IMG/VR virus record: IMGVR_UViG_3300022555_000004
Length of the DNA: 64,000 bases
Direction: 5' to 3' (one strand)
Origin: a virus
Taxonomy: Duplodnaviria > Caudoviricetes
Shown: piece after piece, positions 1 to 64,000 of the stretch
How the letters are laid out: each line of letters starts with the position of its first letter
How positions within the stretch are numbered: the stretch's first letter is position 1
Made by a program: the position numbers and the translations under genes
The notes under the pieces: generated by a model
Told to the model about the DNA's origin: nothing
The model's database searches: none
Seen by the model: the letters and a program-made list of their open reading frames with translations, nothing else

Positions 1-1022
1 ATGTCATAATACATACTATATACACGATCTTTTAAAATAACTTGTTCCTTATATTTTAAAAGTTCACGTTCACCCATAAGGACTATCTTATATTTGGCAG
101 ATAATTTTTTCAATATGTTCAAGAAACGTGCTTTTATTTGTGTGTTATATTCGGTAATTAGAAGTTCTCTTACTCTGGTGGGAATAACAAGGTATGGGCC
201 AATATTTAACGGTTGCCCCTCACATAGTTCATCTGATAAATTTGGTTTGACTATATCAACTCTGTCTATACTTGAAAATGTCCAAGCAAATCTTGGCGGA
301 TAGTTCTTATTAGGAACATCTATCGTATAATAAGGCTCTTTGAATAACATTTTTAACATTGACATCGTAAATGCTAAATCATCTTTATTAGGTTCTCTAT
401 ATGTGTTGTATGATTCTATATTAGGTGAGATAATAACTTTTTTATATTTATAACTTAGATTATCTAATATACTTCTGGAATATAACAAGTCGCCAATACC
501 AAGATTGATTTTCACCTTATAAATTAAATTAGATGGTTGCTTTGTAACATAAGAATCAATGGATGGGGTTGTCAAAGCATATACAGGTAATTTACCAGCT
601 TCTATTCTATCAATAGGAGCATATAATGTTCCACCACCACATAGTCGTATAATTTTTTCTCGTATCTTATTATAATTAGAAGTTGCTGAAATATCCTTCA
701 AACCACTTCTCATATTTCCTCTACGGAATATTACAGCATCAGTTGATATAAACTTATTCTGTTCTTGTGATGAAAATGCTTTTTCGGGATCATCTATTGA
801 GAAAACAATAACAGGACATTGTTCCTGATATAAAAAAACAATTTTTTCGATATAATCTGTGTGTGGAGTAATATCTTTTGGCAACATAATAATCAAATCA
901 TCGTTTGATATGTTTTTTATTTTATTATTGATTTCTTTGAGCGGACGTTCTGATGACAAAAGGATCACTTCGTATCCTTCTATATCGACTTTTTTATAGT
1001 CATAGGCAAAAATATAAACCAT
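1..1022 (-). CDS. Partial glycosyltransferase-like protein (GT9/GT-B-like C-terminal part); runs off the left edge and is missing from the ORF track
   Basis: Hand-translated from ATG at 1022 (MVYIFAYDYKKV...) with no stop before base 1. Contains INLGIGDLLY and KYKIVLMGERE, reminiscent of GT9 heptosyltransferase-like proteins. Lies next to a sugar acetyltransferase. Confidence 0.55.
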   Translation of the reverse strand, partial: MVYIFAYDYKKVDIEGYEVILLSSERPLKEINNKIKNISNDDLIIMLPKDITPHTDYIEKIVFLYQEQCPVIVFSIDDPEKAFSSQEQNKFISTDAVIFRRGNMRSGLKDISATSNYNKIREKIIRLCGGGTLYAPIDRIEAGKLPVYALTTPSIDSYVTKQPSNLIYKVKINLGIGDLLYSRSILDNLSYKYKKVIISPNIESYNTYREPNKDDLAFTMSMLKMLFKEPYYTIDVPNKNYPPRFAWTFSSIDRVDIVKPNLSDELCEGQPLNIGPYLVIPTRVRELLITEYNTQIKARFLNILKKLSAKYKIVLMGERELLKYKEQVILKDRVYSMYYD

Positions 1023-1035
1023 TTAAAAAAACCAT

Positions 1036-1653
1036 TTATCCTTTTATCTTTTTTATTGGTGTTCCAACATATGTACCGGATTCAGGAATATCTTTTATAA
1101 CAACACTACCCATTCCTATCGTAACAGTATCCGTTATATTTATATCTTCGATACAAGAAGAATTGGTGCCAAAGTATATTTTTTTGCCTGTTTTTACTTT
1201 TCCACTAATATTGACACCCGGCGCAGTTGTAAAATAGTCGCCTAAAACACAATCATGCCCTATAGTTGTTGATAAATTTAAGATTGAAAAATCACCAAGT
1301 TGTATATCACAAGTCAATATTGTTCCAGCACATATAATAGTTCCCTTACCAATATTTATTGTTGAGGGATCTAATAATTGAACAGTTGGATCACATAATA
1401 CGGGAAAACGCGCATAGGGAAATTTTTGTAATATATTATTGACAACCTTTGATCGTAACGATGGATTGCCTAATGCTATAACTATAGGGATAGCAGGATT
1501 ATAATATTCTTCACTTATAACAGGAACACCATAAATTGGTTCACCATTTTCTTTATCAACAAATGCTACTGGCGTATGGCCTAATCGTTTTACCAACGCG
1601 TATACTTCCTTTGCAAATCCACTTGCGCCAAAAATATTAATATTCATATTCAT
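1036..1653 (-). CDS. NeuD/PglD-like sugar O-/N-acetyltransferase (hexapeptide left-handed beta-helix)
   Basis: N-terminal IFGASGFAKEV, ALGNPSLR and C-terminal hexapeptide repeats (IGKGTIICAG, TIGHDCVLGD, TIGMGSVV) are typical of the NeuD family. Confidence 0.9.
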   Translation of the reverse strand: MNMNINIFGASGFAKEVYALVKRLGHTPVAFVDKENGEPIYGVPVISEEYYNPAIPIVIALGNPSLRSKVVNNILQKFPYARFPVLCDPTVQLLDPSTINIGKGTIICAGTILTCDIQLGDFSILNLSTTIGHDCVLGDYFTTAPGVNISGKVKTGKKIYFGTNSSCIEDINITDTVTIGMGSVVIKDIPESGTYVGTPIKKIKG

Positions 1654-1937
1654 ACTATGCCCACATCATCTAAAAACCTTTGAACTTGTCGATTTTGAAC
1701 CACATTAATTGTTCTTTCTACAATTATACGTATTTCCGTTCTTATATTGCCTGTAATTGCATCTGGTATCAGAGCAACACTATATTGTGCGTCTATATGT
1801 GGCTTCAATGAAGAACCATAATTAACTATGCCCTGCGGAATACCAACGTGTCCTTTGGGCCCATTATGGCCAACTGGCCCAACTGACCCTGTTGGCATAT
1901 CATCTTTTTTCTTTTTTACAATCAAATCTTCAAACAT
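1650..1937 (-). CDS. Hypothetical protein with a short Gly-X-Y stretch
   Basis: 95-aa ORF overlapping the next start; contains GSVGPVGHNGPKGHVG. Confidence 0.55.
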   Translation of the reverse strand: MFEDLIVKKKKDDMPTGSVGPVGHNGPKGHVGIPQGIVNYGSSLKPHIDAQYSVALIPDAITGNIRTEIRIIVERTINVVQNRQVQRFLDDVGIV

Positions 1938-1942
1938 AATTT

Positions 1943-2866
1943 TTATCCTCCGATTATTTTACAGATTTCTGAAATCCTTTCTCTATCATCAATTTTTGGT
2001 ATATTAAAAAATTGTGCATGTTGCCCTTCTTCAGCATAGTCCTTGATGCCAAATGCCGTCCAATAATTAGGGTCATCTCCATACAGTCTGGACGGTGCGC
2101 TGAAACTAATAAACTTTTTATCCCTATTCAACATGTTTTCACTAACATAAGAAAATGTGTGAGGGCCGGAATTTCTTCCAATCAACACATCACACTTTGT
2201 ACTCAAATAACTTATTTCATTCAAATCATTTCCATTACAATCGCCTAATAAACCAGATACATAAATGATGTTATCTCCTACTACATTACTTTTATTTGAT
2301 ATATAAAACATTATATCTGGAAATGTTCTGGATAATTCTAATATAATAGGATCAAAATCAAACCTTATCGCCTGTTCAGAACCAAATTCATTGTTACAAA
2401 TTAAAACCTTTCTACATAATGTATCAATGGCATCAATGGGATTAGTGTTATACATACCACATTTATAATTTATTTTCGGTAAGAACTGTTTATAATCCTT
2501 TGATAATTCTAGTTCAAATACTTCATTTAGAGTTTGATTGAATATATTCCATGCGGTAAGAAGTGTGGCACTATGTTTATTGAAATGCGTCCCATTATAT
2601 GCTAGATATTGGGTATTGATGAATAGTGTGTTATATTCAATATGATACCCTCTATTATCAAATGTTTTTGGGATTTGTTTAGATGTCCAATACAGAGGAA
2701 TGCCTAAATCACCCAATGTTTTTATTGATTGTGGGTGGTTTAATCTATACTCATATCCATGTATTTTATTTTTGATATACCAGATAAAAGTTCGTATACA
2801 ATGAAGATCACCTGCGTTGAAATAGTTGCGAAAAACTATAGTATTAAATTTTTTACTTTTTGACAT
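1943..2866 (-). CDS. GT9-like (GT-B fold) glycosyltransferase
   Basis: N-terminal NAGDLH and C-terminal KCDVLIGRNSGPHTF resemble the GT9 'GD' and 'lvIgnDSGpmH' motifs. Confidence 0.55.
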   Translation of the reverse strand: MSKSKKFNTIVFRNYFNAGDLHCIRTFIWYIKNKIHGYEYRLNHPQSIKTLGDLGIPLYWTSKQIPKTFDNRGYHIEYNTLFINTQYLAYNGTHFNKHSATLLTAWNIFNQTLNEVFELELSKDYKQFLPKINYKCGMYNTNPIDAIDTLCRKVLICNNEFGSEQAIRFDFDPIILELSRTFPDIMFYISNKSNVVGDNIIYVSGLLGDCNGNDLNEISYLSTKCDVLIGRNSGPHTFSYVSENMLNRDKKFISFSAPSRLYGDDPNYWTAFGIKDYAEEGQHAQFFNIPKIDDRERISEICKIIGG

Positions 2867-3579
2867 GACCACCCCACAAATTGATTTCTATACATACTCA
2901 TATATGGTAAATCGTTTTCTCTACAAAAATTTTTTAATCCATCAACCATTTCTGTTACGCCATCTGGATATATAACCTGCCACATTTTAGTATTTGATAT
3001 TGTTTTATATTTACCTCTTTTTTGTCCAGTTCTGCTTTTAATCATTTTTTCTTTAGTTTCTTCTGTATGTTTTTTCCCTTGTCTTGTATTACTCCAATTG
3101 TCTAATGTTTCTTTAGTATATACCCCTGTTTTTCCTTTATTCCAAGGGATATGCCCTATATGTGATTTGCTCATTTTTTCTATCATATCAGATGAAAATA
3201 CAAATCCTGATTGGCCATCGCCGCCATTTGTAAGATTACATAATGGCCCTTCATGTAAATTCTTTCTTCCAATGGTTAGTATCATTGATACTTCAAGTTC
3301 AAGGGCCGATTGTTCTGATATATTATCTTTATATGGTATGATAAATGGATCATGGCCACATGTTCTTTGTATTTTTTTAATTGTATTGACAAATAATTTG
3401 TTAGAATTAACTTTGAGATTATATTCAGTCAAATGTTTTGTTGATCGCTTACCGTGCCCCTTACCGACATAAAATGGCGCATGGTCAAATGTATATTCGC
3501 CAAATATATAACGGCCTGGTTTTGTTGGATCAAGATATACATAGACATAAAAAATTGGTTCATTGTGTTTTGTTTTCAT
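2836..3579 (-). CDS. GIY-YIG-family homing endonuclease with NUMOD3-like repeats
   Basis: FYVYVYLDP...FYVGKGHGKR N-terminus and HTEETKEKMIKSRTG repeats. Likely start MKTKHNE (3579) or MEYIMK (3591), downstream of TATAAATA at 3606-3613; the track's 3696 start is probably too long. Confidence 0.8.
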   Translation of the reverse strand: MKTKHNEPIFYVYVYLDPTKPGRYIFGEYTFDHAPFYVGKGHGKRSTKHLTEYNLKVNSNKLFVNTIKKIQRTCGHDPFIIPYKDNISEQSALELEVSMILTIGRKNLHEGPLCNLTNGGDGQSGFVFSSDMIEKMSKSHIGHIPWNKGKTGVYTKETLDNWSNTRQGKKHTEETKEKMIKSRTGQKRGKYKTISNTKMWQVIYPDGVTEMVDGLKNFCRENDLPYMSMYRNQFVGWSCQKVKNLIL

Positions 3580-3728
3580 AATGTACTCCATGTTGTATTT
3601 CAATGTATTTATAATTTTTTGAAATAATTTCAAACACGGATGGTTTATGTTGTAAAATAAAGAAATCACCATTATTAAAGTAGTTACGAAACACAATAAA
3701 ATTAAATTTATTTTTCACATTTTCACCG

Positions 3729-3757
3729 TTTACATTTTATTTTTTATATGGTAAAAT
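3729..3757 (+). promoter_or_regulatory. Plus-strand sigma70-like promoter
   Basis: TTTACA-17 nt-TAAAAT with an extended TG, in the intergenic gap 3697-3930. Confidence 0.4.
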
Positions 3758-3896
3758 ATGCATTAGCAACAGGGCAACCGGATATATAAATTTTGGAAAT
3801 TGAGTAATTTGAATATTTTACCTTTTAATTTATATAGATTTTTGTTATAGATTTTTATACATTTTACATCAATTTTTAGATAAATTTTAGACAATA

Positions 3897-3927
3897 AAAA
3901 ACCCTATACTTTTCAATATAGGGTTTA
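3897..3927 (-). terminator. Rho-independent terminator of the rSAM/TNSSS operon
   Basis: AAACCCTATA / TATAGGGTTT inverted repeat with a T-run on the minus strand, just after the stop at 3931. Confidence 0.8.
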
Positions 3928-3930
3928 ATA

Positions 3931-4266
3931 TTAGTATCCATTCATTTTAGATTCAAAATAAATATCTTCAATTCCAGCATCAAATAATGTTGATTTATGA
4001 ATATACCATTCTAACAAAATTGATCTAAACCATAGTGGCATATCTTCACAATTATTATACATTGAGGTATGGCCTTCAAGTTTAAATACATGTTGGGATA
4101 CTTGTGTTATATCATCCTTATGAAAACTCATTTCCTTATATGATATATTTGATGTAAGCCGTTCCATTCGTTCAATAAAATCATCTAAATTAGTATCTTG
4201 TGTTGTAATGAACAGATAGAAACTAGCGGAAGACGAATTTGTTACATGGTCTAATTTTACTTTCAT
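3931..4266 (-). CDS. TNSSS-motif hypothetical protein, paralog 3
   Basis: Starts MKVKLDHVTNSSSASF; ATG lies 1 nt after the upstream stop. Confidence 0.75.
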   Translation of the reverse strand: MKVKLDHVTNSSSASFYLFITTQDTNLDDFIERMERLTSNISYKEMSFHKDDITQVSQHVFKLEGHTSMYNNCEDMPLWFRSILLEWYIHKSTLFDAGIEDIYFESKMNGY

Positions 4267-4267
4267 T

Positions 4268-4630
4268 TTAATATCCACCATCCCCTTGCATAATTTCTAT
4301 TTCATTATCATCAAACTCAACACCATATAATCCTTCGTCACAAAGGTATTGTCCTAAACCAGCATCATCACTTGAAGCACTAAGGATTACTATATTTTGA
4401 CCTTCTTTCAATAATTGAAGGCATTTTTTATAATAGTCATCCGTTTCTGTATAACCATAATCCTCCATATAGGTAATCAATTCTTCTTCATTTGTTATAA
4501 TATTTTCTATCAGGGTAGATAGATCAAAAGATATTTTTGCCTTCAACGGTTTGGTTGATAATCTTTTAGGAACAGATATAACAAATGATGTGCTTGAACT
4601 ATTGGTTACAAAATCTAATTTTACTTTCAT
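4268..4630 (-). CDS. TNSSS-motif hypothetical protein, paralog 2
   Basis: Starts MKVKLDFVTNSSSTSF; ATG at 4630 is 1 nt after the upstream stop. Confidence 0.75.
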   Translation of the reverse strand: MKVKLDFVTNSSSTSFVISVPKRLSTKPLKAKISFDLSTLIENIITNEEELITYMEDYGYTETDDYYKKCLQLLKEGQNIVILSASSDDAGLGQYLCDEGLYGVEFDDNEIEIMQGDGGY

Positions 4631-4631
4631 A

Positions 4632-5021
4632 TTAGTTATACCAAATTTCATCAATCCAATCAGCTTGTTCAGCAATGCCTAGTTCAGCAAGAACATCATT
4701 GACAGATTTTTTGATATCACCGACAGTCATATCATCTGGCATATCTTGTGGGGTGATACCTATATAAATATTTTCACTATCATTGTCAGTTGTAACTGAA
4801 AGTTTCTTTGATGATAAGTAGGCATCTAAAACATCATATATAGCATCTTCTTCATCAACCGCTAATTTGTATTCATTATATGTTTGTTCTGGTTTCTCAA
4901 ATTCATATAATTTACGAATAAGATCTTCATTTTCCATCAAATCATTTCGTTCTAGTGTTACACCCCAAGCGCAGAACGATGTGCTCGAACTATTTGTTAC
5001 AAAATCCCTTTTTACTTTCAT
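4632..5021 (-). CDS. TNSSS-motif hypothetical protein, paralog 1
   Basis: Starts MKVKRDFVTNSSSTSF with a GGAGG RBS upstream. Confidence 0.75.
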   Translation of the reverse strand: MKVKRDFVTNSSSTSFCAWGVTLERNDLMENEDLIRKLYEFEKPEQTYNEYKLAVDEEDAIYDVLDAYLSSKKLSVTTDNDSENIYIGITPQDMPDDMTVGDIKKSVNDVLAELGIAEQADWIDEIWYN

Positions 5022-5146
5022 TTTCCTTTCCTCCATCAACAAATTTTATTTTAAAACCACAACTTGTACAAATATAATACATTCCCCCAACCGCCAACTT
5101 TATGAACAGATTTGCAGTTGGGGCAAACGATTATTTCATTATTCAT
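4990..5146 (-). pseudogene. Small zinc-ribbon gene with an apparent +1 frameshift in a G5 run (5084-5088)
   Basis: MNNEIIVCPNCKSVHKVGGWG in frame 0. Removing one G continues MYYICTSCGFKIKF..., completing a CxxC...CxxC ribbon of 51 aa. Confidence 0.55.
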
Positions 5147-5148
5147 TT

Positions 5149-5586
5149 CTAATTCTCCATATAATCAGTTATTCTAAGTATAACAGATTTCATCGGTAAA
5201 TGTAAACCTGTGCGTAACTTAGTGTAATCAGACAATTTTAAATATTTGAAACCATCAATTTCAGGAACCGGATCACCATATGCCTTGGTGGTTGATATAC
5301 ATTTTAATGATGAAATTGGTGGTAGTTTTGATACACGATAGATAAAAATAACAACATCTTTCGTTTCATGTAATGGATAAATTCCAATGTAACGAAGTAG
5401 AGATTTTTCTAATTTGATACCTGTTTCTTCTTTAAATTCTCTAACAGCAGTTTCTTGATGTGTTTCGCCCTGTTCACCGACACCTTTAGGCAAATCCCAA
5501 AAAGTTGGAACGTCCCCTGTCGGATGAACAGCCAAGAATAATTTGTTATCAGTGAAAACTATGGCAGACGACACTTTTATGTTCAT
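5149..5586 (-). CDS. Nudix hydrolase
   Basis: Nudix box: WDLPKGVGEQGETHQETAVREFKEETGI. Confidence 0.9.
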   Translation of the reverse strand: MNIKVSSAIVFTDNKLFLAVHPTGDVPTFWDLPKGVGEQGETHQETAVREFKEETGIKLEKSLLRYIGIYPLHETKDVVIFIYRVSKLPPISSLKCISTTKAYGDPVPEIDGFKYLKLSDYTKLRTGLHLPMKSVILRITDYMEN

Positions 5587-5784
5587 TTATACCCTAGCCA
5601 TTTCCTTTTTTTCTTTGTATTCATTTAGATATGTAAGGGAGCCTGTATTTGGATCTTTTACTATTTCTTTGCATAATATGATACAGTCTTCACAAACATG
5701 TTGTTCAATACCGTTTTTCTCTATAACAACCCATTTGTTCTTACCCTTAACTAATTGTTTTCTACATAAATCACATACAAACAT
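5587..5784 (-). CDS. Small C4 zinc-finger protein resembling the ClpX N-terminal zinc-binding domain
   Basis: CDLC...HVCEDCIILCKEI pattern. Confidence 0.6.
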   Translation of the reverse strand: MFVCDLCRKQLVKGKNKWVVIEKNGIEQHVCEDCIILCKEIVKDPNTGSLTYLNEYKEKKEMARV

Positions 5785-5808
5785 ATTTATTTCCTTTCAT
5801 TTTTTATT

Positions 5809-6810
5809 TTATAAACCATACGGACATGTAAACGGATCTTTTTTAAGATTAGTACGAAAGTGTTTGAATATTGGGCTATTATCCCAAACATCTTTAATTG
5901 TGTGATAATATAAAGATTCGCCATAAATATCCCTGTCACCATATGAGCATGGCATCATTACCATATCACAGCCGATATATACACTATATCGGCTTGCTTC
6001 ACATGTATCCGTGTATAATTTTTCATCTTTCGTGAATGTATCAACTTTACCAATCTTACAAAACAAGCATGAATCAGCGCCAATTTTAAATTTATTTCTT
6101 TGATTTCTCAAATAAGGAAGAAGTCGTTTTACATCATCATTATTTAAAGACCAATCATCTAACTCTTTACCGCGTCCTTGTTTTTTGAATGATAAAAGAA
6201 CGATAGCATTTAGTTTTTGTAAATCAATTTTTCCTTCCCAAATATCGTTGCCATTCAAGACGGAGATAATATCTCCCATTGATTTTCGTGATAAAACCCA
6301 ATGTAAGTTTGTTTTTATTCCAGCATTCTGAAACATTTTTATTGATTTGAATGTATATGGTTGAAGATTGGCAATACTTACAGCCACAGCACCACATTGT
6401 TTAGATATTTCTACCTGTTCGTCTGTCAAATCATGACCACTTGTAGTATAGTTCGGAACAATACCGTTTTGAACCGTGTATTCTATAATTTCCCTGAATT
6501 GGTTATGTGCATTAGGATTTCCTTTGCCACCAAGAGCTATTTGATTAGTATATGGTTTTAATTCGTCTACAATTCTTTTATAATCATCAAGAAGCATGTC
6601 TGGTCGTTGTTCTTTACCTTGATAACAGAACACACAGTCATTGTTACTACAGTTTCCTTTTATTCCGATATCAGCCAATGACGGGCCTTCCAATTCAAAC
6701 GGATCGGGTATACCATTGATACCGCTAGTAATCTCTAGTCCGGTTTTTTGGTCAAACAAAATAATATAATTGTCGGTTTTTATAGTTTTAAACATTCCAT
6801 ATCCTTTCAT
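5809..6810 (-). CDS. Radical SAM protein with a short (Twitch-like) C-terminal Fe-S motif
   Basis: CSNNDCVFC (CX4CX2C variant), IALGGKGNP, NYTTSG, and C-terminal CEASRYSVYIGCDMVMMPCSY...CPY. Confidence 0.85.
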   Translation of the reverse strand: MKGYGMFKTIKTDNYIILFDQKTGLEITSGINGIPDPFELEGPSLADIGIKGNCSNNDCVFCYQGKEQRPDMLLDDYKRIVDELKPYTNQIALGGKGNPNAHNQFREIIEYTVQNGIVPNYTTSGHDLTDEQVEISKQCGAVAVSIANLQPYTFKSIKMFQNAGIKTNLHWVLSRKSMGDIISVLNGNDIWEGKIDLQKLNAIVLLSFKKQGRGKELDDWSLNNDDVKRLLPYLRNQRNKFKIGADSCLFCKIGKVDTFTKDEKLYTDTCEASRYSVYIGCDMVMMPCSYGDRDIYGESLYYHTIKDVWDNSPIFKHFRTNLKKDPFTCPYGL

Positions 6811-6822
6811 ATTTTATAAAAA

Positions 6823-6851
6823 ATATTACCACATTTTCATCAATAAGTCAA
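6823..6851 (-). promoter_or_regulatory. Sigma70-type promoter for the rSAM-Nudix-TNSSS operon
   Basis: TTGACT-17 nt-TAATAT with an extended TG, upstream of 6810. Confidence 0.7.
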
Positions 6852-6882
6852 TAAAAATATGGCAATATATGGTATTTCTATA

Positions 6883-7092
6883 TTAGATAGAATTTCTTCT
6901 TTCTTTTTCTTTTCGTTTTGCTCTAACAAACTGCTTTTTTTGGTATGTGTTTGGTTTGAATGAACTTTTAAATTGTTTCATTTGTTTTGATGCTAGTGTT
7001 TCTATAAATTCAACATCTTTCAAATCATCAAATTCTTCTTCCAAAATATCTTTACTGCTTAACACCTTTTTCCTCCTTACCGCCTTGAACAA
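6883..7092 (-). CDS. Hypothetical protein
   Basis: 69-aa ORF overlapping the upstream gene; basic C-terminus. Confidence 0.5.
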   Translation of the reverse strand: MFKAVRRKKVLSSKDILEEEFDDLKDVEFIETLASKQMKQFKSSFKPNTYQKKQFVRAKRKEKERRNSI

Positions 7093-7330
7093 AAATATTG
7101 TTTTTACAAAGTTTCTTTTGTGCGCTATGATATTGTGATGTGGCGTAACCTTCGTTTCCCCAACTTACCTTATCTTTTTTGTTGTCATATTTTAGTCTAA
7201 AATGACCACTAAACGATGGTACAATAACACACTCTACATTACATTTTTTACATATAACTTTTTCATCGTTGAATAAAACCTTGTCCTCATACACTGTTTT
7301 ACATGTCGGACACTCACAATCACATAACAT
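7052..7330 (-). CDS. FmdB-like zinc-ribbon protein
   Basis: CECPTC...VICKKC Cys pairs followed by a GHFRLK-type tail. Confidence 0.55.
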   Translation of the reverse strand: MLCDCECPTCKTVYEDKVLFNDEKVICKKCNVECVIVPSFSGHFRLKYDNKKDKVSWGNEGYATSQYHSAQKKLCKNNIFVQGGKEEKGVKQ

Positions 7331-8018
7331 AATTAAATTCCCCCGTTAAAAATCTATATTTTTTATTACACCAATCTTGTATTGTGGGCAGTGGTATATT
7401 CATATAATTTGATATGTTTTTAAACGTCATCCCTTTATTTCTTAATTCAATAGATTTTTTAATAGTATTATCTGTATATTTTCTTTGTTTTATACTTAAT
7501 TTTTCTCTAACGTCCAATCGTTTAAAAACACAATTTTCGCCTAAATATTTACCTTTATTTTTGCCTAACATACTTCTCCTTTGTTTTTCTTTTGTTTCCT
7601 CTGAAGCAACATGGCCCATGTGTGACTTGCTCATTTTTTCTTTTGTTTCTTTTGATACAACATGGCCGGTTTGGGCGTTACTTAATTTTTGCCTAACGCC
7701 TTCTGATATACTATGATTAGAATATCTTTCATTATATCCATTTTTAACACAATCAAATAATTTTATATAATATAACTCTAATTTTTCTAATTCTAAAACA
7801 TTGTTACATTCACACAATATCTCCCACTTAAATAATTGTATGTCGAATTTATTAAGAGCGTTATGAAATTTATAACCACCCTTTTTTGATAACCGAATAT
7901 GAGCCGATCTTCTTTGATTTAATGTTTGTGTTGTTTGGCCAATATAACACTCGCCATTAATAAGATTTGTTACTTTATAAATTATTCCGGTTGGTTTATG
8001 GTCACAATCTGCTAACAT
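7320..8018 (-). CDS. GIY-YIG homing endonuclease with NUMOD3 repeats
   Basis: GIIYKVTNLINGECYIGQT, NGYN, and HVVSKETKEKMSKSHMG repeats. Confidence 0.88.
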   Translation of the reverse strand: MLADCDHKPTGIIYKVTNLINGECYIGQTTQTLNQRRSAHIRLSKKGGYKFHNALNKFDIQLFKWEILCECNNVLELEKLELYYIKLFDCVKNGYNERYSNHSISEGVRQKLSNAQTGHVVSKETKEKMSKSHMGHVASEETKEKQRRSMLGKNKGKYLGENCVFKRLDVREKLSIKQRKYTDNTIKKSIELRNKGMTFKNISNYMNIPLPTIQDWCNKKYRFLTGEFNYVM

Positions 8019-8046
8019 TAACTTCCTCCATCAATTTTATATTTTG

Positions 8047-8075
8047 ATTATAACACATCTTTTAATTTATGTCAA
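8047..8075 (-). promoter_or_regulatory. Consensus sigma70 promoter
   Basis: TTGACA-17 nt-TATAAT with an extended TG, upstream of 8018. Confidence 0.8.
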
Positions 8076-8077
8076 TA

Positions 8078-8977
8078 TTATTTAAAAGTAAGAGTTATTT
8101 CTGGTTCAATATCTAAGAAGGCAAACAACTCATTCCAAGATGTTATTTTTTGTTTTATATCTGATAATAAAGACAGAACATATGAAAATGATTTTGATAA
8201 AAATGATTCTTCATACATAATAGAGTCCTTTATAAGTTCTTTTGATATCAATTGTAATATACTCCAATATCTATACATACCATATTCCGGCCCTTGTGTT
8301 TTTTTAACCGATTTGAAGTCAATTCGTATATCAACATGACTGGCCGTTTCACCAATAAAATCCATATCATCTAATGAATGTAGTATTGGCCTATTTGTTA
8401 TATGTAAGATATGTGTTGCTGATCCGTCACTATTTTTACCAAATTTCAATTCACCCGATAGAACTTCTTTTATAAAATATGAAATGAATGTTGGATCATC
8501 GAATACATTTTCTATTCTATCAATAATTCTATCGTGTTCTCTTTGTGCACCGGCGATTACTTCATCACCGGCTCGTTTTGCTTTTGTTATTGTTGTAGGT
8601 GACACCCCAGTTGTAATCATACGTTCCATTTCTTTCGTTGCTGCTGTTATTATATCAGGGATTTTATTGCCATATAATTGATTAGAAACACACATAAAGG
8701 TTGCTAATGCTTCGTTTTTTTTAGCTGACATCATGATATGGTCATTTGCGGATTTGAGAGATATTTTGTAGGAATCAATTTTGATGTCAGTTTTGGAATA
8801 TGACTTCTGCCGGTTATACTGGGCCCACTCTGCCGAGGGCGAAAATTGCCTAATGCCAAAATGTTCAGCTTTACCCCTTAATCCGAGTTTTTTAAATAAG
8901 TCGGTAGTAGGTGTTGATATTTTATTATTCCAATCTAAAATGATTTGTTTTTCCATTTCTGTAGCTGTTGTCATCAA
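8078..8977 (-). CDS. Hypothetical protein, possible PD-(D/E)XK-like fold
   Basis: KTDIKIDSYKISLKS motif; TATAAATA at 9000-9007 upstream. Confidence 0.45.
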   Translation of the reverse strand: MMTTATEMEKQIILDWNNKISTPTTDLFKKLGLRGKAEHFGIRQFSPSAEWAQYNRQKSYSKTDIKIDSYKISLKSANDHIMMSAKKNEALATFMCVSNQLYGNKIPDIITAATKEMERMITTGVSPTTITKAKRAGDEVIAGAQREHDRIIDRIENVFDDPTFISYFIKEVLSGELKFGKNSDGSATHILHITNRPILHSLDDMDFIGETASHVDIRIDFKSVKKTQGPEYGMYRYWSILQLISKELIKDSIMYEESFLSKSFSYVLSLLSDIKQKITSWNELFAFLDIEPEITLTFK

Positions 8978-8985
8978 ATAGCCCC

Positions 8986-9915
8986 TTACATATCACTAAT
9001 ATTTATATTTCGGATATAAGCATCATCACATGAACAAGAGAAATAATTCAAATCGTCAAATGGCGCATCTATTGTTGCTACGCCAGAGATTATCTCAACA
9101 TCATTTTGTAACATTTGAACGTTTTTATCAAGAACATTAACCTTATAATTTATCCATTCATTTACAATAACACCAGAATGATATATTTCACACACAGTAT
9201 TTCCTTCTTTGTCCATAACATAGAAATATAGTTCATTATCAACAATATCATAAGCGAATTCAATAGCAGTCAATCCGTCTTCTGATACAAATTGAATATT
9301 ACCATAATCAGCATTCTCTGGTACATATAAATTGAATGAGAATGTTAACATGTGGGATTCTACATTAGGTATTGAATATGTAATATATCCAACATCAGGA
9401 TGTCCGTTTCCTTTCAATAAATGAAGAGCGGATTCCGTAAAAGTGATATAATTTGATATTGTTGCGCCAACAGAAGACAACGGTGTTAATCCTTGTGCTT
9501 CTTCTATCCATGTTGTTGCCCCTTCTTCCCCGTCAAAATTCAGTAATAAAAATTGATTTACATACATAACATCAACCGTATGATTTTCCGTAACATTTTC
9601 AAATAGGATTGATTGTGGAAACGGATCGTCCATATCATAATCAAAATCCGTTGGATTTGTTCTGTAACTATTGCCGTCTATAATAATATCATATATATCA
9701 TGCCTAACAGCAGGATAAAATACAAAATTTTGATCCATACCGCTTTGAACGGAAACCGTCCCTAATTGGTCAATAATACCAGATGATGGCGCTGTCAATA
9801 TTGATGATGTGATTGTAAATAATGTTGGTATTGTATCAGCAACACGAGCAATCATTCCCGGCTCATGCAAGAAGAAATCTTTTAATACTTTGAATGGTAT
9901 TTCCGTAAATTTCAT
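8986..9915 (-). CDS. Putative baseplate-associated structural protein
   Basis: Acidic 309-aa ORF directly downstream of gp6; family not recognised. Confidence 0.45.
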   Translation of the reverse strand: MKFTEIPFKVLKDFFLHEPGMIARVADTIPTLFTITSSILTAPSSGIIDQLGTVSVQSGMDQNFVFYPAVRHDIYDIIIDGNSYRTNPTDFDYDMDDPFPQSILFENVTENHTVDVMYVNQFLLLNFDGEEGATTWIEEAQGLTPLSSVGATISNYITFTESALHLLKGNGHPDVGYITYSIPNVESHMLTFSFNLYVPENADYGNIQFVSEDGLTAIEFAYDIVDNELYFYVMDKEGNTVCEIYHSGVIVNEWINYKVNVLDKNVQMLQNDVEIISGVATIDAPFDDLNYFSCSCDDAYIRNINISDM

Positions 9916-9925
9916 ATATTTTTCC

Positions 9926-11665
9926 TTATATCTCTAATGAAAACGTGTCAGATGCAACAAATAATATTGGGTATTGATTATATCCTAGTTGAATTGTTCT
10001 TAGTTTATTGTCCGTTGAAAATGATGATTCAACATAATATGGATAATTTTCAATTGTGTTTGGTTCATATATCGTTTTTGTTTGATAGTATGGTGTTGTT
10101 GGTGAATATACAACAACGTCAATATCTCTCATTACAAGAGAACGAAGCCCCTTGACATAAGCAAAATCAGATGTTGGTGATGATATGCTTGTATCCAACA
10201 AATATTCTGAAATATCAATAAAAGATATTCTTTCATTGAAAGATCTGTTATATGAATCAAAATAATATATCAATTTATTTCTAACATCTGCCATAACATT
10301 AGTATATGTGTAGTTGGCTTTTATTTTTAATCCAATTTTGAACATGAAATATAATAATTCTGGAACAACATATTGTTCATATGTTGTAAGTATTTTTCTA
10401 GGTTTCAGATATTCAGAAATATCATTTGTGAATGTTGCATTATATGATATTGCTGATATTGGGGTTGTTGATGTTCCAGCAGACGATACACATGTTGATG
10501 TATCCCAAACACTAGGCACCAATGAAATATATACTTTATTATAATCTTGAACGAATCCAGACGGGCTTTGTTCTTGTTCGCCCCAAACATTGGCTTGAAC
10601 TATGTCCGCTCTTGTTTCTAAATGTTTTATATAATCATTTTTGGTAACATTTCTATATTGGGAATGTAACACACCCAATGTACTATTTTTTATTTCCTCA
10701 ATAGTTTCAGGACTGCTGCCCCCAATAGATGCCGTTGGGTTTGACACGGTATAACAAGTGGGTGATAGATATTCACCACTATGTTCTAACATTAAAAATG
10801 TTGGATTAGGTAAATCAATAATATAAGCAGCAATATTACCATCAATACCCGATGAAACTATGGCTAATATAGTTACGGAATCTACTGATGATGGTATATT
10901 TCTTGTACTTGAAAATTCAATATAATATCGTCCATACTTATCATATTTAAACATATAAGCATTTAGAACGTCTTCTGAATTTTCAAACCAATCTGATATT
11001 CTCGTCCATTTTATATCATTTACATAAAGTTTTATAGTTTCTGATGTATCACTAAGATCATCATCGTAATCATATGTGTTTGCTGGAATAAATATTTTAT
11101 TATTAGCGACATCTGTTCCTGTATATTCATATCTTACAATATAACCTTCTCTTGCTGTAATTGGAATTATATATGAACTGTTTGATAACGACATTGCAGA
11201 TACAGGATATGTTGTTGTTGGGTCTGTTGTAATAAGTTTTAGTACATTACCTGATGAATTGACAATACCCATAGAATTGCTAATTTCAGACCATTCATTT
11301 ATTATTATAATTTCTGATGCACTTGTTGCTCCTAATTCTTCAGCGGTTGCTGATGGTGATATGTCTATACTCAATGTTGTACTTGATGATCTATAACCCA
11401 TCGGATTATAACCACCCAACTGCGATAGCATATGGGTTGTTTCATACATATTAGATGTTGGTATATATTGGTTTTTTGCTATCATGTTTAGATAATAAGT
11501 GTTTAGTGATACAAGATATGATATGAGTTCCATTATAACATTAATGTTGGCACCTTCAAAGTCCACATCTTTAAATACAGGATTTGCCGATAATAGGGTT
11601 TTTAGTCTCGTTTTAGATGTGTTGAAATCTATATCGAGATAGTCTGGTGTTAATATATTAGTCAT
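9926..11665 (-). CDS. gp6: Baseplate wedge subunit, T4 gp6-like
   Basis: LDIDFNTSKTRLKTLL...DFEGANINVIMELISY...GYNP; GGSSPETIEEIK...RNVTKNDY. Confidence 0.88.
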   Translation of the reverse strand: MTNILTPDYLDIDFNTSKTRLKTLLSANPVFKDVDFEGANINVIMELISYLVSLNTYYLNMIAKNQYIPTSNMYETTHMLSQLGGYNPMGYRSSSTTLSIDISPSATAEELGATSASEIIIINEWSEISNSMGIVNSSGNVLKLITTDPTTTYPVSAMSLSNSSYIIPITAREGYIVRYEYTGTDVANNKIFIPANTYDYDDDLSDTSETIKLYVNDIKWTRISDWFENSEDVLNAYMFKYDKYGRYYIEFSSTRNIPSSVDSVTILAIVSSGIDGNIAAYIIDLPNPTFLMLEHSGEYLSPTCYTVSNPTASIGGSSPETIEEIKNSTLGVLHSQYRNVTKNDYIKHLETRADIVQANVWGEQEQSPSGFVQDYNKVYISLVPSVWDTSTCVSSAGTSTTPISAISYNATFTNDISEYLKPRKILTTYEQYVVPELLYFMFKIGLKIKANYTYTNVMADVRNKLIYYFDSYNRSFNERISFIDISEYLLDTSISSPTSDFAYVKGLRSLVMRDIDVVVYSPTTPYYQTKTIYEPNTIENYPYYVESSFSTDNKLRTIQLGYNQYPILFVASDTFSLEI

Positions 11666-11708
11666 TGATACTCCTTCATCAAAATATTATACTTGTATTT
11701 ATATCAAA

Positions 11709-12092
11709 TTATCCTTGAAGAACGAAACTTATAACATCATTATTACTGTTTGTTGATAAACGTATTGAATACATCATATTTATATCATATCTGAAATTAT
11801 CTTCATCAGCAATAACATCAATATTTTCAATATGTACTCTTGGATCCCAAAATTCTACTTCTTCTATCATCAATGTGCCGATTTTTTTTGCTGTTGATTC
11901 GTCAATAGGTTCAAATAATAATTGCTCTAAACTTGCTCCAAATTCTGGTAACATTCTTCTTTCCATTTTTCGTGTTTGTAAAATGTTTCTTATGGAATTT
12001 TTTATAGCATTGATATTAGAATTTTTATTCAAATCTTTAGTTTTTACGTTGGTTCCAAAATTTATGTCAATATCTGAATAAACGTCTGTCAT
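11709..12092 (-). CDS. gp25: Baseplate wedge subunit, gp25-like
   Basis: YSDIDINF...AIKNSIRNILQTRKMERRMLPEFGASLEQLLFEP...WDPRV. Confidence 0.92.
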   Translation of the reverse strand: MTDVYSDIDINFGTNVKTKDLNKNSNINAIKNSIRNILQTRKMERRMLPEFGASLEQLLFEPIDESTAKKIGTLMIEEVEFWDPRVHIENIDVIADEDNFRYDINMMYSIRLSTNSNNDVISFVLQG

Positions 12093-12102
12093 ATATACCT
12101 CC

Positions 12103-13425
12103 TTATGGGGTAATGCTTACTGTTTCAATGTTTTGCGTTATAGGCAGTCCTTCGCCTATTGTTACTTTTGTTTGATTAGCATGTGGATTTGATAAGTGTA
12201 TGGAGTTATATACCGTAAAATATCTTGGTGAGAAATATTCTTCCGTTGATGGGCCAAATGTTGCCACAAGTTGTGTAGCTCCAACATTATCAACACCCCC
12301 TGATAATAGTACCGATTCCATATTGCCCGGACAAACAAAGGTAACACCATCAACATATATAGCACCATGAATGTCTGATCCAGACACGCTTATAGTTTGA
12401 AATGCATCATCAAATGTCATATACATTGCTGATGTCGCAACGGCCGATGTTGATGGTGATGTCATGTATGCATTTATATCCATGATAAGAGTACATTCTG
12501 TATAACTGGCAGCACTTACTGGTATATATTCTACCTTGGTTACTTTGCATCCTTTTTGTTTATCAACCCCACAATCAATAAGTAAATCGGATCCTGATGG
12601 AATGTTAGTTGTCATATCACCACTACAATAAAAAGATATTATATTATCAGGGGCTGTATCATCATATTCTAATGTACCTGCTGATATACTTACCAAAGGA
12701 GACCATGTTGTATATTGTCTGTATACATTATCCATGTTATCCTGTTTGGTTTTATTAGCATCAACTATTGTCATACCTGTCGATAGTGACGCAATTCTAG
12801 CATTTATACCATATGTGCCATTCACACCCACAGGACAGTTTAGATGATCATAAGCAAAATCATAATCATCCATCCATTTTTCTATTTGATCACTATATAT
12901 TCCTGCAGTTGATGTATGTGATGTTGTAATTGAATATACGTGACTAATTGAACTTGGAATACCTATACCAGATACATTGATATATGTATATCCTAAATCA
13001 TATGATGATGATGATACAAAACTTCGTATACTTCCACTAACACTAGAACTTAGTGTTGTGTTTGATATAATTATTGGTTTTGATGTAGTGAAAATATTTG
13101 TTTTGTCTCCGATACATTTAAATTGGGTTGCAGATATGTATGATATCCCTGATAGTGATATTTCTGATAAGACACCAATCCCCCAATCTCTTACTGTTAT
13201 TCCTCCATAAGATACATCAAAATATTCTGTTTTAGATATTGATATTGCCTTTTCATGTATACCAACAGACAAATCGGTTCTTATGGTATTCATAACTGAC
13301 GTAATAGCAATTTTTTCGGCTTGTAATTTAGTTAGTTGGTCGTTTGCCGCAGATGTTGAAGTCGTCAATGCGTATGTCATTATAGTATAATCTTTTCCAA
13401 CAAGTTCTGTTATTTTATCCATCAT
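12103..13425 (-). CDS. Hypothetical, probably structural baseplate protein
   Basis: 440-aa Ser/Thr-rich ORF between PAAR and gp25. Confidence 0.45.
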   Translation of the reverse strand: MMDKITELVGKDYTIMTYALTTSTSAANDQLTKLQAEKIAITSVMNTIRTDLSVGIHEKAISISKTEYFDVSYGGITVRDWGIGVLSEISLSGISYISATQFKCIGDKTNIFTTSKPIIISNTTLSSSVSGSIRSFVSSSSYDLGYTYINVSGIGIPSSISHVYSITTSHTSTAGIYSDQIEKWMDDYDFAYDHLNCPVGVNGTYGINARIASLSTGMTIVDANKTKQDNMDNVYRQYTTWSPLVSISAGTLEYDDTAPDNIISFYCSGDMTTNIPSGSDLLIDCGVDKQKGCKVTKVEYIPVSAASYTECTLIMDINAYMTSPSTSAVATSAMYMTFDDAFQTISVSGSDIHGAIYVDGVTFVCPGNMESVLLSGGVDNVGATQLVATFGPSTEEYFSPRYFTVYNSIHLSNPHANQTKVTIGEGLPITQNIETVSITP

Positions 13426-13431
13426 ATCTCC

Positions 13432-13731
13432 TTATAAACAAAATATTGTACCAGCACCACCTATTACTGTGCCGGTATATGTTCCAACAAATTGTGATCC
13501 CATTCTGGCCATAGGTAGTCCTGAAACGAACACTTTATTTGACCCACTAATTATAATTCCTGTTCCACACCCAGCATATGTTATTGCCATGTCGCACACT
13601 CTAGCGACAGGCAGACCGTTTGCTATAACAGTCATTTGTGATGTTATAATATATCCATATTCGGTTTGTGGGTATCTATGATTGGTACATACACCAATCG
13701 TCATATCACCCATTCTTGCTATAGGTAACAT
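13432..13731 (-). CDS. PAAR-like spike tip protein (gp5.4-like)
   Basis: PIARMGD, NGLPVARVCD, SGLPMARMGS repeats. Confidence 0.85.
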   Translation of the reverse strand: MLPIARMGDMTIGVCTNHRYPQTEYGYIITSQMTVIANGLPVARVCDMAITYAGCGTGIIISGSNKVFVSGLPMARMGSQFVGTYTGTVIGGAGTIFCL

Positions 13732-13732
13732 A

Positions 13733-14518
13733 TTATCCCATTACTATCGTTAAAATTTTCATTATACAATTTAAATCTTCTGCTATTTCTGCGATATATT
13801 GTCCTATTTTTTTTATAAATGTTTTGAATATTTCAACAGCGTCTAATAATGCTGTAATAAATGCCATTACTTTAATTTCTAATTCTTTTATTATACCGCC
13901 TATGGTTTTCATTAGAGAATTAAACCATTTGATGATACTTTCCCATAATGTTTTTAGAATTTTTAACCCATTTAGTTTAGATGGATCTATTGGTGTATCA
14001 CCAGCCGCGTTAATCTGTTTTTTAATGTTATGTATAGTATTGACACATGTATTATAATATTCTTTCATTTTCTTCCATATTATATCTTTCAAATCTTTCA
14101 TCCATTTCATAATTTTAGAAATTGTTTCAGAGATAATAAGAAACATATTTATACATTTTCTAACAGCTGATACTATTGCGCCTATAGCTGCTTTGATTAT
14201 CATTGAAACAGCGGCCATAAGAGCTTTTAATATAGAACCAAAAATACCAAAGTCGAAATGGCATAAGTCTAGTTTACATGAAAACCCTGATATTGATATG
14301 CTATCTAATGGATTTACAAATGATGGCAGTGATGGCATTGATATTTTAGGGGGTGATATTGATATACCATTAATAGAAGGCATTTTAGGAATATTCATTT
14401 TTATAGCACTAATCTTGGATAATATGTTAGTAATATCCGATGCTTTAGTGACCATTTCCGCTATTTTTGATACAGTATTAGATGCCAATGATGCACATTC
14501 TGGAATTGCTGAAAACAT
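13733..14518 (-). CDS. Hypothetical protein with long Lys/Ile-rich amphipathic helices
   Basis: 261-aa ORF between gp5 and PAAR; hydrophobic/basic periodicity. Confidence 0.5.
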   Translation of the reverse strand: MFSAIPECASLASNTVSKIAEMVTKASDITNILSKISAIKMNIPKMPSINGISISPPKISMPSLPSFVNPLDSISISGFSCKLDLCHFDFGIFGSILKALMAAVSMIIKAAIGAIVSAVRKCINMFLIISETISKIMKWMKDLKDIIWKKMKEYYNTCVNTIHNIKKQINAAGDTPIDPSKLNGLKILKTLWESIIKWFNSLMKTIGGIIKELEIKVMAFITALLDAVEIFKTFIKKIGQYIAEIAEDLNCIMKILTIVMG

Positions 14519-14532
14519 ATATACCTCCTATT

Positions 14533-15646
14533 CTATCCTATTATTATTATTGGGCCTGATATCCAAGTTAATACTTTGCTTCCTACTAAGGTTATTATAC
14601 CATCAACCATCGTGAGTACACCACCACCAAGAGATGTCAGAATTAATCCTTTATATGATGCATCTAAAAATGCTAGGGTACTCGCTCGTAGAGACATACT
14701 ATCAACACCGCCGATTAAAGCCTCCATTTTTATGTTCATTAGCGTTGCTTCAAGCTTTATGTTCATTGTATTTGATTTTATTTTTGTCGTTGCATCAGAC
14801 ACGAATGAAGCTTCTCCGGCTGTCATCATATCCGAATCTCCCTTTATATTCCATATCATACCACCGGCTGTCTTGTTTTCTATTCCTGTTACTGTTGCGT
14901 CACTTGCACCAGCAATAAATTCTTTTTTATCACCCAATATTGATGTATTGGATGATTCTGCCGATAATATACTTTTCCCTGTTACAGTAAATTCAGAGTC
15001 TCCACCTACTATTGTTCGTTGTGATCCTGTAAATTTTTCATCTGTTCCTGTTCCTGTGTGACATGTGGAACTACCTGTACTACTATATGTTTGTTTTGCT
15101 CTTTTAGCACCACCATTTTGAATTATAATTTTTTCTTTTCCAGGCGTTGAATCCATTATGATTCTATTTCCACCCTTATCTTCTATTACAAAAGTATCTG
15201 GATAATTATCAGTTACATCTCCTTTGTTCCAGTCAGGTTCGCCACCTGTTTCTCTTGGAAACACACCATCAGGATCGAAAAATCCGATTTTAGGATTTGC
15301 GGGAACCCTTGATATGCCTGGTGCAGTTGCAAAAAATCTTGGTTCCATGATGTTACCGTTTTCAAAAAATAAAAACACATGGGATCCCTGACAAGGAACA
15401 CCATAAATACCAATTTTTGATATTCCACCAAATATTGGTATCGCTGGTTGCGCCCATATTAAATTTTCTGTGGTTACACTGTCTAATACATCAATATCTT
15501 TGTTGTCAGTATGTAATCCAAGAATACGAACCTTACAACGGCCGGCTTCTAATGGGTCATTATTGTCTTCAAACTACCCCCCTGAAAATGCCAGGCAGTT
15601 TTTCTTCGGGCAATTTAAAATCTGTAAATTCGCCTTTTGTGTACAT
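14533..15646 (-). CDS. gp5: Baseplate hub/spike gp5 (OB-fold plus beta-helix, no lysozyme domain seen), with an apparent +1 frameshift at 15569-15574
   Basis: ATG 15646 (RBS TAAGGAG) reads MYTKGEF...FRGVV then TGA. The +1 frame continues EDNNDPLEAGRCKVRILGLHT...WAQP...GVPCQGSHVFLFF and joins ORF 14533..15378, giving ~370 aa with the conserved gp5 N-terminal motif. Confidence 0.8.
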
Positions 15647-15758
15647 ATGGTATCTCCTTAGCTGTTAGGTTGCCACCCATTAATTTTTTACAATGATATA
15701 TTGCGTTGAGTTTTTCTTCTGGTAATTTGAAATCTGTAAATTCACCTTTTGTATACAT
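15615..15758 (-). pseudogene. 47-aa mini-ORF duplicating the first 17 residues of gp5
   Basis: MYTKGEFTDFKLPEEKL is identical to the gp5 start, with 6 synonymous and 0 non-synonymous differences. It then diverges and stops at 15615. Confidence 0.7.
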
Positions 15759-15770
15759 TACTTATCATCC

Positions 15771-17018
15771 TTATGTTTTATTGACATATGTATCGGAAAT
15801 TGTTTTTGCCGCTGGCATCAATTGTTGTGATTCTGATAATTCATATCCAGTTTTCAAACATGTTAATAGTTGTCTATATACAGGTGAAACATTAATACCA
15901 GATGTGAATTGATGTGTAATTGATTTCACCATAAACAGACCTTCTAACATTTTGTCGGTTTTCTTTGAATAATCAACACTTTTCCATGCAACATCAATGA
16001 TCATACCAGCATATCTTCGTGAATGACCTCTAACTACTAGGCCAGCAGAAAACTGTTTAGAATATCTACGAATAAATTCATGGTCGTTAATATTATCAAT
16101 TTTTTCTAATTCAGATTCACCATCAATTATAACATTTGTTCTACTATTACTCAAATCCCAAAATAACGTGGATTTTCCTAATAAACTGTATTTATCCACC
16201 GAATCTTTATATGTATACGATGGGTTATGTATATATTTTCCATCAAAATCAAAACCATGTCTTTTTGCGCCACTAAGATATTTTAGAGCTAGTCTGTCTG
16301 GCGGGTTTATATACCAATCCAAAATTTTATTATCAGCGGCACTTTGATCAGTAAAAATGTATTTTACATTTTTACCATCCTCCCCCTTTTCTCTATCTTT
16401 ACTTGTTACTAGGGTTTCCATTGTTACAAAATTCGCGCCTTTTGAATTATAGTAAAATAAATAACCAGGCAATTTAGACTTTTCGCCAGAACATCGTTTC
16501 ATAATCCATTTGATAGATTCTGCTGGCGACCAATATGGCATATAGAAATTATCAAATGTTTCGTTTGTATTTTCAAACTTTTCAAAATTTTCCGTTTTTA
16601 TCATGTCTTTACATATGTCGGTTATTATATCAGAACCTTTTTTGCCTTCCGCCCATGCTCTACTGTATCGTCTGTCCACTAATGAAGTAAACATTGGTTC
16701 TACAAAAAACCATCTTGCTTTTTTCAATCCTGTTGTTATGTTGGAATCTTCTACAATAGCTTCATAATTATAAACAACAAACATTTTTTCAACATTGATG
16801 CCACCTTCTTGATATATAATGTATAATGGATCAAAACCAATAATTTCAAATGTTTCAGTCCATCCTTCTTTATCATAAAATATTAGGCTTCCTGCCATAC
16901 ATAATGAATAAATATCTTCTACAATATTCAATTCAATAACATTTTCAGCAGATATTGTAGCTACTTTATCACCTCGTATCATTTGTATAGTAAAGTTTCC
17001 TTGTATATTTTCATCCAT
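15771..17018 (-). CDS. Baseplate hub protein, gp27-like
   Basis: Position upstream of gp5; LNIVEDIYSLCMAGSLIFYD, PYWSPAESIKWI, GLFMVKSITHQF resemble gp27/VgrG-type hub proteins. Confidence 0.6.
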   Translation of the reverse strand: MDENIQGNFTIQMIRGDKVATISAENVIELNIVEDIYSLCMAGSLIFYDKEGWTETFEIIGFDPLYIIYQEGGINVEKMFVVYNYEAIVEDSNITTGLKKARWFFVEPMFTSLVDRRYSRAWAEGKKGSDIITDICKDMIKTENFEKFENTNETFDNFYMPYWSPAESIKWIMKRCSGEKSKLPGYLFYYNSKGANFVTMETLVTSKDREKGEDGKNVKYIFTDQSAADNKILDWYINPPDRLALKYLSGAKRHGFDFDGKYIHNPSYTYKDSVDKYSLLGKSTLFWDLSNSRTNVIIDGESELEKIDNINDHEFIRRYSKQFSAGLVVRGHSRRYAGMIIDVAWKSVDYSKKTDKMLEGLFMVKSITHQFTSGINVSPVYRQLLTCLKTGYELSESQQLMPAAKTISDTYVNKT

Positions 17019-17395
17019 TATAAATCAAACAACCTCCGCATATCTCTTTGTATGTATGGTATATAGTGTGGTAAAAGAATTGTCAAGATATTTCCCTCGT
17101 TTATTTCTTCAAATGGGTTTAATATGTTATTTGAAAGACATATTAACCACCATATATCAATATCATTATAATATTTATATGATATTGTTTCCCACCAAGG
17201 TTCAACGATGCCAATAGATTCTGTGTTTGTCGGTATATCAAATATCGTAGAATCTATTGTAAAATTTTTAAAAATATTCATGAAATATTGATCGTCATCG
17301 TCTTTCAATATATCAAACATTCTTAACATAGTTGAGTTTGATAATTTATCGTTTTTTATATTAATATATTGGATGTTTGTATTTTGTATTGCCAT
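17018..17395 (-). CDS. gp53: Baseplate wedge gp53-like protein (LysM-like)
   Basis: WETISYKYYNDIDIWWLICLSNNILNP. Confidence 0.8.
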   Translation of the reverse strand: MAIQNTNIQYINIKNDKLSNSTMLRMFDILKDDDDQYFMNIFKNFTIDSTIFDIPTNTESIGIVEPWWETISYKYYNDIDIWWLICLSNNILNPFEEINEGNILTILLPHYIPYIQRDMRRLFDL

Positions 17396-17445
17396 TAATA
17401 ACCTCTGTGTTATATATTACATGATATGATATTTGTAAACATTTA

Positions 17446-18633
17446 CTAATCCTGCCATTCCTTCCTCCCTCTCCATACTATATTCCCACCCTTTGCCCAA
17501 TTATCTGTTCCTATCATTCTTATAGAACCTGCCCTTGGGTCTGATGATGCCCTTGGGTCTGATGATGGTAATGGTGGTTGTGTTGCGTCTATTTGGTTTG
17601 ATCTTTCCTTTTGTAATGCACTTATTCTTGAATATTTAGATTTTAATCCATAAAATACGGATTGTTCCAGTGGTCTAAATTCTGTGAATGATAATCTTAA
17701 TTCACATCTGGAAGGATATCCATCAATCCAAGGGCCTTTCCATGTAGGTTGTACTGATTTTAATACTGCAGCATCACATGTTAATAAATCTCCTGGCTCT
17801 GTACGGACATCGAAAATATAAGGTAGTATTATATTTGTATTCATACCAGCACTACGATCTTCATTATATGATGGTGATGATAACATTTCTAATACTTTTA
17901 CTGGAAGTACAACATATTCGTGATTTTTTCCTTTGACGGTATTTATCAAGTTGAAGATTAGTTCAAATTGCCTTCTTTCCGACCCTTTATATTGTAATGG
18001 GGTGTCTACTCTATAATTAGCAACATTTCCGTTGGTAGTTGCGTGTTGCCCCATTTTTATTACATCATCAACTAATGTACCACCTTTAAATCCATTAAGC
18101 ACCTTACCACCTATAGATCTAAATGCTGCCATTGTTTTGGTCGGAACACGACCACTCGTTTTTGCATATGCTGGATCAAGGCTTGATAGTTGTTCTGGCA
18201 TTGAAACTGCCCATTTAGCATAAAATTCTGCTATTGCTGATGCCATTGAACTATACGATTCCCATGAATGTGATATTGATTCCATCAATTCTTGTTGAGC
18301 TAGAAATTTAAACCCATATACCTTTGCATTATCCATTTTGGTAAACATTGTTGTAGATCCTGGCTCACTTTTCGTAAAAACATCAGAACTTCTAACAGCA
18401 TTTGTTATTTTAAATACGGGTGTGGCTGTCATTTTTACCCATACAAGTTGTGTTGTTTTTGTGTTACTGATATTTGATGGTTCAGGATTTATAAATTCCG
18501 ATGGTATGTAAAGATCCGGTTTTTTATTTTCAAAAGAGTCCGTCTTAATCAGTTCAGTCATTTCAGGCGATGCTGATACAAATTGTTTAGGCGTTGGTTC
18601 TACTGTTGATGGATTATAAAAAATTCCTGGCAT
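17446..18633 (-). CDS. Baseplate tail-tube cap, gp48/gp54-like
   Basis: RRQFELIFNL...CDAAVLKSVQPTW...CELRLSFTE; position in the baseplate cluster. Confidence 0.55.
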   Translation of the reverse strand: MPGIFYNPSTVEPTPKQFVSASPEMTELIKTDSFENKKPDLYIPSEFINPEPSNISNTKTTQLVWVKMTATPVFKITNAVRSSDVFTKSEPGSTTMFTKMDNAKVYGFKFLAQQELMESISHSWESYSSMASAIAEFYAKWAVSMPEQLSSLDPAYAKTSGRVPTKTMAAFRSIGGKVLNGFKGGTLVDDVIKMGQHATTNGNVANYRVDTPLQYKGSERRQFELIFNLINTVKGKNHEYVVLPVKVLEMLSSPSYNEDRSAGMNTNIILPYIFDVRTEPGDLLTCDAAVLKSVQPTWKGPWIDGYPSRCELRLSFTEFRPLEQSVFYGLKSKYSRISALQKERSNQIDATQPPLPSSDPRASSDPRAGSIRMIGTDNWAKGGNIVWRGRKEWQD

Positions 18634-18645
18634 TTTGTTCTCCTT

Positions 18646-21066
18646 TTATGTAAATGCGAATACAAGTCTGTTCATATCCCAAGGATTTGGGCTTATTGTT
18701 GGTGAATTATTTTTGCCGCTAGATCTATCACCTGATATTGTACTATTATTATTTGCAATCATAATAGGTTGCGTTGGTGTTGTTGTTTTTGCATCAGTGA
18801 TTGCTGCTAGAAGTTTAGCACGGTCAGATTCTGCTTTTGTCAAAATTAACGAATTTGGTGTTCCAGATGCTGCGCCACCAGCTTCGAGGCTTGATAGTGA
18901 TGCATATGTAGGATCGCCATAATTATACCCTGTGGTTTTTTTTATGTAACCAGCAACATTTTGTTTCAATCCACCACCAACACCCTTGTTTAAACTATCA
19001 TAATTTCCTGCTTGTAATTTGTTTGCTGTTCCTTCACCACCAACCCATGCCGCTGAAACAAGTTGCTCGTTTCTGTTATACTTTTTCATCAACTGGTTTA
19101 TTTTCCATTTGCCGATATATTCTTGGTTTTCTGGTGTTGTTGGTGCATTTTTTCCAAGGCCTGATTGTTCAGACCATTCTGACCATGATAAAGGCATTAT
19201 TTGATATTTACCAATGGCTCGATCACCATAATGCATACTTGTTGGATCTGTGATCATTGGGCCACGGGCACTATATACATCGCCGCCTTTTGCTGCTATG
19301 CCGCCGGTTTCTGTTCTGGCTATTTTTTCTTGTATAGTTAGTCCATCTAAACTTGTTGGTGATGTGTTTGATTTAGATTTGATATTATTTGTATTTGTTG
19401 GTTGTGTACCAGGCTCTATATTTGGAACATTTGATTGTTTGCTTGGTATTATACCTGTCAACGGCGGCGTTGTGGTTATTGGTTGTTTTTTAGAAATATA
19501 ATCCCGGCCACTACCATCAAAAAATGTTGATTTCTCTGGTGTTGGTTTTATAGGTTGCGGTTTAGGCACAGGAGTAGGACTAGGAGCAGGACTAGGAGTA
19601 GGCACAGGAGCAGGACTAGGAGCAGGACTAGGAGTAGGAGTAGACGGCACGTCAGGCTGTATAGGTGGTACAGATGAAATCGCTCTATCAACCTCGTCTA
19701 TTGAGGCCTTTTCCATTGTTGGTGATACAAGTTTGCCCCAGTTTTTATATGTGCCAACTATAGCACCAGCAACACCACCAACGACACCACCAACTAATCG
19801 TGAAATTACAGGTATTGGTATAAATGTGGCAACCATTGCACCTAAAGAAGCTCCACTAAGAGTATAACCAGCAATTGATGCCGCAGCCGCCGATTTTTTA
19901 TGACCAGCTTCGTCTAATTTATCTTCTGCAACACCTAATCCTATTGACGCTAATATTCCAGCTATACCTATTTTACCAACGCCAATTCCTCCTTTGCCTC
20001 CTTTTTCAACTCTTTTTCCGGTACTATCGTATTGTCCTTCTACTACTGGGGATCCTTTTTTGCTTTTAACTTTTTTCCCATTTTCATCATATGTTCCGTA
20101 GGTTTCCCTTCCTTTCGCATCAATATGTGACCAATTAGTAGGGGAGTTTTTACCGCCTTTGCCACCAGATCCGACAGGGGATACGGTTGTGCCCGCTCCA
20201 GATCTTGCAAGGGATCCAAGTCCTAACAGACCCAATGCGCTTGTTATCCAACCACCAATTTCAGAAAATAATGATTTTATACTACCAGTAATACTACTGG
20301 TAAGATCGGCTTCTAAATCGAACCCACCTTCTTTCTTTTCTTGCGTTTTTTTGCTTTGAAACAATGTTGGAAGTAATTTGCTTGGTACAACAGAAGTTTT
20401 TAAACCTTTTTTATTGTCAACATTGACTCTATATATTTTATTGAGAACTTTGTTTATTATTGAAAAATGTTTGTCCTGTTTTTTTGTTTGCTTATTTACA
20501 GCTTTCGCAGGGTCTTTTTCGTTATCTTTTAAACCAAAAATTGACTTAAATGCTTTAGATCCGAAAAATTTAATAGGTTTCCATAATATACTCGCCGTGG
20601 CTTTGAGAGCAGTGACTATTGGTTGTAAATCAGTCCAAAATTTACCGAATGCTTCGCTCATCAATCCGCCAACAACACCTGCCATTTTTTGATAATATTC
20701 CTTGGCTGTACTATAAACTGTATTGATATTTTTTATAGTTTGCGCAAAAGGTTTGATCCATCCTTTGTTGATGTTATTCATAACAAATTTAGTCATCATT
20801 GATACGTCTTTTTTGGTTGAACCCATCAAAAATTTTTCTGCTTTAAATAGAAGACGTTCTCTTTTTTCTTCTTCTTTTGTTTGTAATGAATTTGAATCAG
20901 AATCATCTTTAGGTGGTTTTTTCGATGGTGGTTTATTGGCCGTTTTGGTTATTTTTTTAAGTTCATTAATAAATTCATCAGCAATAGGTTTCAATGCCGT
21001 TGCAAGAGATTTAGTATCAAATTGTGGGCTAGATTTCATTGCCATTTTTTTTCTCCATAAAAACAA
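18646..21066 (-). CDS. Tape-measure/gp29-like protein with a C-terminal lysozyme/SLT-like domain
   Basis: Gly/Ala hydrophobic segments, a Pro-rich linker, then IARTETGG...AIGKYQIMP...TPENQEYIG...AAWVGGEG. Confidence 0.6.
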   Translation of the reverse strand: MFLWRKKMAMKSSPQFDTKSLATALKPIADEFINELKKITKTANKPPSKKPPKDDSDSNSLQTKEEEKRERLLFKAEKFLMGSTKKDVSMMTKFVMNNINKGWIKPFAQTIKNINTVYSTAKEYYQKMAGVVGGLMSEAFGKFWTDLQPIVTALKATASILWKPIKFFGSKAFKSIFGLKDNEKDPAKAVNKQTKKQDKHFSIINKVLNKIYRVNVDNKKGLKTSVVPSKLLPTLFQSKKTQEKKEGGFDLEADLTSSITGSIKSLFSEIGGWITSALGLLGLGSLARSGAGTTVSPVGSGGKGGKNSPTNWSHIDAKGRETYGTYDENGKKVKSKKGSPVVEGQYDSTGKRVEKGGKGGIGVGKIGIAGILASIGLGVAEDKLDEAGHKKSAAAASIAGYTLSGASLGAMVATFIPIPVISRLVGGVVGGVAGAIVGTYKNWGKLVSPTMEKASIDEVDRAISSVPPIQPDVPSTPTPSPAPSPAPVPTPSPAPSPTPVPKPQPIKPTPEKSTFFDGSGRDYISKKQPITTTPPLTGIIPSKQSNVPNIEPGTQPTNTNNIKSKSNTSPTSLDGLTIQEKIARTETGGIAAKGGDVYSARGPMITDPTSMHYGDRAIGKYQIMPLSWSEWSEQSGLGKNAPTTPENQEYIGKWKINQLMKKYNRNEQLVSAAWVGGEGTANKLQAGNYDSLNKGVGGGLKQNVAGYIKKTTGYNYGDPTYASLSSLEAGGAASGTPNSLILTKAESDRAKLLAAITDAKTTTPTQPIMIANNNSTISGDRSSGKNNSPTISPNPWDMNRLVFAFT
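19558..19645. repeat. Hexamer-period repeat encoding a PTPSPAPSP linker
   Basis: AGGAGT/AGGACT/AGGAGC units in tandem. Confidence 0.75.
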
Positions 21067-21107
21067 AATAGGGTCTAAAGGTATTTAGTCCCTTTAGATC
21101 CTATTTT
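21065..21107 (-). terminator. Rho-independent terminator
   Basis: AAAATAGGGTCTAAAGG / CCTTTAGATCCTATTTT inverted repeat. Confidence 0.7.
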
Positions 21108-21144
21108 TAAAAGATCCTTGTAATTTTCTAAATTACAGCGAGGT

Positions 21145-21327
21145 TTATTTTAATTTTATTCTGTCATTCTCTGTTTGGTTTCTAATATCTCTAATAACCA
21201 TGCCGATAAAGGCTTCCCGTTCAAAATCAGCTAATTCATTACTTTCAGCAATAGATATATGTGCCCTACTAGCCAAATAATATTGGTCTTCCGTTATGCT
21301 CTGTAAACTCATTCCACTACAAAGCAC
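21145..21327 (-). CDS. Baseplate hub assembly protein, gp51-like
   Basis: 60 aa, YYLASRAHISIAESNELADFEREAFIGMV; follows gp26. Confidence 0.65.
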   Translation of the reverse strand: MLCSGMSLQSITEDQYYLASRAHISIAESNELADFEREAFIGMVIRDIRNQTENDRIKLK

Positions 21328-21332
21328 ATATA

Positions 21333-22229
21333 TTAATAGAAAAAATTTTCAACAGGCACCTCTTTTCTTTCCTTATATCCACAGTGTGAACACACAACAT
21401 CAAATGAAAAATCAATTCCGAAATCGTTTGTATCGAACCAACCAGATATTTTATCCTGTTCTGATTGTTGAATATTATCTAAGAAGAATATTCTTTCTTC
21501 TAATGGTAAATCTGTTTCTTCACCTTCTGGCGTAATGATTCCAATGATAGATAACCCATATAGTGTTGTTGTAATAGTAAGTGTTCGTTCAAGATCACTT
21601 ATTTCAGCATTTTTATATTTTTCTGTAAATATATTATATGCTGTATCTTGCATGTCTCTTGTGATCAACGACAATCTAACAGAAATATTATCATTTATTT
21701 TTACTACATTCCAATCTACTTTTTTCTCAACATTAGTAGTAACGATATTAGATTCTTTAATTTCATCAGATTTTTCAATTAATTTACCTTTTCTTTGTTT
21801 GGTTTGTACAACCGATTTTTTTTCTGGTTCACTAACTATAGCTTTGGATAATGTATTCAATTTTGTTACTGGTAAATTAGATAGATTCAATGTTTGTTGT
21901 GATTGAGACGAACAACTTGTACAAACAGATTGAAATCCATAAGTTGCCCCTCTAGTGGCCTTTCTAATCTCAACAAGTAAAAAAAATCTATCTTGAATAT
22001 ATAGTTTTTTAACTTCAAATCCATCAGGATTGATAACACATTCCATTATTAAGTCATCTAGTGCTGATTCAATAGACATTGAATCATTTGATGTTTCATA
22101 TAACAACAATTTTTTTATTTGTCCCGTTGTTACTGGCCTAAATGAAATGGTGTCGCCACTTCCCGGCAATTCTGTTTCAAATACATACGAATTAATATAA
22201 TTTCTGAAATTTGACATTTTTTCCTCCAC
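21333..22229 (-). CDS. gp26: Baseplate hub assembly chaperone, gp26-like
   Basis: FETELPGSGDTISFRPVT...QDRFFLLVEIRKATRG, with CTSC and CSHC pairs. Confidence 0.8.
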   Translation of the reverse strand: MEEKMSNFRNYINSYVFETELPGSGDTISFRPVTTGQIKKLLLYETSNDSMSIESALDDLIMECVINPDGFEVKKLYIQDRFFLLVEIRKATRGATYGFQSVCTSCSSQSQQTLNLSNLPVTKLNTLSKAIVSEPEKKSVVQTKQRKGKLIEKSDEIKESNIVTTNVEKKVDWNVVKINDNISVRLSLITRDMQDTAYNIFTEKYKNAEISDLERTLTITTTLYGLSIIGIITPEGEETDLPLEERIFFLDNIQQSEQDKISGWFDTNDFGIDFSFDVVCSHCGYKERKEVPVENFFY

Positions 22230-22243
22230 AATTTTGTTTTATT

Positions 22244-22942
22244 TTAAAAGAATTTATCTATTATACTTCCACCAACAGATTGTAATACTTGTCTACCAGC
22301 TTTAGCTAAACCAGATTCTTCGTTTTGTGTAACTGTATGATATTGATATGAAAATGTTATATCAACTGTTGCAAATTCGTTTGTAGCGTAATCTAAACTA
22401 ACTTGCCCTATAGTTTTAGGCCAAGCACTAAAAAGTTTGTATGTACAAATTACATTTCCATCCATACCTAATAATTGTACAACTTGATTTGTCATATAAT
22501 CTTTTGGTTTGCCGTACATGCCTGTTTCGGGGTTTTGCATTATTAAATGCCAATCCCAAAACTTTTTTAATATACTAGCATCGTTGTTTACTAAGAATGT
22601 AACCGACCAATCTTGTGATCTTCTAACACTAGACATTTTATATTGTTGCCCACAAAAATATGTAGATGATTCTTCCACAGATGATTCTGGTAGTGATGTT
22701 GATTTTACAAAATATTTAAAATCCTGTGTATCAAATGAATTACCGAATGTATTTATTGCTGTTGTTCCACCAGCAACTAACCCCTTGGATATCATATCTC
22801 CTATGTTGCCAGGGTTTGATAATGCAGCTGATAGTCCTGATAGTAAAGCGTTTTGTATGCCTGGAAATTCTACTTTACAAATAAATAGATATGCCCTTGC
22901 GTTGGCCCCCAAAAATTTTGATTTATATGTATCAACATCCAC
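22244..22942 (-). CDS. Tail tube gp19/gp54-like paralog
   Basis: FVKSTSLPES...DWSVTF...YKLFSAWPKTIGQVSLDY...TFSY; GTG start with AGGAG RBS. Confidence 0.75.
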   Translation of the reverse strand: MDVDTYKSKFLGANARAYLFICKVEFPGIQNALLSGLSAALSNPGNIGDMISKGLVAGGTTAINTFGNSFDTQDFKYFVKSTSLPESSVEESSTYFCGQQYKMSSVRRSQDWSVTFLVNNDASILKKFWDWHLIMQNPETGMYGKPKDYMTNQVVQLLGMDGNVICTYKLFSAWPKTIGQVSLDYATNEFATVDITFSYQYHTVTQNEESGLAKAGRQVLQSVGGSIIDKFF

Positions 22943-23011
22943 CTGTAGTACTCCTAGTATGTGTTCCAGTAGTTTTGCCGTTTAAATTTGTTGGTATTTG
23001 ATATGCCATAA

Positions 23012-23662
23012 TTATCTAAATGCCGATCCTGTTATTTTATTTAGCAATGATTTCATTAATGTGTTAGCAGCACCATTTCCAGCATTTTCTATTGTGGTGG
23101 TGAAATATTGATATGCAAATGTTACGTCAACGGTTGCTATATCAGTGGATGAATAATCTAACGAAACAGCCCCAATTGATTTTGGCCAAGCATTAACTAG
23201 ATTGTATGATCTAGTTGATTCACCGGCACCATTCAATAAAAATAGTTGTTGCGTTGCCATATATGTTGCTGGTTCGCCCGGTTTATTATATTTTGGATCA
23301 TATATGATATCATGCCATAAATTGAAACTATTTAATAATGTTCCTTCTTCATCAACATTGAATGATACCGTCCAATCACCATATGATCTACTGCCAGCCA
23401 TTTTGAATGGTATGCCGGGATATGAAACTGTTATTTCTTCAAAAGAACTATCAGGTATTGATGTAGATTTTACAAGATATGGAACAACATTTGATCCAGC
23501 TTTATATCCAAAGGGGGATAACATCTGATCCATAATAGATGAATTACTTGATGTTTGTATTCCCATACTATTAGGGAAGGTGAATAAAGCGAAAAATAAA
23601 TATGCCTTTGCCCCACCAAGAAACTTAGTTTTGTACGAATCTATATCAAATGAAACCTTCAC
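23012..23662 (-). CDS. Tail tube gp19/gp54-like paralog
   Basis: LVKSTSIPDS...GSRSYGDWTVSF...AWPKSIGAVSLDY...TFAY. Confidence 0.75.
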   Translation of the reverse strand: MKVSFDIDSYKTKFLGGAKAYLFFALFTFPNSMGIQTSSNSSIMDQMLSPFGYKAGSNVVPYLVKSTSIPDSSFEEITVSYPGIPFKMAGSRSYGDWTVSFNVDEEGTLLNSFNLWHDIIYDPKYNKPGEPATYMATQQLFLLNGAGESTRSYNLVNAWPKSIGAVSLDYSSTDIATVDVTFAYQYFTTTIENAGNGAANTLMKSLLNKITGSAFR

Positions 23663-23674
23663 AGAGATCTCCTA

Positions 23675-24220
23675 TTAACCAAATGTTGGCGTTACACCAT
23701 ATGTTGCTTTGTCTGTAACATGGTAAATGTAAGCAAATGTTATATCAAATTGAACTACGTCATTTTGAGTATAATCTAATGTTGCATTACCGATAACTTT
23801 TGGCCAACAAGCAAAAAGCTTATATTTCATTATTGGGCTTCCTGTAAGGCCTAACAAATCAATTTGTTGATCTACCATATAGTTTGCCGGTGTGTTGTAT
23901 ACGTTTGTCGTAGGATCATGGATTAATGATAACCAATTGTGATAATATTTCTGAATATTTGCTTCAGCATCACAATTGAATGTAACTGTCCAATCACTAT
24001 ACGTATATTTTCCAGCTACTTTGAAATCAAATCCTTGCCATGCTAATGGAATTTCATCAATTGATGTTTCCGGTAAACTTGTTGATCGTACAAGATATGT
24101 AGCAATATCAGAATCTGCGCCAACACCGCCTGGAAATACAGGCTTATAATAGAACAGGTATGATCTGGCACCACCCTGAAAATTGGCTCTATAACTATCT
24201 ATGTCGAATCTTGGACTCAT
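23675..24220 (-). CDS. gp19: Tail tube protein gp19
   Basis: FQGGARSYLF, LVRSTSLPET, GKYTYSDWTVTF, CWPKVIG, FDITFAY; 181 aa with no extensions. Confidence 0.88.
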   Translation of the reverse strand: MSPRFDIDSYRANFQGGARSYLFYYKPVFPGGVGADSDIATYLVRSTSLPETSIDEIPLAWQGFDFKVAGKYTYSDWTVTFNCDAEANIQKYYHNWLSLIHDPTTNVYNTPANYMVDQQIDLLGLTGSPIMKYKLFACWPKVIGNATLDYTQNDVVQFDITFAYIYHVTDKATYGVTPTFG

Positions 24221-24231
24221 GTGCGTTCCTC

Positions 24232-24876
24232 CTAAATTAAAATTGAATGTTTATTATCCGCATATAATCGTTGAACGACTCTTATGTGAATATTTACTAA
24301 TATTGATATGGTTTTCCATTTTATTTTATTGTTTCTATAATCAATAATTTTTTGTATAATATCAGTATTATATTTTGTATTACTTTTTCTTATTTTTTCT
24401 TTTGTTTCGTCTGAAAGTTGTATTCCATACCTATTGTTGTCTTTACCATATCGCTTGTTTTTTCCAATCATACTAATTCGTCTTTTTTCTTTAGTTTTAT
24501 CTGATTGAACATGACCAATATGACTTTCGCTGAGTTTTTTTACTTGTTCATCGGTGAATTTATATCCATTAGTGCCTTCGCCGCCCCATGTAAGATTGTA
24601 TCCGCCTTCACTTACATGGCTATGTTCAACAATAATTTTCATTGTTTCTAGTATATTTATAATCAATGGATCACATTCACAGATAATTTCCCATTTGAAT
24701 GATTCTTTGCCGTGTTTTCTTATAGCTTTATGAAAATAAGCATTATCTGAATTTCGTTTTGTTGCGCCAATGTGGTCTGAAATTCTTTCATCTAATGTTT
24801 GTGTTGTTTTTCCGACATAAACTTTATTATTATGAAGATTTGTAACTTTGTATATTATGCCATTGAAACGTGGCAT
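24232..24876 (-). CDS. GIY-YIG homing endonuclease (NUMOD3) between sheath and tube genes
   Basis: GIIYKVTNLHNNKVYVGKT, GGYNLTWGGEG, NUMOD3-like repeats. Confidence 0.88.
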   Translation of the reverse strand: MPRFNGIIYKVTNLHNNKVYVGKTTQTLDERISDHIGATKRNSDNAYFHKAIRKHGKESFKWEIICECDPLIINILETMKIIVEHSHVSEGGYNLTWGGEGTNGYKFTDEQVKKLSESHIGHVQSDKTKEKRRISMIGKNKRYGKDNNRYGIQLSDETKEKIRKSNTKYNTDIIQKIIDYRNNKIKWKTISILVNIHIRVVQRLYADNKHSILI

Positions 24877-24967
24877 ATTATATCCTCCTATGCTTTTTTA
24901 TTCTCTGTTTTTATTTATATTTGTAACACAATATTATATGTCTATTTATAAAATATTGTATAAAAAT

Positions 24968-25010
24968 AAAAAAATAAGTCAATGAAAAGAATTCCATTGA
25001 CTTATTTTTT
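24968..25010 (-). terminator. Terminator after the tail sheath gene
   Basis: AAAATAAGTCAATG / CATTGACTTATTTT inverted repeat. Confidence 0.75.
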
Positions 25011-25030
25011 GTTGTACTATATTTTTGTGA

Positions 25031-26845
25031 TTACGTACCTGAACCAGCTAATCCAGCAAGTTCAGAGAAACTAGCACCTGTTTTTGTTGCAATGAAGTTC
25101 AAAACAATAAATTCAGCAGCGCGAGTTGGTTTGATATAGATATCACACCACAATTCACTGCGGTCAATTCTTTCTGGTGTATTGTTTGTTTCATTACATA
25201 CCAATATGTAATCATATACTCCTCTACGAGCTTTTACATCTCTAAGGAACGGATCAATCATGTTGATAAGAAGCAATCTTGAAATGTCATCATTAGGCTC
25301 AAATAAGAAATATCTTGCTGCCGTTGAAATTGCTTTTTCCAGAACCATAAACAATCTGCGAACATTGATTCTGTTGAAGGCTGATGATTTATCAAGCAAT
25401 GTTTTCTGCCCATAAATCAATTTACCCATACCAGATAGGCTGACAATAGGATTTATCCCATTTTTGTAAAGAATATTTCTTTGAGCAAGATTTGGATTCC
25501 ATGCTAATCTTCTTACACTTGTAATAAGGGCTCTGTTAGGGCCAGCAGGAGCGAACCAAGGTTCTGCTACATAATCATTGTTTGCGAATAGGCCGGCAAC
25601 ATGTCCTGATACTGGTATCCATCTATATTTGCCATTCCATTTATCAAACACTTCAATCCAGTTACCATATAGGCATGAATATGAACTATTGATTTGTAGT
25701 TCTGACGTTACGAATGATCTAAGATCTTCTGTTTCATCACCTCTGTTAGACAGAACGTCAGACAAAGGAACATCAAGAATTGCCATTGCATCTTTTCTAG
25801 CAACACAAATATCATTCATATATGATTTTACTGTATTACTTTTATTACCGTCAATGAAGATATTGATGTCAATTTCTTCGGGGTTCTGGTATAAATCAAG
25901 AGCGGCCATAATGGCAGCGTCATCAGCAAGACCGTCTAATCCCTCTTCAAGATATATCCAATCCGGTGTGTTGAGGTCAGATAAGTCATCTGTTATACCA
26001 TATGTAGAATTTAAAGCAATTCTAATACAGTTTGATGTTTCATTTACCATTACTTCAGCGTATTTCTTTCGTCCAGTATCATCAAATGCGTCAGGGTCTA
26101 AGGATACATTGAAGTATTCCTGTGTAACCCAATTTGATGTACCTGCAGATGGGCCGCCAGATGGTTCTATCGTTGATAATCCTTGTTCAACTGTTTGAAC
26201 TAATAGAATAAACGAATAATCATTTTCTATTGGACTATCAAGACCGCCTACAGCAGCCGATGTACTCCATGAATATGTCAATGGACGTGCGTTGATTGTT
26301 GCTGTTCGTCTATCATCAGCATCTGCCGATAATGTTCTGTAAGCATTTTTTCCAACCACAGCAATACGAATGTTGTTTCCCCATGCGCCGCGTGAGTTAG
26401 CAACGACTTTAATAAATGTATCTCCTGAAACCGTAACCATACCAAAATCATTAACAGTTCCACCGCCGTTTGATGTCAATGTTGTCATTTGAGCAAGGGT
26501 CAGTCCAGAATACCCAGCACCAGATGCCGCTACGTCTTCTGTTATCTCAATCTCAGCTCCAGCAAATGTTGCCGATGCCGCTAATGCTCTGGTAGCATAT
26601 AACATACTACCATATTTCAAGAAACCTGTTGCTGCCAACATATCTTGATAACACGTAGCTACATTGGTTGGTTTACCAAATTCTGTAACAAGTGAGTTAA
26701 CATCAGTTAGAAACCGTGTTTCTAACTCCGGGCCTTTGTATGTATCTCTAAGGATAATTACGCCTATTGAGGTTGATACGGCAGGTATCGTTGTGGTTGC
26801 GTCATACTCATTAACAGCAACCAAAGGGCTTAAATAAAACGCCAT
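25031..26845 (-). CDS. gp18: Tail sheath protein gp18
   Basis: LSPLVAVNEYD, FGKP, WFAPAGPNRA, AFNRINVRRLF, YIKPTRAAEFIVLNFIATKTGASF. Confidence 0.96.
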   Translation of the reverse strand: MAFYLSPLVAVNEYDATTTIPAVSTSIGVIILRDTYKGPELETRFLTDVNSLVTEFGKPTNVATCYQDMLAATGFLKYGSMLYATRALAASATFAGAEIEITEDVAASGAGYSGLTLAQMTTLTSNGGGTVNDFGMVTVSGDTFIKVVANSRGAWGNNIRIAVVGKNAYRTLSADADDRRTATINARPLTYSWSTSAAVGGLDSPIENDYSFILLVQTVEQGLSTIEPSGGPSAGTSNWVTQEYFNVSLDPDAFDDTGRKKYAEVMVNETSNCIRIALNSTYGITDDLSDLNTPDWIYLEEGLDGLADDAAIMAALDLYQNPEEIDINIFIDGNKSNTVKSYMNDICVARKDAMAILDVPLSDVLSNRGDETEDLRSFVTSELQINSSYSCLYGNWIEVFDKWNGKYRWIPVSGHVAGLFANNDYVAEPWFAPAGPNRALITSVRRLAWNPNLAQRNILYKNGINPIVSLSGMGKLIYGQKTLLDKSSAFNRINVRRLFMVLEKAISTAARYFLFEPNDDISRLLLINMIDPFLRDVKARRGVYDYILVCNETNNTPERIDRSELWCDIYIKPTRAAEFIVLNFIATKTGASFSELAGLAGSGT

Positions 26846-26883
26846 GTTTCAAATCCTCCTAAATTTTAGATTCTTTCTTATTC

Positions 26884-26891
26884 TATTTATA
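26884..26891 (-). promoter_or_regulatory. T4-type late promoter TATAAATA
   Basis: Exact motif upstream of gp18. The same motif precedes other genes at 3606, 9000, 11696, 24912, 24943, 30716, 35375, 36527, 36540, 36950, 37310, 41468, 47889, 51469, 51798 and 57935. Confidence 0.8.
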
Positions 26892-26944
26892 AAAATTATT
26901 AAAATCTTTTGATATCAATCACTTTATTTCTGATATAATAATAA

Positions 26945-27445
26945 TTACGTATCAACCATTTCATATCGGTCATATTGAAATATTGCCGAACTTTCGATAA
27001 GCGTTTCTCCATCCCTAATTGAAAATGAAACCTCGCCTAATGATTGTACCCAAAGATTTTTAAATGTTATAAATGTATGTGCTGCGCCAAAATTATCATA
27101 TATAACAATATTCGCGTCAGTAACATAATCATTTGCTTTTGCTGATGGTTTATCAGAATTGTTTGCTATAGATGTAAGCCATCTAAATAATATTTTCCAA
27201 TTATGAAAATTAGAATCAACTAAAAAACTTATATTCAATGGGTCAAATGTTATACCACCAACATGATATTGAACATGTTTGCCTTCCCACGGAAATTCAA
27301 CATTTTCTAATGAAACACCAGGCAATGTTATATTGAATATATTCAATCGTAATGTGTCCGTTGCATGAAAATCTGAATCAGAAGGTATTTTTCCTATAAC
27401 AAAAGCATATTCAGTTGAGGTGGCTTTTGAAAGTGTTATTGACAT
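26945..27445 (-). CDS. gp3: Tail completion protein, gp3-like
   Basis: NITLPGVSLE...FDPLNISFLVDSNFHNWKILFRWL. Confidence 0.75.
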   Translation of the reverse strand: MSITLSKATSTEYAFVIGKIPSDSDFHATDTLRLNIFNITLPGVSLENVEFPWEGKHVQYHVGGITFDPLNISFLVDSNFHNWKILFRWLTSIANNSDKPSAKANDYVTDANIVIYDNFGAAHTFITFKNLWVQSLGEVSFSIRDGETLIESSAIFQYDRYEMVDT

Positions 27446-28308
27446 TATATATTATCCCCATTAGCGAATATTTCGTAATCCAATATGATCTTAGCATCTT
27501 CATCAACACCAAGAGGTCTAAAGGCATATACTTCTGCCGGTCTGTCATCAGCAAAAATTTCTTTTTCAGGATTATCCCTATCATGGAATGTATCCAAATC
27601 TGTATAATATCTATTGACAATTTTACCAGATGACCCACTATCACCAAATCCTGTTGTACCCATACCAGATGTCCATGAGAATCCACTTGTGCCACTTATT
27701 CCGCCTATATTACCGATAAGTGGGTGTGTTGATGCTGGTTTGAATAACCATGTCTGAACCGAAAATGTCGTATCCCATTTTATTACTCTAGCTTCTTCTT
27801 CGCCAATATCGTCTGTCATGATAGGCGAACAACCATTCAAAATTACTTTTGCATCATAAATCAAATCTAATTCAGGTATTCTAACCCTGATGAAGGCGTG
27901 TGGCGCAAAGAACGGAAGAATTTGTTCATATATTTGATCAATATCAACCATATGAAGCGCCCAGATGTTGACGGTAAATGCGATATTATATGGAATAGCA
28001 TTTTTGGCAAATGTGCCTGTTGTTTGTGTATCACTAACCTTTATTTCTTGAAATTTGTTTGTCAGTCTTGTTGGATCAAAATCAATACCAGAAATATATA
28101 CAGAAATCATTGGCAACATTTCTTCATCTCTATCATGGTCTTTTATCCATAGATATGTTTTTGATTTTGGCCCATATCTTATAGGCACTAGATATCGTCC
28201 TTTGACGTTTCCGCTAACATCATACCGTTCAATATTGATACTATTGAATATATCTAAAAATTGTATTATTGTTTTTCTTATACTTTTATAAAAATAATAT
28301 GTTTCCAT
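27445..28308 (-). CDS. gp15: Tail sheath stabiliser/terminator gp15
   Basis: YFYKSIRKTIIQFLDIFNSI, VPIRYGPKSK, LPMIS, IPYNIAF, QIYEQILPFF. Confidence 0.9.
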   Translation of the reverse strand: METYYFYKSIRKTIIQFLDIFNSINIERYDVSGNVKGRYLVPIRYGPKSKTYLWIKDHDRDEEMLPMISVYISGIDFDPTRLTNKFQEIKVSDTQTTGTFAKNAIPYNIAFTVNIWALHMVDIDQIYEQILPFFAPHAFIRVRIPELDLIYDAKVILNGCSPIMTDDIGEEEARVIKWDTTFSVQTWLFKPASTHPLIGNIGGISGTSGFSWTSGMGTTGFGDSGSSGKIVNRYYTDLDTFHDRDNPEKEIFADDRPAEVYAFRPLGVDEDAKIILDYEIFANGDNI

Positions 28309-28965
28309 TTAACTCCTATAACCATATATATTTGTGTCAACACCGTCATATGCACTGATTGCCTGCGATTGTGTGTCTATCCAAGCATTATCACCGTATG
28401 CAGATATGCCTTGTGAAACCGATGACAAATCACTAGAAACATCCCGAGCAGATTGTGATTCTTCGGAGAACCTGTAAGGCATCAAGTATAATACATAAAC
28501 TAAACTTCTCAATTGGAATATAGATTGATCTTGGGCAGCGTGTGATATTTCAAAAGTTCTTTCTTCTGAATTAGAGAACATCCCATGATACCATTTTATT
28601 TTGATTACATCACCCGGCATAGGCATTTCTGTTTGGCTTACATCTCTAAAGAAAATACACTGTGGTATATGTGCTACAATTTGGTCTGTTGCTATCATAC
28701 CGAACATAGAATATAATGTTGGAATTTCGCCAACTTCATATAATATTTTAGTTTCTTTGCCGTCTTTATATTCAGCATCTTGTGTTTCACCATAAAGAAC
28801 ATCAGATACGATTGCTGTATCACGTTGATAATATGTAATTTTTATGCCACTAATATCTGTAAATTCTGCAGCCACCGATTCAGCCAATTGCCATTCAGGA
28901 TTGTCTTTGAGGTTATATATTTCTAATTGTGGTTTTGCTGAACCAATGTTCCGGCGGAATTTCAT
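28309..28965 (-). CDS. gp14: Neck protein gp14
   Basis: EFTDISGIKITYY...DVLYGE...SMFGM...PMPGDVI...FEISH. Confidence 0.8.
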   Translation of the reverse strand: MKFRRNIGSAKPQLEIYNLKDNPEWQLAESVAAEFTDISGIKITYYQRDTAIVSDVLYGETQDAEYKDGKETKILYEVGEIPTLYSMFGMIATDQIVAHIPQCIFFRDVSQTEMPMPGDVIKIKWYHGMFSNSEERTFEISHAAQDQSIFQLRSLVYVLYLMPYRFSEESQSARDVSSDLSSVSQGISAYGDNAWIDTQSQAISAYDGVDTNIYGYRS

Positions 28966-29822
28966 ACTTTGTCATCCTTTAAAATTCTTGTAACAGACCA
29001 TCCTCTGTACGGTGTATTCTCTTTACATGCTTTTTGAAGCCAGTTACGATCAACATTATGTTCGGTTACAAATAATCGAATACTATTGGTCTTTTCTGTT
29101 ATGCCATCAGGAGATGTAATTGTGTATTCATATTTAGACATTTTTTCTCGTTGTTTGTTTTTTTGATGTTCGGTTCTTTTAGTTCCTAGTAATTTGCCCA
29201 TATGTGACAAACTCATTTTTAGGCGAATTTCTTCGGCTTTGTCAACGCCATATTTTTTTTCATATGTTTTTCCAATATTTTGTTTATTTCGCTCAATCAT
29301 ATAAGGTTTCTTTTTACCCTTTAGAGCTTCACTTATTTTTTTACTTACTTCTGGTCTACATGCTGGATTGTTTTTACCAGAACACTCTGGTCTTTTTACT
29401 CCAAACATTGGATTGCCCGAACCCATCATACGTTGGCTTTGTTCTTCACATTGTTCTTTAGTTTTTCTTCTTCCTATATTAGAGTCACGTATTCTTTTTT
29501 TAGTTTCTTCTGATGGTATCCAGCCATTGTTACCACCGCCGCCTAGGGTTAAATTATATCCATTTTTAGAAGCATGGCTTTTCAATTTTTTAATGTAATA
29601 GTTTTCCATTTTATCCATTTCTTCTTTTGACTGGCACTCACATAACACACACCATTCAAAATTTTCTTCTCCGTATTTTAAAAGAGCTCTGTGAAATGGA
29701 TAATCTTTCTCTTTGTTCTTTGCGGCTCTTATATGTGACATACTTCTTTTTCGCAATGTCTTTACTGTTTGGCCAATGTAACATTTACCGTTTTTCTTGT
29801 TTAGCGCCTTGTAGATTATCAT
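28962..29822 (-). CDS. GIY-YIG homing endonuclease (NUMOD3)
   Basis: IIYKALNKKNGKCYIGQT, NGYNLTLGGGG; likely start MIIYK at 29822. Confidence 0.88.
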   Translation of the reverse strand: MIIYKALNKKNGKCYIGQTVKTLRKRSMSHIRAAKNKEKDYPFHRALLKYGEENFEWCVLCECQSKEEMDKMENYYIKKLKSHASKNGYNLTLGGGGNNGWIPSEETKKRIRDSNIGRRKTKEQCEEQSQRMMGSGNPMFGVKRPECSGKNNPACRPEVSKKISEALKGKKKPYMIERNKQNIGKTYEKKYGVDKAEEIRLKMSLSHMGKLLGTKRTEHQKNKQREKMSKYEYTITSPDGITEKTNSIRLFVTEHNVDRNWLQKACKENTPYRGWSVTRILKDDKV

Positions 29823-29896
29823 AAATACCCCCAATTTGTTGTTAGAAGTATTTAGAGAAATTATCCTATTTCAATATAAATCTCCGAAACCCCTTA

Positions 29897-30682
29897 TCAG
29901 CCAACGATTATACCGAGGCCCTCATATACTTCCTCCAACCTAAGTGTTTCATCAAGATGTTCAATTTCTGATATACCTTCTTGTAGTAATGTATCGCCAT
30001 CCATTGATAATCCAACATTTGATCCAACAGCAGCGTAGTTGGCAAATTTACTTCTAACACGTCCTAAATTTATTTTTGTCAATGCTGTTACATAGTCTAT
30101 GAACCATATATTTTCATATAAGTCTTCATTGGTGCCTTCAATGCAGTATGTTCTAAGTAATAGATAGCCCGGTGTGTTAGCAACATATTGCCCGCCGCTT
30201 AGAACAGTTGTTACACCACTAGAAGGTGGCGGAGGTTGTATTTCCAATTGGTTTGTATATTTATGATATTTGAAATTATAGGCATCAACAACATATCGTT
30301 TTACCGTTTCTAAGAATCCTCTTGCTATATGGTATGATACAAGGGTATAGCTATCTCCGCCGCCTCGCATCAATATTTGATCATACATACCCATTTGATA
30401 TAGATAATTTTCAATTGTAAATAGGGTATGAATTGACCCCATTGTTTTGATATCATATCCAAGAACATCTGTTGTTCCTGATGGCATATCATATAATGTC
30501 TGGCCACCACGAAGTAATAATGTTATATATTTTTCTTGTGTTGCGTTGCCAACTGCCCATTTGATATATTTGCTTCTTGTATAGTCAATATTATCAAATA
30601 TTTGGGTATCATCAACCTCTATTTTTACCATTGGCGCGCCCAAACGTCTTTTAACCTTTTCGACCAATTCTTCTTTTATCAT
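29897..30682 (-). CDS. gp13: Neck protein gp13
   Basis: KRRLGAPMVKIEVDDTQI...DYVTALTKINLGRVRSKF...DGDTLLQEG. Confidence 0.9.
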   Translation of the reverse strand: MIKEELVEKVKRRLGAPMVKIEVDDTQIFDNIDYTRSKYIKWAVGNATQEKYITLLLRGGQTLYDMPSGTTDVLGYDIKTMGSIHTLFTIENYLYQMGMYDQILMRGGGDSYTLVSYHIARGFLETVKRYVVDAYNFKYHKYTNQLEIQPPPPSSGVTTVLSGGQYVANTPGYLLLRTYCIEGTNEDLYENIWFIDYVTALTKINLGRVRSKFANYAAVGSNVGLSMDGDTLLQEGISEIEHLDETLRLEEVYEGLGIIVG

Positions 30683-30725
30683 ATTTTTATAATCCTCGTT
30701 TCAATATTATATCTCTATTTATAAT

Positions 30726-33700
30726 TTATGAGATTAAAATATCATCCAACCACTTAAATGAATTATCTATGTTTGGGTCTTCAAGGTCAGCCATAACACC
30801 CCATATTTCTTCTTCATTATCTGATGTAAAACTTGATTTCAATTCGAGCGTTTCATCAAAAATATCCATCTGTGTTACGTATACTGCCCAATATAAGGCA
30901 CTTACTAAGTCGTCTTTCAAGTCTTTTCCGAAAAATTTACCATTTTGTTCAATAAAAGATGATAACTGTTCAACTGTTTCTTTGTCATTTATTATCAAAC
31001 ATTCATCTTCAATCAATTTTTTCATCAATAGAACTGCTTTTGGTTTAGTGTTCTTTGTTGCTCTAATGCCTAGGTTGGCTGCTTTGTTTCCTGTATTTAT
31101 TAGATTTTCTGTTTCGATGTCCCACCATAGTTTATTGACAACAGCGGCCCCTTCTGCATTGTTTTCAACCATTATAAAGGCACCATTATAATAAATGCTT
31201 ACCCTATTTATTATATCAGCAAATGAATATACATCGGTGAAGTCATCTTGATAAACGGCCACTTGTTCAAATATGATTGGTTTCATTGACACAAATTTTA
31301 ATACTTGAATAACGGAATCGTTTTCGCCTGTTCCCTTGGCAGTGTCACAGTTATGGGTTACTAAATTACGGCATAAGAATGTATGTGATTCTGTTTCAAA
31401 ATTATACACATCACCATTATATCGCGATTTTGTGATATTTTTTATTCGTATATAAATTTGTGTTTTATCATCATTGAAATAACAATATCTTTTATTTCTA
31501 TTTCTTATTATTTTTATTTTTGTTATATCAAAATCTTTATAATTGAGTTCATTTAGAAGATTTACACTATCATAATTATGTAATTTGAGTTGATATGTTT
31601 CTTTTATATTACAAGTTCTCCCGCAGACATTTCCTATTCCTTTTTTCCTCAATAGACCAATAGATGAAATATGGCCAAGAGAATATAATATATCTTGTAT
31701 ATCTTCCATAAGATAAAGTGAGGTACTAACTATGGACACACTACATTGCTTATTTCTATACAGCACACATCCGTCACTATCTATATATCCACGAATCAAT
31801 TCTAATTTGTATTCTGTGGGGATGTATTTTACCCATTCTGATATATATTTTTCATGTGAATATTGACCAAAAGTATCCTGTAAAAAATGATGTATTTGTT
31901 TGCTGTTGAATCGTGTTGAAATAGTGCTTGAATCGTCCCTTTTTCTTATACTTACACATCTATCATATTTTTCTATAATGTTTTTAATTTTTTCAGCAAA
32001 ATGATATTCTTTTTTAGCATCATGACATGTGTATATTCCGTAGCTATCATTTCTGCTCTGAATCCATCCATCCCCAAGCCATATACCAATAAACCACCAA
32101 AAATCTTTATCTGTCAGTGGATTATCTTTTATTTGAAAATCTGTTCGTGTTATAGTATTATATTTATCCCATTTCTTATCTAATTCATTATTAGATATTA
32201 TTTTGTTATACATATTTGGAAAACAAATCCAATCATTTATATTCACATCTTCCGTTTTTATATATTGAAAATTAAAATCTCTATATCTATTCATGCCGTG
32301 TGTAGGATGGTTTTTCATTCTCTTCATTTTTATTGGTTGATGTGATGCATATAGTGGATGCTCGCCGGTGAATTTTGTTTTTCTTACAGAACCGTATGTT
32401 TCTATATCATAAACATCTCCTTCAAAATCTTTGTATACTTGTATATTTTTTATTTTTGTTTCGTTACCATTATTATCATATAATATATCAGAAGGTGTTA
32501 TATCTATGATGTTTTTTAGGCCATTAACAGTAAGAACATTTTCATTTGGAGGTAAGCACCCAACAACATATTTTGCGTCTTTTAGTGGTTTTTCATAAAT
32601 TCTAAACTTATCATTCATTTCAGTAAGTATTGGTTCATTATACATAGAAAACAAATATTCCATTACATCCGGCGATATAACTGTATTTGTTGAACCGAGA
32701 AACTCTACAGCATATTCTTGAGCGAATTTTTTATTCCCTAGATTTTTTCTTTGATTTTCTGCCCATACAGCATCTCTGCCAGGCACGTCTTTCCACGTTG
32801 ATTTGAAATGTTTGAAATTATTTTCATTACGTTCAGCATTACTATATAGTGTGTGAAATGAATTGAACATACCATGTGGCGTTTGGTGCCCTATATAACC
32901 ATTATATATAACAGAATGACACCAATCATCATTATCTATGTTATCTAAAGAAAAATCATATACCTCATTTTGTGAGATACCAATACTCTTTATCCGTTCC
33001 CATTTTATATTTTTTGATACACAGTTTTCTAAAATATAGTTAAATTTTTCTTCTTTAGGTATTTTCTGTAATATATCCTTTATTCGCAACATCAATCGTC
33101 GTGATAAATGATTTACATCACGTTTTCTATTAATGGATGGCATGTATTTTTTGATTTCTTTTGTATATGGCGTTATATATGTATTTGCAAATGGTATTAT
33201 ATCAACCTTTTCTTGTTCACATATACCTAATTTACATTTATTATTTTGTTTTCTTGTAAACCTAAACCCTATTTCATCATAGAATGTCATTGACGATGTT
33301 CTATCTAGTTCTAGTTTATAATAATTAGAACTGACACGAACCCTTTTTGTTGGTTGAGTTACCCCCTCAAAATAATTAGACAAACACCCAATATTCAACA
33401 AAATCATTTTTATTTGTTCAATAAGTTTTTTTGATGATAGACTTATCCCTATTGTACCTCTATCCGAACGTGAATACCCATCCCCATCAAATATTCCTGA
33501 TATCATCGCACATGTATTTTCTTTTGACATACTCATAAGTTTTAAGGGAATTTCTTTGTTTTTAGCGTGAAGTTTTATATTAAACCCAATGTGTTGTAAT
33601 AAATTGGACAATGATGTATTACTAATATTATAATGCAAACCATCTTTATTCAAATAATAGTTTAAATTCAATTTATCCAATATATTACTAATATCATCAC

Positions 33701-35342
33701 CACATGTTATTGTGACACCATGTTCGTAAGCATTCCCCTCTGCTATATATAGGCCAAACAAATATGCTAAATCAGGGGTAATTGTGTCTACTGACATACA
33801 TTTGTTTTTTTGAAACTTCCTCACATATTTTTTATTATTATATGTTGTCTCATAGTCCTCTGATATAAAGTCTATTTTATCATCATTTCCCCATATATTC
33901 ATACCGTACTGTATTGATACAAAGTCGCCTTTGTCCAACTCGGATATTTTATACCATCCATATTTACCATCCTTACAGGCAAATAGTTTATGATTTAGAC
34001 TCCCCTCTATAGATGATGTAGTTGTTGTAATAATTTTTGTATCTACCTTCCCACTATTTACAATCAAAGAACCATTATTCATCTTAGTTTTCCCTAGTAT
34101 GGAATAATTATCAACAAAATATGGTACTTCTTTTTCAGTATTGATGAAATCATTTAGTTGCCGGATGCCTCTTTTAGTATAGATGTATGTTTTGCCTATT
34201 ACGCAACTCACTATTATGATTTTAGCATCGGTTGATGCGGAAATGGTAGGATAGTTGGCTGCCCAGAAGGCATCAGCAACAAATTTAGGTACGAAAGCGT
34301 ATTCATCCATACAATTTTTCGTGTGATGGCAACGATTTACGAGAAACATATTTTTTTCATTGTCTACATTTATGACATCAAACACATCGTCTGTTCTGTC
34401 ATATGTTATACCTGACACTGGGGTGGAACATCCATCAATTTTATCAACATCAGGTATCAGGTCACAGACTTTTTTCTTTTCGCCTTCAACATAGAATGTG
34501 TGATTGGTTGTTGCTGTGACAACATCTTCACCACTTTTTATGGTAAAAAGTTTATCCTGACCTTTTTTATTGATTCCCTTAAAGTTACACCAACCATACG
34601 GGGTCAATATCTCATATTTTGTATTTTCAACATAATCCATTATTTTCTTCAATTCATTATGTAATTCATCCAATGAAATTTCTTTTATTTCACCTGTTGT
34701 TTTATCTCTTACTGTTACTGTATTTTCACCGCCAAGACAAAGTAGATTCAAAGTTCTTCCACGGAAGGCATCTTCTGATGTAGCAGATACCATTATTCGC
34801 GTTCCGTTTTCAAATGTTATAAATGTTTTAGACCATTCTGTTATGCCTGGTTTCATCCATGTAGGCAATTCTTGATATACACGTTTGATACGGTTCATAA
34901 TATCAATAGCTGATACTTGTTTGTTAGATACGATGCCGATGGTTTTATCATCATTGAAGATGGCATACCACAAAACATAGGCTGATATTGTGGTTGTGTT
35001 GTGTGATACAATACCATTCGTGTAGTATAATGAATCATCAACATTAGACAGATCATACATGTTCTCAAATTCATCATGTATAATAATATTACTAATAAAT
35101 AATTCACCATTTTTACCATCAATTGACGATCCTATACAAAGGTCTTTAGCAAATATCTTATTATTACCAGACATAAAAATATGCATATCAGCACATTTTA
35201 TTGAATTGGTGTTAGTGAATTGTATTTCATATATTTGAAATGGTTTTGTTTTATATATACCATCAAAATCTTTCCATCCATCAGGTGTCAATACTTCATA
35301 ATCATCAATATCAACATTGTCAATAAATTTATCATCTATCAT
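30726..35342 (-). CDS. gp17: Terminase large subunit gp17, C-terminal gene (IntC plus C-extein with three more inteins)
   Basis: True start MIDDKF at 35342 (GGAGG RBS). Exteins include TTTISAY (Walker A), FRGRTLNLL/CMDEYAFV (Walker B), IIIVS/TPHG, G/CDTAKGTG and DDLVSAL. Confidence 0.92.
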   Translation of the reverse strand: MIDDKFIDNVDIDDYEVLTPDGWKDFDGIYKTKPFQIYEIQFTNTNSIKCADMHIFMSGNNKIFAKDLCIGSSIDGKNGELFISNIIIHDEFENMYDLSNVDDSLYYTNGIVSHNTTTISAYVLWYAIFNDDKTIGIVSNKQVSAIDIMNRIKRVYQELPTWMKPGITEWSKTFITFENGTRIMVSATSEDAFRGRTLNLLCLGGENTVTVRDKTTGEIKEISLDELHNELKKIMDYVENTKYEILTPYGWCNFKGINKKGQDKLFTIKSGEDVVTATTNHTFYVEGEKKKVCDLIPDVDKIDGCSTPVSGITYDRTDDVFDVINVDNEKNMFLVNRCHHTKNCMDEYAFVPKFVADAFWAANYPTISASTDAKIIIVSCVIGKTYIYTKRGIRQLNDFINTEKEVPYFVDNYSILGKTKMNNGSLIVNSGKVDTKIITTTTSSIEGSLNHKLFACKDGKYGWYKISELDKGDFVSIQYGMNIWGNDDKIDFISEDYETTYNNKKYVRKFQKNKCMSVDTITPDLAYLFGLYIAEGNAYEHGVTITCGDDISNILDKLNLNYYLNKDGLHYNISNTSLSNLLQHIGFNIKLHAKNKEIPLKLMSMSKENTCAMISGIFDGDGYSRSDRGTIGISLSSKKLIEQIKMILLNIGCLSNYFEGVTQPTKRVRVSSNYYKLELDRTSSMTFYDEIGFRFTRKQNNKCKLGICEQEKVDIIPFANTYITPYTKEIKKYMPSINRKRDVNHLSRRLMLRIKDILQKIPKEEKFNYILENCVSKNIKWERIKSIGISQNEVYDFSLDNIDNDDWCHSVIYNGYIGHQTPHGMFNSFHTLYSNAERNENNFKHFKSTWKDVPGRDAVWAENQRKNLGNKKFAQEYAVEFLGSTNTVISPDVMEYLFSMYNEPILTEMNDKFRIYEKPLKDAKYVVGCLPPNENVLTVNGLKNIIDITPSDILYDNNGNETKIKNIQVYKDFEGDVYDIETYGSVRKTKFTGEHPLYASHQPIKMKRMKNHPTHGMNRYRDFNFQYIKTEDVNINDWICFPNMYNKIISNNELDKKWDKYNTITRTDFQIKDNPLTDKDFWWFIGIWLGDGWIQSRNDSYGIYTCHDAKKEYHFAEKIKNIIEKYDRCVSIRKRDDSSTISTRFNSKQIHHFLQDTFGQYSHEKYISEWVKYIPTEYKLELIRGYIDSDGCVLYRNKQCSVSIVSTSLYLMEDIQDILYSLGHISSIGLLRKKGIGNVCGRTCNIKETYQLKLHNYDSVNLLNELNYKDFDITKIKIIRNRNKRYCYFNDDKTQIYIRIKNITKSRYNGDVYNFETESHTFLCRNLVTHNCDTAKGTGENDSVIQVLKFVSMKPIIFEQVAVYQDDFTDVYSFADIINRVSIYYNGAFIMVENNAEGAAVVNKLWWDIETENLINTGNKAANLGIRATKNTKPKAVLLMKKLIEDECLIINDKETVEQLSSFIEQNGKFFGKDLKDDLVSALYWAVYVTQMDIFDETLELKSSFTSDNEEEIWGVMADLEDPNIDNSFKWLDDILIS
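31350..32558 (-). mobile_element. TerL intein 4 (403 aa, LAGLIDADG) in the nuclease domain
   Basis: CLPPNENVLT...NLVTHN|C; FIGIWLGDG and IRGYIDSDG motifs. Confidence 0.9.
32883..34205 (-). mobile_element. TerL intein 3 (441 aa, LAGLIDADG), ending in Gln
   Basis: CVIGKTYI...YNGYIGHQ|T; FGLYIAEG and ISGIFDGDG motifs. Confidence 0.9.
34314..34739 (-). mobile_element. TerL mini-intein 2 (142 aa) at Walker B
   Basis: CLGGENTV...ATTNH...HTKN|CMDE. Confidence 0.85.
34998..35342 (-). mobile_element. C-terminal half (IntC, 115 aa) of an atypically split intein
   Basis: Has block B (CADMH) and block F/G (MYDL...TNGIVSHN|T) but no N-terminal Cys block. Confidence 0.88.
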
Positions 35343-35385
35343 ACGCAAAAAAATACCTCCATTTTCTATGAAGGTATTTATACTA
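35343..35385 (-). promoter_or_regulatory. Late promoter plus RBS-occluding hairpin, copy 2
   Basis: TATAAATACCTTCATAGAAAATGGAGGTATTTTTTTGCGTATG. Confidence 0.75.
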
Positions 35386-35404
35386 TAAGAATGTAAAGTG
35401 TAAA

Positions 35405-36502
35405 TCAATTGTGGATAAAAGACAAACATTTGTTAATTATACTTTTCGGATCTTTATTAAAATCTCTTTCCGTAACATGTAAAACTTTTATACCTGTAGC
35501 TTCGATTAATTTTGTTCTATTTTCATCTCGTTCTTTATTTCCTCTTTTTTCACCGTGCCAATAATCGCCATCAAATTCAATACACTTATTAATATCTTTA
35601 ATAAAAAAATCCAATTTACAATATGTTTGCCCAATATCTAATTTATATTCAAAATTTCTATTTTCTTCTATTTGTTGGATGTTTTGATTTAATTGAGCAA
35701 AATAAATTTGCTTATATTTATTTTTAGTTTTTTCATATAGATTCCAAAACAAAATTTGTGATATAGAGGAAAAATTTTGTTTTGGGAAATTAGACATCCA
35801 TTTATCTTGCCTTTCTTTCCATCTAATGCTACCGCCAACTTCGCCATACTTTTCAATACATTTTTCAAGTGAGAATGTAGTTTGACGTTTTGATATTTTT
35901 TCAATAGCTTCTTCTTCTGTAACACCTCTTTTAATCCAATATTCTATTTGTGTTGGCAATCTTCCTGATCCATCAGTTAATTTATCTGATAAATTAATAT
36001 ACATTGAATTAATTTTATTATTCTTTTCACTTTCTGTTAAATCCACATAACCAACAAATTTTTTACTATAAGGCGAAAGTTTGCCACCATGTTGATAAGC
36101 TGGATTCTTATCACCGCTTATTTTTTGCGACATTTTTTCTAATTCAACAATAGAATATATATCATTTGTAGTTGTGTTATGTTTTTCATGATATTCATTT
36201 ATTGACATTTTATGATAATCTCTAATGTGAGGCCCTAATATTGCACCATAAAATCCACATTCTTTACATATTACATAGTCATTAGATGATCTGTTTTTAA
36301 ATTTTTCCCTTGATTTTTGTATTCTTGTGTGTTCTTCACAACAACATTTAGATCCCCGTCTTTTTATTGGTTCGTTACAAATTAAACATTTTCCGTACAG
36401 ATTATATTTTAATTTATATTGTAAATTGGATAAACAGTGCTTATTCCTTACATGTTGAAATACATCATTACATTCATAACCGCATTCAAGACATTTTTCC
36501 AT
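35405..36502 (-). CDS. Free-standing Vsr/DUF559-like endonuclease separating the two terL halves
   Basis: N-terminal Cys/His zinc-finger-like repeats and C-terminal LDFFIKDINKCIEFDGDYWHG. Likely start MEKCLEC at 36502. Confidence 0.75.
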   Translation of the reverse strand: MEKCLECGYECNDVFQHVRNKHCLSNLQYKLKYNLYGKCLICNEPIKRRGSKCCCEEHTRIQKSREKFKNRSSNDYVICKECGFYGAILGPHIRDYHKMSINEYHEKHNTTTNDIYSIVELEKMSQKISGDKNPAYQHGGKLSPYSKKFVGYVDLTESEKNNKINSMYINLSDKLTDGSGRLPTQIEYWIKRGVTEEEAIEKISKRQTTFSLEKCIEKYGEVGGSIRWKERQDKWMSNFPKQNFSSISQILFWNLYEKTKNKYKQIYFAQLNQNIQQIEENRNFEYKLDIGQTYCKLDFFIKDINKCIEFDGDYWHGEKRGNKERDENRTKLIEATGIKVLHVTERDFNKDPKSIINKCLSFIHN

Positions 36503-36571
36503 AAAATTACCTTTCCATGTCAATTTTATTTATATAATATATTTATAACAAAACGACAAAAAGGTAAAGGT

Positions 36572-36913
36572 TTATTTTTTATTTTTATCAAATAATTTAC
36601 CTATAGGAATATCCATAATATCCCCCGTTTTTTTGTTACGCACCGAAACTACAGTAGAATATGATAAACATTTACCACTCTGTCGTGACGCTAGAATAAC
36701 ATTGAATCTGTTGTCTTGAAGATTTCTAAGGATTTGTTTTTGAAAATCATAAGGTTCAAATACAACAATACCTCTATCTGGATGTATGATTTTTATATAT
36801 GGTAGAAAATTCCAAATATCTGTATAACATTTGTGTAATTCTAACAACATTTCCGGTGTATATTCAATTTCTTTATTTGGTTTTTTTAGAAAATCCGTAT
36901 ATTTAATACCCAT
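36572..36913 (-). CDS. gp17: Terminase large subunit gp17, N-terminal gene (81-aa extein plus 32-aa IntN)
   Basis: IIHPDRGIVVFEPYDFQ...NVILASRQSGK|CLSYSTVVSVRNKKTG...KNKK*. Start MGIKY at 36913. Confidence 0.92.
   Translation of the reverse strand: MGIKYTDFLKKPNKEIEYTPEMLLELHKCYTDIWNFLPYIKIIHPDRGIVVFEPYDFQKQILRNLQDNRFNVILASRQSGKCLSYSTVVSVRNKKTGDIMDIPIGKLFDKNKK
36575..36670 (-). mobile_element. N-terminal half (IntN, 32 aa) of the split intein
   Basis: Block A CLSYSTVV follows Walker A GK directly; the ORF stops 32 aa later. Confidence 0.88.
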
Positions 36914-36959
36914 AACGCAAAAAAATACCTCCATAATTTCTTATGAAGGTATTTATACG
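36914..36959 (-). promoter_or_regulatory. Late promoter plus RBS-occluding hairpin, copy 1
   Basis: TATAAATACCTTCATAAGAAATTATGGAGGTATTTTTTTGCGTTATG. Confidence 0.75.
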
Positions 36960-36985
36960 GTATTGTGTTGAAATGTAAAATATTG

Positions 36986-37283
36986 TTATTTATTATATTC
37001 TTTATCTTGTGCTTTTTCTAAGGCGTCTTGACTATCATAAGCACCAAGTATTTGTTCTTTTGACTTTGGGTCAGCACCAACATATAGGGCACGTCCATTG
37101 TTATTAGCTTTTATTATCATATCAGCTATTGTTTCAGGGTTTTGTTCATCTTTATATGATTTTTTCAAAAGTCGTATTAGGTCATTTTTCTTATTATATC
37201 TGACGTTTTCCTTCATCATAATAAAAATTTACTTTACGGAAAATTCCAGTATATTCATCAATTCGTTCTAATAGACTTTTCAT
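36986..37283 (-). CDS. Small hypothetical protein, possibly one gene with a frameshift at 37223-37227
   Basis: ATG 37283 has a GGGGG RBS and TATAAATA but stops after 29 aa. The +1 frame ORF 36986..37219 has no obvious RBS. Confidence 0.45.
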
Positions 37284-37321
37284 ATTTCCCCCATAATAAT
37301 TATTATCATTATTTATAATAA

Positions 37322-38806
37322 TTATTTTTTTTCTGAAACACGCGCCATGACTTCTTTATCCCCTAGATGCGTTCTCAAAAAAACATCACGACCCCATAGA
37401 AATGTAATATGTTTCAACGTTTCTTCTGTGTATTGTCGGTCTAAAGGAGCACCAGTAAATACGTGATTCAAAAGCAAATGGCCGGCACCATTGTTGAAAT
37501 TACCATCAACAACTTCAATTTTTGGTATGCCATTATTTGAAAACGAATTGATGATAATTTTTCTTACTTCATCGGCGGTATGTTCACTTCTAATATATTC
37601 GATTGAACCATCTAGATATTTATGTTCAATATAAATGAACAAATCCAATTCTTCAATGATATCAGTAGTCAAAAAGTCTTGAAAGAACATCCAATCTGTA
37701 TATGTTGGCATTACATCTTTGATCTTTTCAACGCCCTTCATTTCTTTTGTATCCCAATTATCCTTCAATTGAAAATTTTGACATTCGGCCCATTCAGACC
37801 CATGTTGCCCTCTATCCCATCGTTTTTCTATTGTAGACCAAATATGTGATCCAATAAGATATGGGTTCATTGACATCCTACTTTGTGCTTTTACAAGAGC
37901 ATTAGAATAGTTGTATTGTCCATGTTCTTCCGGTGTCAAATCGCCTTCATGAAACAATGTGTCTAATACTTTTTGATGGATGTGACAAGCAAATCCTTCA
38001 TTCATAAATTTAGTTCGTATGATAGGCCAATAATACTGACCTTCATATCTAATGACTTCGAGAATGTCTTTTTGCCAGTCTTCAAGAACAGAAGAATTAT
38101 CAATGATGTATCGTAACAAATCTTCTGTTGGCTCAACAGGCGACATCATTTTCACCATCCTTGATAATGAACGATTATAATTTTCAACATCGTTTTTTTC
38201 GTTAGGATTGCCTAAGATAACATCAGCAAATTCGGATATTCTAGGTCTATGAGATTCTTTCATTTGATTATAAACTCTTATACGTTTTTCGTCTTCCGTT
38301 TCTGTATTGAACGGTGAACTGTGCATTTGAATTGAATGGCCGGCATCAATTGTTCTTTCAACATAATCAAGACCATATAATTTTTCATATTCATTTACCC
38401 TATGGTTGGCTTCGGCCAACATTGTTCCCATATCAATTCGTGCTTTTTCAAACATTTTATTTTCTTTGAAAAATACACTATGGCCTACAACGTGTGCCAT
38501 AACTAGAACTTGAACAGCAAATGTGTTAGAGTTCATTAGATATGCTCTACACGGATCGCCAAAGATAACACATTCGTAAGGAAGGTGATTACTCAAATTT
38601 TCAAAAATGGTTCTTTGCCTTTCGTAGTCCCTGCCGAATTTCCAATTGCTGATTTGCGTGGGCCCTCTATATGCCAATATTTCCCACATTTTTTGTTCAG
38701 GTATAACATCCCACTCAATAGGGATAAAAGAATATCCCATATCAGTTACAAGTCTGTTTATCTTATCTTCTAATTTAATCAATCGTTTTAGATCATTTTT
38801 TTCCAT
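37322..38806 (-). CDS. spoVR: SpoVR/YcgB family protein
   Basis: WKFGRDYE, YECV..DPCRAYLMNSN, LVMAHVVGHSVFFKEN, RTKFMNEGFA, NPYLIG. Confidence 0.93.
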   Translation of the reverse strand: MEKNDLKRLIKLEDKINRLVTDMGYSFIPIEWDVIPEQKMWEILAYRGPTQISNWKFGRDYERQRTIFENLSNHLPYECVIFGDPCRAYLMNSNTFAVQVLVMAHVVGHSVFFKENKMFEKARIDMGTMLAEANHRVNEYEKLYGLDYVERTIDAGHSIQMHSSPFNTETEDEKRIRVYNQMKESHRPRISEFADVILGNPNEKNDVENYNRSLSRMVKMMSPVEPTEDLLRYIIDNSSVLEDWQKDILEVIRYEGQYYWPIIRTKFMNEGFACHIHQKVLDTLFHEGDLTPEEHGQYNYSNALVKAQSRMSMNPYLIGSHIWSTIEKRWDRGQHGSEWAECQNFQLKDNWDTKEMKGVEKIKDVMPTYTDWMFFQDFLTTDIIEELDLFIYIEHKYLDGSIEYIRSEHTADEVRKIIINSFSNNGIPKIEVVDGNFNNGAGHLLLNHVFTGAPLDRQYTEETLKHITFLWGRDVFLRTHLGDKEVMARVSEKK

Positions 38807-38807
38807 T

Positions 38808-38999
38808 TTACCAATTCTCCACGTCAGTTAAATCAAGTATTTCACCACATTTACATTTATATTGCACAACATCACCTAGTCCTGTTGGCATAAACATGTA
38901 CCATTCGCCGCCACCAATTGCTCCTGTATACTTCTTTTTACATTTTGGATGGAATGCTTTCACTTTTTCCATCTGTTCTGGTGTTATCTCAAATTTCAT
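38808..38999 (-). CDS. Small hypothetical protein
   Basis: 63 aa; YMFMPTGLGDVVQYKCKCGEILDLTDVENW; tight spacing on both sides. Confidence 0.65.
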   Translation of the reverse strand: MKFEITPEQMEKVKAFHPKCKKKYTGAIGGGEWYMFMPTGLGDVVQYKCKCGEILDLTDVENW

Positions 39000-39009
39000 A
39001 CTATTTCCT

Positions 39010-40314
39010 TTATTTTTGTTGGAACAACATGTGGCGTAAGGCCGGATATATATAAGTCCGGTCTTTTATTTCACATGCTAATATATGTTTAGTGTCATTT
39101 TTGAAAAATGTCTTACCATCAATGGTAGAGGCCATCATATCAAAGTTTTTTCTAAATTCTTTCAATAAATTGCCGGAATTATATTCCCCTGTTGGTTTTA
39201 TTTCAAGATATCCTAACATATTCAATCCGTTGTCTATCATGGTTTTTGCTGATGCCATGGTTTTTGAAGTATAAAAATCTTCACCATCCGATACATACAT
39301 ACAGTAACGATTCCATTGTTCTTCGGGAAACTCTGTTTCTAATGTATAATTGGCCAAATCAAATGCTGTATGACAGAATGTTCCGCCCCATTCACCTTTT
39401 TTGAAAAACGAATCTTCATCTACAAGTCTTGCTTCTGTTGTATGAACAATGAAACGTATTTGAACATTTTCATATGCTTTCTTTAAAAATTCAACCATCC
39501 AGAACAAGAAAGACCTACTTAGATATTTTTTATCTGGTGTCATAGAACCTGAAATGTCCATCATGGCTATAATAACGGCATTACTTGTGGGTTCAAATTT
39601 TTCAGATATTTTCTTATATCTCATATCATCGTCTTCAATGTATAGAAGTGTTGGGTCTATATTGTCATCAACCGTATTCGCTTTGACTAATTCTATTGCT
39701 AATTCTAAATCACCGGCTGCCTGAACAAGAGCCTTTTCAGCAATAATCATTTCACATTTTGTTTCTTCCATTATCTCGGCGATATATGCTGCTGTTCGTT
39801 TCAATGCTTCTGTTACTGTTTTCTTCTTATGTAATCTTGGCTGAATACCAATTTTAGAAATTCCTTCAAACTTCCATCCTGCCGGCACCAATGTTTCTAT
39901 CTTAGTTTTTTCTTCAAGATATGGTAGGCCAAGGTCTTCAAACATGATTTTGATAAGATAATCAATATCAACTTCAACTTCCATGTATTCATCACCACGT
40001 TCATTACCAGCCTGTTGGCCTTGTGACCCATCATCGCCCGGTCTTCTGGCAATAACATCACCCGGCTTTCCTTTGCCTTGACCAACACCACCACGTTGAG
40101 CATCATCGTTGATACCATGTCGGAATTGAAAATCTTTCAATCCCTTGATCGGAATTCTTATTTTTTTAGATCCTTTTTTAGTAATAATGGATTCTTCGCC
40201 TATAATATTTTTTACATTTTTTCTAATCTGGTCGTCCACTTTTTCACGATGCCTTTGTGCATCCTTTCTTCCACGTTCATTTAGTTCCCATCCATCATGT
40301 GCTACAATTGACAT
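39010..40314 (-). CDS. yeaH: YeaH/YhbH (DUF444, vWA-like) protein
   Basis: DAQRHREKV, IRIPIKGL..FRHG, GQGKGKPGDVI, AMMDISGSM, FIVHTTEA, GGTFC, YVSDGED. Confidence 0.93.
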   Translation of the reverse strand: MSIVAHDGWELNERGRKDAQRHREKVDDQIRKNVKNIIGEESIITKKGSKKIRIPIKGLKDFQFRHGINDDAQRGGVGQGKGKPGDVIARRPGDDGSQGQQAGNERGDEYMEVEVDIDYLIKIMFEDLGLPYLEEKTKIETLVPAGWKFEGISKIGIQPRLHKKKTVTEALKRTAAYIAEIMEETKCEMIIAEKALVQAAGDLELAIELVKANTVDDNIDPTLLYIEDDDMRYKKISEKFEPTSNAVIIAMMDISGSMTPDKKYLSRSFLFWMVEFLKKAYENVQIRFIVHTTEARLVDEDSFFKKGEWGGTFCHTAFDLANYTLETEFPEEQWNRYCMYVSDGEDFYTSKTMASAKTMIDNGLNMLGYLEIKPTGEYNSGNLLKEFRKNFDMMASTIDGKTFFKNDTKHILACEIKDRTYIYPALRHMLFQQK

Positions 40315-40329
40315 TATTTTTCTCCAATT

Positions 40330-40527
40330 TTAATTTGATCGTCCTGATGTTCCAAAGCCATATGGGCACCGCCCTTTAACGCCTTTACATGAATCCCATA
40401 CTATAGATTCATAATATGGATCTATTTTCCCATTTGACCCATTTTCTTCTTGTGGTCTGCCTGCACAACCAGACGTGCCTGATCGTCCGCCACATTTCCA
40501 ATCTTCGTTTATTATATCATCAAACAT
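40330..40527 (-). CDS. Small Cys-containing hypothetical protein
   Basis: Likely start MFDDIINED at 40527, coupled TAATG with the upstream ORF. Confidence 0.55.
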   Translation of the reverse strand: MFDDIINEDWKCGGRSGTSGCAGRPQEENGSNGKIDPYYESIVWDSCKGVKGRCPYGFGTSGRSN

Positions 40528-40712
40528 TATTCTTTCTCTCCTGTTTGACTTGGATGTGTGCCAGCGCCCAAACTGCATACACAATGATAACATTTTATCA
40601 CTTCTTTCAGTGAATAGTGTTCAATATTATCAGAATATACACAACGCCATCCTAACATTTTAGGATTTTTAACTTTGTATATATTTTCTTCAATAATTAA
40701 ATCATCAAACAT
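40527..40712 (-). CDS. Small Cys-containing hypothetical protein
   Basis: MFDDLIIEE..., GAGGT RBS, downstream of a sigma70 promoter. Confidence 0.55.
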   Translation of the reverse strand: MFDDLIIEENIYKVKNPKMLGWRCVYSDNIEHYSLKEVIKCYHCVCSLGAGTHPSQTGEKE

Positions 40713-40732
40713 TTTTTACCTCAATATTATTT

Positions 40733-40760
40733 ATTATACACTTTTTTATGATTTTGTCAA
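40733..40760 (-). promoter_or_regulatory. Sigma70 promoter for the yeaH-spoVR unit
   Basis: TTGACA-16 nt-TATAAT. Confidence 0.7.
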
Positions 40761-40764
40761 TAAT

Positions 40765-40804
40765 AAAAATATCCCTGATTGAAAGGAGTAACAATCGGGG
40801 ATAT
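40765..40804 (-). terminator. Terminator after the HNH gene
   Basis: ATATCCCTGATTG / CAATCGGGGATAT inverted repeat with a T-run on the minus strand. Confidence 0.75.
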
Positions 40805-40822
40805 CCGGCACAACAAGGAATG

Positions 40823-41437
40823 TTATGCCTGTGTGAGGGTCTTTAAACCATCAATATATATTATAAATTTTTCTTCATATTCTTGTTCTTTATGATTTAC
40901 TTTACTTTGATGGCATTTCTTGCATAATGTTATTCCATTATTTTCGTCAAATCTTATGTCTGGATATAATGAAAAACGTTTTATATGATGGGGTTCTAAT
41001 TTATTACCATGTTGACCACATAAAGCACATGTATAATTATCCCGCTCAAAAACTTTCGCTCTCCATTTTTTCCAATCATCAGTTCTATAATAAAAATGAC
41101 TACCTTCGTTTCTTTTTCCGCCGCCTCGCCAATTTGGATTTAAATTTCCAGGCTTGCCTGGATTGTTTAATTTCATCCAGTTTGATGATCCTAGATTTGG
41201 AACACCATAACATGGGTGATTTTTACCCGTTGGGTATATACGGCCGTTATTTACATTTTCATAACTAGCTTTACATGATTTACAACAAAATTCACCTTTA
41301 CTACACGGTTGTTTCAAGAACATATCACCACATTGTTTACAAGGGCCGGCTTCAATATATTTTTTTCCTAGTTTGTTTCTATATACACCGTTTTTTGTCA
41401 AATGATATTCATTCAAATCTACGTCAATTGACTTCAT
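40823..41437 (-). CDS. HNH endonuclease
   Basis: CALCGQHGNKLEPHHIKRF...ENNGITLCKKCH; NPNWRGG; start MKSIDV at 41437. Confidence 0.88.
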   Translation of the reverse strand: MKSIDVDLNEYHLTKNGVYRNKLGKKYIEAGPCKQCGDMFLKQPCSKGEFCCKSCKASYENVNNGRIYPTGKNHPCYGVPNLGSSNWMKLNNPGKPGNLNPNWRGGGKRNEGSHFYYRTDDWKKWRAKVFERDNYTCALCGQHGNKLEPHHIKRFSLYPDIRFDENNGITLCKKCHQSKVNHKEQEYEEKFIIYIDGLKTLTQA

Positions 41438-41518
41438 TATAAATACCTCCAAATTGATATCTAATGGTATTTATATAACGTTCGGTTTTTGTAAACAATG
41501 TGGTAAAAAACATTGCCA

Positions 41519-43501
41519 TTATTCACTTCTTCGTAAAAGTTCTGCGACAAAACCCAAAACCATAGTCGCGCAAATTTCACAATAACCATGTTCCTTCATT
41601 TTGTTGATAGCGCTTTTTCTACGCTTTTTAGACTTATCATCAGTTGTCGATTTATCAGCAATGGTCAAAGAAACAATGTTTTTCAAATCGCTCATAAGTT
41701 TCTTTTCAATGGCCGTTTTCAAAGGATCGTAATCCTTGAAAGTGAACGGCAACCCACGTTCCAGACGAGAAGATTTGTAAACAAAAATTCCTTGTCTAAA
41801 TTCGTTTTTAGAATTTACTGGAACACTGATAAATTCTTCAATCTGCCTCATTAACTTTTCATCTGGTTCACTGTATTCGCCAGTGATAGAATCAAAGACT
41901 TTTTCTTTTCTGCAAAAAGATGAAGCATTGATGATGTAATTTTCAAACAATGACTGCGCTTGTTCCTCATATGCTGTAAGGAAGGCCATGTTTACTTCTT
42001 TTCTTGCCATTTGTTTGTATTCATAACTGATCGAATCCTTTTCACCAATCAACATTGTAACATATTTTTCTTTGTCTTCTGGTGTAATACCAACATGATG
42101 TTCAAAGTTTGTTTTCAAAACTCTGATGATATCAATAGGATTGATACATTTTTTATCTTCTTTCATACCAAGAGCGATGTTCAAGGCATTGATAATAAAT
42201 CTTGGAGAAATGCCTTCCATACCTTCGCCCTTTATTTTACCTTCTTCTCTAAGAGCTTTCAGGTCAATTTCTTGCTTTTTCATTTCTTCTGTAATTTCAC
42301 CATTATAGATTTTCATTTTTTCTACAAGGTTAGAAACTCTTGTGCTAGGCACTAAACGAGAAAGAACAGCAAACTGAGCGGCAACTTTCAATGTGCCCGG
42401 TGCAATGTGAATACCATGAAAATCTGATTCACGAATCATTTTTTCATAAATCTTTACTTCATCATCCACCCTCAAATTCCAAGGAACAACAACCGAATAC
42501 ATACGATCACACAATGCTTCATTCTTTTTATCCGACTTGAATGAATCATATTCCGTGAAGTTTGTATGACCAAGGATTAATGTATCAATATACATCTGTG
42601 GGAATCCGGGCGATTTGATCAATTGTTCTTGTGCTGCCGTAATGAGAATATTATGAAGTTTCGTACTGCATTTCAACAATTCGATATATTCAATCATACC
42701 ACCATTGGCTACTTGTAATTCACCATTGAATTGAAACGCCCGTGGGTCTGTTTCCCCATATCGTGTGATTTTACTCATATTTACACGACCAATCAATTCA
42801 GATACATCCTGATTCATAGGATCAGATGGAACAAAGGTTCCGATACCTGTTCTGGTTTGTTCAGAAAACTGAACTTGCTTTACAGGTACTTCTTCCCATT
42901 TGATATGACCATCTTCTGCCATAAATTTTTCTTTTACCATTTGTTGACATACTGGGCATAGGTCGCCTTCAATATTGACATTTAGTTTTTTCTCCCATTC
43001 TTCTCTATTAGCAAGAGGAATAAGATGTAATGGTTCCTCATTGATAGGGCATCCATCAATAACAAATTTACCAATGGGATCTCTTTCAAGACCACGTTTG
43101 ATTAATGCTGAAATTGTGCTTTTGCCTGAACTTACGGGCCCTACCATAAGTAATACACGTTTACCTGTTTCTGTTCTACGAGCAGATGCTTTCAAAAACT
43201 TCATAAGGTCATGAATAGATTCTAATGAACCATAAATTTTTTCATCGAAAAATTTATACTTTACTAGGTCTTCATAACCACGCGTTTTGAGAGATTCATC
43301 TACTTGGTCTACACCGTAAGACATAATCATGTTGTAGATTCTGCCCGGTGCAAACGTTGCTATATCAGGATTTTCCTGCACTTTATACAGGTATTCTAAC
43401 ATAGAGCCTGTCCATTTAGCAACAGGTGTTTTTTCCCTTTGATTAATAATTAATTCTCTGAAATCAGCCATTTCCATCATATTCTCCTTTGTCCCCCACA
43501 T
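41519..43501 (-). CDS. prkA: PrkA/YeaG family AAA+ ATPase (serine kinase family)
   Basis: LLMVGPVSSGKST, GCPINEEPL, GELQVANGGMIEYIELLK, GHTN..EY, EALCDR, EGMEGISPRF, YCEICA. Confidence 0.95.
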   Translation of the reverse strand: MWGTKENMMEMADFRELIINQREKTPVAKWTGSMLEYLYKVQENPDIATFAPGRIYNMIMSYGVDQVDESLKTRGYEDLVKYKFFDEKIYGSLESIHDLMKFLKASARRTETGKRVLLMVGPVSSGKSTISALIKRGLERDPIGKFVIDGCPINEEPLHLIPLANREEWEKKLNVNIEGDLCPVCQQMVKEKFMAEDGHIKWEEVPVKQVQFSEQTRTGIGTFVPSDPMNQDVSELIGRVNMSKITRYGETDPRAFQFNGELQVANGGMIEYIELLKCSTKLHNILITAAQEQLIKSPGFPQMYIDTLILGHTNFTEYDSFKSDKKNEALCDRMYSVVVPWNLRVDDEVKIYEKMIRESDFHGIHIAPGTLKVAAQFAVLSRLVPSTRVSNLVEKMKIYNGEITEEMKKQEIDLKALREEGKIKGEGMEGISPRFIINALNIALGMKEDKKCINPIDIIRVLKTNFEHHVGITPEDKEKYVTMLIGEKDSISYEYKQMARKEVNMAFLTAYEEQAQSLFENYIINASSFCRKEKVFDSITGEYSEPDEKLMRQIEEFISVPVNSKNEFRQGIFVYKSSRLERGLPFTFKDYDPLKTAIEKKLMSDLKNIVSLTIADKSTTDDKSKKRRKSAINKMKEHGYCEICATMVLGFVAELLRRSE

Positions 43502-43982
43502 TTTTTTGATCTTCTAACATTTTGATTTCGTTTTTATTTTGTTTCAATAATTTCAATACGGTTTCTCTGTCAGTAACTATAATATTTTGATTAACTGTAT
43601 CACCAATCTTGTTCGGATTAATACTGCTTTCTTTAATCCTTACCTCTCTTTCTTTTAATAATAACATTTTTTGCTTAATACGTAAACCCGATAAATCAAA
43701 TTCTTTTGTGTATATCTGTCCTGCGGCTACATTGATATTGGCTATTAGTTGGCTGGCAACTTCGCCCAATCGTGGTGACATCCCGGCCCTATTGATTTCT
43801 TCGATAACCCTATCTAATATTGCATTGGCCTTATTGATATTTGTTGATATAACTTCATCTGGATTACTAAGGGTATTAGAATTTAACGTTGTTACATCAA
43901 TCGGATCATCATTGATTGGTGTAAGGGCGGTGTCCATATCCATATTAAATTCTTGTGCTAAGGCATCTAGGTCAACATTCAT
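43464..43982 (-). CDS. gp16: Terminase small subunit, gp16-like
   Basis: SPRLGEVASQLI and NQNIIVTDRETVLKLLK resemble T4-like gp16 motifs. Confidence 0.65.
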   Translation of the reverse strand: MNVDLDALAQEFNMDMDTALTPINDDPIDVTTLNSNTLSNPDEVISTNINKANAILDRVIEEINRAGMSPRLGEVASQLIANINVAAGQIYTKEFDLSGLRIKQKMLLLKEREVRIKESSINPNKIGDTVNQNIIVTDRETVLKLLKQNKNEIKMLEDQKNVGDKGEYDGNG

Positions 43983-44005
43983 TATTTTTCTCCAATATTT
44001 CTTTA

Positions 44006-45559
44006 TTATACATATTTAGATTGTGTTTGTAAATGTTTAATAAATTTCATATTACCACAATCCCAAATTCTATCATAACCTTGTTCTTGCATTATATCCC
44101 ATTCAGTCATGCCTTCCCTTGTGGCCAAGTGTTTTATCCTGTCTTTACGAAAATTGAAACGATGCCATCTTTTTGTGTTATCCTTGAAATACCAATAATT
44201 AGGATTTGTTGTTCCTACAAGTTCAAACCCAATTTGTTTGTATACGTCACCTTCACTCCATCTCAAATCAGCGTAAGAGTATATTTCAGTCCATGTGTAG
44301 TTTTGTTCAAAATATTTCAATAGTTTGCCGGCTATACCAACAACAGAACATGATGTACAAAACCTGCTAAGTTCCCAAACATTTATTTTATGTGAGGCGC
44401 CTTTTGATATGTTACCTTTAGCGAAGGTCATAACAGATACTAATTCGTTATTATAGTAAGCCCCTAATTTTATTGCACATTGGGTATATCCTTGTATATG
44501 ATGTTTATCAATAAATTCCTTTGCCATTTTAGGTGTTATTTCTACGATAACACATTTTCTAGCATATACAGCTTTTTCATGCGTAAGTATATGTTTTAGT
44601 CTATCTATCACAATTTCTTTTCGTGTCACCCATTCATCTTCAAATAAAGTAATGAGTCTATACCCGGCTTCATTGCACATTTTCAACTTATTGAGATGAT
44701 AATTTTTATCTTTTTTGCCTTTTTTTGTTCCATGATAATATAATCCATCGTACTCTATAGCTATATTTTTTGAAGGGATAACAATGTCTAATTCCAGTGG
44801 TTTTATTATGCCCCTATTTTTTAATTGAATATCTATACCCAAATTTGTAATAAATTCAGCTATTTCCTTTTCGGCTTTTGACATGCCATCATTACAACAC
44901 GGGCACCTGTGCCCTAGTTGCCAGTTTGACCATGATATTGAATGTTTAGTACCTTTTGGACATACATAATTAAGTTTTTGGTTATTGTTGCTATATTCTT
45001 CTTCATTGGTCAACAGTTGATAATTATCAGTTAAAAATGCTGTATATATCATATTGAAATCGGCTTTTCTACAATTTGGGCATCTGTGACCATTGACCCA
45101 TCTTGTATAATTGGTAGTATAATTATGACCTTGTGGACATTTGACAGATATTGTAGAACCATACTTCATGTAATCATCATAAGATGTGGTCAATGTAAAA
45201 TTTTCATTTATCAGTAATTTTACTATTGTTGCATATGATGTTTTATTTGTCACTCGTCTTGTTCCATTAGACCATTCTTGTTTTCTAGCCAATGATACTT
45301 TTTGTACGATATTTTCTCTGTACTCATCATCTAACCATCTTTCTTTTGTAGCCACAGACTGTTTTTTCTTTACATCCGGTCTGCTGGCTGTATGTTTATT
45401 CCGACATTTTCTACAAAATTTACCATTATTTTGTTTTAAATATGTTCTATATGGTTGTTCTACTTGTATACCACAAATATCACAATCAAATAATATTTTT
45501 TTATGTGATCCTTCTGATAATTCCCTAAATTGTGTACCATCAACATTTCTTAAATTCAT
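44006..45559 (-). CDS. Putative homing endonuclease: zinc-ribbon repeats, Vsr/DUF559-like domain, extra C-terminal domain
   Basis: CPQGH..RCPNC and CPKG..RCPCC repeats; LDIVIPSKNIAIEYDGLYYH; RLITLFEDEW; WELSRFC...SYADLRWSEG.VY..IGF. Confidence 0.65.
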   Translation of the reverse strand: MNLRNVDGTQFRELSEGSHKKILFDCDICGIQVEQPYRTYLKQNNGKFCRKCRNKHTASRPDVKKKQSVATKERWLDDEYRENIVQKVSLARKQEWSNGTRRVTNKTSYATIVKLLINENFTLTTSYDDYMKYGSTISVKCPQGHNYTTNYTRWVNGHRCPNCRKADFNMIYTAFLTDNYQLLTNEEEYSNNNQKLNYVCPKGTKHSISWSNWQLGHRCPCCNDGMSKAEKEIAEFITNLGIDIQLKNRGIIKPLELDIVIPSKNIAIEYDGLYYHGTKKGKKDKNYHLNKLKMCNEAGYRLITLFEDEWVTRKEIVIDRLKHILTHEKAVYARKCVIVEITPKMAKEFIDKHHIQGYTQCAIKLGAYYNNELVSVMTFAKGNISKGASHKINVWELSRFCTSCSVVGIAGKLLKYFEQNYTWTEIYSYADLRWSEGDVYKQIGFELVGTTNPNYWYFKDNTKRWHRFNFRKDRIKHLATREGMTEWDIMQEQGYDRIWDCGNMKFIKHLQTQSKYV

Positions 45560-45620
45560 TTTAACCTCTAATATCTATTTATCATATCAGAGGTCTAATG
45601 TCAACTTATATTTTTACAAT

Positions 45621-45655
45621 AAAAACCCCTTGTGCATTTCTACACAAGGGGTTTT
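45621..45655 (-). terminator. Terminator after the major capsid gene
   Basis: AAAAACCCCTTGTG / CACAAGGGGTTTT. Confidence 0.85.
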
Positions 45656-45679
45656 GAATTTCTAATTAATCAGACTTCC

Positions 45680-46918
45680 TTATTGTGGAAGATTACTGAT
45701 TACGATTCTTTGATAATAAAGGTTACTACCAAAGATGTGCTCATACAGCGCGTATCTGCTCATCAAACCAACTGTTGGATGGAATGACTGCTCGAAAACG
45801 GTTTTCGATACAAGCAACTGGATGTAAGGAAGATAGATAACACCGGCATCATATTCTGATGGGCCTTTATATCCTACTGTACAATAGTCACTGGATGCGA
45901 ATGTATCTCTGTAAACAGTGATACGGCCGTCCAAGGAACCGATTTTAGAAACGCCAGTTACCATTGAATTGATCTGACCATCAACGGGCCAAAGCACGAA
46001 TGATGACAATCCTTCCAATGCGGCACAAACCATAGGTGATACAACTACGAAATTACCTGCGCCCCTTCTTGTGTTGATAGCAATAAGGTTAGCTTTTCTA
46101 ACAATAGCGCTATAAAGGGTTCGATATTTTTCGGCCATCCATCTACCGTCTGCTTCTGGGCCTGTGCTGTTATAATCCCACGTACTAGCTACAGCAACAG
46201 AATTTACTTTATTGATGATTTCACGATCAATTTCTGCCGTGATTTCATAAGCAAGAACGTCCATCATTTCTTCTTCAAGATCAAGACCGTGCATAGCTTT
46301 CAAGTCCTGAGCCACTTCAAGTGACCATCTGCTTCTCAATTTACGTGTTTTTGCTTCTACCTGCGCTTTTTCAACTGTCATGTTGACTTCTGAAATTGCC
46401 GCATATGTTCCTACACCTAGACCAGCATCAGCTGAAGCACCCGTACCATTGGCACCGGAACCCAAAAGTTCACCAGCAGATGTTGCGAATCCTGCGGATG
46501 TTGCTGTACTACCTGAATACCACGGATCAATCGCGTTGTATCCAAGTTCGTCATTATAGGTAGGTGTAATAGAACCAGCAGGATATGCCTGTTGATTGTA
46601 TGTGCCACCCGCTCTATATCTAAGCGCGAACGCCAATCCTACGGGCCCTGTCATTGGCTGAACACCAACGATGTCATGAGCAATAAGCTCAGGAAATGTT
46701 CTACGAACCATTGGGATAGCAATTTGTTGGAAGTCACCGCTTGTGGCATAACCACCAGCAAGATTTCTTCCTGTCGTGCTATAGTTACCTGCTTCGTTCA
46801 GATAACCCATTTGATTCTCAAGCATTAAAGCTGTCGCTTTCAGGACTTTAGGATTCTTAATTTTACTTCCTTCATCAAGGATGTCTTTCCATTTTACTAC
46901 CAATTCTTTAAGATCCAT
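45680..46918 (-). CDS. gp23: Major capsid protein gp23
   Basis: LIAHDIVGVQPMTGPVGLAFALR, VEAKTRKLRSRWSLEVAQDLKAMHGLD, EITAEIDREI, YDAGVIYLPY. Confidence 0.97.
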   Translation of the reverse strand: MDLKELVVKWKDILDEGSKIKNPKVLKATALMLENQMGYLNEAGNYSTTGRNLAGGYATSGDFQQIAIPMVRRTFPELIAHDIVGVQPMTGPVGLAFALRYRAGGTYNQQAYPAGSITPTYNDELGYNAIDPWYSGSTATSAGFATSAGELLGSGANGTGASADAGLGVGTYAAISEVNMTVEKAQVEAKTRKLRSRWSLEVAQDLKAMHGLDLEEEMMDVLAYEITAEIDREIINKVNSVAVASTWDYNSTGPEADGRWMAEKYRTLYSAIVRKANLIAINTRRGAGNFVVVSPMVCAALEGLSSFVLWPVDGQINSMVTGVSKIGSLDGRITVYRDTFASSDYCTVGYKGPSEYDAGVIYLPYIQLLVSKTVFEQSFHPTVGLMSRYALYEHIFGSNLYYQRIVISNLPQ

Positions 46919-46948
46919 TTCTTTCCTCCTAATTTTCTTTTCTAAAAA

Positions 46949-47848
46949 TTAAATTTTATTTTCTTTTAGCATTCTCAACCAAGTTGATTTTTGTTTTTCA
47001 AAAGGACTAATCGCTTCATCAAGAACCGCTTCGTTCTTTACCACTGGGGCTAAATCAACATGACCGTTGCCATCTGCTTCTGCAGGTAATACACTTGCTG
47101 GTGCATCCACCATACTAACTCCGCATTTAGGGCATGTACCCGTTCCTGCTTCGCCTTCAAACGAATAAATTGCGCCACATTTAGGACATACTGTAGAATT
47201 TGATGCTGCTTCGCCTGCCGGTTCTTCCGTTCCTGGCGATACTTCTTCGTGCAAAATGTTTTCCGTAACATATTTGAACTTTTTATCAATTTCTGTTTTG
47301 TCTGTAATATCTCCTAAAAGACTAAAAACTTTCGTTTTCTGTGATTCTAACAGACCATCACATTTCTTGCGGAGATAAAGTTGAGCTGCCATAATTTTGG
47401 CATCTTCTTTTAGCTCCATCTCTTTAGCCATATGTGAATTAACATCGCCTTTCAGTTTAAGAATTTCTTCCTTTGCTTCTCTCAGCAAAGATTTTACTTC
47501 TTCATCAAGCATGCCTTCATCAATAGCTAATTTGATTTTGAATTGTTCAATTAATTCATTATACAATTCGCCTTTTTTTGCGTACTCCAAAACTTTTTCA
47601 GGAATTTCAAGTTCTTCATCAAGGACTGAATCAACAAAATCTGAAAATTTAGAAGTAATGTCTTTCTTATAATCCTCAAATTTTGCCTCATATTCCTCTA
47701 CTAAGGCTTCTTTTTCTTCCTTTAGAAGTTCATCGGCACGTTCTCTTGATTTCATCTCAATAATAGTTTCAATCTTTTCAGAAATTGCTATTTGTTGTGC
47801 TTCATCAAGTGTTTCAGCACCAAGTACCTTCAATACTTCTTTCAGCAT
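46949..47848 (-). CDS. gp22: Prohead scaffold protein gp22 with a zinc-ribbon insertion
   Basis: Acidic coiled coil, FSDFVDSVLDEE; located between gp21 and gp23; CPKC...CPKC near the C-terminus. Confidence 0.85.
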   Translation of the reverse strand: MLKEVLKVLGAETLDEAQQIAISEKIETIIEMKSRERADELLKEEKEALVEEYEAKFEDYKKDITSKFSDFVDSVLDEELEIPEKVLEYAKKGELYNELIEQFKIKLAIDEGMLDEEVKSLLREAKEEILKLKGDVNSHMAKEMELKEDAKIMAAQLYLRKKCDGLLESQKTKVFSLLGDITDKTEIDKKFKYVTENILHEEVSPGTEEPAGEAASNSTVCPKCGAIYSFEGEAGTGTCPKCGVSMVDAPASVLPAEADGNGHVDLAPVVKNEAVLDEAISPFEKQKSTWLRMLKENKI

Positions 47849-47982
47849 TTTTCGTCCTCCTACTGTGTATTATCATTATTGATAGAGTTATTTATAATAG
47901 ATATTTAAATATTGATTTGTATCTGAAAATCCTTATAATCAAAGGACTATTTTTACATGAAATTTATTGAATTTTAAACAAT

Positions 47983-48010
47983 AAAAAAGCTCTCATTTAG
48001 AGAGCTTATT
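47983..48010 (-). terminator. Rho-independent terminator
   Basis: AAGCTCTC / GAGAGCTT followed by a T-run on the minus strand. Confidence 0.65.
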
Positions 48011-48026
48011 ATACTTTTTATAGGGA

Positions 48027-48298
48027 TCATTTTCCCTTTCTAAATAATCTGAAAATTCCTATTGGGCCTGTTTTTCCTCTAGCTTCTTTATCTTTTATAT
48101 CTAATTCTTTTTCATAATTTTTTACTTTTTTATCAGCTAGTTTTACTTCATCTCTCTTATGTTCATTTCTATTTTTAAAATTTTGTTTTGCTCTTAGAGT
48201 ATCACCACGCTGCTCAACTTTTTAGCTTTTATTCTTTGAGCTGATGCCTTTAATTGTTCTATTCTAGCTATTTCATCAAGAATGTCATCAATATTCAT
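48027..48298 (-). pseudogene. About 90-aa Lys-rich gene with an apparent -1 frameshift in an A5 run (48219-48223)
   Basis: MNIDDILDEIARIEQLKASAQRIKAK then stops at 34 aa. Adding one A continues KVEQRGDTLRAKQNFK...IGIFRLFRKGK* to TGA at 48027, just before the terminator. Confidence 0.55.
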
Positions 48299-48334
48299 TT
48301 TTATATCCTATTTATCACTTTATAATAATATATT

Positions 48335-48541
48335 TTAATGTTTAAGCATTCTTGATAATACTTCTCGCATACTTTTTAATTTTTCTTGTGATTTCTTTTT
48401 TATATCACCTTCTGGCATATTTTTTAATAATTCTGATTGTTTTTTTATCATTGATCGTAATGAAATAACTTGAGCATCAGCAAACTCATCAACTTTATGT
48501 TTTACATCTTTAACGTAATCTTTTTCATACATGTCAAGCAT
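48335..48541 (-). CDS. Small hypothetical protein
   Basis: 68-aa helical ORF with a GAGG RBS. Confidence 0.55.
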   Translation of the reverse strand: MLDMYEKDYVKDVKHKVDEFADAQVISLRSMIKKQSELLKNMPEGDIKKKSQEKLKSMREVLSRMLKH

Positions 48542-48555
48542 TATATGTTCCTCCT

Positions 48556-49254
48556 TTATATTGATTTTTCAATTTGTGATAATCTTTTTACCAATCCGTT
48601 TACTGTGCCTTCAGGTATATTTAGTAAAATTGATATTTTATTCCAAGTAAGATTCTTTTTTCTTAATTCAAGTATATCTAAGATAATTTCATCAGAGTAT
48701 TTTTGATGAAATACTCCGATTTTTTGTTTAGTTGATTCAGATAATTTTTTACCTGTTTGCCCTTTGCTATTATTTCTTCTGTGTTCTTCTGTTTGTATTT
48801 TTCCTGTCAGTCCTTTACTTATATTTTCACAATGTTCTTTTGATCGTATTTTTCCTTTAGTGCTTAAACTTATTTGTTTTCGTACTTTAAAAGGGACGAA
48901 TTTTCCTCTGTTACCAATACCTATTTTCTTTTTTGTTTCTTCAGTGGGATGATACCCCGAACTACCTTTTCCTCCAAGAGTTAAATTATATCCATTTGGT
49001 GTAAGTGTGCCTAGCTCTTTTATAAAATAAACTTCTTTTTCGTCAAGATCTTCTCTTGTATTACATTCACATAATATAGACCTCTCAAAATTATCAAATC
49101 CATGTTTTCTCATTGAATTATGAATGTAATGACCAGTACCTTTTATTACATTGGTCTTATGTTCTTTTTTACGAGAATCTAATGTTTTAACTGTTTGACC
49201 AATATATTTTTTGCCGGTGAATATGTTTTTTATTTTATAAATTATACCAAACAT
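48556..49254 (-). CDS. GIY-YIG homing endonuclease (NUMOD3)
   Basis: GIIYKIKNIFTGKKYIGQT, PNGYNLTLGG, HPTEETKKKIG repeats. Confidence 0.9.
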   Translation of the reverse strand: MFGIIYKIKNIFTGKKYIGQTVKTLDSRKKEHKTNVIKGTGHYIHNSMRKHGFDNFERSILCECNTREDLDEKEVYFIKELGTLTPNGYNLTLGGKGSSGYHPTEETKKKIGIGNRGKFVPFKVRKQISLSTKGKIRSKEHCENISKGLTGKIQTEEHRRNNSKGQTGKKLSESTKQKIGVFHQKYSDEIILDILELRKKNLTWNKISILLNIPEGTVNGLVKRLSQIEKSI

Positions 49255-49261
49255 ATTTATT

Positions 49262-50992
49262 TTATAATTGCTTCTCTATTTTTTCTATCATTTTAAAAAT
49301 ATCAAAAAAATATGCTTTTCTGGCTTCTTCAATTGATATAGTTGTTTCGGTAACAATTTCAGGTGTCGCAGTTTTTGGAATATGAATCCACGGAACATCA
49401 AAATCTTTACTTTCGGTTACGGCATTGATCCATGAGGGCTGATTCGATGGGTCAATAACCAAATCCCATGTAATCATGAAATAATCATCATTGACATATC
49501 CATCGCCTTCATTGACTGTTCCAAGACCCCGACTGGAAATACCAATGCGTCCTTCTTTGATTAGTGTTTTAGCGATTTTTCCCATAGGGGTATCAATGAT
49601 TTTAGCTTTTCCAATCAGGTCATTCCCTTGCCATTCAAGTTTTTCAATAAGATGTGAAATGCTTTGTGGTGTAATTTCCGGGCAATTACCTGTAAAGAAC
49701 GATACACTATCATTGTTTCTTACATAAAAATTTTCGTTTTTTACTTGAACACAGTAGACATTACCCTCATAGTATTCTTCCGTAATTTTCATGAACCTAT
49801 TGTCGGGGTATATGCCCTTAGTTGTCATTATTCTCAAAAAATATAAGGGATGTTTATTTTCCGATTTTATAATCCTATCGGCAAATACATAATCTTGTTT
49901 ACATATTTCAACAGTTTTTCTAACAGACAACCCACATTTAAAAGCTATTTCATGGAGATCATCTATCAATTTTTCTGATGTAGAAAATACATCTTTTAAC
50001 TTATCGTTATTTAAAAATCCTCTACCATCGCCTATGCCAAACCAATATAACATTTCTTCTAAACAATCAACAGATAAATTTTTAAATTCGGCGGGTATGT
50101 ATTTATTATAACAATTGCCCAATGGTAACAGAACTTTTGCAAGTCTAACATCTGTAAGTCTAAATGTTATTTTATTCTCATACACTCGTTCTTCCCATAC
50201 CATATCATCGGGAAACCCCTTTAAAAGTGATCGTATTAAATCTGATTTCTCACCGATATTTTGTGCAATACAAACAGTGTTTTTTTCGTTTCTTCCTTTT
50301 GCTAACCAACCTTCTGATAGATATAAGCCCAAGAATCCCACAAAAATTTTCATATCAATAATACTATCTGATGAATATATATTTTTATTTCTATAATACG
50401 ATAATTCATCAATATCAACACCCTTTAGAACATAAACATCGTCTTCACTATTTGAGTGCCACGTTCCGGTTTTGGGGATATATGATTTTTGAATTTTTAG
50501 TGTTTCTGGTGTTCTAACTTCCTCTGATGTAACAAAATAAGGAGTTTCATATCTATTAAATAACAGATGTCGGTGGTTGGGCGTGAATGACATATTAAGT
50601 TGTCTACCAGAGAAGTTAATCATGTTGCCAACAAAGGGAATTTCAATTTTTCGTTTTATTTGGTGATATTCAATATTTCTGGTATCTGTGTTCAATGTTG
50701 CTATAATTTCATTATCTGAAATATTTCTAATTTCCTTCCACCCATCTTTTGTTAACACTTCTGTGTCACCAAATACACAACTTGGATGTGATAATTCGCC
50801 CCATAGGCATTTATTAGCTACCTTTTCCATAAGTTTATCAACTTCACGTTCAAGGGTGGCTTTCTTATAAATTCTATTATTGATATTTTTATTTTCAGCA
50901 GAAGAAAAAACACCTTCTACGAAAATATTTGAATCATCAGATGAATTTACTTTGATGTTTTGTGATACTTCTGTTAAAAGTTTCATTTTCAT
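49262..50992 (-). CDS. gp21: Prohead protease gp21 containing an intein
   Basis: VEGVFSSAENKNINNRIY, WGELSHP, GKAKIIDTPMGKI, GISSRGLG, WDLVIDPS. Confidence 0.93.
   Translation of the reverse strand: MKMKLLTEVSQNIKVNSSDDSNIFVEGVFSSAENKNINNRIYKKATLEREVDKLMEKVANKCLWGELSHPSCVFGDTEVLTKDGWKEIRNISDNEIIATLNTDTRNIEYHQIKRKIEIPFVGNMINFSGRQLNMSFTPNHRHLLFNRYETPYFVTSEEVRTPETLKIQKSYIPKTGTWHSNSEDDVYVLKGVDIDELSYYRNKNIYSSDSIIDMKIFVGFLGLYLSEGWLAKGRNEKNTVCIAQNIGEKSDLIRSLLKGFPDDMVWEERVYENKITFRLTDVRLAKVLLPLGNCYNKYIPAEFKNLSVDCLEEMLYWFGIGDGRGFLNNDKLKDVFSTSEKLIDDLHEIAFKCGLSVRKTVEICKQDYVFADRIIKSENKHPLYFLRIMTTKGIYPDNRFMKITEEYYEGNVYCVQVKNENFYVRNNDSVSFFTGNCPEITPQSISHLIEKLEWQGNDLIGKAKIIDTPMGKIAKTLIKEGRIGISSRGLGTVNEGDGYVNDDYFMITWDLVIDPSNQPSWINAVTESKDFDVPWIHIPKTATPEIVTETTISIEEARKAYFFDIFKMIEKIEKQL
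49685..50779 (-). mobile_element. gp21 intein (365 aa, LAGLIDADG)
   Basis: HPS|CVFGDTEVLT...FTPNH...FFTGN|CPEI; FLGLYLSEG and WFGIGDG motifs. Confidence 0.9.
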
Positions 50993-51010
50993 TATGTTTA
51001 TTACTCCTAA

Positions 51011-51436
51011 TTATTCTTCGGTTACTACATCGCCTACGCCTGCTGGAACTGCGCCGCCAACAGCACCAAATCTAATTTGATAAACACTAGCAACCGTTTG
51101 CCAAATAATTTTCGATTTCAATGGGAAACGTGTAACCAATTGCTGGATTACTTCAAAAGCGTCAACATATTTCTGTGGTGTATTAGCTTTTTCTAATCTG
51201 AATTGAATTCGTCTTAGACCTGTTGATAGATTATTATATTCGCCAGGTTTGATGCCAGTTTCATTTGGCTCTAACATAGTTTCATCCAATTTCTTTTTCT
51301 TTTCATCTTTTTCGTCATCGTCATCATCGCCATCATCTTTTTTGCCTTTTTTAAGCCAAGGGGGCAGACCTTTTTTCTTTTCGTCTTCTTCGCCCACTAG
51401 AAATGTGCCGATTCTATCTTCAACTGATTTTGTCAT
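51011..51436 (-). CDS. Hypothetical protein, possible prohead core protein
   Basis: Position between portal and protease; highly charged K/D tract. Confidence 0.5.
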   Translation of the reverse strand: MTKSVEDRIGTFLVGEEDEKKKGLPPWLKKGKKDDGDDDDDEKDEKKKKLDETMLEPNETGIKPGEYNNLSTGLRRIQFRLEKANTPQKYVDAFEVIQQLVTRFPLKSKIIWQTVASVYQIRFGAVGGAVPAGVGDVVTEE

Positions 51437-51471
51437 TATAAATAATCCTCCCTATAACATGTTTCTCTTAT

Positions 51472-51756
51472 TTATATTTTTTTCTTTTTTGTTAGTAATC
51501 TTTTTTTAGGTTCTGGTTTAGGTTCTGGCTCTGGTTCGGGATCATCCATCGTCATAGGATCTGTTGTTTTGATATTCGGTGCCGTACCTGGCTCAACTGC
51601 CACAAATTGTTGTTCAATATCATTTTTTAATCCCAATTTAGCTTTAAGAAAATCATTCTTAGCCTGTTTAATCTGTCCCTGAACTAATTCTTTAGCATGT
51701 AAAAAATCATCTGATTCAAACGAATCTAGGGCCGCCTTTATTACTCTGTCGTCCAT
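51472..51756 (-). CDS. Hypothetical protein, possible prohead core protein (gp67-like position)
   Basis: Immediately downstream of portal; GGAGG RBS; PEPEPKP tail. Confidence 0.5.
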   Translation of the reverse strand: MDDRVIKAALDSFESDDFLHAKELVQGQIKQAKNDFLKAKLGLKNDIEQQFVAVEPGTAPNIKTTDPMTMDDPEPEPEPKPEPKKRLLTKKKKI

Positions 51757-51831
51757 TACAAAAATACCTCCGTAACATTATTATTTATTTCACAATATAT
51801 TTATAGGTTATATTATGGACATGTAAACATA

Positions 51832-54762
51832 CTAAAATCCAGTATCTTCTTGCCCGCCCGGTGGCATACTCATATCAGGTGCTTGCTCTTCGCCAGTACC
51901 CATTCCCTGCATCTGCATAGTAATCATACCAGGTGCTATTCCACCGGCACCATAACTATCAGCAGCATCCAAAACTTCATCAGGTGGGAAGTATTTCTTA
52001 TCGTTTTTAAATCCTTCTCTATTTTCTAACAATTCATCTTCCGTCCAATGTAAATATTTCTTTACAAGATACGATTTAGAAAATTCAGCATTTTGACATA
52101 GAGCATTATAGTTTTGAAATGCCTGTTCCAAGAACCCTTGATGCATTTGTTCTTTATAATGTGATGGTGGGTTCATTCTAATGGTAAAACTATTTTCTGT
52201 CAAACTATATTGTTTTTTGATTCCTTTGAAATCAAGATGTAACAAGAATAAATCGACCAATTCATTACAGAACTTTCGTTGTTGACGTTCTAGGAATTTT
52301 GCCCATTTTATTTCATCTCTTGAAATTTGGCCTGATCCTGTGCCGCCAAACATTACTTCTTGTCCTTGTTCTACACCTTGGGTTATTCTTGATATAGGGT
52401 ATTTCAATGCTCTATATAATTTATGACTAAAATAGAAAATATCTGTTAGTTCAGTAAATCCAGCAGCATTTCCACCAACACTCGTTATGTCAGATCCACG
52501 ACCTTCAGATGAATTCTTCACGAATATACCTGCTGTCATGGCAAAGTTATGATTATTACCATTATTTTTAATTGTAAGACAACCTGTATCTTCTTTCACA
52601 TCAAGATATTCCACTTTTACTACTTTGTGATTTATAACTATACTCTGTTTGAATTCTGTATATGTTTTACATCCAAACTCTTTATTCAAAATTGTATAGA
52701 AACTTGATTTTCCTAAATGGGTTTTATGGACGTTTTTTATATTTTGATTTATTTGTGACCAATGTTCTATAAATTCTTTGTTGTTTGATAGATTTATCAA
52801 CATTTCATCAAAAGATGGATTATTCTTTACATACTCATAGACAATGTAGTGTGCTGTCTTATAATCAGTTTTAGATGATTGGACATCACTCATATGATTT
52901 GCAAATTCCTCATTTTTCCAACGATTTGCTGATGATTGTGAAGATTTTTCTCTGTATTCACAATCCGTTGCCCATTTATTTTGTATACTTTCTTTTACTT
53001 TATCATTATGGGCTTGTGTCTTTGGCTTACTGACATTTTCATAGAATATTTCATAATTATCAGACCAATTCTTTTTCATCAGTGTAGACATTTTTATTCT
53101 TTCATCGACATCTTCAAATCGTTTATACATCGCTTTACTCGCCGCGATTTTTTGTTTTTCCCTATTTTCCGGTTTATTCAATGCTTCTAACATTGGAATA
53201 TGCGATTTTCTTTCGACATTGGAATTGTGATGAAGGGTTATATGTTCCTTTATTGGCAATGATGTTAAATTATTAGGTTCATTATTAAACCTATTGAAAT
53301 CCATGTGATGTATGGCATTACCTCTTTTTTGCATAGGCCCAAATTCTCTATGTGCATACTTCCATTCATTGTCTTTCATGTCATAAAACATAGTATAGTC
53401 ATTGGTGTTTTTATTCAATTTTTCTGTTTTTGAATAAAATGGCATCAGTGATATACCCTCTGTCAAGTGTATTGCCTCTACTTCATTTCCGTCTCTGGTA
53501 ACAAATTTGTGGTCGGGTGTGCAATCAATATATTCATTATTATCAAGAGTAACTCTAACCATTTCTGCGTTCTTTCGAGTAATGCCGGCCCATTCTATTT
53601 CACCTGACATTATTTTACCAGATTTTTGGTCTATTGAGTAAACATAATTTTTCTTACCATTATCATGTTCATTGATGATGTCAGAAAGTGGTAAAATACG
53701 ACCATCAATAAGGTTGATTTTATTGGATAATCGGAGGCACTGTGGCATAAAATAATTTTCAAGTATATTGAATACTTCTGGTTCGTTTGTCAATGATCCT
53801 GTTTGTGGGTTATATGATTGTTTTTTGATAAACGATTGTTTTATTTTTTCCACAAATTTCATGGCTTTATCACGTGGCATAGCCCCAGTATCAATCTTGA
53901 ATACTAATCTTTCAGGTGAACGGATAAGTCTATAGATAACAACGGATGTTTCCAATAATTTCAATTGATTGTATGGAACTTTGGCTTTTTCTAAATATCC
54001 AAGAATATTAAGTTTTGTTGCCCCATAAATGCCGTAGTTTATGAATCCAATTTGGGCAGGTTCAAACATGATAAGTTTGCCTTGTTGAACGTCTTTCAGG
54101 GCCATTTCTCTACTAGGCGGGCGTCTAAAATTAGGAACGAGATATTGATAATAACCCATAATTCGTCCAGTTTTTGGCTCATATTCATAGTCCATTGTTT
54201 CAGTAGGAAGCTTTTTGACAGCAAGAATTCCTTTGTTCTTGTTGTTGAGATCTATTACTCTTTCATAAAATATTTTTCCATCAATAAGATATGTTCTCAA
54301 CCAATCCCACAAGGTATCATTGACATCAATTCGTTCATAGAATAATGATTTGAATTCCCTGTATAATATTTTACTAATATTGTCGTTTTCAGAAATTTTG
54401 TCATCGGTAAGATCTAATGATAATAGATTTTCGTGTTCATCTATATCACACATTTCATTACAGGCGTCTTCAATAACATCCGATATTTCAGGATATTCTG
54501 ACATTTTTCTATATTCAATTACTCGTTGATATTCATTTTCAAAAGCTCTGTTGATATAAGAATTATAGAATGAATTGAAACTACCCATTCCAGTGGCGCC
54601 ATATCCGCCCATTTGTAACATGGCAACGTCTTCAACACCTTCACCTGTACGATTTTTAAAATCTGAAGCGGTCATGTTGGCTTCGTCATCTTTACCTTTG
54701 AAGGCTTTTAGACTTTCATCGACTCTATTTTTTCCTGTGAACACATCATACCATGCCATCAA
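51832..54762 (-). CDS. gp20: Portal protein gp20 containing an intein
   Basis: YRKMSEYPEI, YLIDGKIF, GYLEKAKVPYNQLKLLETSVVIYRLIRSPERLVFKIDTG, YRALKYPISR, DEIKWAKF. Confidence 0.95.
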   Translation of the reverse strand: MMAWYDVFTGKNRVDESLKAFKGKDDEANMTASDFKNRTGEGVEDVAMLQMGGYGATGMGSFNSFYNSYINRAFENEYQRVIEYRKMSEYPEISDVIEDACNEMCDIDEHENLLSLDLTDDKISENDNISKILYREFKSLFYERIDVNDTLWDWLRTYLIDGKIFYERVIDLNNKNKGILAVKKLPTETMDYEYEPKTGRIMGYYQYLVPNFRRPPSREMALKDVQQGKLIMFEPAQIGFINYGIYGATKLNILGYLEKAKVPYNQLKLLETSVVIYRLIRSPERLVFKIDTGAMPRDKAMKFVEKIKQSFIKKQSYNPQTGSLTNEPEVFNILENYFMPQCLRLSNKINLIDGRILPLSDIINEHDNGKKNYVYSIDQKSGKIMSGEIEWAGITRKNAEMVRVTLDNNEYIDCTPDHKFVTRDGNEVEAIHLTEGISLMPFYSKTEKLNKNTNDYTMFYDMKDNEWKYAHREFGPMQKRGNAIHHMDFNRFNNEPNNLTSLPIKEHITLHHNSNVERKSHIPMLEALNKPENREKQKIAASKAMYKRFEDVDERIKMSTLMKKNWSDNYEIFYENVSKPKTQAHNDKVKESIQNKWATDCEYREKSSQSSANRWKNEEFANHMSDVQSSKTDYKTAHYIVYEYVKNNPSFDEMLINLSNNKEFIEHWSQINQNIKNVHKTHLGKSSFYTILNKEFGCKTYTEFKQSIVINHKVVKVEYLDVKEDTGCLTIKNNGNNHNFAMTAGIFVKNSSEGRGSDITSVGGNAAGFTELTDIFYFSHKLYRALKYPISRITQGVEQGQEVMFGGTGSGQISRDEIKWAKFLERQQRKFCNELVDLFLLHLDFKGIKKQYSLTENSFTIRMNPPSHYKEQMHQGFLEQAFQNYNALCQNAEFSKSYLVKKYLHWTEDELLENREGFKNDKKYFPPDEVLDAADSYGAGGIAPGMITMQMQGMGTGEEQAPDMSMPPGGQEDTGF
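52513..53739 (-). mobile_element. Portal intein (409 aa) carrying an HNH-type endonuclease
   Basis: MPQ|CLRLSNKI...CTPDH...IHHMDFNRFNNEPNNL...GIFVKN|SSEGRG. Confidence 0.9.
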
Positions 54763-54771
54763 TCATTACCT

Positions 54772-56208
54772 CTATTTTGTATTGGACGTTCCTTCAAGTA
54801 ATTCTATTATTCTATTCATTGATTTTTTCAATTCCGATGTTTCGCCTTTCAACCCATTGATTTCATTCATAATATTGGGTGATGTGATAACCTCTACATT
54901 TGATTTTTCCGGCAATATTGAACGTGCCTGATCATTGAGTCCACCTGAATATGATGTATTATAACAATGACATCCAAAATCCAATGATGGATCCAATTTC
55001 TTAATTTCATGTGGTGTTCCTTCTAGGTAACACATATTATTACAAGTACACGATCCTTTCATATTTCCGCCCATGTTTGAGATATTAGGAAATTTAAAAT
55101 TATTTACTTTCAACAATTTATGATAGTATCTAATAGCATTTCCAAGTCTATCCATCCATTTACAATAAACATCTGGTGGTGTGTTTATAGCTCCGGTCAA
55201 ATCAAAGTTTACAGCATAACAAGACATATCACATAAATTACCATACCACTGGCAATTACGACATTTATCTTGAACTGGATATTGCATAAAATCTATAAAT
55301 TGTCGCCTGAACTCTGGTCTTAAAATACCATCGTCTATTGTGCCCAAATAAGCTTTATCTTGCCATTTTCTACCATCATATTTGTTGAATCTATGACAAG
55401 GATAAATAACGCCATCAACTGAAATTGCTGAGTAAAATCTACCAGCACCGCATGGGAAAGACGGTATTTTTTTATTTCGTTCAATGTTCAAAGCGCCATC
55501 ATCAAGATGTTTTACATCTAATGGTAGTCCTTTTTTTCTTGTTTCGATCATAAAGTCGGCCAATAACATCATTTGTTCTTCGGCCACATCAAAATCTTTT
55601 TCAGTCCAATCCATTTCAAAAACTGGGGAAAACATTTGTGATCTAACACCTTGATTATAGAAATATTTGATACTCTCCATCAATTTTCCCATTGTATCGG
55701 GTGTTGGCGCCATCCTTGTTCTAATAAATGGTATTTTTTCAATAATATGTGGTAAATTCTTCATAATATCATCGAAACTGCTACCATTCTTTATGGCGGT
55801 TGGTCTGTATAAATCTTGAACTTCTTTTATGCCATCAATAGACATCATAAAATATGATCTATGGTCGTTCATCCATTTGACAACTTCTGTCGTCATCAAT
55901 GTTCCATTGGATGTACCGCCAATGGATAATTTTTTCTTTTCTTTGTTGGCTTTTTCTAAAGCATAATCTGATAATCGTTTCATCAAGTCAAATTTTAAGA
56001 ACGGTTCACCGCCCCACCAATCCAATGATAAAACATCGGATTGACTTATTTCGTCTTTGAATATCCAATCTATCGTTTTGATGCCTTGTTTAAGGGTCAA
56101 ATCTCTTTTGCCTATACCATAAGTAAAACAATACTTACATCTAAGGTTACATTTTTCTGTAATGTCAACCGTACATTTGTTGATGGGAAAATCTAATTTT
56201 TTTAACAT
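54772..56208 (-). CDS. Radical SAM/SPASM maturase-like enzyme with a C-terminal CxCxxxCY-containing tail
   Basis: CNLRCKYC, WWGGEPFL, TSNGTL, SIDG; SPASM CGAGRFYSAISVDGVIYPCHRF...CRNC..YGNLCDMSCY. Confidence 0.92.
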   Translation of the reverse strand: MLKKLDFPINKCTVDITEKCNLRCKYCFTYGIGKRDLTLKQGIKTIDWIFKDEISQSDVLSLDWWGGEPFLKFDLMKRLSDYALEKANKEKKKLSIGGTSNGTLMTTEVVKWMNDHRSYFMMSIDGIKEVQDLYRPTAIKNGSSFDDIMKNLPHIIEKIPFIRTRMAPTPDTMGKLMESIKYFYNQGVRSQMFSPVFEMDWTEKDFDVAEEQMMLLADFMIETRKKGLPLDVKHLDDGALNIERNKKIPSFPCGAGRFYSAISVDGVIYPCHRFNKYDGRKWQDKAYLGTIDDGILRPEFRRQFIDFMQYPVQDKCRNCQWYGNLCDMSCYAVNFDLTGAINTPPDVYCKWMDRLGNAIRYYHKLLKVNNFKFPNISNMGGNMKGSCTCNNMCYLEGTPHEIKKLDPSLDFGCHCYNTSYSGGLNDQARSILPEKSNVEVITSPNIMNEINGLKGETSELKKSMNRIIELLEGTSNTK

Positions 56209-56229
56209 TTTTACCTCACATTTTTATTT

Positions 56230-57900
56230 TTATGATGGTTCTGAATAACAAACGTCATCACATACACATTGATTATATAAGTAACAAGTAGCATCACATG
56301 AGCATCCGGTATCAGAATAACAAGACGTATTACATGTGCATAGTGTATCTCCATGGCATGTTGCATTACAACTACATGTTGACTGGTGATAACATGTTGC
56401 ATTACATGAACATATTGGTTCAAGATAACAGTGGTGGTCACATATACAAATATTATCACCATAACATGTTTGATAACATGAACATGGTGTAATTCCATGT
56501 CCGGTGCCATAACATGTGCAGGACGATTCTCCATCACATGTGCCATCACATGTGCATGATGGTAGACCATATTCAACTGTATCACAAGCGCATACTGATT
56601 GAATATAACACAAATTGTCACATGTACAGTTTAGTGATACGAGATATGTTGTAAAATTACACGATACACATGCTGAATACCCATAACAAGGGCCATCACA
56701 TGTGCATGTTACTTCTTGATAACACATTTTATCACACGTACAGGTATATACTCCATCATAATACATTCCTTTACTACACATAAAATCCGATTGGCACCCG
56801 CTCCAGCTACCATAACTGATAGGGTTATCACACGTACATCCTGTATATCCGTATTGTGTAGTATTACATTCTGAACATGGTGTATTGCCATAACATGTAT
56901 CATCACATGTGCATGTTTGGGTTATTCCATATTGTGTATCGTCACACGTACATGGACTAGAATAATATTTTGTTCCATCACAGGTACAAGCGACATAATT
57001 ATAACAAGGGCCATCACATGTGCAAGAAGCATACCCATAACAAGGGCCATCACAGGTACATGTAGATATATAACCATAACAAGGGCCATTACATGAACAA
57101 TGTGAGTATTCTGTTTCATCACACGAACACGATCCGCCGTAAAATACCATGTTACATGTGCATGCTACGTATGTATAACATGTTGCGTTACATGTGCATG
57201 GTGTGTCACCATAACATGTATTGTTACATGAACACGATACATCACCATAACATGTATTGTTACATGAACATGGGGAGTCTCCATAACACGCATTATCACA
57301 TGTACAAACGGCTTCGTTTGTATCGCGAAGGGCTTTTATAATCCATTTTACATATGTATGTTTAGGTTGGGGTTGTGTTACGGCGGTTCCCCATTGATGT
57401 GTTGCTGACGTACCAACGGAATGTGTGGAATCACGCCCTTTTAGGTATTGACTTCTATAATCAGGAAGATTAAAATGACCATTTATATTTACTGCACCAT
57501 ACATGTATTCTAAAACATGGAACAGATCAGTATATACATTTATATCAACAGATGCGCCATTACATTCAAGAAATCCGGTTGGTGGTGTTTCTGTTGCCCA
57601 CGCTAAAACGGTTCCAACCGGAAGAACAGAACCCCCTGTTGGTGTTTTCCATTCACCCTGCCCGTTTAGAAATCGTGATCTACTATCCGGTAATTGTGGA
57701 GCGAGACCATTTTTTGTTGTTGTTACTACTGAATTATCAGCAACTTCTACCCATGAGTCAACATCTCCGTAGTATAATTTTTGGGTATCAATTGTATATA
57801 TTACTCTGCCTTCATCGTTGGCAGATGACGTAAATGCCGGTTTAGTTGTCACCCTTTGTATTTTTACTGGGCCTCTAGCATCAATTTCATGGAATTCCAT
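56230..57900 (-). CDS. Tail-collar-domain fibre protein with about 29 Cys-rich repeats
   Basis: Collar motif LPVGTVLAW...PTGFLECNGA...YTDLF...FNLPDYR, then C-x-C-[DN]-x-x-C-Y repeats to the C-terminus; TATAAATA at 57935. Confidence 0.85.
   Translation of the reverse strand: MEFHEIDARGPVKIQRVTTKPAFTSSANDEGRVIYTIDTQKLYYGDVDSWVEVADNSVVTTTKNGLAPQLPDSRSRFLNGQGEWKTPTGGSVLPVGTVLAWATETPPTGFLECNGASVDINVYTDLFHVLEYMYGAVNINGHFNLPDYRSQYLKGRDSTHSVGTSATHQWGTAVTQPQPKHTYVKWIIKALRDTNEAVCTCDNACYGDSPCSCNNTCYGDVSCSCNNTCYGDTPCTCNATCYTYVACTCNMVFYGGSCSCDETEYSHCSCNGPCYGYISTCTCDGPCYGYASCTCDGPCYNYVACTCDGTKYYSSPCTCDDTQYGITQTCTCDDTCYGNTPCSECNTTQYGYTGCTCDNPISYGSWSGCQSDFMCSKGMYYDGVYTCTCDKMCYQEVTCTCDGPCYGYSACVSCNFTTYLVSLNCTCDNLCYIQSVCACDTVEYGLPSCTCDGTCDGESSCTCYGTGHGITPCSCYQTCYGDNICICDHHCYLEPICSCNATCYHQSTCSCNATCHGDTLCTCNTSCYSDTGCSCDATCYLYNQCVCDDVCYSEPS
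56233..57306 (-). repeat. Degenerate ~36-nt (12-aa) tandem repeat, C-x-C-[DN]-x-x-C-Y-G-x-x-x
   Basis: About 29 units counted by hand, roughly 77 Cys in ~358 aa. Confidence 0.9.
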
Positions 57901-57987
57901 ATGTATTACACCTCTGTTAGATTCTTATATTCATTATTTATAAGAATTAACATATTTAACTAATATTTTTTCTGAATACAGAAAAAT

Positions 57988-59199
57988 TTAAATATTTATT
58001 ATTCCGGGCTGTTTATAGCCTTCTTTTAAAGAGGTTAAATGGGCAATAGACCAACACACTTGTTGTTCGTTTTTGTCCGAAGTGTATTCTCTCATGCTTT
58101 GAAATCTAACTGGCGTATCAATATATTGTGCCCAATTACTATTTGTATAGTATAAAAACGAATTAGAATTCCAAAATGAAACATGTGTAGGATCTTGAAA
58201 TGCTCCACGACCATCGGTTGATGGTACTTGAATAAAGGCATAACCGCCGGGTGCTAAAACTCTATATAATTCTTTCATTGTGTGCAAAGGGTCGAATAGA
58301 TGTTCAAATACATCAAATGCTCTTATTACACCAATGGAACTATCTTCAAACGGCCATCTTCCGTTTAAGTCACAAATAATATCAGCATCTTTTATATCAA
58401 CTGATTTATATCCGTCTTGTTTATTCAATCTACCACCTAAGTCAAGCGCTTCTAGTGTGTTATCATTTGACCATTTCAAAGCCAATTTTTCAATATATTT
58501 GTCATATAATGGATAAACACCGTTTTGAATTTCTTGATTTCGTTCTAACCATGTATTATCACCATGAACACGATACACGTATAGACCTTTATCAATATGA
58601 TGAAATTTGGTAATTTGATACATTCTACACATCAAATCTTGGTCATCAAGAACTTTTAATGATGCATCATAACCGCCTGCTTGATTATATATTCTTTTTC
58701 TAAATGCTCTAAAATGATCCGGTGCATACCATATTTTTGATACACTTGCTGGTGTTGGTGGGAATGATATAGGTTCATCTAAAATGAACCCTTTATATAT
58801 TGTTTCACGATATTGCCATCCATGATCAGAATTAAATCGTTCCAATTTACCCAATTCCATATTTGTATATAATGAATTAGAGTAAACAAAACCAACTTCT
58901 TCATCAACGAAGGCTTTTCGTATTTCATCAATTGCGTTCGGTGTCAATAGATCATCATGGTCTAATTCAACTAAAATATCACCGGAGCAGTTTTCACATG
59001 CGATTTTTTTATATTGACCGACACCAACAACATCAATTGACATTGTGATATTTTTAACACGGGCGTCATTGAAATCTATTGGTTCGGCACCATTATTATA
59101 AACAATAACCCATTCGTCAAAATCTTGGTCTTTGATACTATCATAGACTTCTTTCAGGTACTTCGTATTGTGTGTTGGTGTAAAAATGCTTAACTTCAT
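57988..59199 (-). CDS. GT2 glycosyltransferase fused to a class I SAM methyltransferase
   Basis: LSIFTPTHN, ELDHDDLL, DDQDLMCR, LYVYRVH; then LDLGG, FDVFEHL, YRVLAPGG. Confidence 0.88.
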   Translation of the reverse strand: MKLSIFTPTHNTKYLKEVYDSIKDQDFDEWVIVYNNGAEPIDFNDARVKNITMSIDVVGVGQYKKIACENCSGDILVELDHDDLLTPNAIDEIRKAFVDEEVGFVYSNSLYTNMELGKLERFNSDHGWQYRETIYKGFILDEPISFPPTPASVSKIWYAPDHFRAFRKRIYNQAGGYDASLKVLDDQDLMCRMYQITKFHHIDKGLYVYRVHGDNTWLERNQEIQNGVYPLYDKYIEKLALKWSNDNTLEALDLGGRLNKQDGYKSVDIKDADIICDLNGRWPFEDSSIGVIRAFDVFEHLFDPLHTMKELYRVLAPGGYAFIQVPSTDGRGAFQDPTHVSFWNSNSFLYYTNSNWAQYIDTPVRFQSMREYTSDKNEQQVCWSIAHLTSLKEGYKQPGIINI

Positions 59200-59233
59200 A
59201 ATTTAACCTCTTTATTCAACATTTTATTTTTGC

Positions 59234-60238
59234 TTAATTTTCAGATATACGTGTTCGTAATTTTATCAGATATCCATCCTCCAATGTAGTGGCTTCAAGT
59301 AAATCTGGTGATATTTTTTCTAACCAAGTATCATAAACTTTTTTATCAACCAATACCTTCAATGTTTTATATCCAGCATCTATACACCAATTTTTAAATA
59401 ATTTACGGCTGATCATTAGTTCATCATAAGTCAACAATTTTAAAACGGGTTTTCTTGAAAATGGTGATGAGTAGTCTAGTTCTGTAACTGTATCTCCCTG
59501 TCTTATAATGAAACAATCAACAGGAATATTATTTTTATAAACATTCAAAACAAGAGCGTTATCCAAGTATAACCATTGATTCATAAAATTTATGGCCATT
59601 GTAGCTCGATTCCAATTTGACTTATTCAAATTATCAAATATCCAATCAGTATCCGTTGTTTGTTGTAGACTTATGTCACCTTCTGAATATATTGTATCTC
59701 TTGATGGGATTGTAATATTTTGTTCTGAAATAAACCAGGCTGGTCTTTCCACACTAAAACATTTTATTTCTGTTGATGTTTTAACTTCTAATATACCCTC
59801 ATAATATTTTAATATCAATCCGTTTTGATCCATTATATCAAAAACTTGTTGTTTTGTATATTTATGGGTTGACATAATACGATATAAATCATTTGATGTT
59901 GGTACATCCCAACATAAATTTGGTTTTATTTCAACGTGTTCATTTATAACAATTGTGTCTGGATGTTCATCAAATATTATTTCATGATTATGTGACATAA
60001 ATTCATCGGGGATTCCTTTGGTTTTGAGGTAATTCCAAAGTGTTCTAGTGTCTTGTATTTGATAAATAATACCATCTTTAACTTTTAGACGATTTATGTT
60101 TTTTATGACATTAGATGAAACATAATCATCGTCTATTTCAATAAATGTATGGTTTGGATAAAAATCTTTATTGAACAAATCTGCATTAATCAACAATTTT
60201 GGAACATTATTTTCATCCGATATAAGAATTTTTTTCAT
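59234..60238 (-). CDS. Hypothetical protein, paralog of 61461..62552
   Basis: Shared KPNL.WDVPT..DL, TKQQVFD.M.QN, WLYLD.ALVLN.YKN. Confidence 0.7.
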   Translation of the reverse strand: MKKILISDENNVPKLLINADLFNKDFYPNHTFIEIDDDYVSSNVIKNINRLKVKDGIIYQIQDTRTLWNYLKTKGIPDEFMSHNHEIIFDEHPDTIVINEHVEIKPNLCWDVPTSNDLYRIMSTHKYTKQQVFDIMDQNGLILKYYEGILEVKTSTEIKCFSVERPAWFISEQNITIPSRDTIYSEGDISLQQTTDTDWIFDNLNKSNWNRATMAINFMNQWLYLDNALVLNVYKNNIPVDCFIIRQGDTVTELDYSSPFSRKPVLKLLTYDELMISRKLFKNWCIDAGYKTLKVLVDKKVYDTWLEKISPDLLEATTLEDGYLIKLRTRISEN

Positions 60239-60302
60239 TTGATTTTTGCTCCTTCAAATCTAGTTTTGTTTATTATATTTTTTATATCCATAAACAATTC
60301 TC

Positions 60303-61442
60303 CTATTTTGTTTCTTCATATTTTATTCGTTTACTATATTTTTTACGAAGTTCCATTAATCTTGGAATAACAGATTTATATACTTCACAAAATGGTGATT
60401 TTGTATCAAATCGACCAAACGTAGCTAACTTGTCATTTGGACATCCTGATTGACATATATCTTTAATATCGCAAATTTTACATTCTTGTGGAGCATCAGG
60501 TCGTTTATATGCCCATCTAAAATTATCATTTCGCATTAGCTGGTTTGGATGTTCAGAATAGATGGTTCCTGCGGTTACTTCATGATTTCTTAAGCAAGGG
60601 CCAACAGATCCATCTGGTCTAACGGACAAAACTCCTCGGCCACAGAAATATCGTGAATAAATATCAGGGTATTTGTCCCAATTTTGCGGTAATATATAAT
60701 CTTGTACATAATCATAACTAACGTGATACCCTCTGGACGAATATTTCTCCATTACATCTAGTATAGAATGGTATTTTTTAATCAGTCTTTCTTTGTATTC
60801 TTGATTATTTCCTTCAAACATATTTCTATAGAATCTACATCTAAAGTTATTCTCACACGCTATTGTAACAATTTCCTCTACTCTAGTTCCAAGTATATTT
60901 TCATCTGTAAGTACGCATGTGTTAGTTAAATATAATGCTTCGGAATTCTCTTTGATAATCATTGCTCTTCGTAAATACTCTTGTGGGGATAGATCAGTTA
61001 TATTAAAATGCCAAGAATAAAGGTATCTCAAATCATCCCAATTAACTACATCTAATAAATCACCGTTTGTGAAAATACCACCAGTAATAGGTAAAGAATC
61101 TTTAGCTATTCTATCCATCACACGTTTAATTCTATCCGTTCTTAACAAAGGCTCGCCACCCAAAAATATTAGTAGAAATTGTTTTTTATCTGATTCTTCA
61201 TATACTTTAGGCACCCATTCGACAAAATCTTCAAACATTTCATCAGACATTTCGCCAGAATGTTTTCCTTGCGCTTTTATGTAACAAGAAGGACACGTTC
61301 TAGTACAATAATAAGATAAGTATACCGCTATCCATGACATTGGCATAGATTCCCAACTAGGAATTTTACTTACTTTACGATCTTTATATTTATCAACTGT
61401 TGTAGTTAAAGAATAAATAGTTCTTGGTAATGTTTGTTTCAT
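60303..61442 (-). CDS. Second radical SAM/SPASM enzyme
   Basis: CTRTCPSC, FLGGEPLL, FTNG; SPASM CGRGVLSVRPDGSVGPC...CKICDIKDICQSGCP...C. Confidence 0.9.
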   Translation of the reverse strand: MKQTLPRTIYSLTTTVDKYKDRKVSKIPSWESMPMSWIAVYLSYYCTRTCPSCYIKAQGKHSGEMSDEMFEDFVEWVPKVYEESDKKQFLLIFLGGEPLLRTDRIKRVMDRIAKDSLPITGGIFTNGDLLDVVNWDDLRYLYSWHFNITDLSPQEYLRRAMIIKENSEALYLTNTCVLTDENILGTRVEEIVTIACENNFRCRFYRNMFEGNNQEYKERLIKKYHSILDVMEKYSSRGYHVSYDYVQDYILPQNWDKYPDIYSRYFCGRGVLSVRPDGSVGPCLRNHEVTAGTIYSEHPNQLMRNDNFRWAYKRPDAPQECKICDIKDICQSGCPNDKLATFGRFDTKSPFCEVYKSVIPRLMELRKKYSKRIKYEETK

Positions 61443-61460
61443 TATTAATGTTCCTTTTTT

Positions 61461-62552
61461 CTAATTATTATTTTCAAATATATCTAAATTACGTTGTATA
61501 GGATTTGGTATTACAACGATCCTACTTCCAACATTAGTTCCAATATATGTAATACTATCTTTCCATAATTGTACTTTAGCAAGATCTAATTGTATTTTAG
61601 TAGGATCTACAGGATTAACTAATACTTTAGTATCAATACAAGATATCAATGAATTAAAAATTCTTTCATCAATATACATTGTAGCATTTACATATCCCGC
61701 CGAGGACATCCACTTATAAAATAAATGCCTCATGGTTTTAGCTTCATCAAAAGACATCTTTGTTAGTAAATAATTTATGGAAAAAGGTTTTGTATAATCA
61801 AGCTGTGTGTCTTTACCATGTCTTATAATACAACAATCAACTAATACACCATTTTTATACCCATTAAGAACAAGAGCATCATCTAAATATAACCATGATT
61901 CTATCTCACGTATAGCTAAATCTTTTCTACTCCAATTAGACGCATTTAGATTATCAATTACCCAATTTGCATTAGATCCTTGTTGAACATATAAATCTCC
62001 AACCGTATATGTTGTATTTCTTGACGGAATAATAATTCTAGTATCTGTAAAAAACCAATCCGCTCTTTCTTTACTAAGAGGAATTGTTTCTATTGATGTT
62101 TTTATTGCCAAAATAGCATCGTTCCATTTCATCACTAACATATTTTGATTCATCATATCAAACACTTGTTGTTTGGTAAATCCATTTTGTATAATAATAT
62201 TTAAATCTTCTCCTGTTGGCACATCCCAATATAAATTAGGTTTTATATCAACACGTTCATCAATATTCGATGTATTTGGTGGTTCATTCAATATAGTGTC
62301 TTCTTTTTGTGATAGATATGTTGATTCTTGCCCCTTGTCTTTCAGATGTGACCAGAGGTCACGTTTATTTTTTATTTGATATATGTGGCCATTTATTATT
62401 TTTATATTTTCTGTATTTTGGGCAACAATATGTGATATGGTATTATCTACTTCAACATATGTGTTGCCCGGATAATGTGATATATTAAAATTGCTGGTTT
62501 TTATCACACCATTCGCATGTCCGTCTGAATCAATCAATAAATAATTTTTCAT
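61461..62552 (-). CDS. Hypothetical protein, paralog of 59234..60238
   Basis: Same shared motifs as its paralog; follows the collagen fibre gene. Confidence 0.7.
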   Translation of the reverse strand: MKNYLLIDSDGHANGVIKTSNFNISHYPGNTYVEVDNTISHIVAQNTENIKIINGHIYQIKNKRDLWSHLKDKGQESTYLSQKEDTILNEPPNTSNIDERVDIKPNLYWDVPTGEDLNIIIQNGFTKQQVFDMMNQNMLVMKWNDAILAIKTSIETIPLSKERADWFFTDTRIIIPSRNTTYTVGDLYVQQGSNANWVIDNLNASNWSRKDLAIREIESWLYLDDALVLNGYKNGVLVDCCIIRHGKDTQLDYTKPFSINYLLTKMSFDEAKTMRHLFYKWMSSAGYVNATMYIDERIFNSLISCIDTKVLVNPVDPTKIQLDLAKVQLWKDSITYIGTNVGSRIVVIPNPIQRNLDIFENNN

Positions 62553-62569
62553 TTTTATTTCTCCAAGTT

Positions 62570-64000
62570 TTATACTAATCTATATCCGTTTACTATCAAT
62601 GTTCTATATACAATAGATCCTGCTGTAGTAGCAGAAGTGTTTGCAGATGTTGCCGTTACAACATATGTCATATTTCCATTATATGATGGATAATCCGTTG
62701 TCATCAATACTAGATTAGAACTATAAACACCAGCATATCCGCCTGTTGTATCTAGTAGTTGTCCACTGACATTTGTTCTTCTTAATCTGAGTGTTGTGCC
62801 GTATGTGAGTGATGTTCCTGGCGTATATCCCCCCGTTTTTGGATCAATATATGCCGGTGTTCCAGAATTTGCTGGATCCGATCCTAATACCACCCTAGCC
62901 ATCAGTATTGCTGTAGTTGTTGCTGTCATAGACAATGTTACTGAAGCAATAACCGTTTCGTAATTGAAGTTTATTGACGATGAATTTGTATATGATCCAG
63001 CCGTTGAAATAGAGCCCGGGCCTGGCTGTCCCTGAACACCAGCAGAACCGTTAGGCCCTTGTGCGCCTGCCGTACCTGTTGCTCCTTGTGCACCAGCGGC
63101 TCCTTGATTGCCTGTTGGGCCTGTTGGGCCTGTTGCTCCTGTGTTGCCTGTTGCTCCTGTGTTGCCTGTTGGGCCCTGCGATCCCATATAACCTTGTGGG
63201 CCAATTACTCCTTGTGCTCCTGTCACGCCTTGTGACCCCATCAAACCTTGCGATCCAGTTGCTCCTTGTGCTCCCTTAAGACCTTGTGCTCCAACATTTC
63301 CTTGTTGACCAATAACGCCTTGACTACCTGTAAGTCCTTGTGGGCCAATTACGCCCTGCGAACCAATAAGTCCTTGTGGGCCTACTTGACCCTGTTGACC
63401 AATAACACCTTGACTTCCTGTATTACCTTGTGGGCCGATTACACCTTGACTACCAACATTTCCTTGTGGCCCCTGCGGGCCAGATGCCCCAGTTGCACCT
63501 TGTGACCCTGTTGGGCCAGTATTTCCTTGTGCCCCTATGTTTCCTTGTGGCCCTGATAATCCTTGTGATCCAGTATCGCCTTGACTACCTGTAAGACCTT
63601 GTGGGCCGGTGTTTCCTTGTGAACCAATATTTCCTTGTGGGCCTTGTGCTCCAGTTGAACCGGCATTACCTTGTGATCCTGTTTGGCCCTGATTTCCTGT
63701 TGCTCCTTGTGATCCTGTGTTGCCTGTTGCACCAACAGCGCCTTGTGCTCCTGTTGCTCCTTGTGACCCTGTTGGGCCAGTGTTTCCTTGTGAACCAATA
63801 TTTCCTTGTGGGCCTTGTGCTCCAGTTGAACCGGCATTACCTTGTGATCCTGTTTGGCCCTGATTTCCTGTTGCTCCTTGTGATCCTGTGTTGCCTGTTG
63901 CACCAACAGCGCCTTGTGCTCCTGTTGCTCCTTGTGACCCTGTTGGGCCAGTGTTTCCTTGTGAACCAATATTTCCTTGTGGGCCTTGTGCTCCAGTTGA
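62570..64000 (-). CDS. Collagen-like (Gly-X-Y) tail fibre/spike protein, 5'-truncated by the window edge
   Basis: The frame I read upstream of the track's 63244 start stays open and in Gly-X-Y register ([13 protein letters not shown]...), with the repeat continuing to base 64000. It ends in a ~150-aa non-collagen C-terminal domain. Confidence 0.88.
63609..64000. repeat. 171-bp tandem repeat (at least 2.3 copies) in the collagen gene
   Basis: GTGTTTCCTTGTGAACCAATA recurs at 63609, 63780 and 63951. Confidence 0.9.

Follow-up and report, generated by a model that had tools for sequence, protein, structure and literature searches.

Probable fracture of a phage terminase gene at the Walker A loop by a naturally split intein that flanks a homing endonuclease gene, in an uncultured T4-like phage of fresh water

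Phage terminase large subunits (TerL) host naturally and atypically split inteins, namely AceL-TerL, GOS-TerL and the consensus Cat-TerL (Thiel 2014, Bachmann and Mootz 2015 and Stevens 2018, via PMC11766414; PDB 6DSL). Within this family IntN measures 25-37 aa and IntC 104-115 aa, and AceL is tabulated as a Cys1/Cys+1 and GOS as a Ser1/Cys+1 intein (PMC11766414). The +1 residue is Cys or Ser in the characterised natural short-IntN split inteins AceL-TerL, GOS-TerL and PolB16 OarG. Fractured genes, in which a free-standing endonuclease gene lies between a gene for N-extein and IntN and a gene for IntC and C-extein, were described by Dassa 2009 (NAR, PMC2677866), and a gp17-like terminase fractured locus from Lake Gatun was already listed there. 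The intein of mycobacteriophage TerL1-a occupies a 'classic' P-loop site, GK/T, where the slash marks the junction (Kelley 2016, PMC5050341).

The locus studied here lies in a 64-kb window (the whole stretch of DNA analysed, 64,000 nucleotides) of an uncultured freshwater T4-like phage, and all of its terL features are on the minus strand (Table 1). We put the probability at about 0.88 that a naturally split class 1 intein fractures this terL gene at the Walker A loop and that its halves, which flank a free-standing homing endonuclease gene, act by trans-splicing in the manner proposed below. The preliminary description of the sequence had placed the end of the N-gene at RQSGK/C with a 32-aa tail and a stop, an endonuclease gene after it, and a C-gene opening with a 115-aa IntC that ends SHN/TTT; these boundaries proved exact to the base, and the span 34998-36913 given for the whole runs from the end of IntC to the start of the N-gene. 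The N-extein matched the PHROG terminase large subunit family (E 1.5e-15) and aligned with gp17 of Aeromonas phage 65, the second extein segment matched Pfam Terminase_6N, and the tblastn matches of the last segment were terminase large subunits of T4-like phages. The start residue of the C-gene is common to its relatives. Once spliced, the exteins comprise 518 aa that align over their full length with Aeromonas phage 65 gp17 (35% identity), and in this alignment all four interruptions of terL fall exactly at conserved motifs. The joined sequence SRQSGKTTT lies opposite LSRQLGKTTAT of that protein, which agrees with the earlier proposal that joining the exteins would rebuild the Walker A motif (SRQSGKTT).

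Table 1. Coordinates of the terL locus in the window
Feature	Position	Strand	Description
Leader cassette of terL N-gene	36914..36957	-	TATAAATA (36950-36957), hairpin, GGAGG, spacer to ATG
terL N-gene (P0001)	36572-36913	-	113 aa; ends ...ILASRQSGK, then 32-aa tail from Cys, TAA stop
terL N-extein	36671..36913	-	aa 1-81; ends SRQSGK, first half of Walker A
IntN	36572..36670	-	32 aa from Cys1 (36575-36670) and TAA stop
Endonuclease leader	36503..36575	-	hairpin; region just past N-gene stop pairs with endonuclease RBS (GGAAAGG)
Free-standing homing endonuclease gene	35405..36502	-	365 aa from ATG, intact ORF
Second terL leader cassette copy	35343..35382	-	TATAAATA, hairpin, GGAGG, spacer; directly before C-gene
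terL C-gene	30726-35342	-	ATG at 35342, 11 nt behind GGAGG
IntC	34998..35342	-	115 aa; first part of C-gene, ends ...GIVSHN, then TTTISAYVLWYA
Extein segment 2	34740..34997	-	86 aa, Thr+1 (TTTISAYVLWYA) to Walker B ...TLNLL
Intein 2	34314..34739	-	contiguous 142-aa mini-intein in Walker B, LNLL/C...HTKN/CMDEYAF
Other extein segments	34206-34313, 32559-32882	-	
Intein 3	32883..34205	-	441 aa, LAGLIDADG endonuclease domain, in C-motif, IIIVS/C...GHQ/TPHG
Intein 4	31350..32558	-	403 aa, LAGLIDADG domain, start of nuclease domain, YVVG/C...VTHN/CDTAKGTG
Last extein segment	30726..31349	-	207 aa, nuclease domain and stop codon

Cys1 of IntN (Cys82 of the N-gene) follows directly on SRQSGK and is invariant in 12 homologous N-genes (alignment A1). 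IntC carries the block B His54, the block F Asp97 and the terminal His114-Asn115, and is approximately 40% identical to CatC, the AceL/GOS-TerL consensus (PDB 6DSL_B; E 9.8e-16, residues 4-114 aligned). Together with 1148 representative proteins that match at E<=1e-3, this match puts the split-intein assignment far beyond chance. In alignment A3, which takes in two paralogous inteins at Cys+1 sites and eight Walker A members, there is no variation at the block B His, at the block F Asp or at the penultimate His and almost none at the terminal Asn, and Thr+1 is present in all eight Walker A members. The residues characteristic of a class 1 intein (HINT domain) were found at Cys1, in blocks B and F, at the His-Asn end and at Thr+1; the Thr of the block B motif TxxH is replaced by Ala (ADMH). 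In the model of the IntN and IntC complex, IntN was placed on IntC with a score of 0.81 (best control, 0.00), which denotes likeness and not proof, as a like complex (6DSL) has been solved and may be reflected in the score. Of 78 solved complexes, 51 came up to the mark applied, as did two of 108 mismatched pairs; the runs had at least 78% of contacts in common, with a partner pLDDT of at least 71. Residue conservation and the complex model lend indirect support to splicing of the two halves.

The intein is similar to the AceL/GOS/Cat family in its gp17-type TerL host protein, its homologous HINT domain, its ...LYYTNGIVSH ending, its class 1 catalytic residues and its atypical split after the first beta-hairpin, here into 32 and 115 aa. 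In contrast to that family, its site is Walker A, GK/TTT, with Cys1/Thr+1. The crystallised flanks of Cat (EFE/.../CE) fit a third terL site, QEY/CEFLGS (Cys+1), and not Walker A, and AceL and GOS probably occupy QEY/CEFLGS as well; this site is uninterrupted in the window (AQEYAVEFLGST) and atypically split in the related locus L004 and in Vibrio phage Va1. Judged from the sequences, the window intein is a paralogous allele within the AceL/GOS/Cat family and not an orthologue. The earlier suggestion of a further natural AceL/GOS-type member with Thr+1 holds as regards homology, the split and the +1 residue, but not as regards the insertion site or rarity: IntC stands at the protein start, followed by a Ser/Thr Walker A extein, in 104 of the 149 closest 50%-identity clusters, and the Walker A split form is common in metagenomes. 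Insertion between the invariant P-loop Lys and Thr is shared with the inteins of TerL1-a and of the TerL of the Kuttervirus (Ackermannviridae) moki. A contiguous intein is found at the same Walker A site in P0018 and in cultured Kuttervirus phages (e.g., Salmonella phage moki TerL), and that of moki is homologous (42% identity over IntC and extein; ARQSGK/CVKGDT...FLSHN/TTVVAAF). The Kuttervirus and TerL1-a inteins are single polypeptides without an internal endonuclease gene, whereas the window copy is divided between two genes.

The gene between the halves, for which a TTG is present at 36523 besides the ATG, is annotated in PHROG as 'homing endonuclease'. Its product consists of one or more N-terminal Ros/MucR-type zinc fingers (Pfam ROS_MUCR, 34.9 bits; Ros structure PDB 2JSP, E 0.007) and, at the C-terminus, a putative nuclease of the Vsr-like/DUF559 type in which the motif LDFFI...IEFDGDYWH...D is found. 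The Pfam matches of the nuclease domain are weak (DUF559, 22.2 bits at a cut-off of 20.6; MTES_1575, 30.2 bits, below the cut-off of 38.2), and a search against solved structures gave no direct sequence match of this part to a solved nuclease. Five endonucleases (alignment A2) all share D298, E309, H316 and D326, and the orthologues at the same fracture in loci L002, L004 and L008 are 38-57% identical. The protein resembles Vsr-like (DUF559-type) homing endonucleases in its D...E-x-D-G-x-Y-W-H...D pattern, its DUF559/MTES_1575 similarity and the position of its gene, which lies within a mobile intervening sequence that interrupts a DNA-metabolism gene of a phage. It differs from them in having a Ros-type zinc finger as its N-terminal DNA-binding part. 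In a phage and on a single strand, two enzyme halves that carry split-intein halves enclose a free-standing endonuclease gene, which is the exact arrangement of the fractured genes of Dassa 2009 (PMC2677866); the locus also shares with them an apparently Vsr-like endonuclease and a hairpin in the endonuclease 5' leader. The fractured-gene reading given earlier holds. Unlike those loci, the window copy has the Walker A position, the Ros/MucR-type zinc finger, a duplicated promoter/RBS cassette at the C-half and three cis-inteins in the gene.

Each terL half-gene has a TATAAATA/hairpin/GGAGG leader copy of its own. TATAAATA is a T4-type late promoter motif, and the 3' arm of the N-gene hairpin covers the Shine-Dalgarno GGAGG. 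The leader of the N-gene folds at -18.8 kcal/mol (z -5.0) and that of the C-gene at -13.8 kcal/mol (z -4.6). The two cassettes are near-identical and share a 16-mer and an 18-mer of which the 64 kb contains no further exact copy; L002 and L004 have no second cassette, and in them the endonuclease stop and the C-gene start overlap each other. The endonuclease-leader hairpin (-16 kcal/mol, z -3.0, equalled by one of 200 shuffles) holds two TATAAATA motifs in its loop (36527-36534 and 36540-36547). The motif is moderately enriched in the AT-rich window, with 26 copies versus 16.5 expected, 23 of them on the coding strand. It is on this motif evidence that the T4 scheme of late promoters and hairpins is applied here, and the leader duplication is apparently an adjustment of gene expression by which the phage lives with the fracture.

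The endonuclease region might instead be a group I or group II intron with its own ORF, removed at the RNA level to leave a contiguous intein or TerL without trans-splicing. [quoted passage not shown] However, no Rfam family was matched at E<=1 on either strand of 30500-37300, the N-gene stop is backed by a second in-frame stop beyond it, and the C-gene has a frame different from that of the N-gene and its own promoter motif, Shine-Dalgarno sequence and ATG. In the relatives, the ORFs stay separate even where a 64-nt spacer or an unrelated gene lies between them, and the boundaries here coincide with the HINT-fold split point of solved atypically split inteins. We consider the RNA intron, which the preliminary description had named as the outcome that would overturn its reading, to be without support and very unlikely.

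The preliminary description identified the split intein, but it left out the duplicated leader and three further inteins in the C-gene, all of them cis. Intein 2 is unsplit and paralogous to the split intein, and its first 32 aa are 41% identical to IntN. Its equivalent is split at the same point in L002, by an endonuclease gene of its own, and in L004, by a 64-nt cassette; at ~90% DNA identity, this stop/promoter/RBS cassette is the sole difference between intein 2 of the window and the split version in L004. Intein 3 ends in Gln, not Asn, and matches Pfam LAGLIDADG_3 (44 bits); its GHQ/TP junction also occurs in L004, and the intein is absent from L002 and L006. Intein 4 matches LAGLIDADG_3 (53.4 bits) and Intein_splicing (36.4 bits).

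A mis-joining of the endonuclease gene into a terL with a contiguous intein during assembly would suit a metagenomic source in which related phages with differing intein content share samples, as seen from many partly matching contigs. This explanation has a negligible probability, since identical contigs from a second lake-water study (four runs) tile the stretch without error and in the same layout. They bridge both sides: one runs through IntC and the spacer into the 3' part of the endonuclease gene (34070-35763), and another from the 5' part of that gene through IntN and the N-gene (36128-36952). The gene order of the window is also repeated at three other loci from unrelated samples, and the N-gene/endonuclease/C-gene order occurs with orthologous endonucleases in L002 and L004. 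In L006, the split is kept with no recognisable endonuclease between the halves, which argues that splicing is independent of the endonuclease.

The fracture could also be a dead end, with splicing lost and terL reduced either to the pseudogene of a defective phage or to a two-piece enzyme held together non-covalently by the intein halves. As a nucleophile, Thr+1 is weaker than the Cys+1 of characterised relatives, and together with the absent block B Thr it could slow splicing. A non-covalently assembled phage ribonucleotide reductase, fractured by a mobile element, is known (PMC3045599). On the other hand, all catalytic residues persist in relatives whose identity has fallen to 25-70% (A1, A3), the architecture is kept in more than 100 clusters, and so many intact copies indicate selection. 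ATP is unlikely to be bound by a P-loop whose GK and T stand ~147 intein residues apart. Complete modules for head, neck and tail are encoded in the window, and the sequence recurs in the lake samples of the second study. Loss of splicing is accordingly improbable.

In the trans-splicing mechanism that we favour, late transcripts starting inside the hairpin would free the ribosome-binding site and be translated into both halves. The predicted N-gene product consists of the N-extein (81 aa) and IntN (32 aa), and that of the second gene of IntC (115 aa) and a C-extein into which three cis-splicing inteins are set. IntN, short and probably disordered, would dock on the nearly complete IntC and finish the HINT fold, whereupon thioester formation at Cys1, attack by Thr+1 and cyclisation of Asn115 would create the peptide bond ...SRQSGK-TTT.... 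With the three cis-splicing events added to trans-splicing, the result would be a TerL of 518 aa whose P-loop is intact. The endonuclease, with its Ros-type zinc finger and putative Vsr-like nuclease, probably cuts terL alleles that do not have its gene, with the gene and the split being copied into co-infecting relatives; it would be the selfish cause of the fracture, dispensable for splicing.

Taken jointly, these observations may mean that one mini-intein family occupies at least four terL sites in this clade of freshwater T4-like phages and switches freely between contiguous, split with endonuclease and split without, always at a fixed point ~31 residues in. In that case, expression cassettes and endonuclease genes would dock at an 'atypical' split site that is prone to recombination, and the duplicated leader would be a further adaptation, making the C-half independent of endonuclease expression. 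We hold this reading tentatively, at slightly less than even odds; if true, it would provide engineering with natural inteins in matched split and unsplit forms, as well as with a short-IntN intein of the Cys1/Thr+1 type. Split inteins with a short IntN are in demand for the semisynthetic labelling of proteins, and the window intein adds a Thr+1 junction in another sequence context, GK/TTT, within a family that offers more than 100 diverged natural variants and contiguous counterparts for comparison. The locus is a new member of a known family and does not overturn current understanding. For the phage, it would mean that the Walker A, Walker B, C-motif and nuclease site of an essential packaging ATPase come into being only after one trans- and three cis-splicing reactions.

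All genes of the window lie on the minus strand, and terL is distributed over an N-gene (N-extein plus IntN) and a C-gene (IntC plus C-extein) that flank an endonuclease ORF. The first 81 residues of the N-gene resemble families of the large terminase subunit (PHROG 5989, E 1.5e-15) and end in ILASRQSGK, whereas residues 1-115 of the C-gene close with GIVSHN and are followed by TTTISAYVLWYA. Spacers of 69 nt and 62 nt separate the endonuclease ORF, analysed as protein P0002 from a TTG at 36523, from the N-gene and the C-gene, respectively. For the C-gene, the ATG at 35342 is preferred to the upstream ATG at 35429, because GGAGG lies 11 nt ahead of it and the genes of the relatives begin at the same residue.

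Features of the fractured terL locus, of further window regions and of related loci (slash, insertion point; L numbers, loci of relatives)
Feature	Coordinates	Strand	Description
N-gene (P0001)	36572-36913	-	113 aa; residues 1-81 extein, last 32 from Cys to TAA stop
Endonuclease ORF	35405-36502	-	365 aa, intact; ATG behind GGAAAGG
C-gene (P0003)	30726-35342	-	1538-aa ORF
Split intein		-	SRQSGK/TTT, Walker A
C-gene cis-inteins (2, 3 and 4)	within 30726-34997	-	
Intein 2		-	142-aa mini-intein; LNLL/CMDEYAF, Walker B
Intein 3		-	441-aa LAGLIDADG; IIIVS/TPHG, C-motif
Intein 4		-	403-aa LAGLIDADG; YVVG/CDTAKG, start of nuclease domain
Intein 3 C-terminus	32883-32888	-	His-Gln, GYIGHQ/TPHG
Intein 2 around residue ~31	34590-34700	-	compared with L004:10070-10245
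SpoVR and DUF444 (YeaH-like) genes	37322-43501	-	directly upstream of terL
517-aa ORF	44006-45559	-	
Nuclease motif copy in 517-aa ORF	44600-44794	-	weak, Vsr-like
L002, part 1			N-gene; orthologous endonuclease, 57% identity
L002, part 2			232-aa gene: IntC1, extein and 31-aa IntN of intein 2
L002, part 3			second, different Vsr-like endonuclease gene (294 aa), then rest of terL
L004	8001-14003		terL in four genes: atypically split inteins at Walker A, Walker B and QEY/CDFLGS; one cis LAGLIDADG intein
L004, gaps			Vsr-like endonuclease gene in one; GIY-YIG/NUMOD3 endonuclease gene in that at the third site
L006	8343-9169		Walker A split kept; 167-aa ORF in the endonuclease's place between the halves; rest of terL without inteins
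L008 (distant relative)	8001-12987		N-gene with 34-aa IntN; orthologous endonuclease
L010 (Salmonella phage moki, NC_049506.1)	2006-4216		TerL mini-intein at Walker A, ARQSGK/CVKGDT...FLSHN/TTVV
L011 (Vibrio phage Va1, MK387337.2; cultured)	1649-5066		terL fractured at third site; N-gene closes with ~30-aa IntN

Once the 32-aa IntN tail, the 115-aa IntC head and the three inserts of the C-gene had been deleted from the protein sequence, 518 aa of joined exteins remained; these aligned over their whole length with gp17 of Aeromonas phage 65 (35% identity, 499 columns) and are those of a single TerL. The Walker A motif that trans-splicing was expected to rebuild, SRQSGK/TTT, would be restored on joining and corresponds to LSRQLGKTTAT of gp17. 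The ORF reading and this alignment showed the coordinates and lengths of the preliminary description (IntN 32 aa, IntC 115 aa, Thr at +1) to be exact, and its proposal of a fractured gene is borne out by a locus with all the structural features of the Dassa type (PMC2677866). With the split intein and three cis-inteins, maturation of TerL therefore requires four splicing reactions, each in a different catalytic motif. The last two residues of intein 3 are His-Gln where His-Asn is usual; a C-terminal Gln is rare among inteins, and this one is no sequencing error, since L004 keeps the same junction. Read mapping from four runs also yielded a joint 32705->34240 (shorter side of 26 letters, 85% likeness) that lies off the intein borders and probably stems from relatives without intein 3.

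An assembly error as the origin of the layout is excluded: in four runs of a second lake-water study, tiled contigs free of errors cover the stretch, and both junctions are spanned. Removal of the endonuclease region as an RNA intron is highly improbable: a search of 30500-37300 with the Rfam families, among them those of group I and II introns, gave no match at E<=1, IntN is followed by two in-frame stops, and the C-gene uses a different frame.

Residues 4-114 of IntC, with the closing LYYTNGIVSH, matched the 'Consensus engineered intein CatC' of PDB 6DSL (chain B; E 9.8e-16); Cat represents the consensus of the AceL-TerL and GOS-TerL inteins (PMC11766414). Cys1 was unchanged across 12 aligned N-genes. 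In the IntC alignment, which included two paralogous inteins at Cys+1 sites, His54 of block B, Asp97 of block F and His114 were invariant and Asn115 nearly so. The locus also has every structural property of a class 1 intein. When N-gene residues 62-113 were modelled in complex with C-gene residues 1-135, the score was 0.81, whereas the best of three controls scored 0.00; the mark used for this score was reached in 51 of 78 solved complexes, compared with 2 of 108 mismatched pairs. At least 78% of contacts were common to the runs, with a partner pLDDT of at least 71 and contacts at IntN residues 79-95 and 104-112. Because a like complex, 6DSL, is already solved, the model shows likeness to a working split intein rather than binding by the window copy. 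A phmmer search of PDB with IntN and seven flanking residues, a query too short for this program, returned chance hits only; only the third-site IntN of L004 weakly matched CatN (E 0.12), and intein 2 had no PDB match. Taken as a whole, the fractured locus is in our assessment real, well supported and likely functional (probability of about 0.88).

The 44 nt ahead of the N-gene ATG recur ahead of the C-gene ATG with four single-base indels (TATAAATACCTTCATA..GGAGGTATTTTTTTGCGT), and a 16-mer and an 18-mer of this leader occur exactly only at these two places in the 64 kb. Both copies fold as a hairpin (z -5.0 for the N-gene and -4.6 for the C-gene; no shuffle was as stable) in which the promoter-proximal arm pairs with the Shine-Dalgarno sequence. 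The motif TATAAATA, the T4 late-promoter consensus, was observed 26 times in the window versus 16.5 expected, 23 of these copies being on the coding strand. In the endonuclease leader the hairpin is longer (z -3.0), with two such motifs in its loop and the ribosome-binding site in its 3' arm. If these leaders behave like those of T4 late genes and I-TevI, the ribosome-binding site would be exposed only on transcripts begun at TATAAATA promoters. The leader copy is absent from L002 and L004, in which the endonuclease stop and the C-gene ATG overlap; this marks the duplication as specific to the lineage of the window, where it plausibly equalises late expression of both terL halves.

Eleven N-gene homologues of nearly equal length were recovered from metagenomes, and conservation among homologues and relatives makes decay of the split terL unlikely. 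For the 167-aa ORF of L006, Pfam found no family, and its reading as a macro domain was dropped on that ground. The terL halves of L008 may be far apart, because the 3 kb after its endonuclease, up to the contig end, hold a resolvase gene and no C-gene. Intein 2 is contiguous and paralogous to the split intein: residues 1-32 share 41% identity with IntN (E 4e-8), and residues 32-128 match positions 5-104 of IntC (E 3e-8). The DNA around intein 2 residue ~31 is ~90% identical between the window and L004, apart from a clean 64-nt indel that comprises a stop codon, TATA-rich sequence, GGAG and ATG; in L002 the same point is occupied by the 294-aa Vsr-like endonuclease gene. Given this clean indel, the split point appears to be a fixed, reusable position that is empty or holds a small expression cassette or an endonuclease gene. 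The genes directly upstream of terL represent cargo unusual for a T4-like phage (SpoVR, DUF444 and PrkA, the last judged from synteny with L002), which is conserved in the relatives L002 and L003.

Pfam assigned a Ros/MucR zinc finger (34.9 bits) to the window endonuclease; in its C-terminal part, DUF559 scored 22.2 bits, above the cut-off of 20.6, and MTES_1575 scored 30.2 bits, short of its own cut-off. The Ros zinc finger was its sole PDB match, with no solved nuclease among the hits. The motif copy in the 517-aa ORF is 29% identical to the last 65 aa of the endonuclease (E 4e-5); this ORF may encode a further free-standing endonuclease.

With HMMER, IntC was compared with all of 1.84 billion cluster representatives, of which 1148 matched at E<=1e-3 and 354 at E<=1e-10. 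Among the best 149 of the 1148, which were re-aligned, 104 open directly with IntC and continue with Ser/Thr and an extein of the Walker A type (TTT..., STT...), as in the window; in 30 more the intein is internal at the Walker A site, many being contiguous (e.g., the homologous protein P0018, GK/CVSGNTLVTIRNKKTG...). The other sites of the family are Walker B (/C..DE), a position just behind Walker B (/CAFI) and the third site (/CEFLGSS). The crystallised Cat chains are flanked by EFE/ and /CE, and AceL-TerL and GOS-TerL have Cys at +1 (PMC11766414); from this we infer that AceL, GOS and Cat are inserted at the third site (in the window, AQEYAVEFLGST) and not at Walker A. The window intein would then be a paralogous allele of a family known from elsewhere in terL: the suggested kinship with AceL-TerL and GOS-TerL holds as homology, but their site and Cys+1 are not shared.

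GK/T is the 'classic' P-loop intein site of mycobacteriophage TerL1-a (PMC5050341). Cultured phages of the genus Kuttervirus, Salmonella phage moki among them, have a contiguous homologue at exactly GK/T, whereas the window copy is split. The moki intein is absent from the annotation (terminase only), and the same match occurs in hundreds of Ackermannviridae records. Vibrio phage Va1 differs in having its atypically split intein at the third site rather than at Walker A; its next ORF, annotated as 'putative terminase', can be read as endonuclease, IntC and C-extein in a single frame. Region 30000-38000 had no megablast match among 50,697 phage records, the phage itself being outside that collection. 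A full-text literature search with three intein peptide strings returned no paper, a result that does not establish the pair as uncatalogued.

The locus is thus of a known kind, abundant in metagenomes and conceptually not new. Its practical value lies in a Cys1/Thr+1 intein with a short IntN, of which nature offers numerous variants as well as unsplit counterparts, and its illustrative value in one essential gene with four inteins in four catalytic motifs and a duplicated leader.

What the first reader, a model, noticed from the sequence alone, without database searches (positions are those of the whole stretch)
54772..62552. Candidate new system: radical SAM/SPASM maturation of a Cys-repeat virion fibre (RiPP-like chemistry on a structural protein)
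Seen: a tail-collar protein ends in ~29 tandem C-x-C-[DN]-x-x-C-Y units (~77 Cys). It is immediately followed by a SPASM-domain rSAM. A second SPASM rSAM, a GT2-methyltransferase and two paralogous unknowns lie between it and a collagen fibre gene, all co-oriented and directly upstream of the portal gene. Established: SPASM rSAMs install thioether or C-C crosslinks on Cys-rich peptides (sactipeptides, ranthipeptides), and cytoplasmic phage assembly does not favour disulfides. Inference: the phage may cross-link or metallate a receptor-binding fibre with its own maturases and also glycosylate or methylate it. I know of no described case of RiPP-type rSAM modification of a phage structural protein.
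Basis: partly seen in the sequence, partly recalled or inferred. Interest (0 to 1): 0.92.

Follow-up and report, generated by a model that had tools for sequence, protein, structure and literature searches.

The report
Phage fibre cysteine repeats with radical-SAM maturase
A freshwater T4-like phage encodes a virion fibre ending in about 29 cysteine-rich 12-residue repeats next to a thioether-type radical-SAM enzyme, and the same pair recurs in unrelated phages, so these phages very probably modify this fibre enzymatically, which I found in no paper.

Summary
A 556-aa tail-collar protein (56230-57900, minus strand) carries 78 Cys, 76 of them in about 29 units of C-[TS]-C-[ND]-x-[TAS]-C-Y-G-x(3). 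Twenty-one bases downstream starts a radical SAM/SPASM enzyme (rSAM1). Its best family matches are PapB, the SCIFF maturase, a nif11-like maturase and QhpD; where the chemistry is known it is Cys-thioether formation.

The link is supported by comparison. Nine of nine informative contigs found through the repeat alone carry an rSAM1 orthologue, in T4-like, SU10-like and TAG-recoded phages. The clade has no leader-binding (RRE) domain. Instead it has a nearly invariant C-terminal tail that copies the repeat (CxCNNMCY...CxCYNTxY).

A second rSAM/SPASM enzyme joins in about half of the larger loci. The GT2-methyltransferase and the two paralogous unknowns are not conserved parts.

AlphaFold gives a moderate-confidence narrow beta-solenoid, one 12-residue unit per coil.

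Best reading (0.6): rSAM1, with or without rSAM2, staples this core-less solenoid with thioether bonds. The chemistry is untested.

No paper found describes this. The scan has noted related phage systems on other DNA. I rate it a new variant of a known kind.

The parts
56230..57900 (-). Virion fibre protein, 556 aa: conserved N-terminus, tail Collar domain (aa 96-151), then the Cys-repeat region
   Evidence: Pfam Collar E 1.4e-15. PHROG tail collar fibre families. Orthologue P0003 shares the N-terminus.
56233..57306 (-). Cys-repeat region (aa 199-556): about 29 units of C-[TS]-C-[ND]-x-[TAS]-C-Y-G-x(1-3); proposed substrate and predicted narrow beta-solenoid
   Evidence: Unit list and counts. 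Position profile over 228 units from 23 proteins. AlphaFold2 of aa 425-556 gives pLDDT 72 with two strands per 12-residue unit. Solenoid matches by VIA-align.
57935..57942 (-). T4-type late promoter motif TATAAATA, 35 nt upstream of the fibre ATG, followed by the Shine-Dalgarno sequence GAGGT
   Evidence: 23 of the 26 window matches lie on the coding strand; no shuffle reached 26 matches.
54772..56208 (-). rSAM1: radical SAM/SPASM enzyme, 478 aa (CX3CX2C at C20/C24/C27; seven SPASM Cys), no RRE domain; proposed thioether-forming maturase of the fibre
   Evidence: Pfam and NCBIfam. Alignment to CteB 5WGG residues 100-436. AlphaFold2 core pLDDT above 85. Gap of 21 nt to the fibre gene with its own Shine-Dalgarno sequence.
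54934..55062 (-). rSAM1 C-terminal repeat-mimic tail (aa 383-425): CTCNNMCYLEG ... CHCYNTSYSG
   Evidence: C387, C389, N391, C393, Y394, C413, C415 and Y420 are conserved in at least 90% of 34 clade members. Both units are present in most of P0023-P0057 and absent from all more distant homologues. pLDDT below 50 in the model.
54787..54879 (-). rSAM1 C-terminal amphipathic helix (aa 444-474)
   Evidence: AlphaFold2 helix 444-474. The same tail plus helix occurs as a free-standing 104-aa ORF in L002 2540-2854.
60303..61442 (-). rSAM2: second radical SAM/SPASM enzyme, 379 aa; a frequent but not universal partner
   Evidence: SPASM passes its cut-offs (Pfam 23.6 bits against 21.5; TIGR04085 41.1 against 27). 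Orthologues in 11 of 22 clade loci of at least 10 kb.
57988..59199 (-). GT2 glycosyltransferase fused to a class I methyltransferase, 403 aa; a neighbour, not shown to belong to the system
   Evidence: Pfam. No homologue in any related locus. 44%-identical homologue in S-CRM01, away from structural genes.
61461..62552 (-). Unknown A, 363 aa; lineage-specific orphan
   Evidence: No Pfam, NCBIfam or PHROG match. Only 6 hits among 1.84 billion representatives. Weak GNAT-like lead only.
59234..60238 (-). Unknown B, 334 aa; paralogue of unknown A (43% identity)
62570..64000 (-). Collagen-like fibre gene (runs beyond the window end); collagen-like fibres recur in related loci
   Evidence: Pfam Collagen. 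Homologues next to rSAM1 in L006, L012, L087 and L088.
51832..54762 (-). T4-type portal (gp20) with an intein; context marking the structural-gene region
   Evidence: Pfam Portal_T4 E 6e-86 and Intein_splicing E 1.2e-9.

Best explanation
The C-terminal 360 residues of the fibre are a stack of 12-residue coils forming a very narrow beta-solenoid. Its interior would be lined by cysteines, not by a hydrophobic core. This arrangement is inferred.

The fibre and rSAM1 are made together late in infection, from one late promoter. rSAM1 is a leader-independent radical SAM/SPASM enzyme related to the thioether-forming maturases PapB, CteB and QhpD. It recognises the repeat unit itself and works along the unfolded or folding chain. 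It most likely joins Cys sulfur to a carbon of a nearby residue; Asn/Asp at unit position 4 is the obvious candidate. This gives up to one or two thioether staples per coil.

The staples would do what disulfides do in extracellular mini-solenoids, but they can be made in the reducing cytoplasm and cannot be reduced later.

The enzyme's conserved tail copies the repeat. It most likely acts as a built-in pseudo-substrate or docking element in place of the missing leader/RRE system. rSAM2, where present, adds a second type of modification.

Shown: the anatomy, the co-occurrence, the family relationships and the tail conservation. Inferred: substrate identity, thioether chemistry, the role of the tail and the structural purpose.
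For: 1. Gene layout. Fibre and rSAM1 are 21 nt apart and co-oriented, behind a TATAAATA late-promoter motif.

2. Forward co-occurrence. Ten homologues of the repeat were looked up by the repeat alone. Nine contigs had enough flank, and all nine carry an rSAM1 orthologue (30-38% identity over the full length, E 1e-56 to 1e-102) within about 7 kb. Only 38 of 50,697 phage records match rSAM1 at all.

3. Reverse co-occurrence. Of 17 non-redundant viral loci found with the rSAM1 profile, 13 hold a Cys-repeat ORF within 10 kb. All are on the enzyme's strand. One more has it 22 kb away.

4. Different phage backbones. These are T4-type portal (window), SU10-type capsid and adaptor, and a TAG=Q recoded contig.

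5. Family scores. The top NCBIfam scores are PapB 222 bits, SCIFF maturase 149, nif11 147, QhpD 134, CXXX-repeat 130 and CcpM 129. C-C-forming families score 50-67 bits. The closest solved structure is CteB (E 2e-34).

6. The tail. The motif CxC[NY]NMCY...CxC[NY]xxxY is near-invariant in the clade and absent outside it.

7. Inteins. They interrupt rSAM1 orthologues in two relatives. Inteins usually sit in conserved, needed proteins (my own knowledge).

8. Repeat conservation. N/D4 is conserved at 84%, Y8 at 84% and C7 at 75%; C1 and C3 define the unit. DNA-level identity between units is only about 75%.

9. Literature precedent. PapB links Cys to Asp/Glu at i+1 to i+7 (PMC12373016). NxxcB links Asn-x-x-Cys and tolerates Asp (PMC9389541). 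Both spacings exist in the unit.
Against: - No chemistry was measured.
- rSAM1 scores below the curated cut-off of every named family, so its reaction cannot be transferred by membership.
- PapB needs a carboxylate acceptor, but more than half of all units surveyed (36% in the window) have Asn.
- In the model, Asn/Asp4 sits in the turn after the first strand. Asparagine ladders are common in solenoids for purely structural reasons, so its conservation does not prove that it is the acceptor.
- A few clade loci show no Cys-repeat ORF in the DNA held: L010, L016 (a contig rated complete) and L008 (cut near the gene).
- The complex prediction gave no verdict.
- AlphaFold leaves the tail unplaced.
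- The phage comes from lake water, so the oxygen-sensitive enzyme must work in a possibly aerobic host.
Confidence: 0.6

Rival explanations
1. The rSAM enzymes do act on the Cys-repeat fibre, but the chemistry is not thioether stapling. Alternatives are Cys oxidation to formylglycine, C-C or C-O cross-links involving the conserved Tyr, epimerisation or methylation.
For: - rSAM1 and rSAM2 are below every family cut-off.
- Tyr8 is as conserved as Asn/Asp4.
- rSAM2 has weak matches to cyclophane-forming and anSME families.
- Some related loci add a B12-type rSAM.
Against: rSAM1's six best family matches are families with Cys-bearing targets, thioether-forming where the chemistry is known. They stand well above C-C formers and anSME. 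No sulfatase-type CxPxR motif is present in the units.
Confidence: 0.17
2. The repeats are only a metal-thiolate or disulfide scaffold, comparable to the His-x-His iron sites of the T4 fibre tip. The rSAM enzymes then modify something else, for example their own tail or a small peptide such as the 104-aa tail-only ORF of L002.
For: - CxC pairs are classic metal ligands.
- The enzyme tail with five conserved Cys could itself be a metal site, and its low pLDDT would fit a metal-dependent fold.
- A free-standing tail ORF exists.
- A few clade loci lack a Cys-repeat ORF.
Against: This reading does not explain why 9 of 9 repeat-bearing contigs carry the same enzyme clade, nor why the repeat and the enzyme move together between unrelated phage types. 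Disulfides are not expected to form in the cytoplasm (general knowledge).
Confidence: 0.12
3. The Cys-repeat protein is a giant RiPP-type precursor. Modified peptides would be cut out and released as a bioactive product, and would not remain in the virion.
For: The enzyme family is otherwise devoted to RiPP maturation. Repeated cores in one precursor are known for some RiPP classes (my own knowledge).
Against: - The protein has a tail Collar domain and a conserved fibre N-terminus.
- In other phages the repeat lies between fibre N- and C-terminal domains.
- No protease or exporter gene recurs across the loci.
- The gene sits among structural genes behind a late-promoter motif.
Confidence: 0.04

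Closest known systems
PapB/PapA (freyrasin) ranthipeptide system
   Same: It is the best-scoring family for rSAM1 (222.6 bits, full-length colinear match). It is a radical SAM/SPASM enzyme that installs several Cys-to-Asp/Glu thioethers in a repetitive Cys-containing core. The Cys-to-acceptor spacings of i+1 to i+7 that PapB tolerates (PMC12373016) exist in the phage unit.
   Different: The score is below the 340-bit cut-off. rSAM1 has no RRE domain and the substrate has no leader. The substrate is a 556-aa virion protein with about 29 units, not a short peptide. More than half of all units surveyed (36% in the window) have Asn where PapB needs a carboxylate. rSAM1 also has a repeat-mimicking tail.
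CteB/CteA (SCIFF, thermocellin) and its solved structure 5WGG
   Same: It is the closest solved structure (E 2e-34). The core and SPASM domain are colinear and the seven SPASM Cys are conserved. My own recollection, not checked here, is that one auxiliary cluster of CteB takes the substrate Cys as a ligand.
   Different: The alignment starts at CteB residue 100, so the N-terminal peptide-binding domain is absent. The TIGR03974 score is 149 against a cut-off of 425.
QhpD/QhpC (quinohemoprotein amine dehydrogenase maturation)
   Same: It is a precedent for a SPASM enzyme that puts Cys-to-Asp/Glu thioethers into a protein which stays a structural subunit and is not released as a peptide (my own knowledge). 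TIGR03906 matches at E 7e-39.
   Different: The score is 134 against a cut-off of 453. QhpC is a small single-copy subunit with three cross-links, not a long repeat array, and it is not viral.
NxxcB/NxxcA (streptococcal RaS-RiPP)
   Same: It forms a beta-thioether from Asn to a Cys three residues downstream, and Asp is tolerated (PMC9389541). The phage unit contains exactly [ND]-x-x-C.
   Different: No NxxcB-named family appeared among the 25 NCBIfam matches listed for rSAM1, so the likeness is in the motif only. NxxcA is a short peptide with a leader.
CXXX-repeat rSAM system (TIGR04115 maturase) and other phage Cys-repeat/rSAM loci noted earlier in this scan
   Same: A rSAM/SPASM enzyme is paired with long cysteine-repeat targets. 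Related phage loci with other repeat types (CTCNCNY heptads, CNCN) appeared in my own searches.
   Different: The repeat unit differs (12 residues, CxC[ND]xxCY). The enzyme clade differs (130 bits against a cut-off of 350). The clade-specific repeat-mimic tail is absent from the CXXX-family homologues.
Insect antifreeze beta-helices with 12- or 15-residue coils (Tenebrio and spruce budworm types)
   Same: My own recollection: these are very narrow solenoids of 12- or 15-residue coils, held by one disulfide per coil in place of a hydrophobic core, with Cys six residues apart as C1 and C7 are here. The budworm protein 1M8N appears at Z 5.2 in the fold search.
   Different: There is no sequence relationship. 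The fold match is generic. The phage unit has three Cys, and the protein is made in the cytoplasm, where disulfides are not expected.

Membership tests
Radical SAM superfamily (PF04055) | CX3CX2C cluster motif and a match above the Pfam cut-off | tested here: met
   rSAM1 has C20-x3-C24-x2-C27 and scores 48.1 bits against 29.5. rSAM2 has C46-x3-C50-x2-C53 but scores 28.2 bits, just under 29.5. It is supported by Fer4_12 and NCBIfam matches.
SPASM domain (PF13186 / TIGR04085) | Seven-Cys motif CX9-15GX4C ... CX2CX5CX3C ... C for two auxiliary clusters | tested here: met
   rSAM2 passes both cut-offs (23.6 against 21.5; 41.1 against 27). rSAM1's Pfam score is 18.2, below 21.5. However, seven Cys (C253, C271, C316, C319, C326, C330, C349) are invariant or nearly so in the clade, and they align with CteB's SPASM region.
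PapB family ranthipeptide maturase (NF047865) | Score at or above the curated equivalog cut-off (340 bits) | tested here: not met
   222.6 bits.
PapB/CteB-type RiPP maturases | N-terminal RiPP recognition element that binds a leader peptide | tested here: not met
   rSAM1 has only 12 residues before the core. Alignments begin at CteB residue 100 and at TIGR03974 profile position 99.
SCIFF maturase (TIGR03974), QhpD (TIGR03906), CXXX-repeat maturase (TIGR04115), CcpM (TIGR04068) | Score at or above each curated cut-off | tested here: not met
   149 against 425; 133.7 against 453; 130.2 against 350; 128.8 against 500.
RiPP pathway in the strict sense | Short precursor with leader and core; leader removed by a protease; product released | tested here: not met
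   The candidate substrate is a 556-aa Collar-domain fibre. No protease or exporter gene recurs in the related loci. Actual processing cannot be tested with these tools.
Ranthipeptide/sactipeptide chemistry | Cys sulfur to carbon thioether in the product | not testable with these tools
   Needs mass spectrometry or NMR of the modified protein.
Phage tail collar fibre (PF07484) | Collar domain match above the cut-off | tested here: met
   57.4 bits against 24, residues 96-151. PHROG tail collar fibre families also match.
Proposed clade: phage rSAM1 with repeat-mimic tail | Post-SPASM tail CxC[NY]N[ML]CY followed about 18-20 residues later by CxC[NY]xxxY | tested here: met
   The window enzyme has CTCNNMCY at 387 and CHCYNTSY at 413. 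28 of the 35 proteins P0023-P0057 carry both units and the other 7 one unit. None of 62 more distant homologues carries either. The tail residues are conserved in at least 90% of 34 aligned members.

The most novel reading that the evidence does not exclude
Some phages build a core-less 12-residue beta-solenoid fibre whose coils are held by enzymatically installed thioether staples. These would stand in for disulfides, but they can be made in the cytoplasm and cannot be reduced.

The maturase has dispensed with the leader/RRE logic of RiPP enzymes. It carries a built-in copy of its substrate's repeat instead. That copy serves as a pseudo-substrate that caps the open auxiliary cluster, or as a docking and template element.

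This would be the first enzymatic radical cross-linking of a virion protein, and a natural example of leader-free, processive RiPP-type chemistry on a large protein.
Probability: 0.35. Interest if true: 0.92.

Novelty: new variant of a known kind. Interest (0 to 1): 0.85.

Why it matters
Virion proteins are known to be cross-linked autocatalytically (HK97 capsid isopeptides) or stabilised by metals (T4 fibre tips). I found no report of a dedicated radical enzyme doing this.

If confirmed, the finding would do four things:
- It extends RiPP-type radical SAM chemistry from short leader-bearing peptides to large structural proteins.
- It gives a natural leader-independent thioether-forming enzyme that works on a simple 8-12-residue motif. 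That would be attractive for stapling engineered proteins.
- It offers a new design principle for ultra-thin, reduction-proof protein rods.
- It marks a conserved, probably needed, step in fibre assembly for many uncultured phages.

The claim is directly testable with two or three genes in E. coli.

Tried and rejected
- **Complex prediction.** rSAM1 core (residues 1-380) with fibre residues 196-258 gave a score of 0.00 and no verdict. It is not evidence either way.
- **Single-protein scan of viral contigs.** The scan with rSAM1 alone found nothing. The profile A1 was needed.
- **tblastn against phage records.** The fibre matched only through its Collar domain in 50,697 phage records. The low-complexity filter may hide the repeat.
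- **Structure searches for the repeat.** Foldseek against the PDB found nothing at E <= 0.001. A profile of the repeat against PDB sequences gave no hit even at E 10. VIA-align matches are generic solenoids with high rmsd, so no specific fold family is claimed.
- **Intended negative control.** I meant to use more distant phage rSAM loci as controls. The control failed because 35 of 97 carry other kinds of Cys-repeat ORFs. That shows a broader phenomenon and is not a baseline. Of 24 cellular loci with rSAM homologues outside the clade (L172, L174, L175, L177-L180, L183-L199), none shows a Cys-repeat ORF. Two further GC-rich loci (L181, L182) gave doubtful hits.
- **Unknowns A and B.** There is no Pfam, NCBIfam or PHROG match. 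They have only 6 hits in 1.84 billion representatives. The GNAT-like lead from the Atlas is weak (scores 0.85, TM 0.3-0.4 on a low-confidence model) and was not pursued.
- **Companion gene families of other loci.** They were tested by HMM against the window: no hits.
- **Promoter and terminator scan.** Sigma-70 promoter-like and terminator-like sites are not enriched.
- **Considered and rejected.** The reading that the GT2-MTase modifies the fibre has no comparative support. Sulfatase-type formylglycine maturation is unlikely because the motif is absent.

Full report
**1. What is in the sequence**

The region lies in a structural-gene block of a T4-like phage. It is directly upstream of a gp20-type portal (Pfam Portal_T4, E 6e-86) that carries an intein. 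The portal is followed by a prohead protease, also with an intein. The window has about 32% G+C and its genes run on the minus strand. The same DNA is found in lake-water and freshwater metagenomes from three studies. The longest contig on record that holds rSAM1 is 229 kb.

In transcription order the genes are as follows.

| Gene | Coordinates (minus strand) | Size |
|---|---|---|
| Collagen-like fibre | 62570 to beyond 64000 | partial |
| Unknown A | 61461-62552 | 363 aa |
| rSAM2/SPASM | 60303-61442 | 379 aa |
| Unknown B | 59234-60238 | 334 aa, 43% identical to A |
| GT2 + class I methyltransferase fusion | 57988-59199 | 403 aa |
| Collar + Cys-repeat fibre | 56230-57900 | 556 aa |
| rSAM1/SPASM | 54772-56208 | 478 aa |

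The fibre has a Collar domain at residues 96-151. From residue 199 to its end it has 76 of its 78 Cys, in units mostly 12 residues long. A profile of 228 units from 23 proteins gives C-[TS]-C-[ND]-x-[TAS]-C-Y-G-[YEQD]-x(1-3). The two Cys of C-x-C define the unit. N/D4 is present in 84% of units, C7 in 75%, Y8 in 84% and G9 in 55%. Where C7 is lost, Y8 is usually kept.

DNA-level repeats are short and only 75-77% alike. The motif is therefore maintained by selection on the protein.

A T4 late-promoter motif, TATAAATA, lies 35 nt before the fibre ATG. The fibre stop and the rSAM1 start are 21 nt apart, with a GAGGT ribosome-binding site between them.

**2. The enzymes**

rSAM1 has the CX3CX2C motif and seven conserved SPASM cysteines. 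Its NCBIfam matches are colinear and full-length, but all fall below the curated cut-offs.

| Family | Bits |
|---|---|
| PapB | 222.6 |
| SCIFF maturase | 149 |
| nif11-like maturase | 147 |
| QhpD | 134 |
| CXXX-repeat maturase | 130 |
| CcpM | 129 |
| C-C-forming maturases (YhhB, DynA) | 60-67 |
| anSME (TIGR03942) | 70 |

The closest solved structure is CteB (5WGG, E 2e-34). The alignment runs from CteB residue 100 to 436, opposite rSAM1 residues 13-350. rSAM1 therefore lacks the N-terminal peptide-binding (RRE) domain on which PapB depends for leader recognition (PMC12373016).

AlphaFold2 with 34 clade sequences models the core confidently: mean pLDDT is 82 overall and above 85 for most of residues 1-370. 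It leaves residues 377-443 unplaced (pLDDT below 50) and ends with a helix at 444-474.

rSAM2 has a clear SPASM domain but only weak family matches.

**3. The enzyme's tail copies the repeat**

After the SPASM domain, rSAM1 reads CTCNNMCYLEG and, 18 residues on, CHCYNTSYSG. This is not an accident of this phage.

- Of the 35 closest homologues (P0023-P0057, E below 1e-60), 28 have both units and the other 7 have one. P0058, P0059, P0061 and P0063 keep one unit.
- None of the 62 more distant homologues has either unit. These include CXXX-repeat and SCIFF maturases.
- In the alignment, C387, C389, N391, C393, Y394, C413, C415 and Y420 are conserved in at least 90% of members.
- In one related contig the tail plus terminal helix also exists as a free-standing 104-aa ORF, directly after the fibre gene (L002 2540-2854; 58% identical to the window's tail).

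**4. Does the pair recur?**

*Forward test.* A search with the repeat region alone found 22 metagenomic proteins with the same unit. The unit is set in different fibre architectures. Often it lies between a conserved fibre N-terminus and a C-terminal domain.

I looked up the contigs of ten of them. Nine had usable flanks, and all nine carry an rSAM1 orthologue, usually 3-7 kb from the fibre gene or adjacent to it. Identity is 30-38% over the full length, with E from 1e-56 to 1e-102. For the P0014 contig no DNA was returned by that look-up, but locus L011 from the same viral contig shows the orthologue. The tenth contig ends 2.2 kb upstream of the fibre gene.

The backbones differ. They include SU10-type capsid and adaptor genes, a TAG=Q recoded contig and the T4-type window. 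For scale, only 38 of 50,697 phage records match rSAM1 at all.

*Reverse test.* A profile of the clade (A1) recovered viral and metagenomic loci.

- Of 17 non-redundant viral clade loci, 13 hold a Cys-repeat ORF within 10 kb. Every such ORF is on the enzyme's strand.
- One more, L006, the closest large relative, has a Cys-repeat ORF 22 kb away on the same contig.
- Exceptions are L008 (cut 848 bp upstream of the gene), L010 and L016. L016 lies on a contig rated complete.

*Baseline in cellular genomes.* None of 24 cellular loci with rSAM homologues outside the clade shows a Cys-repeat ORF. Two further GC-rich loci gave doubtful hits.

*Other genes.* rSAM2 orthologues accompany rSAM1 in 11 of 22 loci of at least 10 kb. 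Collagen-like fibres recur in the T4-like relatives.

The GT2-MTase and unknowns A and B have no counterpart in any locus. The GT2-MTase has a 44%-identical homologue in cyanophage S-CRM01. There it lies among non-structural genes, in a record with no match to rSAM1. Unknown A has only six hits among 1.84 billion representatives.

Two rSAM1 orthologues are interrupted by inteins, which usually lodge in conserved, needed proteins (my own knowledge).

**5. Fold of the repeat**

I ran AlphaFold2 on residues 425-556 with 22 aligned repeat segments. It gave pLDDT 72 and pTM 0.54, with two short strands per unit. C-x-C forms one strand and x-C-Y-G the other. [ND]-x forms one turn and the variable residues the other.

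Foldseek finds nothing significant. VIA-align finds solenoids and beta-rolls: trimeric-autotransporter heads at Z 10-11 with rmsd about 7 A, Ag43 at Z 9, ice-binding proteins and tailspikes.

I take from this only that a narrow solenoid of one unit per coil is plausible. Such a coil has no room for a hydrophobic core. As I recall, insect antifreeze helices of 12-15 residues per coil rely on a disulfide in each coil.

**6. Most likely mechanism**

The fibre and rSAM1 are made together late in infection. rSAM1 lacks a leader-binding domain, so it recognises the unit itself. It installs Cys-to-carbon thioethers along the chain, which gives a covalently stapled solenoid. rSAM2 adds a second modification in the phages that have it.

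The unit offers two spacings known from characterised enzymes:
- Cys followed by Asp at i+1 or i+3. PapB accepts i+1 to i+7.
- [ND]-x-x-C. NxxcB uses this spacing and tolerates Asp.

The tail is best explained as a pseudo-substrate or docking element. By analogy with CteB (as I recall its structure), it might occupy the free coordination site of an auxiliary cluster until substrate arrives. That is speculation.

Cautions:
- Asn/Asp in a solenoid turn can be conserved for structural reasons alone.
- Every family cut-off is missed.
- No product has been seen.
- The complex prediction was uninformative.

**7. Comparison and novelty**

The system works like the ranthipeptide and QhpD systems, but it is not a member of any named family (see the membership table). 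It also fails the defining features of a RiPP pathway: there is no leader and no RRE, no release machinery was found, and the substrate is a 556-aa virion protein.

Eight full-text searches found no paper linking radical SAM enzymes to phage fibre cysteine repeats. One cyanophage paper lists a radical SAM maturase as an 'antibiotic synthesis' gene, with no link to a fibre (PMC12801897).

This scan has noted related phage Cys-repeat/rSAM systems on other DNA. My own searches also turned up other repeat classes beside other phage rSAMs. New here are the 12-residue CxC[ND]xxCY class, its dedicated enzyme clade with the repeat-mimic tail, and its presence in a T4-like freshwater phage.

I rate it a new variant of a known kind, of high interest, with the chemistry still to be shown.

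Noticed in passing
window 51832-54762 and 49262-50992 (minus strand): Both the portal (gp20) and the prohead protease carry inteins (Intein_splicing E 1.2e-9 and 2.9e-5). A GIY-YIG homing endonuclease gene follows at 48556-49254.
   Followed up: partly
L088 7077-9614; protein P0026: rSAM1 orthologues in two related phages are interrupted by inteins. One is an HNH intein after about residue 256, at the conserved PCGAG motif. The other is a LAGLIDADG-type insert.
   Followed up: partly
L030 7904-8509, L032 13379-14254, L036 4964-5482, L147 7062-9128, L150 14129-15736: Other phage rSAM/SPASM loci carry fibre-like proteins ending in a different cysteine repeat, a heptad C-T-C-N-C-N-Y with up to about 20 copies. 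They point to further classes of the same kind of system.
   Followed up: no
L053-L081 (for example L064 9374-9775): Small proteins of about 135-175 aa, rich in CNCN motifs, lie directly upstream of a more distant rSAM in many viral contigs.
   Followed up: no
L150 14129-15736: The heptad Cys repeat is followed in the same ORF by a sequence that looks like the N-terminal splicing motif of a Hint/intein domain (CFLAGTPVL...). This suggests autoprocessing at the end of the repeat.
   Followed up: no
L088 12645-14057: A third radical SAM protein in this related locus is fused to a transglutaminase-like domain (DUF553, E 7.5e-8).
   Followed up: no
L003 12347-18152: In this locus the rSAM1 orthologue is joined by a B12-binding rSAM, an aspartate-decarboxylase-like gene and an MFS-like membrane protein. 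This hints at more elaborate modification.
   Followed up: no
L004 1441-3603: A 720-aa repeat protein with 113 Cys is readable only with TAG=Gln. The system therefore also occurs in a stop-codon-recoded phage.
   Followed up: no
window 63582-64000: The collagen-like fibre gene contains a 171-bp DNA tandem repeat that is 96% identical (2.4 copies up to the window end). Unlike the Cys repeat, this is a recent expansion.
   Followed up: no
window 56211-56621 (minus strand): A 136-aa His/Val-rich ORF overlaps the Cys-repeat gene in another frame. It is a shadow of the repeat and not a gene; a similar shadow ORF exists in L002.
   Followed up: partly
window 57988-59199; L171 7001-8254: The GT2-methyltransferase fusion has a full-length, 44%-identical homologue in freshwater cyanophage S-CRM01 (g90), located near psbA and hli genes.
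   Followed up: partly

Follow-up and report, generated by a model that had tools for sequence, protein, structure and literature searches.

To find their substrates, peptide-modifying radical-SAM (rSAM) enzymes normally rely on leader-peptide binding by an N-terminal RRE, and the SCIFF maturase CteB uses its N-terminal RRE in this way. Maturases of the PapB family act on Cys-X3-Asp motifs of their substrates, and the products carry thioethers from the Cys sulfur to the Asp beta-carbon. In CteB, a Cys of the substrate is bound by an open iron on the Aux I cluster (PMC6231123), and in PapB and Tte1186 the cross-linking Cys is bound at an auxiliary cluster (PMC10177961). The window analysed here is a stretch of 64,000 nucleotides from the IMG/VR record IMGVR_UViG_3300022555_000004, and encodes a related enzyme, P0001. 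The phage encoding P0001 is a freshwater T4-like phage. The enzyme and its catalytic core are located as follows:

54772..56208, minus strand: rSAM/SPASM maturase gene P0001, 478 aa, PapB/CteB-like, without N-terminal RRE (Pfam, NCBIfam, Foldseek, phmmer)
56128..56151, minus strand: CX3CX2C radical-SAM cluster motif, C20/C24/C27, near-invariant in the ortholog alignment
55153..55458, minus strand: SPASM domain, residues 251-352, with 7 Cys (253, 271, 316, 319, 326, 330, 349), identified by alignment with CteB, the Cys being (near-)invariant in orthologs; AF2 pLDDT >90

P0001 belongs to the radical-SAM superfamily, as the Pfam model Radical_SAM (PF04055) matched above its cutoff (E 1.9e-12); Fer4_12 was also matched. 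The SPASM Pfam match alone was sub-threshold (18.2 for a cutoff of 21.5), and the assignment to the SPASM subfamily comes from the seven Cys, which pair one-to-one with those of CteB and are invariant or nearly so in orthologs. Residues 1-370 were folded by AF2 with pLDDT >90. The best solved structure found by Foldseek was CteB (5wgg, E 1e-24), followed by anSME, and all matches were rSAM enzymes. Among NCBIfam models, the PapB ranthipeptide maturase (NF047865) came first, with 222.6 bits over residues 13-344 and its cutoff of 340 not reached, followed by SCIFF, nif11, QhpD and CXXX-repeat maturases. The SCIFF maturase model (TIGR03974, CteB) gave 149 bits, below its cutoff of 425. Using phmmer, residues 13-350 of P0001 were aligned to residues 100-436 of CteB. 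Since residue 13 pairs with CteB residue 100, the ~99-residue N-terminal RRE of CteB is missing from P0001. Being under both equivalog cutoffs and without RRE, P0001 is therefore a relative, and not a member, of the CteB and PapB families. By homology, it is expected to bind a substrate Cys at an auxiliary cluster as CteB and PapB do, and, by analogy with these enzymes, its active site most likely forms Cys-to-carbon thioether links in the units of a neighbouring fibre protein. This protein and a second rSAM enzyme are encoded on the same strand:

56230..57900, minus strand: fibre protein P0003, 556 aa, ending 21 nt upstream of the rSAM start
57448-57615, minus strand: tail-collar domain of P0003, residues 96-151 (Pfam)
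56233-57306, minus strand: Cys-unit array of P0003, ~29 units with a period of 12, residues 199-556
60303..61442, minus strand: second rSAM/SPASM enzyme P0004, with no tail motif (top score of -2.2 with the unit PSSM described below)

The consensus of the P0003 units is C-T-C-D-x-T-C-Y-G. Fibre units can be written more generally as C-[ST]-C-[ND]-x-x-C-Y, thus including a [ND]-x-x-C arrangement, and a 2-Cys variant (C-x-C-x4-Y) is also present in fibre arrays, often close to their ends. Cys-repeat proteins with the same unit type were found near most P0001 orthologs, not always adjoining, and homologues of P0004 were present at 7 of 16 distinct related loci. The locus resembles the CteB/CteA (SCIFF) and PapB/PapA (freyrasin) pairs in the fold of the enzyme core, with its CX3CX2C motif and seven SPASM Cys, and in the Cys-rich substrates with repeated motifs. 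It differs from them in the two cutoffs (222.6 bits for 340, 149 for 425) and the absence of an N-terminal RRE, in having as putative substrate a leaderless virion fibre protein of 556 aa, and in a 125-residue C-terminal extension with substrate-like units, which is absent from CteB and from the PapB model.

According to the phmmer alignment with CteB, the sequence of P0001 past about residue 352 is extra to the CteB-type fold. The CteB fold ends ~17 residues past its last SPASM Cys, which in P0001 is C349. The C-terminal extension comprises the following elements:

55060..55152, minus strand: linker, residues 353-383, poorly conserved (0.36), ending in an in-frame ATG, M383 (55060-55062), after an SD-like GGCGGA (55066-55071)
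54937..55059, minus strand: conserved 41-residue Cys module, residues 384-424 (ortholog alignment)
55015..55050, minus strand: unit 1, CTCNNMCYLEGT, residues 387-398, of the 3-Cys fibre type (PSSM 30.2 bits; hhalign P 3.9e-7)
54943..54972, minus strand: unit 2, CHCYNTSYSG, residues 413-422, of the 2-Cys fibre-type variant (PSSM 14.2 bits)
54784..54879, minus strand: C-terminal amphipathic helix, residues 444-475, with a heptad pattern (AF2 pLDDT ~85-96)

The initial annotation had described two copies of the neighbour's repeat motif in the tail of the enzyme, after the SPASM domain, as a sequence link between the enzyme and its putative substrate. This description held. Positions 54949-55050 (minus strand) correspond to residues 387-420 of P0001, past the last SPASM Cys, and contain CTCNNMCYLEG and CHCYNTSY(SG); the general repeat of tail units and fibre is C-x-C-[ND]-x-x-C-Y. 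Using a position matrix (PSSM) built from 26 units of the P0003 fibre, unit 1 scored 30.2 bits, for 20.9-37.2 in genuine fibre units, and unit 2 scored 14.2 bits, for a maximum of 9.8 elsewhere in the window over ~18,500 positions. When the Cys-rich enzyme was shuffled 20,000 times, the score of unit 1 was never reached, and that of unit 2 was reached 35 times. The ortholog alignment of the tail, compared with the fibre-unit alignment using hhalign, gave a probability of 92.8% (P 3.9e-7) over 10 columns, so that the link was confirmed as real by both the unit matrix and the profile comparison. When the whole 41-aa module was used, no fibre protein was matched by an exhaustive profile search or by a local hmmsearch, and the likeness to fibres is therefore at the unit level only.

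Tail units form a separate subtype, more constrained and more hydrophobic than fibre units. Position 2 is S/T in fibre units and I/V in tail units, and position 4 is N (58%) or D (28%) in fibre units and Y or N in tail units. In unit 1, four positions that are variable in the fibre are fixed or strongly conserved in the tail: N is invariant at position 5, and M, E and T are found at positions 6, 10 and 12 in 91%, 94% and 83% of the sequences, respectively. The tail is also independent of lineage-specific fibre variants, as in L007, where the fibres have C-x-C-x-G-x-C-N units and the enzymes still have NMCY. Such a constrained, hydrophobic subtype, independent of fibre variants, could be an autonomous metal or Fe-S mini-domain, whose five Cys and acidic residues would bind a fourth cluster or Zn, e.g. 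to transfer electrons or to stabilise the protein; the resemblance to fibre units would then be merely a common C-x-C-x3-C spacing or the trace of a distant shared origin. C-x-C motifs are indeed typical of metal-thiolate proteins. However, the match to fibre units includes the non-Cys positions Y8 and N5, and we know of no Fe-S motif with the Cys spacing of the tail. We consider this explanation unlikely, also in view of the variants and structure predictions presented below.

Position 4 bears on another possible function. N/D at this position (86%) is the best-conserved non-Cys residue of fibre units, whereas in the tail it is Y in about half of the units and almost never D. Should N/D4 act as acceptor in the cross-link, many of the tails would not be reactive. 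The frequent Y would suit an autoinhibitory pseudo-substrate, in which the tethered cassette fills the peptide cleft and caps the Aux I iron, with no turnover, until fibre repeats displace it, which would limit both the uncoupled cleavage of SAM and oxidative damage in an aerobic host. The seven CteB-like SPASM Cys, which imply an open Aux I site able to bind a substrate Cys (PMC6231123, PMC10177961), are consistent with such a role, as are the location of the module between flexible linkers, its predicted disorder and its dispensability in several lineages. However, the reactive-type Cys and Tyr of the tail units are not replaced, being kept at 97-100%, and we consider the pseudo-substrate role rather improbable.

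To assess the conservation of the tail, 40 homologues with 28-59% identity to the window enzyme were aligned, and 18 orthologous loci were retrieved by scanning IMG/VR. The 41-residue module was kept with fixed spacing in 33-35 of the 40 homologues, down to ~30% identity. The concern that orthologs might lack the tail, raised along with the motif, can thus be dismissed. The module follows the pattern S-C-x-C-x-N-M-C-Y-x-E-G-T-x-x-E-[IV]-x3-D-x6-C-x-C-[YN]-x-[TA]-x-Y-x-G, in which C, C, N, C, C and Y are invariant and M, C, Y, E, E, D and G are conserved in at least 90% of the sequences. Mean conservation was 0.58 in the module, 0.59 in SPASM and 0.53 in the core, for 0.36 and 0.32 in the flanking linkers and 0.29 in the helix. 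This island of conservation, with five (near-)invariant Cys at fixed spacing and a conserved linker (E, T, E, D), would be in agreement with a metal site. It also makes it highly improbable that the tail is a remnant without function, left by recombination between the fibre and enzyme genes: adjoining repeat DNA could seed illegitimate recombination, but the module is conserved to ~30% identity in both major clades, on a par with SPASM, and is intact as free genes. With the module profile, only 27 clusters were retrieved in an exhaustive search of 1.84 billion proteins, and the inspected matches were all rSAM enzymes (several of which contain inteins), C-terminal fragments of such enzymes, or free-standing tail proteins.

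Four forms of the tail were found among orthologs:

Full module and helix: most orthologs
Module without helix: L002_6986, the L092 enzyme, P0139, P0143 and P0133
Unit 2 and helix: L006, L008, L014 and P0039/40/42
Helix only: L002_5660, L005, L011, L013 and L016

In an enzyme tree rooted with bacterial homologues without tail, full tails are present in both major clades and the reduced forms are nested among them, so the tail is probably ancestral to the phage family and was repeatedly trimmed. About 10 tail-state changes were counted overall, for three tail-state groups taken together, and the starred branches of the tree force at least 4 to 6 changes in each single group. A recent read-through or relic origin was rejected, the tail being ancient and located at the gene end, far from the fibre repeats. 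At least five reductions or losses of the tail concern enzymes still located beside Cys-repeat proteins, which indicates that the tail is accessory and that the enzyme family can do without it. Module and terminal helix are each optional, and were repeatedly lost or shortened independently of each other. Among the related loci, no correlation was found between the tail type and the number of fibre units, or between the tail type and the presence of the second rSAM. The natural variants with unit 2 only have 2-3 Cys, too few for a cluster, which argues against a metal site.

The structure of the tail was then considered. In the AF2 model of full-length P0001, pLDDT was <50 at residues 377-443, and in the model of the isolated tail the module had a pLDDT of 45-55 and the terminal helix was confident. 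This low confidence argues against the module being an ordinary folded extension, and provides no positive model; the lack of an AF2 fold in both contexts also counts against a metal-binding mini-domain. A complex prediction including the core (1-376), the module (378-430), three 4Fe-4S clusters and SAM gave a score of 0.12 (mark 0.32), which speaks neither for nor against binding, and the module was placed neither by AF2 nor by the complex prediction. The initial annotation had left room for the tail Cys being ordinary auxiliary-cluster ligands of an extended SPASM fold. This was not supported: the seven SPASM Cys are all matched in CteB and form a complete set to which the five tail Cys are additional, the module lies past the fold with a pLDDT of <50-55 in two contexts, and variants with 2-3 Cys exist.

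The tail had also been said to finish in a coiled coil. AF2 does predict a confident helix at residues 444-475, with heptad periodicity: 7 of 8 a/d positions are hydrophobic in the window copy, which was equalled by 3 of 500 shuffles. Coiled-coil pairing of this helix is putative. The helix is kept in orthologs without the Cys module.

Proteins of 104-109 aa consisting of the module and the helix alone were found in two phage lineages, and align end-to-end with the tails that are fused to the enzymes in the window's clade. P0124 (L088; 109 aa, on 5 contigs) is encoded 92 nt downstream of a gene for a 513-aa collagen-like fibre without Cys units, and no rSAM coding sequence is located upstream of it within the contig, which is short. 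P0134 (L092; 104 aa) is encoded directly behind a Cys-repeat fibre gene. The gene order in L092 is rSAM (module, no helix), a Cys-repeat fibre of 358 aa that shares its N-terminus with the window's fibre, and free P0134. A search of the ESM Atlas with the free tail protein gave no match above noise.

Fibre chaperones are usually encoded directly downstream of the fibre gene, as are T4 gp57A/gp38 and Tfa. The location of the tail-bearing gene, or of the free tail gene in L092, directly downstream of a fibre gene could thus reflect a role of the tail as a chaperone or cap for fibre assembly. Like assembly proteins encoded just downstream of tail-fibre genes, the unmodified cassette would pair with fibre units, either adding a rung or serving as a template, and the helix would set the chain register; fusion would simply put the enzyme on the nascent fibre. 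The heptad pattern of the helix fits with this role. Unit 1 also tends to resemble the last unit of the arrays, CY-x-E being found in 4 of 11 last fibre units for 11 of 92 units overall, a weak enrichment. However, the Cys-repeat gene of L001 lies 22 kb away from the enzyme gene, the free tail of L088 lies behind a collagen-like fibre that has no Cys units, and radical-SAM chemistry requires unfolded units, making a folding template fused to the enzyme awkward. A chaperone function thus has a low likelihood. The free proteins also bear on the pseudo-substrate: together with the probable internal start described below, they would give an untethered copy, which would be a weak inhibitor, and the one in L088 would be without a target, having no rSAM gene nearby on its short contig.

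Free-standing tail genes begin at the same point as a candidate internal start in the fused gene. The SD/anti-SD pairing energy was computed for all internal in-frame Met codons in the seven genes of the window's clade. In the window gene, the site at M383 had -5.7 kcal/mol and ranked first among 22 internal Mets, two of which lie immediately before the module, for -5.6 to -7.1 kcal/mol at genuine starts in the window. The ATG preceding the module was the strongest internal site in 6 of the 7 genes, the exception being L093, with energies of -5.7 (window), -10.2, -10.3, -11.6, -10.2, -7.1 and -3.3 (L093) kcal/mol; the SD of M383 is the weakest among the strong ones. Among the other internal Mets (n=123), 0.8% reached -7 kcal/mol and 4.9% reached -5. 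In the linker of the window's clade, a Met is kept 2-4 residues ahead of the module, usually behind Gly-Gly, encoded by a GGAGG-type SD-like sequence and then ATG. No Met was found at this position in other clades. The position of the best SD at the pre-module ATG in 6 of 7 genes suggests that the tail is probably also made separately, as a 96-aa product, M383-K478, translated from the candidate internal start.

Altogether, the tail is most likely an autonomous substrate-type module outside the catalytic fold, composed of a 41-residue cassette, a variable linker and an amphipathic helix. The cassette contains one 3-Cys and one 2-Cys fibre-type unit with a conserved acidic linker between them. 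A substrate-type sequence in frame with the enzyme, as expected of an enzyme-fused substrate, is thus present according to the PSSM, hhalign and ortholog conservation. In our preferred reading, to which we assign a probability of about 40%, the cassette is recognised, and probably cross-linked, by the active site that acts on fibre units, the module and helix are a fibre partner, and the fusion and the free copy couple the enzyme to its clients. The PapB/CteB-like active site would accept the enzyme's own cassette besides fibre units, and the cassette would probably be cross-linked in cis or between helix-paired enzyme molecules. The module and helix piece would act as a small partner protein within the fibre system. 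Fusion to the enzyme, together with the free copy from the internal start, would hold the RRE-less enzyme to its Cys-repeat clients. The initial annotation had offered self-modification, an autoinhibitory pseudo-substrate or co-assembly with the fibre repeats as possible roles of the tail, an interpretation that is supported in part. Because of the free tail proteins, the probable internal start and the independent loss of module and helix, the odds among these roles appear to move somewhat from pure cis-autoinhibition toward a module with an additional function as an individual protein, either as a substrate or as a co-assembly handle. In a bolder version, which we regard as doubtful, the maturase would be a nested gene: the enzyme would cross-link its own tail and free two-unit "mini-fibre" copies held by the helix, and this piece would join or prime the cysteine-stapled fibre.

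In our literature searches, we found no report of a radical-SAM maturase carrying the motif of its substrate or fused to its own substrate, and none of a phage system associating a Cys-repeat fibre with an rSAM enzyme. One cyanophage paper merely lists an rSAM maturase among "antibiotic synthesis" genes. The phage family of P0001 has neither RRE nor leader, and has instead a conserved copy of substrate units on the enzyme's own tail. If this tail serves the enzyme as an integral substrate or as a docking handle, it would represent a new way for rSAM enzymes to engage protein-sized repeat substrates, and would provide a minimal substrate of 41 residues or 96 aa for the chemistry of the phage Cys-repeat fibre and rSAM system. 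With the probable internal start, a maturase gene would contain a nested gene, an organisation known mainly from phage head assembly. If the bolder version with nested gene and self-cross-linking is true, P0001 would be the first radical-SAM enzyme fused to a substrate that it modifies itself, and also the first enzyme brought to a virion fibre via a substrate-mimicking handle. The value of the locus lies in a conserved, minimal and testable substrate-like cassette and in a possible nested gene.

Three known systems share part of this organisation. In borosin precursors of the OphMA type, a methyltransferase is fused to its own C-terminal substrate (PMC8429565). P0001 resembles them in that enzyme and substrate-type peptide form one chain, with the peptide C-terminal past a linker, and in that split versions with a free substrate exist in other lineages. 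It differs in enzyme class and chemistry, and in that its main putative substrate is a separate large protein, the fused copy having two units only and self-modification being putative. In nested in-frame phage assembly genes, e.g. lambda C/Nu3 and P2 gpO, the C-terminal part of an enzyme is also made as a smaller protein from an internal start, and the shared part mediates co-assembly. The likeness with P0001 is the shared C-terminal part behind an internal SD and ATG; the differences are that in P0001 this start is deduced from the conserved SD and ATG and from free homologues alone, and that the enzyme is a radical-SAM maturase and not a protease. Finally, kinase pseudo-substrates (intrasteric regulation) are tethered substrate-like sequences in which the reactive residue is replaced. 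The tail of P0001 is likewise a tethered sequence resembling a substrate motif, but it keeps its Cys and Tyr, and the N/D position alone is often changed.

The maturase tail, made of a 41-residue Cys module and a C-terminal amphipathic helix, also occurs as a gene of its own. A free-standing gene of 104-109 aa encoding the module and the helix is found in the related viral loci L092 (124-2854) and L088 (3001-3330), and the gene order in L092 is rSAM, fibre, free tail. This arrangement looks like a fibre/rSAM cassette of the window type that has lost its catalytic core and kept the tail ORF intact. Ahead of the Cys module, a Gly-Gly-x-Met stretch is conserved in the window (55060-55074) and in L001 and L094-L097. 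The underlying DNA reads as a GGAGG-type Shine-Dalgarno sequence followed by ATG, and a gene nested inside the maturase gene is therefore possible on sequence grounds. A recurrent neighbour of Cys-repeat or free-tail genes, present in three related phages, encodes an H-x-G-H nucleotidyltransferase-like motif:

L081:600-1469
L092:5041-5853
L088:4363-4707

The two tail elements are also found separately in rSAM paralogues. Two maturase paralogues stand in tandem at L002:5660-8242, one with the helix alone and the other with the Cys module alone, as if the elements had been split between them. In L002, L013 and L016, the helix-only paralogue, which lacks the Cys module, is in each case adjoined by a small Cys-repeat protein:

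L002:3622-3954
L013:484-891
L016:708-1445

All three small proteins end in K-Y-A-P-[DG]-x-W-[LM]; they may make up a separate class of substrates recognised through a motif at the C-terminus.

Genes around the fibre and rSAM genes were also considered:

57988-59199, GT2 glycosyltransferase-methyltransferase fusion, upstream of the fibre gene
59234-60238 and 61461-62552, a pair of paralogous proteins on either side of the second rSAM

Since a copy of the GT2 fusion with 43% identity occupies the equivalent position in L018 (4636-5856), the fusion may belong to the fibre-modification set. Pfam and PHROG searches gave no match for the paralogous pair, and no homologues were seen among the 18 related loci. 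Long ORFs also overlap the fibre repeats (56211-56621, and other frames across 56230-57900, including on the opposite strand), with a composition rich in His, Val and Met; these arise as by-products of TGY-rich repeat DNA and do not represent genes.

Inteins are present in several orthologous maturases: P0133 carries two, that of P0007 adjoins the CX3CX2C motif, and that of P0135 lies within the SPASM Cys motif. Two genes lie directly downstream of the window maturase:

51832-54762, portal
49262-50992, prohead protease

Both are far above the usual length and contain Hint/endonuclease-like inserts, which are probably inteins. The maturase inteins are in keeping with a phage group that is rich in inteins.
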